DNA of 32,000 nt from Bellilinea caldifistulae (GTDB lineage: Bacteria > Chloroflexota > Anaerolineae > Anaerolineales > Anaerolineaceae), in assembly GCF_001306055.1 (NCBI RefSeq), contig NZ_LGHJ01000003.1:22989-54988 (forward strand), given 5' to 3'. Numbering within the stretch: position 1 is the stretch's first letter; each line of letters starts with the position of its first letter. Both the position numbers and the translations under genes were made by a program. This document shows, in pieces, positions 1-32,000 of this stretch. The notes below the pieces were generated by a model. That model ran no database searches and had not been told where the DNA came from. It saw nothing but the letters and a program-made list of their open reading frames with translations.

Positions 1-268
1 TGGGAGAGAACACGGCATTCAGGCGTTTGAACTGCCCCAGCGCCAGACCGGCCGGCGCGGCGGTGAGGACGGCCAGCAGAGTGCTGGCCACCACCCGCCA
101 CAGACTGGCAAGAAAATGACCGCTCAAATTCCCGTGACGGGTTTCCTCCCACAAGGTGACCAGCACGCGGCCCGGCGGTGGCAAAATCGGCTGGTTGACC
201 AGCATGGCAATCACCTGCCAGATCAGGAGCAAGCCGGCACTGGCAAGCAGCAAATCGCGGCGTTTCAT
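1..268 (-). CDS. ABC transporter permease (NitT/TauT, SsuC/TauC-like). Only the 5' part is in the window; the gene runs off the window start.
   Basis: Not in the ORF track because it is truncated by the window edge. The reverse strand from ATG (268-266) reads [78 protein letters not shown]... with no stop. This is a hydrophobic N-terminus typical of this permease family. ATGA start/stop overlap with the upstream ATPase gene. Confidence 0.7.
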   Translation of the reverse strand, partial: MKRRDLLLASAGLLLIWQVIAMLVNQPILPPPGRVLVTLWEETRHGNLSGHFLASLWRVVASTLLAVLTAAPAGLALGQFKRLNAVFSP

Positions 269-1026
269 CCTGCCTCCAAACGCTCGCGCAAGTGGCGGCA
301 CAGGCTGCGGTATTCGTCTGACTCGCGGTAGCCGGGCTGCAGGTTGAGCGGGTTTTCGATGATCTGCGCCGTGCGGTTAGGCGGTTGATTGAGCAGTAAA
401 ATTTTTTGCCCCAGCAGAGCGGCTTCTTCAATGGCGTGGGTGACCAGAATCAGGGTCAGTCGGTTTTCCTGCCAGAGTTCCAGTGTCAGGCGCTGTAAGC
501 CTTCACGGGTGGGGGCATCCAGCGAGGAGAAGGGTTCATCCATCAGTAAAATATCCGGGTTGAGTGCCAGCGTGCGGGCAATAGCAGTCCGCTGACGCTG
601 TCCACCCGAAAGTTCGGTCGGGTACTGCCCGGCAAAGGGCAACAAACCCAGCCGATCCAACCACGGCTCGACATCCAGCGTGCGTTGATAGTCGGCAGGA
701 GCGTGAACGCCATCCGGGCCGTAAAAATTACGCACCCGCAACCCCAAACGGGCATTTTCGCGGACGGTTGCCCAGGGCAGCAAGCCGTAGTCCTGAATGA
801 TCAAACCGGTTTGCGGTCGGGGGCGGTTGAGCGGCTGCCCTTCGACCAAAATCCTGCCGTGTTGAGGGCGCAGCAATCCGGCAATCAGTGAGAGAAGAGT
901 GCTCTTACCGCAGCCCGAAGGCCCAATCACAGCCCAGGCTTCAGCGCGCCGCACCTGCCATGAGAAGTTTTCGAAAATTGGCAGGGCGGGCTGGTAACCA
1001 AAAGTGATTGAGTCCAGTTCGATCAT
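265..1026 (-). CDS. ABC transporter ATP-binding protein (nitrate/sulfonate/taurine NitT/TauT family)
   Basis: Walker [13 protein letters not shown] signature LSGGQRQR, Walker [13 protein letters not shown]-loop VTHAIEEA. Sits between the binding-protein and permease genes. Confidence 0.93.
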
Positions 1027-1078
1027 GGCAGTTTGCTAAAAAGGGGTGGCTTGTGACCACCCCTTCCTGATGATAATG

Positions 1079-2026
1079 CTACGGCAACAAACTCCCGTTG
1101 ACACAATCGGTGTAAGCAAAGTCTTTGTTGAGGTACCCTTTTTCTTTGACCCATGCCAGGGTGTCGTCAAATTGGGCCTGTGTGGGTACTCCCTTGAGCG
1201 GGTAAGTCGGCACTTTGAAACTTTCTGCCAGCGGGGCCGGCACCATCTTCTGGTCCACCATCAAACCGCTGTACTTTTGCGGGTCGGCATTGATGAGGGC
1301 AACGGCTTCTTCAATCGCCGCTAAAAAGGCGCGCACCGCCTGCGGATGCTGGTCAATGACGGCTTTACGGAAGGTGATCAGACTGAAAGAGTATTCCGGG
1401 CGCAGGGTATCATCCAGCACAACCGTTGCGCCTTGCTGGGCGGCGAGGGTGGAAAACGGCTCCGGCAGCATGGCGGCTTTCAATTCGCCGCTACCGAGCA
1501 GCGCCAACCGGTCGGGGATTTTGGGGATGGCCACCGTTTGAATTTCATCGGCGCTCAGTCCTTCGGCTTGCAGCAGCCGCTCGGTCAGATACTCGATGAC
1601 GGTCGCCTGCGAAACCCCTACCGGCACACCTTTCAGGTCGGCAGCCGTTTGAATGCCGCTGTCTTTGGCGGCCAGAATACGGAAGAGGGCTTGATCGGCT
1701 GTGGCTGTGCGGGCAAATCGGACAGCCTGCACCTGAATCTGATCCTGATTCAGGAACATGACCGAAGCCAGTTCGTTGACCATGCCATCGGCCTGGCCGG
1801 CTGAAATCAACTGATCGCGCTCGGGGGCCGAGCCAACCGGTATAAACTCCACGTTGACGCCGTTTTTGGTAAAGAGGCCTTCCTGCTGGGCAACTACCAT
1901 GGGCAAAACATCCAGAATGGGAAGGATGGCCACCTTGAGCGTGATTGTCTCGGTGGGCTGGGCCGGACTGCACGCCGAAACCAGCAGGGTAAAAAGGAGA
2001 ACCAGTAGAGTCAGTTTTTGTTTCAT
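1079..2026 (-). CDS. ABC transporter substrate-binding lipoprotein (NMT1/THI5-like, NitT/TauT family)
   Basis: Lipoprotein signal MKQKLTLLVLLFTLLVSAC. LKVAILPILDVLPMVVAQQEGLF...GQADG pattern typical of sulfonate/nitrate-type binding proteins. First gene of the minus-strand operon. Confidence 0.88.
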   Translation of the reverse strand: MKQKLTLLVLLFTLLVSACSPAQPTETITLKVAILPILDVLPMVVAQQEGLFTKNGVNVEFIPVGSAPERDQLISAGQADGMVNELASVMFLNQDQIQVQAVRFARTATADQALFRILAAKDSGIQTAADLKGVPVGVSQATVIEYLTERLLQAEGLSADEIQTVAIPKIPDRLALLGSGELKAAMLPEPFSTLAAQQGATVVLDDTLRPEYSFSLITFRKAVIDQHPQAVRAFLAAIEEAVALINADPQKYSGLMVDQKMVPAPLAESFKVPTYPLKGVPTQAQFDDTLAWVKEKGYLNKDFAYTDCVNGSLLP

Positions 2027-2041
2027 CCAGTTGATCCTTTT

Positions 2042-2107
2042 GAGCGATAGAGTATAGATGTCAGCGGGACAGGAAGTTCCGCTGCGGACGGTAATTATAC
2101 TCCGCTC
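2042..2107 (-). promoter_or_regulatory. Nested hairpin in the 5' leader of the ABC operon, function unknown
   Basis: GAGCG(ata)GAGTATA at 2042-2056 pairs with TATACTCCGCTC at 2096-2107. Inner stem CAGCGG(g)A / TCCGCTG lies at about 2062-2084. On the mRNA the element ends just before the AAGGA ribosome-binding site of the 2026 start. Confidence 0.3.
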
Positions 2108-2244
2108 TGAAAATTTAACTGGTCAAATGGCTAAGGCTGGTTGCTCCTTCAGCAGGATGAGATCAACCCGCCGCAGGAGTATATTCAACAAGGTCGTGAG
2201 GTGAGTCAAGCGCATTGCATTAAGCAGAAAGAAGAAGTGAAATC

Positions 2245-2826
2245 ATGCTGGATTTTCAAAATCCATTTCAGGATTCTTTCTCAAGCCCTAACGGACGGGG
2301 CAATCACCGGCATGTGGATTGTTTCAAGCAGGCTTTGAAGCTTTTTGAACAAGCCCGTTCTGCGGCGGCTCTCTACCGCCTGAAAAATGCCCTGCGCCGG
2401 CGAGTCGGCCGCCTGTTGGATCTCAACTGCCTGCCCTCCAGGCGGGTCAGCAACCGGCACTATGGCGGTATTCGCGCGGTACTGATCGAGCAAATTCACG
2501 GCACGCTTGGCCGCAGCGAGGATTTTGACGATCAATTTAATCCGCTGGATGACCGCAGTCGTGACCGCTGGGTGGCGAGTGCCATGCTGCGTTTTCAGGG
2601 TCAACCATTGGATGCCGTGAAACTGATTCAGGTTGGCGACCGGTATTTCGTCGAAGATGGGCATCACCGCATTTCGGTGGCGCATGCACTGGGGCAGGCC
2701 GTGGTGGATGCCGAAGTGACCGTGTGGGAGGTCAGCGGGGCGTTGCCGTGGGAGGCTGAGTACACCGCCGGAGAGGTATCCACCTGTTTGCCGGATGGAA
2801 GCGGCTTAGATCCCTTTGGAGCGTGA
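2245..2826 (+). CDS. ParB-like nuclease / sulfiredoxin-fold domain protein; start codon uncertain
   Basis: C-terminal half has VKLIQVGDRYFVEDGHHRISVAHALG, the DGHHR-type ParB N-terminal-domain motif. The N-terminal ~100 aa are basic and low-complexity, so the true start may be internal. Followed by a terminator. Confidence 0.6.
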   Translation: MLDFQNPFQDSFSSPNGRGNHRHVDCFKQALKLFEQARSAAALYRLKNALRRRVGRLLDLNCLPSRRVSNRHYGGIRAVLIEQIHGTLGRSEDFDDQFNPLDDRSRDRWVASAMLRFQGQPLDAVKLIQVGDRYFVEDGHHRISVAHALGQAVVDAEVTVWEVSGALPWEAEYTAGEVSTCLPDGSGLDPFGA

Positions 2827-2860
2827 AACAAATTGCCGGACAAGCCCTCATCTAATTGAA

Positions 2861-2901
2861 ACAACCTCTCTCAGCGGCGAGAGAGGTTGTTCTTTTTTCT
2901 T
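2861..2901 (+). terminator. Rho-independent terminator between convergent genes
   Basis: ACAACCTCTCTC (2861-2872), loop agcggc, GAGAGAGGTTGT (2879-2890), then TCTTTTTTCTT. Confidence 0.7.
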
Positions 2902-2936
2902 CGGGAATGGGTTGATGTTCGGCTATGGAAAGCGGT

Positions 2937-5321
2937 TTAGCGGATGCGGAAGCGGGCAACCAGCGAGTTGAAGGTGTTTGCCATGTCCTGAAGCGAACCG
3001 GCTGCCGCTGCCACTTCTTCCACCTGAGCGCTCATCTCTTCCACCGAGGCAGAAACCTCCTCGACGGCGGCGCTGTTTTCCTCGCTGACCGAGGCGATGG
3101 TTTCCACTGCCAGGCTGACTTCGTTGGAGCCGGCTGCCATTTGCTGGGTAGCGGCAGTGTTCTGGCTGACAATCCGCGAAACGGCGTCCATCGCGCTGAC
3201 CAGTTTATTGGCCGAGTGGTTGATCTGCTGGACGGCTTTGGAGGTCTGCTGAGCCTGATCCAGTACCACCTGGGCGGATTTGAGAATGCTTTCCAGCGCG
3301 CTGCCGGCTTCATCGGCCTGATGCACTCCCTCTTCGACCTGCTGGGCGCTGACCTGCATGGCAGCCACAGCCTCTCCAACCGTGTTTTGAATGTTCTGGA
3401 TCAAGGCGCTGATCTCGCGGGTTGATGATGCGGCCCGTTCGGCCAGTTTACGCACCTCATCGGCTACCACCGCAAACCCCTTGCCGTGTTCGCCGGCGCG
3501 GGCGGCTTCGATGGCGGCGTTGAGTGCCAGCAGATTGGTTTGGGCGGCGATTTCTTCAATGGTTTCGACAATCACGGTAATTTTTGCGGAATGCTCGCCC
3601 ATTTGTTCCACTTTTTCGGCGGAAAGCGCCACCTGATCACGAATCACTTCCATGCCTTTCAAGGTGGCATTGACCTTTTTTGCGCCGCTCTGGGCATATT
3701 CGGCGGCTTTGGCGGCTTCCTCACTGCCCGCCAGCGAATTTTCGGCGACATGCCGCAGCGCTTCGCTGATTTCGGCGGTGATGGCGGCGGCCTGTTCTGC
3801 CGCGGTGGCCTGTTCGCGCGACCCACGCGAAACCTCCTGAATGGCGTTTTCCATCTGATGAAAAGTGTTTGTCGTCAGGGAAACCGATTCGGCCTGCTGG
3901 GTGATACCGCGCGAAACCTGCTGGATGGTCGTGGCAATCTGGTTGGCAGCCTGGCCGGCTTGATCGGCAGCCAGCGTCAACTGACTAGAAGCCGAGAGGA
4001 GACTGGCGGCATTTTCGACGATCTGGGTGACCAGTCCGCGCAGATGAGTGGTCATTTGCACAAACGCCTGCCCCAGGCGGTCTTTTTCGCTGCGCGGCTG
4101 AACCTCGACCAGCAGGTTGCCGCTGGCGATCTGGCCGGCGACTTCGATCATTTCGCGCAGGAAGTCGGCGGCTTGCTGGGTTTCACGTCCCAAAATGCCG
4201 ATTTCATCACTGCGTTTGAGAACACGCTGGTCAAGGCGTAAGTCGCCTTCCAGTTCACCCCGCGCCATGTGCTGCAACGATTGGGTAACAGCCTGGAGCG
4301 GCTGGGTCAGGCTGCGGGAGTATTGTAAGAGTGCCCCGCCCAGCAGCAGGGCTGCCAGCACCACCACGACCGCCAGGGTGATCATCAGCGCCGAAACGCG
4401 CTGCTGAACCAGTGCCTGAGGCACGAAGGTGATCAACGTCCAGCCAGTGGCAGGGAGTTGAGCAAAAGCGGCGTACACCTGACCGGCGTTGCCAAACGGG
4501 TCTTTGATCAACCGATAGCCGTAAGAAGTGGTTTGGGAGTCTTCCAATATGGGCTGTAATACACCGCCGAAAAGCGAGGCGGCGTTGACTTCCAGCAAGC
4601 CCTCCACCGAGTCGGCTGCCAGCTGATAATCGTCAATGCCCAGAATGTTCCCTTCCCCATCGAAAAGAATGGCATGGGCCTGGCGGTTGTATTCTTCGCT
4701 GGCGGCAATCCCCTGCAAGACCTGATTGAGGGCTTGGGTGGAGATGTCCGCTGTGGCGATTCCCCAGAACTTGCCATCCCGATGAAATGGGACAGAGACG
4801 GTGGTCATCAGCACATTGCCTAGCCCCTCGTCAAAGTAGGGCGGGGTCCAGAAGGGTTTGGAAGTGAGTTTGCCGGGCGCATACCAGACGGCATCCAGAT
4901 AATCCTGATCGGTGGTAACGACGAAGGCGGGTTTGCCGTTGTCGTACCAGTGGTAGGTTGCCAGCAGTTCCTGGTCGGCCTGATAGGTGTAGGGTTCAAA
5001 GCCCGCCCAGGTGCCGTAAATATCCGGGTTGCTTTTAAGGATGGCGGCCATGCGCTGGTTGAGAAGGTCAAGATTGGGCTGGGGGTCGGCTTCGATACTG
5101 GCAGCCAGCTGAACCGGCACGCGGGCAATGGCAGCCAGAAAGCCGTCCATCTGATTGGCTTTGGCGAGGGTGTAGTCCATCAGGCCGCGCTCCACCTCGG
5201 CGCGCACGGCATTGGCACTGACCAGGACGCTGACGATACCGGAAATCAGCAGGACGACCACCACGCCAGCAAGAAGGGTCATCAATTGACTGCGGATTGA
5301 ACGATTGAAAAAGTTGAACAT
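2937..5321 (-). CDS. Methyl-accepting chemotaxis protein (double-Cache-like sensor, HAMP, MCP signalling domain)
   Basis: N-terminal TM helix and a periplasmic region with the Cache-like [34 protein letters not shown]. Second TM helix, HAMP, and the invariant signalling hairpin [34 protein letters not shown]. The ORF opens at 5336, but the ATG at 5321 (MFNFFNRS...) has a GGAG 6 nt upstream. Confidence 0.93.
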
Positions 5322-5607
5322 GCTTGCTCCATTCATTGTGCAATTGGGTTGGTAAGGTTGGGAAAATCCCAGAAAAGCCGAGTAATCCGGATTTAACTTA
5401 ACAAAAGGAAAAAGCGGTGTCTATTAAGAAGGAGTAAAAGCGGCCTAAATTTCCCGTGAATCCGGCCCGGGTGAACAAAAAAAGACGGTTTAACCGATTT
5501 GAAAGCGCTTGCCGCGTGGATCAACTCCCGATGGATTGGCTTGGTGAAACATTTATAATTTTGGTAAAATAAATCAATCATATTCAAAGCGCTTGAGGAA
5601 GGTCGAG

Positions 5608-6423
5608 ATGCGAGGCGTCCCTGGAATGGTGATTTTCTTCCTTCTGGCTTGGCTGACTGCCGGCCTGCTGAGCCGTCCTGCAATTGCCCAGACCTTTCCT
5701 CAAACGGATATTTGCCAAACGGTTGTGGAAATACCTGCGTTTGAGTGTGAAGCGCTGGTGAGTCTTTACACGGCCACAAATGGCGACCAGTGGAATGATG
5801 CCGCTGGCTGGCTGGTGGAAACAAACCCCTCCAACTGGTTGGGTGTGACGGTGGAGGACGGCCATGTGAGCCGGCTCAGTCTGCCGGCCAACCAGTTGCA
5901 GGGCAGCCTGCCGTCCCAAATTGGTGCGCTTACCTATCTGACCGAACTCAATTTTCGGGATAATCAGTTAAGCGGGGCATTACCAGCGGAGATTGGTAAT
6001 TTAAATCATTTGACCATTCTCGATTTGAGCAGCAATCAATTGGGTGGTGGAATACCGGTTGGGTTATTTTCCCTGATTTCTTTGGAGTATCTGTACCTTG
6101 ACCATAATCAATTCAGCGGTGTGCTGCCGGCGAATGTCGGAAATCTGACTGCTTTGAAGGTATTGTGGCTGAATGACAATCTGCTGCTGGGCTTTCCACC
6201 CGACCGTATGACCAGCCTGACGGCTCTGTTCGACCCCGGTTCGCTCCCCCCCGCCAATTCGGATGGGTTGGACCTAAACAACAATCGTTTTTGTGTGCCG
6301 GATGGCTACCCGTTGGCAGGCAGTGCTTTGCATCAGTTTCTCAACCAGAAAGATCCCGATTTTCATCTCCATCAGACCTGCACCCCCATCTTTGAGGTGT
6401 TTTTGCCGATGGTACGGCGGTAG
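5608..6423 (+). CDS. Secreted leucine-rich-repeat protein (plant-type LRR with LRRNT-like cap)
   Basis: Signal peptide MRGVPGMVIFFLLAWLTAGLLSRPAIA. Cap motif ECEALVSLYTATNGDQWNDAAGWL...NWLGVTVEDGHVSRLSL. About six 24-residue repeats of the form LxxLxLxxNQLSGxLPxxIGNL. The ATG at 5608 is preceded by GAGGAAGG; the track start at 5593 is TTG. Confidence 0.85.
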   Translation: MRGVPGMVIFFLLAWLTAGLLSRPAIAQTFPQTDICQTVVEIPAFECEALVSLYTATNGDQWNDAAGWLVETNPSNWLGVTVEDGHVSRLSLPANQLQGSLPSQIGALTYLTELNFRDNQLSGALPAEIGNLNHLTILDLSSNQLGGGIPVGLFSLISLEYLYLDHNQFSGVLPANVGNLTALKVLWLNDNLLLGFPPDRMTSLTALFDPGSLPPANSDGLDLNNNRFCVPDGYPLAGSALHQFLNQKDPDFHLHQTCTPIFEVFLPMVRR

Positions 6424-6537
6424 GAAGGGGGAGGTTAATCAAAAATCACCCTTTTGCTTGTGGAATTTTTCTACCCGATTACTACACTTCGATTTTTGAA
6501 TATGCTACAATTTAACCGTCCCATCACATAGACGGAG

Positions 6538-6969
6538 GTGAATATGTCCACTCTGAAGACGACCCTGACCGGATACGCCGGTTATCGTGGACGGGAAGGT
6601 CATTGGGCCTTTCTTCTGCACCGGATTACCGGGTTGGGAGTAGTCCTGTTTCTCACCATTCACATTGTTGACATTGCTTTTGTTTATTTTCAGCCAGCGT
6701 TGTTCCTGGATGCGCTGGCGCTTTACCAAACCACGCTGTTTGGTATTGGCGAAATTGCGCTGATTTTTTGCGTGTTCTTTCACGGCGTCAATGGGCTGCG
6801 CATTGCCTACTTCGATATGTTCAAACCGGGCTTGTGGAGCATTGAGATGCAGCGCAAAACCACCCGCACCACGCTGATCATTGCCATCATCCTGTGGTTG
6901 CCGGCAGCGGTTTGGATGGTGCGCAATATCCTGCTTCATAATTACGGCATTGTCTTGTTTGGCGGATAG
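6538..6969 (+). CDS. sdhC: Succinate dehydrogenase cytochrome b subunit
   Basis: 143 aa, three TM helices, HRITGLGVVLFLTIHI haem-ligand region, GGAGG RBS. First gene of an sdhCDAB arrangement. Confidence 0.85.
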   Translation: MNMSTLKTTLTGYAGYRGREGHWAFLLHRITGLGVVLFLTIHIVDIAFVYFQPALFLDALALYQTTLFGIGEIALIFCVFFHGVNGLRIAYFDMFKPGLWSIEMQRKTTRTTLIIAIILWLPAAVWMVRNILLHNYGIVLFGG

Positions 6970-6978
6970 GAGGTTGAC

Positions 6979-7377
6979 ATGGCAGCGACAACCGAAACGG
7001 TACGGCGGGTCAAGGTCAAGCCCAATTATGAAATGATCGCCTGGAAGTGGATGCGCTACTCGGCCTTTGCGCTCATCCCGTTGGTGTGGATTCATGCCAT
7101 TCTGCAGGATGTGGTGGTGGGGGTGCATGCGATGGATCTGGGGTATGTGGCTGAGCGCTGGGCAAGTCTGTTCTGGCGGGTATTTGACGCCCTGCTGCTG
7201 GGTTTTGCCTTTGCGCACGGTGTGAACGGCCTGCGCCAGGTGTTGAACGATTTTATCCACGGCGAAAAGGGACGCAAAATCCTCAACTGGAGCTTGTTCA
7301 TTTTCTGGCTGGCAATTTTTCTGATCGGTGCGATTGCGCTGATCGGCGGCGTCAATCAACAATTTCCGCTGGAATAG
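6979..7377 (+). CDS. sdhD: Succinate dehydrogenase hydrophobic membrane anchor subunit
   Basis: 132 aa, three predicted TM helices, AFAHGVNGLRQV histidine region, AGGAGG RBS. Positioned between sdhC and sdhA. Confidence 0.78.
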   Translation: MAATTETVRRVKVKPNYEMIAWKWMRYSAFALIPLVWIHAILQDVVVGVHAMDLGYVAERWASLFWRVFDALLLGFAFAHGVNGLRQVLNDFIHGEKGRKILNWSLFIFWLAIFLIGAIALIGGVNQQFPLE

Positions 7378-7398
7378 CGGCAGGACGGGAGTGAGAGA

Positions 7399-9195
7399 AT
7401 GACCCAAACGCATGTGTTCGATGTAGTTATTGTAGGCGGCGGCGGGGCGGGGTTGATGGCGGCGCTGAATGCCTCGCGCAGCGCAAAAACTGCTGTTTTG
7501 AGCAAGCTTTATCCAACCCGCTCGCACACCGGTGCGGCGCAGGGAGGGATTGGGGCTGCTTTGGGTAACCTGGAAGAGGATCACTGGGAGTGGCACGCCT
7601 TTGATACCGTCAAGGGCAGTGACTATCTTGGCGATCAGGATGCGATTGAGTTCATGTGCCGCGAAGCGGTGCAGGCCGTTTATGATTTGGAGCATTTCGG
7701 CCTGCCTTTCTCGCGCACTGCGGACGGGCGGATTGCCCAGCGGCCTTTTGGCGGCCATACCAACAACCTGACCAAAAAACCGGTGCGCCGCTCGTGTTAC
7801 GCGGCTGACCGAACCGGCCACATGATTCTGCAAACGCTTTATCAGCAGTGCATCAAGAACGGCATCAATTTTTATGATGAATTTCAGGTGCTGGATTTGA
7901 TCCTCTCGGACGGCAAAGCCGCCGGGGTGGTGGCGGTGGAACTGGCGACCGGCGAGCTGCATGTCTTTCACAGCAAGGCGGTGGTGTTTGCCACCGGCGG
8001 ACACGGGCGCATGTGGGAAATCACCTCGAATGCCTATGCCTACACCGGTGACGGTGTGGCCATCACCCTGCGCAATGGCATCCCGGCTGAGGATATGGAG
8101 TTCTTCCAGTTTCACCCCACCGGCATTTACAAACTGGGTATTCTGATCACCGAAGCGGTGCGCGGCGAAGGGGGCATCCTCTTCAATGGTAAGGGCGAAC
8201 GCTTTATGGAGCGCTATGCGCCGACCATCAAAGACCTTGCCTCGCGGGATGTGATCAGCCGGGCGATTTACCTTGAAATCAAAGAGGGGCGCGGAATCAA
8301 CGGAAAGGATTATGTTTATCTGGACGTGCGCCCGGAGACGGTTAACAAATATGCCGAACTGGACGGGCGTACCCGCCCGGACGGCACGCCCTATCGGGTT
8401 ACTGCCGAGGAAATTCTCTCCAAGATTCCGGACATTACCGACTTTTGCCGGACGTACCTTGGGGTTGACCCGGTGAAAGACCCCATGCCGATTCAACCGA
8501 CCGCCCACTATGCCATGGGTGGCATTCCCACCAATAAATACGGCGAGGTCGTGGTGGACGATCAGGGGACGGTGCTGCCCGGTCTGTATGCTGCCGGGGA
8601 ATGCGCCTGCGTTTCGGTGCATGGCGCTAACCGACTGGGCACCAATTCGCTGGTGGACCTGGTGGTGTTTGGAAAATACGCTGGCATTAAAGCCGCCGAG
8701 TACGCCAAAGGGGCAGATCTGCCACGTCTGCCGGCTGACCCGGATGCGGGGGTGCGCCGCCAGCTGGATAACCTGCTCAACGGCAGCGGACGCGAACGGG
8801 CTGCTCAAATTGGGCGGGAACTGCGCAAGGTGATGATGGATGATGTGGGTGTGTTCCGCACCGAAGAAGGCCTGAAGCAGGCAGTTGAAAAGGTGCGCGA
8901 GTTGCGCGAGCGCTACAAACAGGTGCGCGTCAGCGATGGCGGCAAGATTTTCAACACCGAATTACTCAACACCTGGGAACTGGGCTGCCTGCTGGATGCC
9001 GCGCTGGTCACGGCCGTTTCGGCGCTGGAGCGCAAGGAAAGCCGCGGCGCGCATGCCCGCGAGGACTACCCGCGCCGTGACGACGAAAACTGGCTCAAGC
9101 ACACCCTGGCCTGGCTGAATGAGGACGGCAGCGTCCGGCTGGGTTATAAACCGGTTGTGATTACCCAATATGCGCCCAAAGAGCGCGTTTACTGA
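7399..9195 (+). CDS. sdhA: Succinate dehydrogenase flavoprotein subunit
   Basis: FAD fold [15 protein letters not shown], covalent-FAD histidine motif [11 protein letters not shown], active-site HPTG and ...RGEGG..., C-terminal [11 protein letters not shown]. Confidence 0.97.
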
Positions 9196-9208
9196 TGAGG
9201 AGGCAGGC

Positions 9209-9916
9209 ATGGAAGTTCGCATGAGGATTTTCCGCTTCAACCCGGAGAAAGACCGTAAGCCCCACTATGATGTCTTTACGGTTGAGGCGCAGCCGACCGA
9301 CCGGGTGCTGGATGTGTTGGAATGGATCCGCGGGGATGTGGATGGCACGCTGGCGTTCCGGCGTTCATGCGCGCATGGAGTTTGCGGTTCGGATGCCATG
9401 CGCATCAACGGGCGCAATTATCTGGCTTGCAAGGTGCTGCTGCGGGATTTGGGCACCACCGAAATCACAGTGGAGCCGCTGCTCGGCTTGCCGGTCATCA
9501 AAGACCTGATTGTGGACATGGGACCGTTCTTTGAGCATTACAAGACGGTGATGCCTTATCTGGTCAATGATGAACTGCCGGCTGACGGAAAGGAACGCCT
9601 GCAATCGCCGGAGCAGCGCGAGCGCTTTGACGATACCACCAAGTGCATTTTGTGCGCGGCCTGTACCACCTCGTGCCCGTCCTTCTGGTCGAACGGGCAG
9701 TATGTAGGGCCGGCGGCGATTGTCAACGCCCACCGCTTTATTTTCGACAGCCGCGATCAGGCAGCCGTTGAGCGGTTGGAAATTCTCAACGATCAGTTTG
9801 GGGTGTGGCGCTGCCGCACGGCCTTCAATTGCACCGAAGCCTGCCCGCGCGAGATCAAAATCACTCAGGCAATTGCCGAGGTCAAACGCGCCATCCAAAC
9901 CGGCCGGGTGGAGTAG
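9209..9916 (+). CDS. sdhB: Succinate dehydrogenase iron-sulfur subunit
   Basis: Three Fe-S cysteine clusters: CAHGVCGSDAMRINGRNYLAC, CILCAACTTSCP, CRTAFNCTEACP. The ATG at 9209 has a GAGGAGG RBS. The track start at 9170 would overlap sdhA. Confidence 0.95.
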   Translation: MEVRMRIFRFNPEKDRKPHYDVFTVEAQPTDRVLDVLEWIRGDVDGTLAFRRSCAHGVCGSDAMRINGRNYLACKVLLRDLGTTEITVEPLLGLPVIKDLIVDMGPFFEHYKTVMPYLVNDELPADGKERLQSPEQRERFDDTTKCILCAACTTSCPSFWSNGQYVGPAAIVNAHRFIFDSRDQAAVERLEILNDQFGVWRCRTAFNCTEACPREIKITQAIAEVKRAIQTGRVE

Positions 9917-9943
9917 GGTTGCATATTCCATAAGTCGCATTTT

Positions 9944-9975
9944 GCACCCCTTTCCTTGTCCGTGGAAAGGGGTGC
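9944..9975. terminator. GC-rich hairpin between convergent sdhB and the helicase gene (possible bidirectional terminator, no clear U-tract)
   Basis: GCACCCCTTTCC (9944-9955), 8-nt loop, GGAAAGGGGTGC (9964-9975). Confidence 0.4.
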
Positions 9976-9990
9976 TCTGACTTCATCGGC

Positions 9991-12012
9991 TTAGCTGGCG
10001 GGCGGACGGGTCGTGATGGCCTGTTGGAGGGCATCCGGCAGTTCGCCGACATAGGTCAGTACCAGCCGCTGCCCGGCACGGGTGGCAGCCATATATACCT
10101 TTCGAGTGTTAGAACGAATAATTTCTTCCCGTTCTTCATCCGAAAGCCGCAGGGATTGCTCCTCTTCAAACAACTCACGCAATCCACAAAGGAACACAAT
10201 GGGACTTTCGAGACCGGCACCGGCGTTCAGCGTGGTCACCCGCACATAATTGCCGGGATAGGTGTACTTGGGATCCATTGCCGCATCCTTGCCTGCTTTA
10301 CGGTTGATTGCGCTGATCAGGCGTTGCACCACTGCTCCATCGCTGTGCAGGATCAGCAAATGTTGACGGGGGATGCCCTGTTTCAAAAGAGCCGCAACTT
10401 CATTGGCAACCCGGCTAATTTCATCCTGAGAACTATCCAAAATCAATAATTGAGGGACAACTCCGGTGGGCATTTGGGTCAAATCGGGGTAGAGGATTTC
10501 TTCTTCCGGGCTGTCGGTACAGCGCAGACGGTAAAAAAGCGTGGCGAAGTTCAGTATTTCGCGGGTGGTGCGGTAACTCTTGACCAGATGATGGGTTCTG
10601 CCTCGAGCTTCGATGCCGAGAGATTTCCAACTGGTGCGGCGACCCAGAAATCCCTGGGTTGGGTCGGCAGCCAGACAGAGATGAGCAGTACGATTGCGTA
10701 AGGCTTTTCGAATCAGGTCGAACCAGAGAGGTGCAAAGAACTGGGCTTCGTCCACGAAAATAAAATCGTATTGGGGAAGATGCAAATGACCCTCTTGATT
10801 CCACTGCCAGATACGGCGGGGCACTTCGCTCCAGTCCACAGCCCGCTGGTTTTCCAGCAGCGATTGAAACCGCAAAAAGGCTTGCCAAACAAGGCGGCGT
10901 TGATCGCTATTCAGGGCAAAACCACGTCCGCGGCGATCCGCATGGAGATAATCTTCCAGCGACATGGGTAACTGGTCTTTGATCCAATCCACCTCGCTGA
11001 TGAATAAGTGGCGAGGTATGGAGGAATTTTCCAATAATTCCTGCCAGACCTGTTCCAGGAGCGCGGTTCGTTTCCCGTAGGGGAGGGGATCAATCCAGGG
11101 TGTGTGGCTGGTTTTCCATAACTGGTAACACCAGCGGTTGAAAGTAGCCCACTCAATATTTTCGGGCTGTTTGCCTTCCAATCGGTAGAAACGATTTTGT
11201 AAATCGTGATTGAGCGGGCGGTTATGGGTTAAGACCAGAAACCGGCGGTCGGGGTAAAAGTGATAGAGCAGGCGCAAACGATAGAGCAGGATCAAGGTTT
11301 TGCCGCTGCCAGCCACGCCGTTGATAATATTCACCCGAAAATCGCGCGTCAATGCTTCATCCGAGTCGGGTAATTCAAGATCGCTTTTGAGCGCAATTTC
11401 CTGATTGTAGTCGAGAAGAAATGCCGTCAGGCTTGCTTCCAGGCGGCGGGGGGCTTGCTGGCGGACTGTCAAATCGGTGGGAACAACAATTTCCGGCGTA
11501 AAACGCTCACGGAGAGTATGGATTTGACCGAAAGAAAGACTTTGCTGGGGGAAGAATTGGATCCAGCCGGCTTCACCCTCTGACTGAAGAATTTCTCGGC
11601 CAGCCCACTTTACCTCAGCAGCGGAACTGGCTGGCCGCCCGGCGTTAAGTTGACTCTGGCTGAGGTTAGGGAAGATCACCAGCAGACCTAATGGCACATT
11701 TTCGGGAAGGCTTAAAGACCGGCGGAAGTTGATCAGGAGGGTTTCCTCGATGATTCCGGGGGGCGGGCTGTGATCTTCAATCAGGCGTAATTGAGCCGCT
11801 ACACTCATCTGATCGCGTTTTGCCGTGCTGACTTTGACCAAAACGGCCTGGGCTTGACGAGTAATCACTAAAAAATCCGGTGCGTCGGGCTGCCAGGGCG
11901 CCAGGTGGTGCCAGATGAAATACGAATCGGGCAGAGATTTAAGAGCGCGGAAAACGATTAAAGTTTCCGGAGGTAAATTCCGAGGAGGGGTTTGCGGCAG
12001 GATATGTGCCAT
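9991..12012 (-). CDS. SF1A UvrD/Rep-like helicase with an N-terminal NERD-like (PD-(D/E)xK-type) domain
   Basis: N-terminus YFIWHHL...PDFLVITRQAQAVLVKVS resembles NERD. Helicase motifs: I GVAGSGKTLILLYR, II FIFVDEAQFF, III AADPTQGF, IV KSYRTTREI, V TLNAGAGLESPIVFL, VI MAATRAGQRLVLTY. The start is 1 nt after the stop of the upstream helicase gene. Confidence 0.85.
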   Translation of the reverse strand: MAHILPQTPPRNLPPETLIVFRALKSLPDSYFIWHHLAPWQPDAPDFLVITRQAQAVLVKVSTAKRDQMSVAAQLRLIEDHSPPPGIIEETLLINFRRSLSLPENVPLGLLVIFPNLSQSQLNAGRPASSAAEVKWAGREILQSEGEAGWIQFFPQQSLSFGQIHTLRERFTPEIVVPTDLTVRQQAPRRLEASLTAFLLDYNQEIALKSDLELPDSDEALTRDFRVNIINGVAGSGKTLILLYRLRLLYHFYPDRRFLVLTHNRPLNHDLQNRFYRLEGKQPENIEWATFNRWCYQLWKTSHTPWIDPLPYGKRTALLEQVWQELLENSSIPRHLFISEVDWIKDQLPMSLEDYLHADRRGRGFALNSDQRRLVWQAFLRFQSLLENQRAVDWSEVPRRIWQWNQEGHLHLPQYDFIFVDEAQFFAPLWFDLIRKALRNRTAHLCLAADPTQGFLGRRTSWKSLGIEARGRTHHLVKSYRTTREILNFATLFYRLRCTDSPEEEILYPDLTQMPTGVVPQLLILDSSQDEISRVANEVAALLKQGIPRQHLLILHSDGAVVQRLISAINRKAGKDAAMDPKYTYPGNYVRVTTLNAGAGLESPIVFLCGLRELFEEEQSLRLSDEEREEIIRSNTRKVYMAATRAGQRLVLTYVGELPDALQQAITTRPPAS

Positions 12013-12013
12013 A

Positions 12014-13759
12014 TCAGGTCAAAGATCCATTGGGAAGTGAAAACCAATCACAGTGATCCAGTAAACTACGCAACAGGTCGAACGAGGCAACCAGTTTTTC
12101 GTCTTGGGGAGGGCTTTTAATCAGGGACTGGCTGCCAAGCAGGATGAGCTTTGTGCGCGGCCGGGTAACGGCCACATTCAACCGTTGAGGTTGCAGCAGA
12201 AAGTCGGCTACCTGAGCTGCAAAAGTGACGCTGGAGGTGGTTAAGGAAACCAGGACAACCTCCCGTTCCTGACCTTGCATTCGTTCCACCGTGTCTGCCA
12301 CTATTTCTTTCCACCAATCGGAAACCGGCAAGTTGCGGCGCAACAGACTGCGAATGAGGCGGCTCTGGGCACGATAGGGAACCACCACGCCGATTTCTTG
12401 AGGTGGAATGTGGTGTTCGAGCAAGGCGAGAACCAGTTCAACCACTTTTTCGGCTTCCAGGTGGCTGCGAACGGTGGTGTTTCGGTGCTGTAAGTCAAGG
12501 AACACGGCTGGACGGGAAGGGTCAAGGACGAAATCCCAGGGGGTATGTGCGGAGGATAAGACCAGTCTTCTAGGGGCCGCTTCGGGACTGGCTTGCAGCT
12601 CGCCGTCGTAAAAAGTTTTGCTGGGCCACTCTGTCAAAACATCATTAAGGCGGTAGGTGGTGCTAAGCAGGGTGCTGGAAGTTTGCTGAGAAAGCAGTGA
12701 AAATATCGAAGGCGGAGCTGATTCGGGTTGTGAAAAAATACTCACCGGGGGTAATTGCTGTTGATCGCCGATCAAGATATATTTATTGCCGGCTAACATG
12801 CCCATGATTGCCAGTGGAAGGGTAACCTGGGAGGCTTCGTCAAAGATGACCGTGTCAAACTCGACCCCACTCAGGCGCTTGGTTAGCAAGGCAAACGGTG
12901 TTGCCCCGATAATGTAACCGCCGTTGATGTCGCCAAAACCGGATTCGGAGAAATATTCGAAATTATCGGCTTGTAAGTCGGTTGCGTTACGCGATGGGCC
13001 AATTTTACAAAGAGGCACCTCACTTCCTAATTGTGCAATTTTGTTGAGCGCGTTATTGATGGCACGGTGGGTAAGCCCGGTGATCAACACTCTCTGACCT
13101 TCTTCGGCGAGCATCACGGCAATGTGGGCCAGTACCCAGGTTTTTCCGGTGCCGGGCGGTCCTTGAATTAAGTAGAGTACATCACTCGCATAAGCCAACG
13201 CCACGGCTTGAATCTGGCTTTCATCAAGCCGGGTATTGCGGAGTAAGTAATCAATGGCACGTTCGTAACGGGCGAAATCAATTTGTGGTTGAAGACGACC
13301 CATCAGTAAGGGAAGGATAAGCGAGCGGCCGCGCAACGTATCGGCTGCCTGGTCGAGAGCATTTTTATAAAAAGTACTGGAATCAAACCAGTCCTGATCG
13401 GCAATCCAACCCCTGGTGTGTTGGGAAAGTTCATAGGGATTTCCCCGGATGAGGTTGAATTCTAATTCATCTTCTCCGTCGTATTGCAGCTCAACGTGCA
13501 AAGCATCCGGGTCGGCCGGGTTGCCGCGATGGAGTACCATCAAGTCACCTTCGCGAAAGCGCGAATCGTTGGTCGTGCAGCGCATCTTTAAAATTTCATT
13601 TTTAAACGACTCGACCTCAAGTCCTTCAATGGCCCAACCGCGCGCAACTCGTTCGGCTAGCGGGTAACTCCATTGTTTGGAAAGCGCTTCGGCCTGTGCC
13701 TGAGCTTCGCGTTGCACGAAGTGACGTAGTCGTTGAAGAAGTTCAGCAGGGGTTGACAT
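12014..13759 (-). CDS. SF1B Upf1/DNA2/IGHMBP2-like helicase (AAA_11/AAA_12 type)
   Basis: Motif I LIQGPPGTGKTWVLAHI, Ia LITGLTHRAINN, II VIFDEASQV, III LIGDQQQLPPV, then TTYRLN, VPYRAQ, ERMQGQEREVVLVSL, RLNVAVTRPRTKLILLG. The N-terminal ~190 aa look like a beta-barrel accessory region as in Upf1-like enzymes. Confidence 0.88.
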   Translation of the reverse strand: MSTPAELLQRLRHFVQREAQAQAEALSKQWSYPLAERVARGWAIEGLEVESFKNEILKMRCTTNDSRFREGDLMVLHRGNPADPDALHVELQYDGEDELEFNLIRGNPYELSQHTRGWIADQDWFDSSTFYKNALDQAADTLRGRSLILPLLMGRLQPQIDFARYERAIDYLLRNTRLDESQIQAVALAYASDVLYLIQGPPGTGKTWVLAHIAVMLAEEGQRVLITGLTHRAINNALNKIAQLGSEVPLCKIGPSRNATDLQADNFEYFSESGFGDINGGYIIGATPFALLTKRLSGVEFDTVIFDEASQVTLPLAIMGMLAGNKYILIGDQQQLPPVSIFSQPESAPPSIFSLLSQQTSSTLLSTTYRLNDVLTEWPSKTFYDGELQASPEAAPRRLVLSSAHTPWDFVLDPSRPAVFLDLQHRNTTVRSHLEAEKVVELVLALLEHHIPPQEIGVVVPYRAQSRLIRSLLRRNLPVSDWWKEIVADTVERMQGQEREVVLVSLTTSSVTFAAQVADFLLQPQRLNVAVTRPRTKLILLGSQSLIKSPPQDEKLVASFDLLRSLLDHCDWFSLPNGSLT

Positions 13760-14138
13760 GGTAAACCCATTGGCGCAACAGGGAAAATTCTCAGAAAAGC
13801 GGTGAATTTGAGGGAATCTTTCTCCCCCAATGAATTGTTTTAATATTTTACACTGAATTTATGGAACAATTTATTGCCGTCGCATTGAGGAAGCCTAGTT
13901 GTTGAGATTGATCATGATTGGCACAATCCTTTCAAGCCGGCAAAAATCCCATGGTTTTTTTATGATACTTTTAGGTTTGAGTGTATAATCAACTTGGTTT
14001 TTTATTGTTTTAAGAAATACTCCCCGAAATCTTATCGGTCTTCCTCAATCATCACAATGTAAACATTTGAAACTCCACAGAGCGGGTTGCTTCGACCGCT
14101 GCTGTGTGTGTGGATATTTCTATCTCAGAGGAGGCACG

Positions 14139-17100
14139 ATGAAATCAAAAGTGTACGTAATTTTAGCCGCCATCCTGCTGTTCAGCATGCTGGCGGCGCC
14201 GGTTTCTGCGGGGAGTGTTTCGCCGAAGGCAATACCCTCCCCTTCAGCAGAGACGGAGACGATCTCATCTCCGGGGCAAAAGCTGCAACTCACGGATGCC
14301 AGCAGCGAGGTGCAACCCTTCGATGGGCGTTATTTTGTCCTTTTCGATGGTGATTCGCTGGTGCAGAGTTTCTCCGACGATTCCGGTCAGATTCAGGTGG
14401 ACTCGCTGGAGGCTCAGGCATACCTGAATCTGCTCAGGCGTGAGCAGGATACCCGCTTACAGCAAATCAGCCGGGTGATCCAGCGCAGTGTACAGCCGAT
14501 TTTCCGCTACGATGTGGTGCTGAACGGTTTTGCTCTCCAACTCAGCCCGACCGAGGCTGCCCGCATCCGCAGCCTGCCGGGCGTGCGCGCCGTCATCCCC
14601 GATCGGCTGGAGCAGCCGCTGACGGACGCCGGGCCGTGGTTTATCCGGGCGGATGCGATATGGGGCGGCAGCACGCCGGGCGCTGTTGCCACAAAAGGCG
14701 AGGGGATTGTTGTCGGTATTCTGGATACCGGCATCAACTTTGACCATCCATCCTTTGCTGATGATGCCGATCCAACTTATACCTACCCGGACACGCCACC
14801 TAAAGGGGTGTGCGCGGTGAGTGGAGGGCCTTACGAAAATGCCTGTAACAACAAATTGATCGGTGCGTATTCCTTCACGAACGAAGCGGTTACGCCGGAA
14901 GATACTAACGGTCATGGTTCGCACACGGCTTCTACGGTGGCGGGAAATCCATTGACCATCTCCACCTTCAACGGTGTATCCAATGTTACCATCTCCGGCG
15001 TCTCCCCGCGCGCGCAAATCATTGCTTATGATGTATGCGATGATTCGGGCTGTGCAACAACCGCTTCGGTGGCTGCTGTGCAGCAAGCTATTGAGGATGG
15101 GGTGAGTGTAATCAATTACTCCATCTCCGGCGGTAAAACGCCTTATACCGATCCCGTGGAACTGGCTTTTCTGGAAGCTTTCGATGCCGGGATTTTCGTG
15201 GCGGCATCCGCCGGCAACCTGCGAACCGAACCCACCACCGATGGGCAGGTCAACCATGTCAGCCCGTGGGTGATGACGGTTGCCGCCAGCAGCCATAACC
15301 GCCGTTTTGGGCACCTGGTGGATGTGGTTGATCCTGCGAATAGTGAATTGATGGGATTGTTTGCCGTGCCGGGTACCGGTCCAAAGTTCACTACCTATCT
15401 AAATCCAATTGAAATTCGCTACGATGAAAATAATGCCACTGGTTGCGCATCCTTCAATTCAGATTTCTTTGCTGACTCAATTGCCCTGATACAGCGAGGA
15501 GGTTGTACCTTTGCAACGAAAGTCAATAACGCCACCGAAGCCGGGGCTGTGGGTGTGCTTGTTTTTAACAACAATGGCTTTGCCATCCCTATGGCGGGTT
15601 TGGAGACCACCACCATCCCTTCCGCCATGCTCGATCAGCAGGACGGCGAAGCCTTGCGGGATTATATCCTTCAGGTGATGGATGAATCTTCGCTTCCTGT
15701 TTATGTAGCCATCACCGCCTTCGACAGGCTGGTGGGGGATTACGGCGACATCAAAGCCGATTTCAGTTTCCGAGGGCCGAGTTACAATGATTTCGAGGTG
15801 CTCAAACCCGATATTACCGCTCCAGGTTTAGAAATTTTGGCGGCGGTTGCGGATGGGAAAATCACCTCCGATTCGGAAGCAGAATATGATTTTTATCAGG
15901 GCACGTCCATGTCCAGCCCGCATGTGGCCGGGGCAGCCGCTTTACTCAAAGCCCTGCACCCCACTTGGAGCCCGGCGGCGATCAAATCGGCGCTGATGAT
16001 GACCGCCAAAACCGAGGGTTTGCGCAAAGAAGACCGCACCACCCCCGCCGACCCCTTCGACCACGGCGCCGGCCGGGTGGACCTGAGCGCAGCCGCCCGT
16101 ACCGCCTTGATACTGGATGAAACGACCGCCAACTTTGAAGCCACCGACCCGGCCAACGGCGGCGACCCCAAATCGCTCAACCTGCCGGCATTGCAGGATA
16201 ACTTCTGCGTGGCTGCCTGCTCATGGACGCGCACCTTTACCAATGTCAGCGGTGTTGCGGTGAGTATGGCTATTACCACACCAACATGGATGACGACTGA
16301 ACCATCCGTCTTTTCGGTGGAAAGCGGAGAGTCCCAAACCATCACCTTCACGGCGGATGTCAGCACGTTGCCGATGGATCAGTGGACATTTGGAACGGTT
16401 AGGCTTAACACCGACAGCGCTTTTGGCGACGGGACGGAAATCGCCGACCTGCATCTGCCGGTGGCGGTATTTTCCACCGCGGGCAACCTGCCCTCTCTGG
16501 TGCAGTTTGATACCTACCGCAATCGCGCCAGCGGAACACTGGAAAACCTGAAGGCGCTGGAAATTGTGGATCTCAGCATCATAAAGTACGGTTTGGTTAA
16601 AGCCAACCTGTTCCAGAACATTCTTGACCCGGATGGGACGCCCGACGATCCTTTCGATAACCTCGCTCAGGTGTGGTACACCACCATAGAAGTGCCAGAT
16701 GATGCCGTCCGGCTTGTAGCAGAAATTACAAACACAACTGCCAATGACCTGGACCTTTACCTTGGTATTGACCTGAACGATAACAGCCTGCCGGAAGAGA
16801 ATGAAATTTACGACGTGAGCGCCACATCTGCCGCTCTGGAATACCTGAGCGAGATGTCCCCGCCACCGGGAAAGTGGTGGGTACTGGTCCAGAACTGGGA
16901 CGGGAATGCCGATGATTCTTTTACTCTTGCGCTGGGCGTGATTCCTGCCACCGACGAAGGCAACCTGACGGTTAATGGGCCCTCTTCCAACCCCAGCACA
17001 ACCCCATTTGAACTGGAAGTGATCTGGGATGAAACAACCCAACCCGGCGACCGGCTATACGGTGCTTTCAGTGTCGGTTCTCAGCCCGGCACAGAAGGCG

Positions 17101-18215
17101 ATATCGGCGTGGTTGCCCTGGATGTGCGTCGTCTTGGTGAGGAAGTGGTCAAAAGCGTAGATCACGAAACAGCCCATGTCGGCGATATTCTGACCTACAC
17201 AATAAGCATCAACAATCCTAATCCTTTTGATGCGGTTTACACCATCGAAGATCAACTCCCGCAGGGTGTCAATCTCATTCCCGGCTCGCTGACCGGCGGA
17301 GCGACCTATGATAGCGTCAATCATAAAATCATCTGGAGTGGTGTGGTGAGTGGTTCGTACCCCACCTACTCAATGACCACCAGCGAAGAGGACCCCGCTT
17401 GTGCCATGCCGTTTGCCACGAAGCGTGGATATGTTAATCTTGAACAATATGGTTTATTTACCAACAGCGTCCTCTCGGGTGATACAAAATGGTGGGTTTG
17501 GGCAACTGGTGGGGGGCCGATCCAATATTTTGGTCAAAACGTTGGGAATACGATCAACTTTATGGATGACGGGATTGCATTCTTTGATCCTTCTACACCG
17601 GGTGACACTCCGTGGGAGAATAAAGACATCCCCACTCCCGCCGAGCCGAACAACTTGCTGGCGTTCTTCTGGCAAGATCTTGAAGTTCAGTATGATGCGA
17701 CGAACAATTATGGAATTACAATGGCAAACTTAAATGACTCGGGAGGCAATCCGGTTGGGCATATTTTGGAGATGGATAATGTACACGTTTACGGTGATCC
17801 AAGCCAGGATTACGACGTGGAATTCTACCTTGCCAAACAAGCGGATGACACACCGGGCGAATACGAAATCATCTTCGCCTACGACAATTTGAACGGTGGA
17901 CTGGATACGGGCACGATTGGGCTGGAAGATGCCAGTGGCCTTCGCGGGATCAAATATGCCTATAACGATCAGGCACTAAGCCAGATCACCGACGGCATGG
18001 CCATTTGCTTCGATTCGGTCATGAGCCAATCCACCCATACAATCACCTATCAGGTACGGGTACAAAATACTGCTGGGGAAGGGTGGTTGATCAATCAACT
18101 GTATCACGATAACGATGCTCCTCAAACCGAAGAGGAAACGGCAGAGGCTCGTGTTTGGATAGCCTATTTCCGTTATTACTTCCCCCTCATTGGCAAGGAA
18201 GCCAGGTTGCCCTGA
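14139..18215 (+). CDS. Secreted multidomain subtilisin-like serine protease (S8A; I9 propeptide, PA insert, PPC-like and DUF11-like modules, long uncharacterised C-terminus)
   Basis: Signal peptide MKSKVYVILAAILLFSMLAAPVSAG after an AGAGGAGG RBS. Catalytic D (VGILDTGI), H (NGHGSHTAST), S (GTSMSSPHVAGAAALL). PA-type insert GGCTFATKVNNATEAGAVGVLVFNN. NDLDLYLGIDLNDN is pre-peptidase-C-like; GDILTYTISINNPN is DUF11-like. The track start at 14067 lacks an RBS or signal peptide. Confidence 0.92.
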   Translation: MKSKVYVILAAILLFSMLAAPVSAGSVSPKAIPSPSAETETISSPGQKLQLTDASSEVQPFDGRYFVLFDGDSLVQSFSDDSGQIQVDSLEAQAYLNLLRREQDTRLQQISRVIQRSVQPIFRYDVVLNGFALQLSPTEAARIRSLPGVRAVIPDRLEQPLTDAGPWFIRADAIWGGSTPGAVATKGEGIVVGILDTGINFDHPSFADDADPTYTYPDTPPKGVCAVSGGPYENACNNKLIGAYSFTNEAVTPEDTNGHGSHTASTVAGNPLTISTFNGVSNVTISGVSPRAQIIAYDVCDDSGCATTASVAAVQQAIEDGVSVINYSISGGKTPYTDPVELAFLEAFDAGIFVAASAGNLRTEPTTDGQVNHVSPWVMTVAASSHNRRFGHLVDVVDPANSELMGLFAVPGTGPKFTTYLNPIEIRYDENNATGCASFNSDFFADSIALIQRGGCTFATKVNNATEAGAVGVLVFNNNGFAIPMAGLETTTIPSAMLDQQDGEALRDYILQVMDESSLPVYVAITAFDRLVGDYGDIKADFSFRGPSYNDFEVLKPDITAPGLEILAAVADGKITSDSEAEYDFYQGTSMSSPHVAGAAALLKALHPTWSPAAIKSALMMTAKTEGLRKEDRTTPADPFDHGAGRVDLSAAARTALILDETTANFEATDPANGGDPKSLNLPALQDNFCVAACSWTRTFTNVSGVAVSMAITTPTWMTTEPSVFSVESGESQTITFTADVSTLPMDQWTFGTVRLNTDSAFGDGTEIADLHLPVAVFSTAGNLPSLVQFDTYRNRASGTLENLKALEIVDLSIIKYGLVKANLFQNILDPDGTPDDPFDNLAQVWYTTIEVPDDAVRLVAEITNTTANDLDLYLGIDLNDNSLPEENEIYDVSATSAALEYLSEMSPPPGKWWVLVQNWDGNADDSFTLALGVIPATDEGNLTVNGPSSNPSTTPFELEVIWDETTQPGDRLYGAFSVGSQPGTEGDIGVVALDVRRLGEEVVKSVDHETAHVGDILTYTISINNPNPFDAVYTIEDQLPQGVNLIPGSLTGGATYDSVNHKIIWSGVVSGSYPTYSMTTSEEDPACAMPFATKRGYVNLEQYGLFTNSVLSGDTKWWVWATGGGPIQYFGQNVGNTINFMDDGIAFFDPSTPGDTPWENKDIPTPAEPNNLLAFFWQDLEVQYDATNNYGITMANLNDSGGNPVGHILEMDNVHVYGDPSQDYDVEFYLAKQADDTPGEYEIIFAYDNLNGGLDTGTIGLEDASGLRGIKYAYNDQALSQITDGMAICFDSVMSQSTHTITYQVRVQNTAGEGWLINQLYHDNDAPQTEEETAEARVWIAYFRYYFPLIGKEARLP

Positions 18216-18247
18216 CTCATCCGTTATCCCAACCTGGTATGATTTTG

Positions 18248-18286
18248 ATCTCCCCTCTGCACCCCGCAGGGGGGAGATTTTGTGTT
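18248..18286 (+). terminator. Rho-independent terminator of the protease gene
   Basis: ATCTCCCCTCTGC / GCAGGGGGGAGAT stem with one mismatch, followed by TTTTGTGTT. Confidence 0.7.
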
Positions 18287-18325
18287 AAGATAAAGCATCT
18301 GCTTCTACTCGCGAGGAATAAGAAG

Positions 18326-19687
18326 ATGTCAAAACGGATTTTTCCACATGGGTTTGTGTGGGGGGCAGCCACCTCTGCCTATCAAATTGAGGGTGCCTGG
18401 GATCAAGACGGCAAGGGCGAATCGATTTGGGACCGCTTTGCGCATACGCCCGGTAAGGTGCTCAACGGGGATACCGGTGATGTAGCAGCCGATCATTATC
18501 ACCGCTGGCCAGAAGATATTGCGCTGATGCAGCAAATCGGGTTGAAGGCTTACCGCTTCAGCATTGCCTGGACGCGCATTTTGCCCGAAGGATGCGGCAG
18601 GGTCAACCCGGCCGGTTTGGATTTTTACGAACGGCTGGTGGATGGCCTGCTGGCCGCCGGGATCACTCCCTATCCAACCCTTTTCCACTGGGACCTGCCT
18701 CAGGCGTTGGAAGATGAAGGCGGTTGGAGCAATCGCAAAACGGCTTACGCCTTTGCCGAATTTACCGATGCGATCAGCCGGCGCTTGGGTGACCGTATCC
18801 GCGACTGGACGACTCACAACGAGGTGACCTGTGCCAGTCTGCTGGGGTACCAGTTGGGTATTCATGCTCCGGGGATATGCGACTGGTACACGGCGCTGCG
18901 CGCCGCTCACCATTTGCTGCTTTCGCATGGGCTGGCAGTGCAGGCACTGCGCGCCAACTGCCCCAAAGCCGACGTGGGTTTTGTGATTGACCCCATCCCC
19001 GCCGAGCCGGCTTCCGATGCACCGCAGGATTATGCCGCTTACCGCTGGTTCGATGGCCACCACAACCGCTGGTTCCTCGATCCGCTCTACGGACGCGAAT
19101 ACCCGGCCGATGTGGTCAGCGAACACATTCGCCGCGGGCATTTACCCAAGGGATTGGACTTTCTTCAAGCGGGCGACTACGATTTGATCAGCCAGCCGCT
19201 GGATTATTTGGGGTTGAATTACTACCGCCGCGGGGTGCTGCGCGCCGGTAGTGAGGACTTGATCAACAATATCGCCCCAACTGCCAACCCGCCCGAAGGC
19301 TTTACGGAAACGGGCTGGGAGATTTACCCGCAGGGTCTTTTCTATTTGTTGCTGCAAGTCTGGCTGACCTACCGACCGCGTCAAATCTACATCACCGAAA
19401 ACGGCGCCAGTTTTTCGGACGCGCCGGATGAAAATGGACGAGTGCGCGATGAACGGCGCATCGCTTACCTGCATGGTCACCTTGCGGCTGCCCACCGCGC
19501 CATTGAGGCCGGCGTTCCGTTGAAGGGCTATTTCGTCTGGTCGTTCATGGATAATTTTGAGTGGGCGATGGGTTATTCGCAGCGCTTTGGGCTGGTGTGG
19601 GTGGATTACGCCAGCGGACGCCGGCTGCTCAAAGACAGTGCGTTGTGGTACCGGCAGGTGATTGAAGCCAACGCCATTCCGGATTGA
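18326..19687 (+). CDS. GH1 family beta-glucosidase
   Basis: FPHGFVWGAATSAYQIEGA N-terminal signature, acid/base HNEV (usually NEP), nucleophile YITENGAS, C-terminal FVWSFMDNFEWAMGY. The track ORF start at 18155 overlaps the protease gene; the ATG at 18326 gives the canonical GH1 N-terminus. Confidence 0.95.
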   Translation: MSKRIFPHGFVWGAATSAYQIEGAWDQDGKGESIWDRFAHTPGKVLNGDTGDVAADHYHRWPEDIALMQQIGLKAYRFSIAWTRILPEGCGRVNPAGLDFYERLVDGLLAAGITPYPTLFHWDLPQALEDEGGWSNRKTAYAFAEFTDAISRRLGDRIRDWTTHNEVTCASLLGYQLGIHAPGICDWYTALRAAHHLLLSHGLAVQALRANCPKADVGFVIDPIPAEPASDAPQDYAAYRWFDGHHNRWFLDPLYGREYPADVVSEHIRRGHLPKGLDFLQAGDYDLISQPLDYLGLNYYRRGVLRAGSEDLINNIAPTANPPEGFTETGWEIYPQGLFYLLLQVWLTYRPRQIYITENGASFSDAPDENGRVRDERRIAYLHGHLAAAHRAIEAGVPLKGYFVWSFMDNFEWAMGYSQRFGLVWVDYASGRRLLKDSALWYRQVIEANAIPD

Positions 19688-19715
19688 GGAATTCAGGCAG
19701 GGTTCACTGAGCGCC

Positions 19716-20651
19716 GGTTTACGTCACCGCGAGACGCCGTCAGGCGGCGCGGCGGTCTCCGGCAGAGCCGTTGCGGAGGCCGGCTGGGAGACCCCTCGCT
19801 GACGCTCGGGGTGACATTAATCGCGTATACGTCGCCGCGAGCGAGTGCGGCGGTCATTGAGTTAATGACACCGCGAGCGAGCGGAGCGAGCGTGGCGGTC
19901 TCCGGTAGAGCCGTTGCGGAGGCCGGCTGGGAGACCCCTCGCTGAGGCTCGGGGTGACATTAATCGCGTATACGTCGCCGCGAGCGAGTGCGGCGGTCAT
20001 TGAGTTAATGTCACCGCGAGCGAGCGGAGCGAGCGTGGCGGTCTCCGGCAGAGCCGTTGCGGAGGCCGGCTGGGAGACCCCTCACTCCGTTCGGGGTGAC
20101 ATTAATGTGTGTAGTGCGGTGCAAGTGTCGCTGACGCTTGGGGTGACATTAATTGGTTTACGTCACCGCGAGCGAGCGGAGCGAGCGTGGCGGTCTCCGG
20201 CAGAGCCGTTGCGGAGGCCGGCTGGGAGACCCCTCACTCCGTTCGGGGTGACATTAATGTGTGTAGTGCGGTGCAAGTGTCGCTGACGCTTGGGGTGACA
20301 TTAATTGGTTTACGTCACCGCGAGCGAGCGGAGCGAGCGTGGCGGTCTCCGGCAGAGCCGTTGCGGAGGCCGGCTGGGAGACCCCTCACTCCGTTCGGGG
20401 TGACATTAATGTGTGTAGTGCGGTGCAAGTGTCGCTGACGCTTGGGGTGACATTAATTGGTTTACGTCACCGCGAGCGAGCGAAGCGAGCGTGGCGGTCT
20501 CCCGCCAAACCATCACGGAGGCCGGCTGGGAGACCCCTCACTCCGTTCGGGGTGACATTAATGTGTGTAGTGCGGTGCAAGTGTCGCTGACGCTTGGGGT
20601 GACATTAATTGGTTTACGTCACCTCGAGCCGCCGCAGGCGGCGTGGTGACC
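19716..20651. repeat. Tandem array of a hairpin-rich non-coding repeat: 2 units of 143 bp then 4 units of 152 bp
   Basis: The core GGCGGTCTCC... recurs at 19751, 19894, 20037, 20189, 20341 and 20493 (spacings 143, 143, 152, 152, 152). Units 20189 and 20341 are essentially identical. Each unit carries GGTCTCCGGC...GCCGGCTGGGAGACC and GGTGAC/GTCACC inverted repeats. Confidence 0.9.
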
Positions 20652-20715
20652 TTTCACCCTCTCTGTCCGGTGTGTATGGCTTTTGTCTCAGTTTTGTACA
20701 ATCTTTCCGCACAAA

Positions 20716-20734
20716 TTTGATAGATTTTGAGTGA
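20716..20734 (+). promoter_or_regulatory. Direct-repeat operator-like motif upstream of the HMG-CoA reductase gene
   Basis: TTTGATAGATTTTGAGTGA has two TTGA half-sites 10 bp apart. It matches the motif at 24395-24413 at 15 of 19 positions. Confidence 0.35.
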
Positions 20735-20808
20735 CCTTTGGGGGTAACATACGGTAGGTTTTGGTTGAAAACCTGCCCAATTTGATTTGCCGGAGGAATT
20801 TTTTCAAC

Positions 20809-22095
20809 ATGCCTGAACAAAACCGGGCAAAATTTTACGACTTACCGCCAGCCGAACGGCTGAAATGGATTTCCGCTCAAAGTCAACTGGATGAAGCCGC
20901 TCTGGCAGCCTTGAGCGGCTCAGCCGGCCTTACGGTTGAGCAGGCCGATCACATGATTGAGAATGTGATCGGTGTTTATGGGCTGCCGCTGGGGGTTGCC
21001 CGTTATTTCATCGTCAACGGGCGTGAGGTGCTGGTGCCAATGGTATTGGAAGAACCATCGGTGGTAGCCAGCGCTTCCTTTATGGCAAAACTGGCTCGTT
21101 CCAGCGGCGGCTTTGTTGCCAAAGCCGATCCGCCGGAGATGATCGGGCAAATTCAAATTTTAGGAGTGGCGGATGCTCCAACCGCCCGCCTGCGCCTGCT
21201 GGAAGCGCGGGACGAACTGCTGGCTGAAGCCGCTCAAATTGACCCGGTGCTGGCGAGCCTGGGCGGCGGGCCGCGCGGGCTGGAGGTACGCATCATCGAG
21301 GCCTCGCCGATTGGCACTTTTCTGGTGCTGCACCTGATTTACGATGTGCGGGATGCGATGGGCGCGAATGCCGTCAACACCGCTCTGGAACGGCTGGCGC
21401 CGCGGGTTGAGCAAATCACCGGCGGACGGGCGCATTTGCGTATTCTGACCAATCTGGCCGAACGCCGTCTGGCGCGTGCCCGCGTGACCATTCGGCTGGA
21501 GGAACTGGCTTTTGAAAATTTCAGCGCCGAACAGGTGCGAGATGGCATCATTGCCGCGTGGGCATTTGCGGCCGCCGACCCGTACCGCGCTGCCACCCAC
21601 AACAAGGGCATTATGAACGGTGTGGACGCGGTGGTGATTGCCACCGCCAACGACTGGCGGGCAATCGAGGCCGGCGCCCACGCCTACGCCGCTCGCAGCG
21701 GGCGTTATACCAGCCTGAGCACATGGGGCAAGGACGAGCAGGGCAATCTGGTCGGGACGCTGGAAATGCCCATGGCAGTCGGCATTGTCGGCGGGGCAAC
21801 CCGTGTACATCCGGCGGCACAGGCGGCGATCCGCTTGATGGGTGTCAAAGCCGCCGGTGAGCTGGCCGAAATCATCGTTTCGGTGGGGCTGGCCCAGAAT
21901 CTGGCTGCTTTGCGTGCGCTGGCGACCGAGGGCATTCAGCGCGGCCACATGAGTCTGCATGCTCGTCAGGTGGCGATTGCCGCAGGCGCCAGCGGTGAGC
22001 TGGTCAACCGCGTGGCAGAACAAATGGTGCGCGAAAAAGTGGTGCGGATTGACCGCGCCCAGCAGATTTTGAAGGAAATCCGAGGAGAAAGTTGA
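20809..22095 (+). CDS. mvaA: Class II HMG-CoA reductase
   Basis: Class II signatures MIENVIGVYGLPLGVA, EEPSVVA, DAMGANAVNT, VGIVGGAT. About 428 aa from the ATG at 20809, with GGAGG upstream. Confidence 0.93.
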   Translation: MPEQNRAKFYDLPPAERLKWISAQSQLDEAALAALSGSAGLTVEQADHMIENVIGVYGLPLGVARYFIVNGREVLVPMVLEEPSVVASASFMAKLARSSGGFVAKADPPEMIGQIQILGVADAPTARLRLLEARDELLAEAAQIDPVLASLGGGPRGLEVRIIEASPIGTFLVLHLIYDVRDAMGANAVNTALERLAPRVEQITGGRAHLRILTNLAERRLARARVTIRLEELAFENFSAEQVRDGIIAAWAFAAADPYRAATHNKGIMNGVDAVVIATANDWRAIEAGAHAYAARSGRYTSLSTWGKDEQGNLVGTLEMPMAVGIVGGATRVHPAAQAAIRLMGVKAAGELAEIIVSVGLAQNLAALRALATEGIQRGHMSLHARQVAIAAGASGELVNRVAEQMVREKVVRIDRAQQILKEIRGES

Positions 22096-22146
22096 AAGGT
22101 CTCCCTCTTTGGTTGAAAGAAGTCCATAAAAAAGGAGCGTTGTATT

Positions 22147-23220
22147 ATGGAAAAACCTGAAACCCCTATTCTGGCACACAAACCCGCCCGTCCGGTTGGG
22201 ATTGTCGGCTACGGCGCCTATGTGCCGCGCTACCGCCTTCCGGCGCGTGAAGTGGCGCGCATCTGGAAAGGCGGCAAGGACGAAGCCCCGGTACGCGAGA
22301 AGTCGGTGCCCGGGGCGGATGAGGATGTGATTACCATGTCCATCGAAGCCGCTCGCAATGCGCTGGCGCGCGCCCGCATTCACGCTCACGAGATTCGCGC
22401 CGTGTGGGTGGGCTCGGAATCACACCCCTACGCCGTCAAACCCAGTTCAACGGTTGTTGCGGAAGCCATCGGTGCGCCGGTCAGCATTCAAGCCGGTGAT
22501 TGGGAATTTGCCTGCAAAGCCGGCACCGAGGCGATGGTGGCAGCGATTGCAATGGTCGCCGCTGGGATGGGTCGTTACGCGCTGGCGATTGGCATGGATA
22601 CGGCTCAGGGACGTCCTGGCGATGCACTGGAATATACCGCTGCTGCCGGAGGGGCGGCTTACATCCTCGGTCCGGCGGAAGAATCGCTGGCGGTGGTGGA
22701 GGGTACCTATTCCTATGTGACCGATACCCCCGACTTCTGGCGGCGGGCGCATGAACGTTACCCTCAACACGGGCAGCGCTTTACCGGTGACCCGGCTTAC
22801 TTCAAGCACATTACCGAAGCCGGCAAGCAGTTAATGAAGGACTTGGGCGTGACTGCCGCGGATATCCAGTATGCGGTGTTTCACCAACCCAACACCAAGT
22901 TTCCGCAGCGGGTAGCCAAAATGCTAGGCTTTACACCGGAGCAGATTCAGCCCGGCCTGCTCTCTCCGGTGATCGGCAACACCTACGCCGGCGCGGCGAT
23001 GATCGGGCTTTCGGCTGTGCTGGATTGCGCCAAACCCGGCGACCGTATCCTGGTGGTCTCGTTTGGCTCAGGCGCCGGTTCGGATGCTTTCCTCTTCCGG
23101 ACTACCGAAGCGCTGGTCGAACGCCAGCGGCTGGCTCTCCAAACGCAGGATTATATTGCCCGCCGTACCGAAATTGATTACGGCATGTACGTCCGGCTGC
23201 GCGGCAAGCTGGCGGATTGA
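22147..23220 (+). CDS. HMG-CoA synthase, archaeal type
   Basis: 357 aa thiolase-fold condensing enzyme. N-terminus [15 protein letters not shown], catalytic-Cys region [14 protein letters not shown] and GNTYAGA motifs. Adjacent to thiolase and DUF35 genes, as in archaea. Confidence 0.88.
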
Positions 23221-23231
23221 GGAGGCTAACC

Positions 23232-24392
23232 ATGCGTGAAGTGGTGATTGCCGGTATCGGTCAGACACGGGTTGGCGAGTTGTGGGATATTTCCCTGCGT
23301 TCGCTGGCCTATCAGGCGATAAAGGCCGCCCGCCGGGATGCCAACGGTCTGATGCCCGATGCCCTGTATGTGGGAAACTATCTGGCGATTGTGACCTCGC
23401 ACCAGTCCAATCTCGGCACCTTGCTGGCCGATAACGCCGGTCTGACCGGCGTTGAAGCCTTCACCTGCGAGGCTGGCCAGGCCTCCGGTGGGGCTGCTTT
23501 TCAGATGGGGTTCATGGCGGTGGCTTCCGGTTATGTGGATGCGGCACTGGTGGTTGGCGTAGAAAAGTACACCGATGCGATTGGCAGCGAGCAAGAGGCC
23601 GCCCTGGCAATTTCGATGGACGCCGATTATGAGGCGATGGTCGGGTTGACCCTGGCCGGACAGGCCGGTTTGCTGATGCAGCGTTACCTGCATCAGTACG
23701 GGGCGCCCCGTTCGGCGTTTGGGGCGTTTCCGGTGCTGGCGCATGCCAATGCGGTCAACAACCCGTTTGCCATGTACCGGCGGGCCATTGACCAGCAGAC
23801 TTATGAGAAAGCCGAGCCGGTTGCCGACCCGCTCAATCTATACGATCAGGCTTCCTACGCCGATGGCGCTGCAGCGGTGCTGCTGACCACCCCTGAGAAG
23901 GCACAAGAAGCCGGTATCCGCCACCCGCTGGTACGCGTGCGCGGTTCAGCCGGGGTGATTGATACGCTGGCGCTGCATGACCGGCCCGACCCACTAGCCT
24001 TCGATGCCGCTCGTTACGCCGTGCAGCGTGCCTGTGAAATGGGCGGTGTTCTTCCGGGCGAGGTGGATTTATTTGAGATGGATGACGCTTTTTCGATTTA
24101 CGCCGTGCTGGGGCTGGAAGCGGCCGGATTTGCCGAGCGCGGTGAAGGCTGGCGTTTGGGCCAAAATGGCGACTTGCGGTTGAATGGGCGTCTGCCCATT
24201 CTCACCATGGGCGGCAGCAAGGGCCGCGGCAATCCGCTGGGAGCCGCAGGTGTGTACCAGATTGTGGAGGCGGCTCAGCAACTGCGCGGCGAGGCGGGCG
24301 CCAATCAGGTTACCGGTGCTCGCATGGCGTTGACACTCAATTTGGGCGGGCCGGCTTCATCCGCTTTTGCCCATGTGTTGGAAAAGCGATGA
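23232..24392 (+). CDS. Acetyl-CoA acetyltransferase (archaeal-type thiolase)
   Basis: MREVVIAGIGQT..., active-site Cys region CEAGQASGGAA, C-terminal GGSKGRGNPLGAAG. GGAGG RBS before the ATG at 23232. Confidence 0.88.
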   Translation: MREVVIAGIGQTRVGELWDISLRSLAYQAIKAARRDANGLMPDALYVGNYLAIVTSHQSNLGTLLADNAGLTGVEAFTCEAGQASGGAAFQMGFMAVASGYVDAALVVGVEKYTDAIGSEQEAALAISMDADYEAMVGLTLAGQAGLLMQRYLHQYGAPRSAFGAFPVLAHANAVNNPFAMYRRAIDQQTYEKAEPVADPLNLYDQASYADGAAAVLLTTPEKAQEAGIRHPLVRVRGSAGVIDTLALHDRPDPLAFDAARYAVQRACEMGGVLPGEVDLFEMDDAFSIYAVLGLEAAGFAERGEGWRLGQNGDLRLNGRLPILTMGGSKGRGNPLGAAGVYQIVEAAQQLRGEAGANQVTGARMALTLNLGGPASSAFAHVLEKR

Positions 24393-24394
24393 GG

Positions 24395-24447
24395 TTTGAT
24401 AGGTTTTGATAGGAATCCGGATGATTCTTGATAGGAATTGACAGGAT
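24395..24447 (+). promoter_or_regulatory. Four phased TTGAYAGG direct repeats in the thiolase-DUF35 intergenic region
   Basis: TTGATAGG at 24396, 24406 and 24428, and TTGACAGG at 24438 (spacings 10, 22, 10 bp). Confidence 0.35.
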
Positions 24448-24502
24448 CAGGCCGATAGACTGTATGCTGGATTGATTTACAAAGTAGAAGGAGAGAAAAA
24501 TC

Positions 24503-24910
24503 ATGGAAATTCCGCGACATTGGCGATTGAAGAAACAGCGTTACTCGCTGCAAGGTGAGATTTGCCCGCATTGCGAAGGGAAGATCTTCCCGCCGCGAGA
24601 TGTATGTCCGCACTGCGGGAATGATGCCCGCACCACCTTCACCTTTAGCGGGCGGGGCAAGGTGTATTCGTTCACGCACGTGACCGAAGCGCCGGCTGGC
24701 TTTGAAGAAACCGCCCCCTACACAGTGGCGCTGGTGCAGTTGGAGGAAGGGCCGGTGGTGACCGCGCAGTTGACGGACGTGGAAGCGGATGAGGTGGAAA
24801 TTGGCATGCCGGTGGAGATGGTCACCCGCAAGATTCGCTCGGATGGCAATGAACGCGGCATTATCATTTACGGGTATAAGTTTCGGCCGGTGCTTGACGG
24901 CGCACGATAA
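24503..24910 (+). CDS. DUF35 Zn-ribbon/OB-fold protein (scaffold of the thiolase/HMG-CoA synthase complex)
   Basis: 135 aa. Rubredoxin-like CPHCEGKIFPPRDVCPHCGN followed by an OB-fold segment. Located next to the thiolase and HMGCS genes. Confidence 0.88.
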   Translation: MEIPRHWRLKKQRYSLQGEICPHCEGKIFPPRDVCPHCGNDARTTFTFSGRGKVYSFTHVTEAPAGFEETAPYTVALVQLEEGPVVTAQLTDVEADEVEIGMPVEMVTRKIRSDGNERGIIIYGYKFRPVLDGAR

Positions 24911-24933
24911 ACACGCTTCAATAAAAGAATATT

Positions 24934-24967
24934 AAAAGCGTTCTCCAGGACTGGAGAGCGCTTTTTT
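24934..24967 (+). terminator. Rho-independent terminator of the mevalonate gene cluster
   Basis: AAAAGCGTTCTCCAG / CTGGAGAGCGCTTTT stem with one mismatch, ending in a T6 run. Confidence 0.75.
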
Positions 24968-25091
24968 GATTGACTGTTCAGGGGTGGCGAAAGTGGGAGA
25001 ATAATGTTTCAGGCAAGTGGCATCGCGAATCTGGTCGAGCAGTTTTCTGGGTTTTGGAGAGGATGGATCAGGCGTAAGATCAGCTAATCTT

Positions 25092-25120
25092 TTTACATGT
25101 GGGGATGTTATAATTAATAT
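25092..25120 (+). promoter_or_regulatory. Candidate sigma-70-like promoter facing the cassette array
   Basis: TTTACA (25092-25097), 17-bp spacer, TAATAT (25115-25120). Lies in the A/T-rich spacer about 120 bp before the first GTTGGGC crossover site. Confidence 0.3.
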
Positions 25121-25493
25121 AGCATTTATTCTAATCGGAGGGTTTCAGATAATCAAGCATAATAGCAGCATAACATGCTTTTTTAGAATGAGTATACGGC
25201 AAAAATGCAGTGTATCAGAAGTCTGTATAATTAATAGTTGGGCCGCAGTGTCACAACAATCACAATAGTAAGACAATATACCAACAATGGTTTTCATAGA
25301 GTCACAACCCCGCGTAGAGGGCGTGAGCCTGTCCAGGGCAATGGCATGGCAACATGAAAACCTATATCACGGTCAGCGCCGGCGTACTTCTACGAAACAG
25401 GAGCGTGTGGCTCACAGCACAATACTATGTGAGCAAGAGCCGAAATGCATAGAGCTGGAAACTCACCACAATCACAAACTAAGGAGACAGAAA

Positions 25494-26606
25494 ATGAATA
25501 TCAAAAAGCTTACAATCTCCGCGGCCACAATCTTGGTACTTCTATTCAGTTTTAATACATTTACAGTGGCTTCAGCTTCGGATAAAGACAGCCAGGAGGA
25601 GAGCAAAATCAAAGAGACCATAAATTCTTACTTCCAGTTACGTTACGAAGCCTTAAAATCGCTTAAGCCTGCTGATTTCTCGTCTTTAGCTACCACGACT
25701 GACAATGTATCAACTGAGAAATGGCTTCGTCAAGAACAGGATAGGCAGGATGTTGAACTCTTTATTGCCGAAACTTTCAAGACAAGTTACCTTGAGTACA
25801 AGTTCTTTCTCGACTATCAAAGCATTGAAATAAACGGCAATGAAGCTGTAGCCAAGTTGCTGGAAAGTAATGAAGTGTTTTTTACCTCCAATCCTACATT
25901 ACCTTCCAGGACGGCAAATCTGGAACATACAATTACACTAGAGAACATGAACGGGGGTTGGAAAATCTCTAATGATCAATATCGCGACGAAACAATCGAA
26001 CTATTAGAGACATCAACAAAAGACGATATTCTAAGGAACATCCAGATTAATCGTGATGCCCAGTTTTTGGGGCGCACTACAGGTCAATCGGCGCAACCAG
26101 AAGCCACTTACTCTTACAAACGGACATTAGCCGCAAGTTATGCTGACACTTGGTGGAACTCAATAAACCCCACTTACCATGATGAATCGGGCAATGATTG
26201 TACTAACTTTGCTTCCCAAGCGATTTATGAGGGCACTGAGCATACGATGTCAGACCCCACAAACTACAATACAATGTGGTACTATGATTTTTACACGCAT
26301 AGTGGCTCATATCCGTGGGTTAATGTAGGGGGCCTCTATACCTTCCTCACCTCGAATACTGGAAAAGGCCCTTATGGATACAGTTCGGGGGCCTATACCT
26401 GCAATCTTTCCAAGGGGGATGTGGTTACAATGAAGCAGAGCGGAACATGGAAACATACCGTAGTGGTGGTCTCAATCGCAGGTGATTGCCATGTGCCATC
26501 CAACATCCTTGTTGACGCACATGATACCGACCGTTACCATTACCCACTCTCAAACTATAGTGGGTACACTTGGTATTCAATAACCATTTCGGGATACCGA
26601 AAGTAG
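25494..26606 (+). CDS. Secreted protein with a C-terminal papain-fold putative amidase domain (Amidase_6-like)
   Basis: AAGGAG RBS, signal peptide MNIKKLTISAATILVLLFSFNTFTVASA. Cys motif GNDCTNFASQAIYEG, then WKHTVVVV and DAHDTD (Cys/His/Asp-type triad). The upstream part of the track ORF (25287-25493) has no RBS and would bury the signal peptide. Confidence 0.8.
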   Translation: MNIKKLTISAATILVLLFSFNTFTVASASDKDSQEESKIKETINSYFQLRYEALKSLKPADFSSLATTTDNVSTEKWLRQEQDRQDVELFIAETFKTSYLEYKFFLDYQSIEINGNEAVAKLLESNEVFFTSNPTLPSRTANLEHTITLENMNGGWKISNDQYRDETIELLETSTKDDILRNIQINRDAQFLGRTTGQSAQPEATYSYKRTLAASYADTWWNSINPTYHDESGNDCTNFASQAIYEGTEHTMSDPTNYNTMWYYDFYTHSGSYPWVNVGGLYTFLTSNTGKGPYGYSSGAYTCNLSKGDVVTMKQSGTWKHTVVVVSIAGDCHVPSNILVDAHDTDRYHYPLSNYSGYTWYSITISGYRK

Positions 26607-26626
26607 CAAATAGCAGATCTCATCAC

Positions 26627-26743
26627 ACACCACCCTACCTGACATCAGACAACAAAGATTTGCGCGACTACCAAAACGCACCCATTATCTTGCTCGAACA
26701 CTTACAAACCCAATTCTCATGTCTATGTCAGGTAGGGTTAAAC
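26627..26743 (+). repeat. Intra-cassette imperfect palindrome ending in GTTAAAC (degenerate attC or RNA hairpin)
   Basis: Perfect 13-bp arms CCCTACCTGACAT (26633-26645) and ATGTCAGGTAGGG (26725-26737). Extended by GACAT(c)AGACA / TGTCTATGTC with one bulged base. The right end is GTTAAAC (26737-26743), but the left core is ACACCAC, not RYYYAAC. Confidence 0.6.
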
Positions 26744-26766
26744 ATTTAAATATGTGAGGTTTCGAA

Positions 26767-27333
26767 ATGCCAAAAAACTCTCTTTCACTAAATGAGTTCA
26801 TTTTATTCGTATTATTCGCCACAGCCTTTGCTTTATCCGCTTGCACACAATCAAAGGGGATAAGCGAACTTCCTGTAAACTCGGCAGTGCCATCACAAAC
26901 GCCAGTGCAAACTTCAACTTATAGATGGGTTGAATACGAAGAAGCCTTAGCAAAGGTTTTACTGGCTGGTGCTTATCCATCCGAATCAGAAAGTGAAGGT
27001 TTATGCGAATGGTCGATTCTGGGGCATAATGAACAAGAAGTCTATGTGTGGGCCTTATGCCAAGTTGCTAGCACGGCCTCAGGCACAGCTAGTAGCGTTC
27101 CTGTTGTTATTAAGCTGTCGCCTGATGGAAGAATTGAGGAAGTCGTGATCCCCAGAGATGGAACAGACTATGGGCTGGATATTCAAAATCTCTTCCCATC
27201 TGATGTGCAAGAACGAATAAATAACCTTGCATCCTACTTCGATGTCAAGGCCGCGATGGAGCACATTGCTTTACGACGAGAAGACCGGACAATACCGCCA
27301 ATAATTGTAGAGGCAGGAACTCCTTTGCCATGA
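26767..27333 (+). CDS. Hypothetical lipoprotein
   Basis: Lipobox FALSAC after a hydrophobic N-terminus, GTGAGG RBS, 188 aa. I recognise no domain. Confidence 0.7.
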   Translation: MPKNSLSLNEFILFVLFATAFALSACTQSKGISELPVNSAVPSQTPVQTSTYRWVEYEEALAKVLLAGAYPSESESEGLCEWSILGHNEQEVYVWALCQVASTASGTASSVPVVIKLSPDGRIEEVVIPRDGTDYGLDIQNLFPSDVQERINNLASYFDVKAAMEHIALRREDRTIPPIIVEAGTPLP

Positions 27334-27368
27334 TACATGCGGTTTGAAGTGGATTATCAAATAATGCG

Positions 27369-27498
27369 GCCCAACCTGGCGCTGGAGCGGACGGGGCGGG
27401 ACTCTCCCCCGAGGGTATGCGTGCGCTCGAAGGGTTATCGCAGGTCCCGAAGGTAATTCCGTTCCCGCCCGCCCCGCCGCTCAGCTTAGTTGTTAGGT
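27369..27498 (+). repeat. attC-like recombination site of cassette 1
   Basis: R'' GCCCAAC (27369-27375) and R' GTTAGGT (27492-27498). A 9-nt unpaired spacer, then the GC-rich stem GAGCGG(a)CGGGGCGGG pairing with CCCGCCCCGCCGCTC, including an extrahelical base. 130 bp. Confidence 0.8.
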
Positions 27499-27559
27499 TG
27501 CTAAGATTTAACACGTGCCGATTTGCACGCTCACAAAAAATAGTCAGGAGAAGCGCAAA

Positions 27560-27934
27560 ATGAGAACCAAAATAATAAAAATGGTATTACTACTCCTGCT
27601 TGCAATTGCAGGATTCGCTCTTGTATTTTGGGTAGCAAAAAATATGCCAACCAAGCAAGAACTTCGAGCTAAACAAATCATCCAATCTTTCATAGATTCA
27701 AAAGGAATGGATATAGAACCTGGTACAGAGGAATACAAAATATTCATGCGGGGCATTGTATGGGGTGAATATCCTGAGTTAACAGGAAATGGCTCGAATT
27801 TCGTCAAGAACCAGGAAGAGTTAGACTATGTGCTCGATTATGCCTGGAAGTATTCGGGGTACAAAGGTCTATATGGAGACTATAACGAGCTAGACACAGA
27901 AGAAGCAGCACCAACAACTGAATCTAACAAATGA
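27560..27934 (+). CDS. Small membrane/secreted protein; truncated paralogue of the N-terminal module of the next gene
   Basis: AGGAG RBS, MRTKIIKMVLLLLLAIAGFALVFW hydrophobic N-terminus. From about QIIQSFIDSKGMDIEPGTEEYKIF...GDYNE onward it matches 27990..29084 almost exactly. Confidence 0.65.
   Translation: MRTKIIKMVLLLLLAIAGFALVFWVAKNMPTKQELRAKQIIQSFIDSKGMDIEPGTEEYKIFMRGIVWGEYPELTGNGSNFVKNQEELDYVLDYAWKYSGYKGLYGDYNELDTEEAAPTTESNK
27672..27909 (+). repeat. Direct repeat, copy 1 (about 238 bp, one mismatch to copy 2)
   Basis: AACAAATCATCCAATCTTTCATAG...GAGACTATAACGAGC(T/C)AGACACAGAAGAAGCAGC is repeated with an offset of 415 bp. Confidence 0.9.
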
Positions 27935-27989
27935 CTGTAGGCAACAACTAACGTAAGCATATCTTCCAGAAAAGCAAAGGAACTTCACA

Positions 27990-29084
27990 ATGAACGTAAC
28001 CAAAGTTATCTTACTTCTATTAGCTGTTTTGGGAATTGCCATCAACCCATTACCGGAGATTAATGAGCAAACGGAAACACAGGCGGAACAAATCATCCAA
28101 TCTTTCATAGATTCAAAAGGAATGGATATAGAACCTGGTACAGAGGAATACAAAATATTCATGCGGGGCATTGTATGGGGTGAATATCCTGAGTTAACAG
28201 GAAATGGCTCGAATTTCGTCAAGAACCAGGAAGAGTTAGACTATGTGCTCGATTATGCCTGGAAGTATTCGGGGTACAAAGGTCTATATGGAGACTATAA
28301 CGAGCCAGACACAGAAGAAGCAGCCTCGCCGGAAAAATTTGGAGAGCAGAGGTTGACAGCTATCAACCTTTCAACATCATTGGGGCGTTCAAATGCAATT
28401 GCCTATGCTTATCAGTGGAGTATATCTGGGGGCACAAGTCGAAACCCAGCCTACCCTGACTTCGGAGCTGATGACTGTACTAATTTTGTGAGTCAAGCGA
28501 TGAAAGCGGGCGGATTTATTGAGAAGGGGAGTGGTGATGGATGTAAACATGAGAATACAAGCACAGAATGGTACGTCGAATCAAATCCATCTCCTCCATG
28601 GTGGTGTACTGGTGACTTTCGCAATTGGGAATGGTCAACGAGCTGGAGCGTTCCATGGCCATTTCGAGATTATTTTGCATATCAGAACGATTATGCAATC
28701 CCTCATGGATGGACAACAAGTGTATCTACTGCCAAATATTTTCTTTCTCCAGGAGATGTGATACAGATTCAATACGAAGATAACGGGGAATGGATAAGCT
28801 TTCATACAATGATAGTTACCGACGAGGATGAGAATGATCTCTATGTCACTTATCACTCTAACGCAGGAGGTTTTGATGAAGTTGACAAACCCCTTAGCAC
28901 AATAGATTTAGGGTCTAACAAACGCTTCCAATTAGTTGAAATCAAATTCCCTGCTCTGATATTTTTGCCACTGATACTAAATGGCGGAGGAACAACCGGG
29001 AATCCGTTGAACTCCCCAAACCCCTATCCAGCACCAATGGAATACAAGGAGCCACAACCACTCGGGCCTTACCCACCACCATAA
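27990..29084 (+). CDS. Secreted protein with a papain-fold putative amidase domain (Amidase_6-like) and a Pro-rich tail
   Basis: Hydrophobic N-terminus MNVTKVILLLLAVLGIAI, then the duplicated module. Cys motif ADDCTNFVSQAMKAGG, His region ISFHTMIVTDED...YHSNAGG. C-terminus NPYPAPMEYKEPQPLGPYPPP. Confidence 0.8.
   Translation: MNVTKVILLLLAVLGIAINPLPEINEQTETQAEQIIQSFIDSKGMDIEPGTEEYKIFMRGIVWGEYPELTGNGSNFVKNQEELDYVLDYAWKYSGYKGLYGDYNEPDTEEAASPEKFGEQRLTAINLSTSLGRSNAIAYAYQWSISGGTSRNPAYPDFGADDCTNFVSQAMKAGGFIEKGSGDGCKHENTSTEWYVESNPSPPWWCTGDFRNWEWSTSWSVPWPFRDYFAYQNDYAIPHGWTTSVSTAKYFLSPGDVIQIQYEDNGEWISFHTMIVTDEDENDLYVTYHSNAGGFDEVDKPLSTIDLGSNKRFQLVEIKFPALIFLPLILNGGGTTGNPLNSPNPYPAPMEYKEPQPLGPYPPP
28087..28324 (+). 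repeat. Direct repeat, copy 2
   Basis: See copy 1. The single difference seen is T at 27891 versus C at 28306. Confidence 0.9.
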
Positions 29085-29118
29085 TAAACATGGCAATTAT
29101 ATTTTCCTGTTTAGCGCA

Positions 29119-29246
29119 ACCTAACAACCAGGTGGAGCGGACGGGCGGGGATTCCCCCGTCCGAGGGTAAGCGTGCGCCCGAAGGCACTCTGACCTCGAA
29201 GGCGTGCCGCCAAAGTCCCGCCCGTCGCTCACCTGGGGCGTTAGCC
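29119..29246 (+). repeat. attC-like recombination site of cassette 2
   Basis: R'' ACCTAAC (29119-29125) and R' GTTAGCC (29240-29246). Long arm CCAGGT(g)GAGCG(g)ACGGGCGGG pairs with CCCGCCCGTCGCTCACCTGG, with extrahelical Gs. The central part is homologous to attC1 (TCCCCCG..GAGGGTAWGCGTGCGCYCGAAGG). 128 bp. Confidence 0.8.
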
Positions 29247-29307
29247 CGCCTTGCATCTCCATTATGGAGATACAGCAAGTTCGTCTTAAGGCTCACAGGG
29301 TAGAGAA

Positions 29308-29832
29308 ATGCGGATATCGATCAGCGATTTCACTTCACTATTCAGCATATTGGCTGTACTCGTAAGCATTATTGCGCTTGTTGTCGAGATAAGAAGGGAT
29401 AGGCTTGCCCTGCAAGTTGATCTGTTGCTTAGGTTAGATGACAAGCTCCACTCTCCCGAGTTTAAAGCGCTTCGCCAAGTTGCTGCACAGAAGCTACTGA
29501 GCAACGAGAGACCCAACTATGAGTTAGAGGATTTGCTTGAACTATTCTCTACTATAGCTTTCCTATATGAACGCAAAGCAATCGATGCTGACCTCGCATT
29601 CGTTCATTTCTCATATTGGCTCGATCGATATTGGCTTTGTGCAAGAAACTATGTCGAGGAGGAAAGCAGGAAATACGATCCTCTGAGTTACAAAACACTT
29701 GAGCGAGTGGCTCAGCTATTTGTTGAAAAGGAACTTAAGAGTGGTTATCCGCCGTTTTCAGAGGAGGTATTACAGAATTTCCTCAAGGAAGAGACGCACG
29801 CAACAGTAAGAGGCGGCATAATCCGCGCTTGA
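29308..29832 (+). CDS. Hypothetical small membrane-anchored protein
   Basis: 174 aa with a single N-terminal TM helix FTSLFSILAVLVSIIALVV, then a helical soluble part. I can assert no recognisable catalytic motif. Confidence 0.65.
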   Translation: MRISISDFTSLFSILAVLVSIIALVVEIRRDRLALQVDLLLRLDDKLHSPEFKALRQVAAQKLLSNERPNYELEDLLELFSTIAFLYERKAIDADLAFVHFSYWLDRYWLCARNYVEEESRKYDPLSYKTLERVAQLFVEKELKSGYPPFSEEVLQNFLKEETHATVRGGIIRA

Positions 29833-29913
29833 ACCTGATGCTGCTTCCGCTGCACTGTGCAGGTAAGCTTTTCCATTAGCCCGCTTGGTAAGATGTTGCA
29901 TCACAGGGTTGTC

Positions 29914-30564
29914 ATGAAAGGAAAGTTACGAGAGCTGAAATGGCTAAAGCATTTATCCGCTTTTGTCACAGCGGCAACGATAGCCGTCAGTTTCATGCTT
30001 TCGGCTTGTTCGCCATCGTTGAGCGATGTCTCTGCTAATCCTGCTCCAATGTCTGTGGTAAATACACCCGTACTGTCCGCAACGCTTACGCAAACCCTGA
30101 CGCCAACATCTGCGCCAACCGCCACCAGCACAGCCACAGCAACCCTGACACCGACAGAAACACCCACTGCCACTGTGGTTCCCGTGGAAACGGTTCTATC
30201 GCAAATCGGCTGTTCCACCAACCTGACACGCGACGGGTTTTATCTATGCTCCCTTCATGCACTTGATTTGAGCAAGTTGCCAGCGGGCTGGACGATAAGG
30301 GTGTATGTCTGGCAGGCGGATAGGAATTACACCGACAGACAACCCTATGCCATAGTGCAAAGCGGCAGTGATATGATCACGCCCAGAACGCCAGCGATGT
30401 ATGTGAGCGTGCTGCAGGACGAGCGAGTGCTTTATGAGTTCAGCCTGTACTTTCCGGGTCTTGTCTCAGCGCCAACTGTTCAGAAAGGTCAGCCTGCTGA
30501 ACAAGGGCAGCCAATTCTTCCACCGCCACCACCGCCACAACCGACCACAGAACCTGGGACATGA
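29914..30564 (+). CDS. Hypothetical lipoprotein with a Thr/Pro/Ala-rich linker and Pro-rich C-terminus
   Basis: MKGKLRELKWLKHLSAFVTAATIAVSFMLSAC lipobox, TLTQTLTPTSAPTATSTATATLTPTETPTAT linker, C-terminal PPPPPPQPTTEPG. Alternative starts at 29857 and 29893. Confidence 0.65.
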   Translation: MKGKLRELKWLKHLSAFVTAATIAVSFMLSACSPSLSDVSANPAPMSVVNTPVLSATLTQTLTPTSAPTATSTATATLTPTETPTATVVPVETVLSQIGCSTNLTRDGFYLCSLHALDLSKLPAGWTIRVYVWQADRNYTDRQPYAIVQSGSDMITPRTPAMYVSVLQDERVLYEFSLYFPGLVSAPTVQKGQPAEQGQPILPPPPPPQPTTEPGT

Positions 30565-30587
30565 TAAACTGTTCTAAAATAAACGCG

Positions 30588-30765
30588 GGCTAACACTGTT
30601 TGCAACGGACACATTCGCTACGCTCAGTGAAGGCAGCGGCTTCGCCGCTTCAGGGTATGCGCCGCGAGCCAGCGAAGTTGATTTTTAGGTGAAGGTGTCT
30701 TGCCAGCCCCGCCGCTGCAGCCGACGCCGCCTTCGGCGGCGCGGCTGAGCGGCAGGCCGTTGGGC
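30588..30765 (+). repeat. Atypically long attC-like site of cassette 3
   Basis: R'' GGCTAAC (30588-30594) and R' GTTGGGC (30759-30765). CGCTCAG / CTGAGCG and GCCGCTgcAGCC / GGCTgAGCGGC pairings, and CGCCGCCttcGGCGGCG and GAAGgcaGCGGCttcGCCGCTTC inner hairpins. The left spacer is about 19 nt longer than the right. 178 bp, longer than classical attCs. Confidence 0.55.
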
Positions 30766-30816
30766 AGGCCGGCAATCATGAATGGGTATCTTGGTAAAGA
30801 AACAGCAATTGAGCGC

Positions 30817-31353
30817 ATGAATAACCAGCTAACCATCCAGGTAGTACAGAGCGCATTTTTGTCAGATGAAGATCGGAAACCCATCATCGCGCTCTGTAAC
30901 CGCGCTTGTGAGGAAGACTTGGAACCACTGTTCAACACTTTTGTTGGTGCAACTCATGTTCTTGGTTACCATAATGGCCTTCTTGCAAGCCATGCGCTAT
31001 GGGTGACCCGCGATTTGCAAGTTGGAAACAGTCCTCTTTTGCGCACGGCGTACATCGAAGCGCTTGCCACAGACCCAGCCTATCGCGGTCGTGGTTTTGC
31101 AACAGCTATTATGAAACGCGTCGCTGATGAGATTCAGGACTATGAACTGGCAGCTCTTTCTCCATCCAGCGTTGCATTCTATGAGCGACTTGGTTGGGAG
31201 CTTTGGCACGGTCCGTTGTTTATCAGAACTCAAACAGACTTGTTGCCATCTCCAGACCAAGAACAGGTGATGATTCTACGTCTTCCGAAAACACCGCCGC
31301 TAGACCTAAATGCACCACTTTCTGCGGAGTGGCGTGAAGGTGAATTGTGGTGA
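30817..31353 (+). CDS. GNAT N-acetyltransferase resembling aminoglycoside 2'-N-acetyltransferase AAC(2')
   Basis: The 178 aa align by eye along their length with AAC(2')-Ia as I remember it: [14 protein letters not shown]... / HVMAFDQQKLVGHV...; [21 protein letters not shown] / [32 protein letters not shown] / VGWQIWKGKLF; C-terminal EWREGELW / DFRGGDQW. The track start at 30700 reads through the attC. The ATG at 30778 is an alternative start. Confidence 0.8.
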   Translation: [178 protein letters not shown]

Positions 31354-31411
31354 TAAGGACGTTGTAGGAGTAACATCGTGAAACCAGATTCCATATTTTG
31401 TTCATGGGCCT

Positions 31412-31488
31412 GCCCAACCCGTGCCTCTACCTGATGGCTTCGCTTCGCTGTGCTTGGCTCGCCGCAGGTCAAGCGCGCACCGTTAATT
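31412..31488 (+). repeat. attC-like recombination site of cassette 4 (last in the array)
   Basis: R'' GCCCAAC (31412-31418) and R' GTTAATT (31482-31488). Paired segments GTGC and ACCTG/CAGGT with internal loops. 77 bp. Confidence 0.65.
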
Positions 31489-31583
31489 AACAATTCTCCA
31501 AAACCGGCTTACAGGCTGCTGTTGGAAAGAGCACAAAAATGATTTTGCAAAATGATGACAGGCGATCCGAAAGATGAGGGGCG

Positions 31584-31898
31584 ATGGGAGATCCACGCCG
31601 ATCCAGTTTGATTTCGACGGATGACCAGCCGTCCAGTCCGCCGCCGTTGCCGGCAGGTCGTTTTCCGGCCTGGGCAGGCTTTGCCAGAAGGGGCGCTCTC
31701 GTTGGTTTTGGCGTGGGTTTACTGGCTTTAGCAGTTGCACTGGCTGTGGTCTGGCGCTGCCTGCCTTTCTACATCACCTACCCGCCCCTGCCGTGGCCGT
31801 GGTATTGCGCTGAGCCGGCTTACAGCACCATCGCTTTTCTGGCTTTTCCGATTAATCTCATCACCGATGACCTGGGGCTGTCTGGAAAGAACATCTAG
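31584..31898 (+). CDS. Hypothetical small membrane protein (weak call)
   Basis: GAGGGG precedes the ATG and GC content is like the host. Two hydrophobic segments (GALVGFGVGLLALAVALAVVW, STIAFLAFPINLI). No recognisable homology. Confidence 0.4.
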   Translation: MGDPRRSSLISTDDQPSSPPPLPAGRFPAWAGFARRGALVGFGVGLLALAVALAVVWRCLPFYITYPPLPWPWYCAEPAYSTIAFLAFPINLITDDLGLSGKNI

Positions 31899-31949
31899 GC
31901 AGCCCTTTTGGTAAGGAAAAACAGGTCAAATAAACCCGTTTTGACCAGC

Positions 31950-31986
31950 AAAAAAAATTGGCTGTTGATCAGGCAGCCAATTTTCG
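31950..31986. terminator. Bidirectional-looking terminator hairpin
   Basis: A8 run, AATTGGCTG / CAGCCAATT stem, then TTTTCG. The T8 run on the minus strand suggests it mainly terminates a minus-strand gene lying beyond the window end. Confidence 0.5.
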
Positions 31987-32000
31987 TAGATTGTGGGCTA

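Follow-up and report, generated by a model that had tools for sequence, protein, structure and literature searches.

A chromosomal integron of Bellilinea caldifistulae (Chloroflexota) that has probably lost its integrase gene

Our analysis of a 32,000-nucleotide stretch of DNA from Bellilinea caldifistulae (Anaerolineae, Chloroflexota)—hereafter the window—indicates that positions 24998-31488 are, with a probability of about 0.8, a chromosomal integron whose integrase gene has been lost. The array itself is a genuine integron gene-cassette array standing on its own attI site, probably with some 26 codons of intI left beside it. By the standard operational definition—attC sites clustered without an integron integrase (Cury et al. 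2016, PMC4889954)—the locus is a CALIN, since neither the window nor the 10 kb to its right contains an integrase gene. The four attC-ended cassettes (Table 1) bear out the initial annotation of an integrase-less, CALIN-like array, and two strong and two weakly supported attC sites fall within 4.1 kb, where the definition asks for at least two clustered sites with no integron-integrase gene nearby. GC content drops from 0.56-0.63 (about 0.58) to 0.41-0.46 (about 0.43) at position 25000. The locus is a well-documented example of a kind of element that is already known, with nothing new in type.

Table 1. Features of the cassette array and its immediate flanks, in window positions
Feature	Position	Strand	Description
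Mevalonate operon intrinsic terminator	24934-24967	+	GC-rich hairpin followed by TTTTTT, read from sequence
Probable intI 5' relic	24998-25075	-	26 codons, TPDPSSPKPRKLLDQIRDATCLKHYS; start ATG mutated to ACG; truncated after HYS
attI-type platform	25100-25243	+	crossover G|TT at 25237|25238 in ...GTATAATTAATAG|TTGGGC
Cassette 1	25238-27492	+	two ORFs and attC1; closure GTTGGGCCGCA / TGCGGCCCAAC, 11/11
attC1	27369-27498	+	model R2, 65 bits, E 2e-15
Cassette 2	27493-29240	+	two ORFs and attC2; closure 10/10
attC2	29119-29246	+	model R2, 102 bits, E 5e-25
Cassette 3	29241-30759	+	two ORFs and attC3; closure 10/10
attC3	30588-30765	+	186 nt, branched, atypical; models 9.5-15 bits, not significant
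Cassette 4	30760-31482	+	one ORF and attC4; closure 12/12
attC4	31412-31488	+	77 nt core to core, 82 nt with R'' flank (31407-31488); no model match
Right flank	31483-31898	+	starts with palindrome GTTAATTAAC (31482-31491); 104-aa ORF 31584-31898

The junctions of the cassettes were examined at the level of both sequence and folding. All four flank pairs reported in the initial annotation are, at the very coordinates given there, perfect reverse complements (11, 10, 10 and 12 nt) that cannot be extended, and the eight R''/R' cores (RYYYAAC / GTTRRRY, crossover G|TT) read as it had quoted them. A closure scan of the whole window (GTT...AAC of 10 nt or more, spaced 250-4000 nt) returned a single match outside the array, at 6910, and the four closures within it tile end to end, each running from the G|TT of the preceding site. 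Bottom strands were folded both as rebuilt closed circles and as the sites are placed in the array: the circle reached -41.6 kcal/mol for cassette 1 (z -4.6; array -30, z -0.9), -44.4 for cassette 2 (z -5.8; array -39.7), -59.3 for cassette 3 (z -4.8; array -50.9) and -25.9 for cassette 4 (z -2.3; array -13.1, z +0.7). In this bottom-strand test, attC4 rebuilt as a circle forms a simple hairpin and attC3 a branched structure. With four of four closures perfect and the rebuilt circles folding much better, the proposal that each unit was once a circle closed across its attC is well founded; each cassette opens with the reverse complement of the R'' flank of its own attC, which would be the scar of such a circle, closed at G|TT through recombination of a folded bottom strand by an integron integrase.

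The initial annotation made its reading dependent on attC covariance scoring, for which family models served as a surrogate, including model R2, whose training set consisted of attC sites of other genomes, with the window left out. Scores were strong for attC1 and attC2, weak for attC3 (9.5 bits with R2) and absent for attC4, so that this part of the proposal held for two of the four sites; support for attC3 and attC4 consists of their end cores, cassette closure and folding. As had been suggested, attC1 and attC2 are homologous—they belong to one attC family that is spread through Chloroflexota arrays, with relatives located in Chloroflexota MAGs and metagenomes—and the classical layout of paired R box, spacer, L stem and extrahelical bases appears in their folds as well as in the family consensus. 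In this consensus hairpin, an R box of 7-8 bp is followed by a spacer and an L stem, and the R''/L'' arm (the 3' arm) carries two bulges of one base each. Among family members outside the window, 90% of cells are paired, compared with 31-45% in slid controls, and eight pairs have changed on both sides.

When R2 was applied to class 1 integron loci totalling 39 kb, the two matches ranked highest were the attC sites of aac(6')-IIa and aadA5 (E 1.6e-6 and 1.5e-5, respectively). Aligned with the aadA5 attC, the arms of attC1 agree at 44/59 positions and those of attC2 at 40/58, scores reached in none of 2000 shuffles, and between the 3' half of attC3 and the core of the class 1 aac(6')-IIa attC, 26/28 positions agree. 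Both attC1 and attC2 are sites of the aadA5 type whose loop is longer by about 75 bases. The window sites and the two class 1 sites (plasmid pAS70-1, NZ_CP061572.1) have in common the R''-8 nt-L'' layout, an identical L'' 11-mer (AGCGGACGGGC) and an L' of the form GCCCG.CGCTCA, and R2 recognition is reciprocal; in contrast, the longer loop of attC1 and attC2 carries a conserved CGAGGGTAWGCG that is missing from the clinical sites. BLAST found no link between the window attC and class 1 attC sites, and Rfam gave no match anywhere in the window.

The left chromosomal flank, outside the integron, is the terminator of a mevalonate operon encoding HMG-CoA reductase, HMG-CoA synthase, thiolase and a DUF35 OB-fold protein (Pfam). 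The array had been described as inserted just after this terminator, a statement that needs refining: the roughly 270 bp in between consist of a short spacer, the likely intI 5' relic on the minus strand, and an attI platform that is conserved and has been used anew in at least three lineages. The terminator flank is kept at 92% in the related locus L014 and at 85% in L015, and the platform of about 140 nt, in which TATAATTAATA is present twice (25111 and 25226), at 82% in L013 and 92% in L014, with L015 more diverged. Three different first cassettes—those of the window, L013 and L014—stand on one platform, ...TATAATTAATAG|TT, and the homology among these platforms ends at GTT, beyond which each has a first cassette of its own. 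The platform junction of L015 is ATT rather than GTT and is less clear, and the cassette closure there is imperfect. Because a conserved non-attC sequence bears different first cassettes in L013 and L014 at the same G|TT, we read positions 25100-25240 as an attI site and not as an arbitrary spot past the terminator. A promoter-like consensus match (TTTACA-17-TAATAT, 25092-25120) is an outward-facing candidate; the cassettes would probably be transcribed from a promoter within the platform.

No PF00589-type gene and no tblastn gene match of IntI was found in the window or the 10 kb to its right, and an intact intI beside the platform was found in none of the retrieved loci. The claim that the window holds no tyrosine-recombinase ORF is correct as such, but it passed over the probable 26-codon relic read from 25075 to 24998. 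We consider these 78 minus-strand nt, flanked by attI and the operon terminator, to be probably the remains of intI (codons 1-26): they resemble the N-terminus of integron integrases (KLLDQIRDATCLKHYS), they lie where intI would be expected and, as also expected for it, they are oriented divergently from attI. When the window and L001 are searched by tblastn with IntI1, the relic comes out on top. Aligned without gaps to IntI1 residues 14-29, it reaches a BLOSUM62 score of 41 (informative residues, 16-26), and among 365,576 six-frame positions the runner-up has 29; a relative, P0006, begins with Met at the codon of the relic's ACG and scores 46. An N-terminal HMM of the IntI1 clade puts the relic first, but only at E 0.35-2.5. 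Neither Pfam nor NCBIfam returned a match to it, and in PDB it comes closest to a WH2 motif, LLDQIR..LK, which is unrelated.

Related loci vary cassette by cassette, as the initial annotation would have it, and the breakpoints in L010, L013 and L014 lie exactly at G|TT. Positions 1-259 of L010 match window positions 28985-29242, i.e., the 3' end of cassette 2 and attC2, at 92.7% identity up to the G|TT, so that cassette 2 is shared with L010 and has another downstream neighbour there. In L013, the platform matches up to window position 25243 and is followed by another cassette and then by the window's cassette 2, whose start is matched by L013 2386-2506. The first cassette of L013, in turn, stands behind an ordinary attC in L011. 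L014 matches window positions 22210-25241 at 92% and continues with a methylase cassette. The mark of cassette mobility—the same cassette with new neighbours, and homology ending at the crossover—was found in L010, L013, L014 and L011. L015/L016 have the flanks and platform of the window and a wholly different array; the chromosomal location shared by these loci was absent from L019, L021, L022 and L023.

Several other explanations of the array were considered. GC-rich imperfect hairpins downstream of ORFs could in principle be REP- or MITE-like repeats or terminators, with coincidental flank complementarity. We regard this as exceedingly improbable and rejected it: with either model, window positions 1-25000 (the other 25 kb) and the flanks gave no significant copy, the palindromes are not scattered through the rest of the window, no T tract follows any of the four hairpins, the four perfect closures tile end to end, homology across genomes breaks at G|TT and the externally trained model recovers the attC sites of class 1 integrons. 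It is also very unlikely that the array is a fragment of a complete integron located elsewhere in the genome and split off by rearrangement, for example through the IS at the right end. Rearrangement is among the proposed origins of CALINs and an IS (DDE_Tnp_1 + DUF772) does lie directly to the right of the array, but L015 lacks it despite having the same flanks and platform. The left boundary, moreover, is a conserved attI-type junction, neither a broken cassette nor an IS end, and the same housekeeping flanks enclose the window array and that of L015/L016, the left one being common to L014 as well.

A somewhat less remote, though still improbable, alternative is that the cassettes were put at a secondary site (attG, consensus GWT) by an integrase encoded elsewhere, with neither attI nor intI ever present here. 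Such attG/SALIN insertions (Loot et al., 10.1101/2022.09.11.507474) have been demonstrated at GWT sites across a genome, and small CALINs have been suggested to arise from them; the locus shares with them cassettes that lie outside a complete integron and are joined at G|TT. The missing integrase gene nearby and a short intI relic that profile libraries do not back would suit this explanation. However, the left junction lies within a platform of about 140 nt kept in four loci, whose G|TT bears three first cassettes (window, L013 and L014), with L015 at a diverged ATT junction; a platform so conserved and reused behaves as attI, not as a single-use GWT site, which tells against insertion at an ordinary GWT site. 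The relic also matches the IntI1 N-terminus far above other six-frame positions, in the expected place and orientation. The likeliest origin is hence a chromosomal integron whose intI was deleted, rather than secondary-site insertion. The rest of intI would have been taken by a deletion older than the divergence of the lineages of the window, L014 and L015; thereafter, lacking a cis-encoded integrase, the array would change only through an integrase encoded elsewhere or by homologous recombination, and would otherwise be frozen.

Set beside known systems, the locus combines familiar traits. It resembles published CALINs in having at least two attC in one orientation, cassette ORFs of mostly unknown function, no intI within 4-10 kb and a small size (four attC), as is true of most of them; it differs in that its left end retains an attI platform and a 26-codon intI relic. 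This relic would escape the published pseudogene screen, which needed >50% coverage of C-terminal profiles (Cury et al. 2016, PMC4889954). Relative to a complete integron, no functional intI stands beside attI—the relic lacks a start codon—and comparison among loci supports an attI that receives incoming cassettes. As regards sedentary chromosomal integrons, the site is common to the window, L014 and L015/L016, and two of its four attC are close relatives. The Vibrio superintegron, with its VCR repeats, is likewise chromosomal and has related attC within the array and cassettes of unknown function, but it holds >100 sites, whereas the window has four (two of them close relatives) and no integrase. 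For the chromosomal integron that Xanthomonas carries downstream of ilvD, lineage-specific intI inactivation is described (Colombi et al. 2025 preprint, 10.1101/2025.06.18.660453). Both loci occupy a fixed place by a housekeeping gene, are vertically inherited, have intI inactivated or deleted in some lineages and carry arrays that vary among related lineages. Gillings et al. in 2005 reportedly also dealt with intI inactivation in particular lineages of the Xanthomonas integron. The window locus belongs to a different phylum, Chloroflexota, and no lineage with an intact intI was found at it; furthermore, intI loss accompanies stable arrays in Xanthomonas, while here lineages sharing the truncation differ in their first cassettes.

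This last difference suggests an integrase acting in trans. Since the window and L014 share the intI truncation and differ in the first cassette at the same G|TT, cassettes may have been inserted after integrase loss, and the attI platform might be a working orphan, supplied by an integron integrase whose gene lies at another place in the genome or on some passing element—a tentative idea that we hold to be rather doubtful. If true, the locus would be an integron platform of a 'satellite' kind, dependent on an integrase in trans and retained across species.

Regarding cassette content, cassette 1 encodes a secreted Amidase_6 protein (25494-26606; Pfam) and a lipoprotein-like protein of 188 aa (26767-27333). 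Cassette 2, which contains an internal duplication of 238 nt, carries ORFs of 124 aa (27560-27934) and 364 aa (27990-29084, Amidase_6). The ORFs of cassette 3 specify a DUF4760 protein (29308-29832) and a lipoprotein-like protein of 216 aa (29914-30564); its start motif is repeated at 29875, and the unit may be two fused cassettes. Cassette 4 encodes a GNAT acetyltransferase (30778-31353), a distant relative of AAC(2')-I according to Pfam, NCBIfam and PDB. Stop-to-R'' gaps are 35, 34, 23 and 58 nt and R'-to-ATG gaps 250, 61, 61 and 12 nt in cassettes 1-4, respectively, the last being 52 nt when counted from the second ATG of cassette 4. The 104-aa ORF of the right flank is partly homologous to a 143-aa ORF at the right-hand end of the L015 array, and beyond it the window and L015 are syntenic; the IS transposase gene of the window starts at 31969 on the minus strand, and L015 has no such IS.

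Cassette excision by integron integrases is an attC × attC reaction on folded bottom strands; the resulting circles enter at attI, and the cut lies between G and TT. An excised cassette circle would carry a junction of the type ...GCGGCCCAAC...G|TTGGGCCGCA. The initial annotation listed eight core heptamers, and claimed that each of the four cassettes begins with the reverse complement of the R'' flank of its own attC; the heptamers read as quoted, and the four pairs proved to be perfect reverse complements (11, 10, 10 and 12 nt). A scan of the entire window for such closures (GTT...AAC, at least 10 nt, spacing 250-4000 nt) returned one instance outside the array and four inside it, the latter tiled end to end from the crossover of the preceding site. 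When the circle form of each attC was rebuilt by joining its own R''...G to the TT... of its own cassette start, the hairpin gained markedly in stability in all four cases: from -30 kcal/mol (z -0.9) as found in the array to -41.6 kcal/mol (z -4.6) for cassette 1, and from -13.1 (z +0.7) to -25.9 (z -2.3) for cassette 4, with cassettes 2 and 3 likewise more stable than their array forms. This gain is a prediction of the circle model and is not given by chance; the array bears the scars of an integrase excision and insertion process.

Features of the cassette array, its surroundings and related loci (window coordinates unless a locus is named)
Feature	Coordinates	Strand	Remark
UvrD-like and AAA_11/AAA_12 helicases, followed by an ORF	9991-18215	minus (helicases)	
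1382-aa ORF	14067-18215	plus	
Local GC dip	13001-14000		GC 0.48
Segment matched by L014	22210-25241		92.2% identity
Intrinsic terminator of the mevalonate gene set	24934-24967		
Putative intI relic	24998-25075	minus	
Best IntI1 tblastn match	25045-24998	minus	E 3
attI-type platform	25100-25240		TATAATTAATA present twice
Segment matched by L013	25142-25243		82% match
Left half of attI	25226-25237		
Hairpin between the two ORFs of cassette 1	26628-26738		14-19 bp stem; DNA z -5.4
Loop motif CGAGGGTAWGCG	27410-27421; 29162-29173		
124-aa ORF, cassette 2	27560-27934		
Direct repeat, cassette 2	27672-27909; 28087-28324		238 nt; 99.6% identity; 415-nt spacing
Amidase_6 ORF, cassette 2	27990-29084		
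Segment matched by L010	28985-29242		92.7% identity
Cassette 3 start, GTTAGCCCGCCTTG	29240		
Repeat of cassette 3 start, ATTAGCCCGCTTGG	29875		
Rejected attC candidate, cassette 3	29833-29913		
Acetyltransferase ORF, last cassette	30778-31353		
attC4 R', GTTAATTAAC	31482-31491		perfect 10-nt palindrome
IS (DDE_Tnp_1 transposase and DUF772 ORF)	31969-32000, on into L001 10386-12062	minus	
attC-model matches in L017	18138-18278; 18852-18984		58 and 44 bits
attC-model match in L021	12463-12580		15 bits
Mobile element in L019	8359-15002		

A pattern derived from attC1 and attC2 recovered family members in MAGs labelled Chloroflexia, Chloroflexota, Anaerolineales and Anaerolinea, in one Desulfobacter-binned contig and in two metagenome contigs, along with a few chance matches lacking R boxes; the viral contigs scanned with the attC pattern gave no match. 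In the bottom-strand consensus of the family, a short stretch of unpaired bases separates an R box of 7-8 bp from an L stem of about 20 bp. Two bulges of one base each lie on the 3' (R''/L'') arm—the same arm on which the extrahelical bases of characterized attC sites sit. Across an alignment of 13 family sites, none of them from the window, 90% of cells were paired, as opposed to 31-45% with slid partners, and eight pairs showed changes on both sides. This alignment was the basis of the covariance model R2; the arms of six class 1 attC sites, considered for a separate model, aligned poorly (MAFFT). With R2 as a surrogate attC model, the attC assignments of the initial annotation were borne out for attC2 (102 bits, E 5e-25) and attC1 (65 bits, E 2e-15) and not for attC3, a 186-nt site with a branched fold that scored 9.5-15 bits with the covariance models. 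R2 gave no significant match across the remaining 25 kb of window sequence, so the attC sites are not the dispersed repeats that had been considered as an alternative.

Applied to three plasmid class 1 integron loci (39 kb), R2 ranked the aac(6')-IIa and aadA5 attC sites as its top two matches, on the correct strand. The arms of attC1 and attC2 align with the 57-nt aadA5 attC at 44/59 and 40/58 positions, share its R''-8 nt-L'' spacing and an identical 11-mer (AGCGGACGGGC), and reach an alignment score attained by none of 2000 shuffles; attC1 and attC2 are thus aadA5-type sites with about 75 additional loop bases. The array sites belong with accepted attC sites, with attC3 and attC4 being weaker than attC1 and attC2. 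The 3' half of attC3 matches the aac(6')-IIa attC core at 26/28 positions, and a BLAST search of attC3 against plasmids returned chance GC-rich matches only; attC4 (82 nt including the R'' flank) draws all its support from its cores, the 12/12 closure and the rebuilt hairpin. The long loop of these family sites holds a motif, CGAGGGTAWGCG, that shows no variation in eight members and is retained in part by attC3 as AGGGTATGCG; such conservation was unexpected, since the central part of attC is supposedly variable. Moreover, a clear attC of this Chloroflexota family lies at the end of L005, a 2176-bp contig binned as Desulfobacter—reflecting either a cross-phylum cassette transfer or a binning error. 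Joining the R' of attC4 to the left half of attI would rebuild the inverted repeat AATTAAT-A-GTTAATT, which could be an empty attI.

Cassette-level variation among relatives, a check proposed in the initial annotation, was seen in the following related loci. L010 comes from a MAG labelled Anaerolinea, where it opens a contig that has at least five further attC sites in a single orientation; it is homologous to the window over the end of the cassette 2 Amidase_6 gene and attC2 until GTT, beyond which a different cassette begins. L013, a 2.5-kb metagenome contig, matches the window as far as GTTGGGC. Past the platform come another cassette, which has two genes and a 10/10 closure of its own, an attC of 155 bits and, after that, the opening part of cassette 2 as seen in the window; this alternative two-gene cassette is also present in L011, preceded by an ordinary attC instead of the platform. 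L014, retrieved via an 80-aa ORF spanning the relic, parallels the window from the mevalonate genes as far as the platform, terminator and relic included, and the match stops at GTTGG, with a DNA methylase cassette next. L015/L016 encode a DUF35 protein 93% identical to that of the window (operon DNA, 85%) and have the left flank of the window, with a diverged platform copy, as well as its right flank, in which a small ORF precedes ABM, MFS, AlkZ-like and sensor genes. The low-GC array enclosed by these flanks is wholly different, and each of its intergenic gaps holds an attC-like site. The breaks fall at G|TT in L010, L013 and L014, and cassettes move as units between arrays.

The platform left of cassette 1, about 140 nt long, ends at one G|TT and is followed by a different first cassette in the window, L013 and L014; the more diverged platform of L015, with ATT at the junction, stands ahead of an unrelated array. 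Because the platform is reused at a single G|TT, and one of the cassettes behind it is found behind an attC elsewhere, it behaves as attI; from these sequence relations, the left end of the array is a predicted attI. The platform also displays consensus-level, weak candidate promoter matches in both directions, and viral contigs scanned with a platform 17-mer gave chance matches only. The other loci with DUF35 homologues (L017 and L019-L023) contained neither platform nor intI. Matches to the attC model were found a few kb downstream of the mevalonate operon in L017 and L021 (DUF35 80-84% identical, no intI in view), and this region may be a cassette hotspot in the wider clade. In L019 and L020, a different mobile element, with genes for a large serine recombinase, Prim-Pol and a tyrosine recombinase, is inserted in the 3' end of the DUF35 gene.

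In a blind tblastn search of the window and a further 10 kb with IntI1 (a query for which a 100% identical protein exists in the database), the best match was weak and fell between terminator and platform. The corresponding frame reads TPDPSSPKPRKLLDQIRDATCLKHYS, and the similarity ceases 31 nt short of the terminator. Aligned without gaps to IntI1 residues 14-29, it reaches a BLOSUM62 score of 41; of the 365,576 positions compared in six frames across the window and every locus, the runner-up scores 29. Its placement is that expected of an intI 5' end: some 140 nt from the crossover and pointing away from the cassettes. A 26-aa relative, P0006 (MPDPSSPKPKKLLDQRRETIGLKHYS), was recovered from 1.84 billion representative proteins, is encoded on two JGI/IMG contigs, the longest of 5150 bp, and is alone in its protein cluster; it has a Met start where the window and L014 read ACG, and its IntI1 score of 46 lies above both. 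An HMM of the class 1-clade N-terminus ranked the relic first, yet with an E value of only 0.35-2.5. Pfam and NCBIfam gave no match to the relic peptide, a protein homologue search with a 41-aa relic query returned no candidates, and the top match of a PDB phmmer search was an unrelated WH2 motif, so LLDQIR on its own proves nothing. Class 1-like integrases filled the matches listed in a protein homologue search with IntI1, with no Chloroflexota integrase among them, and no intact intI was found beside the platform in any related locus examined. Overall, the relic is likely, at a probability of roughly 0.7, to be a remnant of intI.

By origin, the locus looks like a chromosomal integron that has lost intI. 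The array and its interpretation as cassettes, as put forward in the initial annotation, were upheld, and the CALIN label applies under its operational definition (PMC4889954); it is the origin that can now be described more closely. The left edge, placed about 270 bp from the mevalonate terminator, stands, and the interval is refined to a likely intI relic and the attI platform. A deletion would have joined intI codon 26 to the region just downstream of the terminator and, since the junction is identical in the window and L014 and recognizable in L015, would predate their divergence. The window and L014 share this truncation junction, yet differ in their first cassette. This would reflect either insertion in trans at the orphan attI by an integrase whose gene lies elsewhere, or replacement of arrays, the conserved flanks having served for homologous recombination. 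An origin by secondary insertion at attG (10.1101/2022.09.11.507474) does not fit, as the platform is conserved and reused. If trans-activity holds, an orphan attI would count as a working component of the integron system of its genome.

For about 95% of CALINs, no intI pseudogene is recognizable in the vicinity, and this has served as an argument that they arise by routes besides loss of the integrase (PMC4889954; 10.1101/2022.09.11.507474). The 26-codon relic was missed by profile searches, but the stub and attI were seen by comparative alignment; integrase deletion may therefore be an under-counted origin of CALINs, a label that can conceal orphan attI sites and intI remnants of very small size. 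The closest analogue is the Xanthomonas integron beside ilvD, with inactivated intI in several Xanthomonas lineages (10.1101/2025.06.18.660453). Integrons were already known from Chloroflexi (PMC4889954); our literature search found no paper connecting Bellilinea with integrons, and one wastewater sul4 study that names Anaerolineae along with integrons and attC. The locus is a clearly dissected integron from Anaerolineae, a group with integrons hardly described.

The cassettes, for the most part without a known function, have genes for a pair of secreted Amidase_6 proteins, two lipoprotein-like products, one DUF4760 protein and one GNAT acetyltransferase, and one small duplication-derived ORF. 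The latter, in cassette 2, duplicates the N-terminal part of the adjacent Amidase_6 ORF and was created by the 238-nt duplication. Full-length similarity links the acetyltransferase with AAC(2')-I enzymes (PDB 1M44, E 1e-18); its 62 bits fall far under the NCBIfam cut-offs of 375-400, so it is not callable as a resistance gene. PADLOC gave no defence match for any cassette protein, and no cassette gene is callable as a resistance or defence gene on present evidence. The 250-nt leader of cassette 1 has no significant RNA structure (z +0.4). The long hairpin between the two ORFs of cassette 1 ends in GTTAAAC with its R'' partner absent, and was rejected as a decayed attC, being unmatched by both attC models and not supported as such by its folding. 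The start motif of cassette 3 recurs within it, and cassette 3 may therefore represent two cassettes fused across a decayed attC; the candidate site there was rejected, with no model support and no significant folding.

Bellilinea caldifistulae GOMI-1 is a thermophilic anaerobe of the class Anaerolineae (PMC4574363). Upstream of the array lie archaeal-type mevalonate genes (HMG-CoA reductase, HMG-CoA synthase, thiolase and a DUF35 OB-fold protein) that end at a clear intrinsic terminator, and GC content drops from 0.56-0.63 to 0.41-0.46 at position 25000, rising again past about 30000. No Rfam family was detected across the window or array (gathering and E-value thresholds), and the window has no tRNA genes. 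Further to the left, helicase genes and a long ORF occupy a segment with a local GC dip. At the other end, the IS that runs from the window into L001, its continuation to the right, is inserted between the small ORF at the right end of the array and the ABM gene, the same place being free of the IS in L015.
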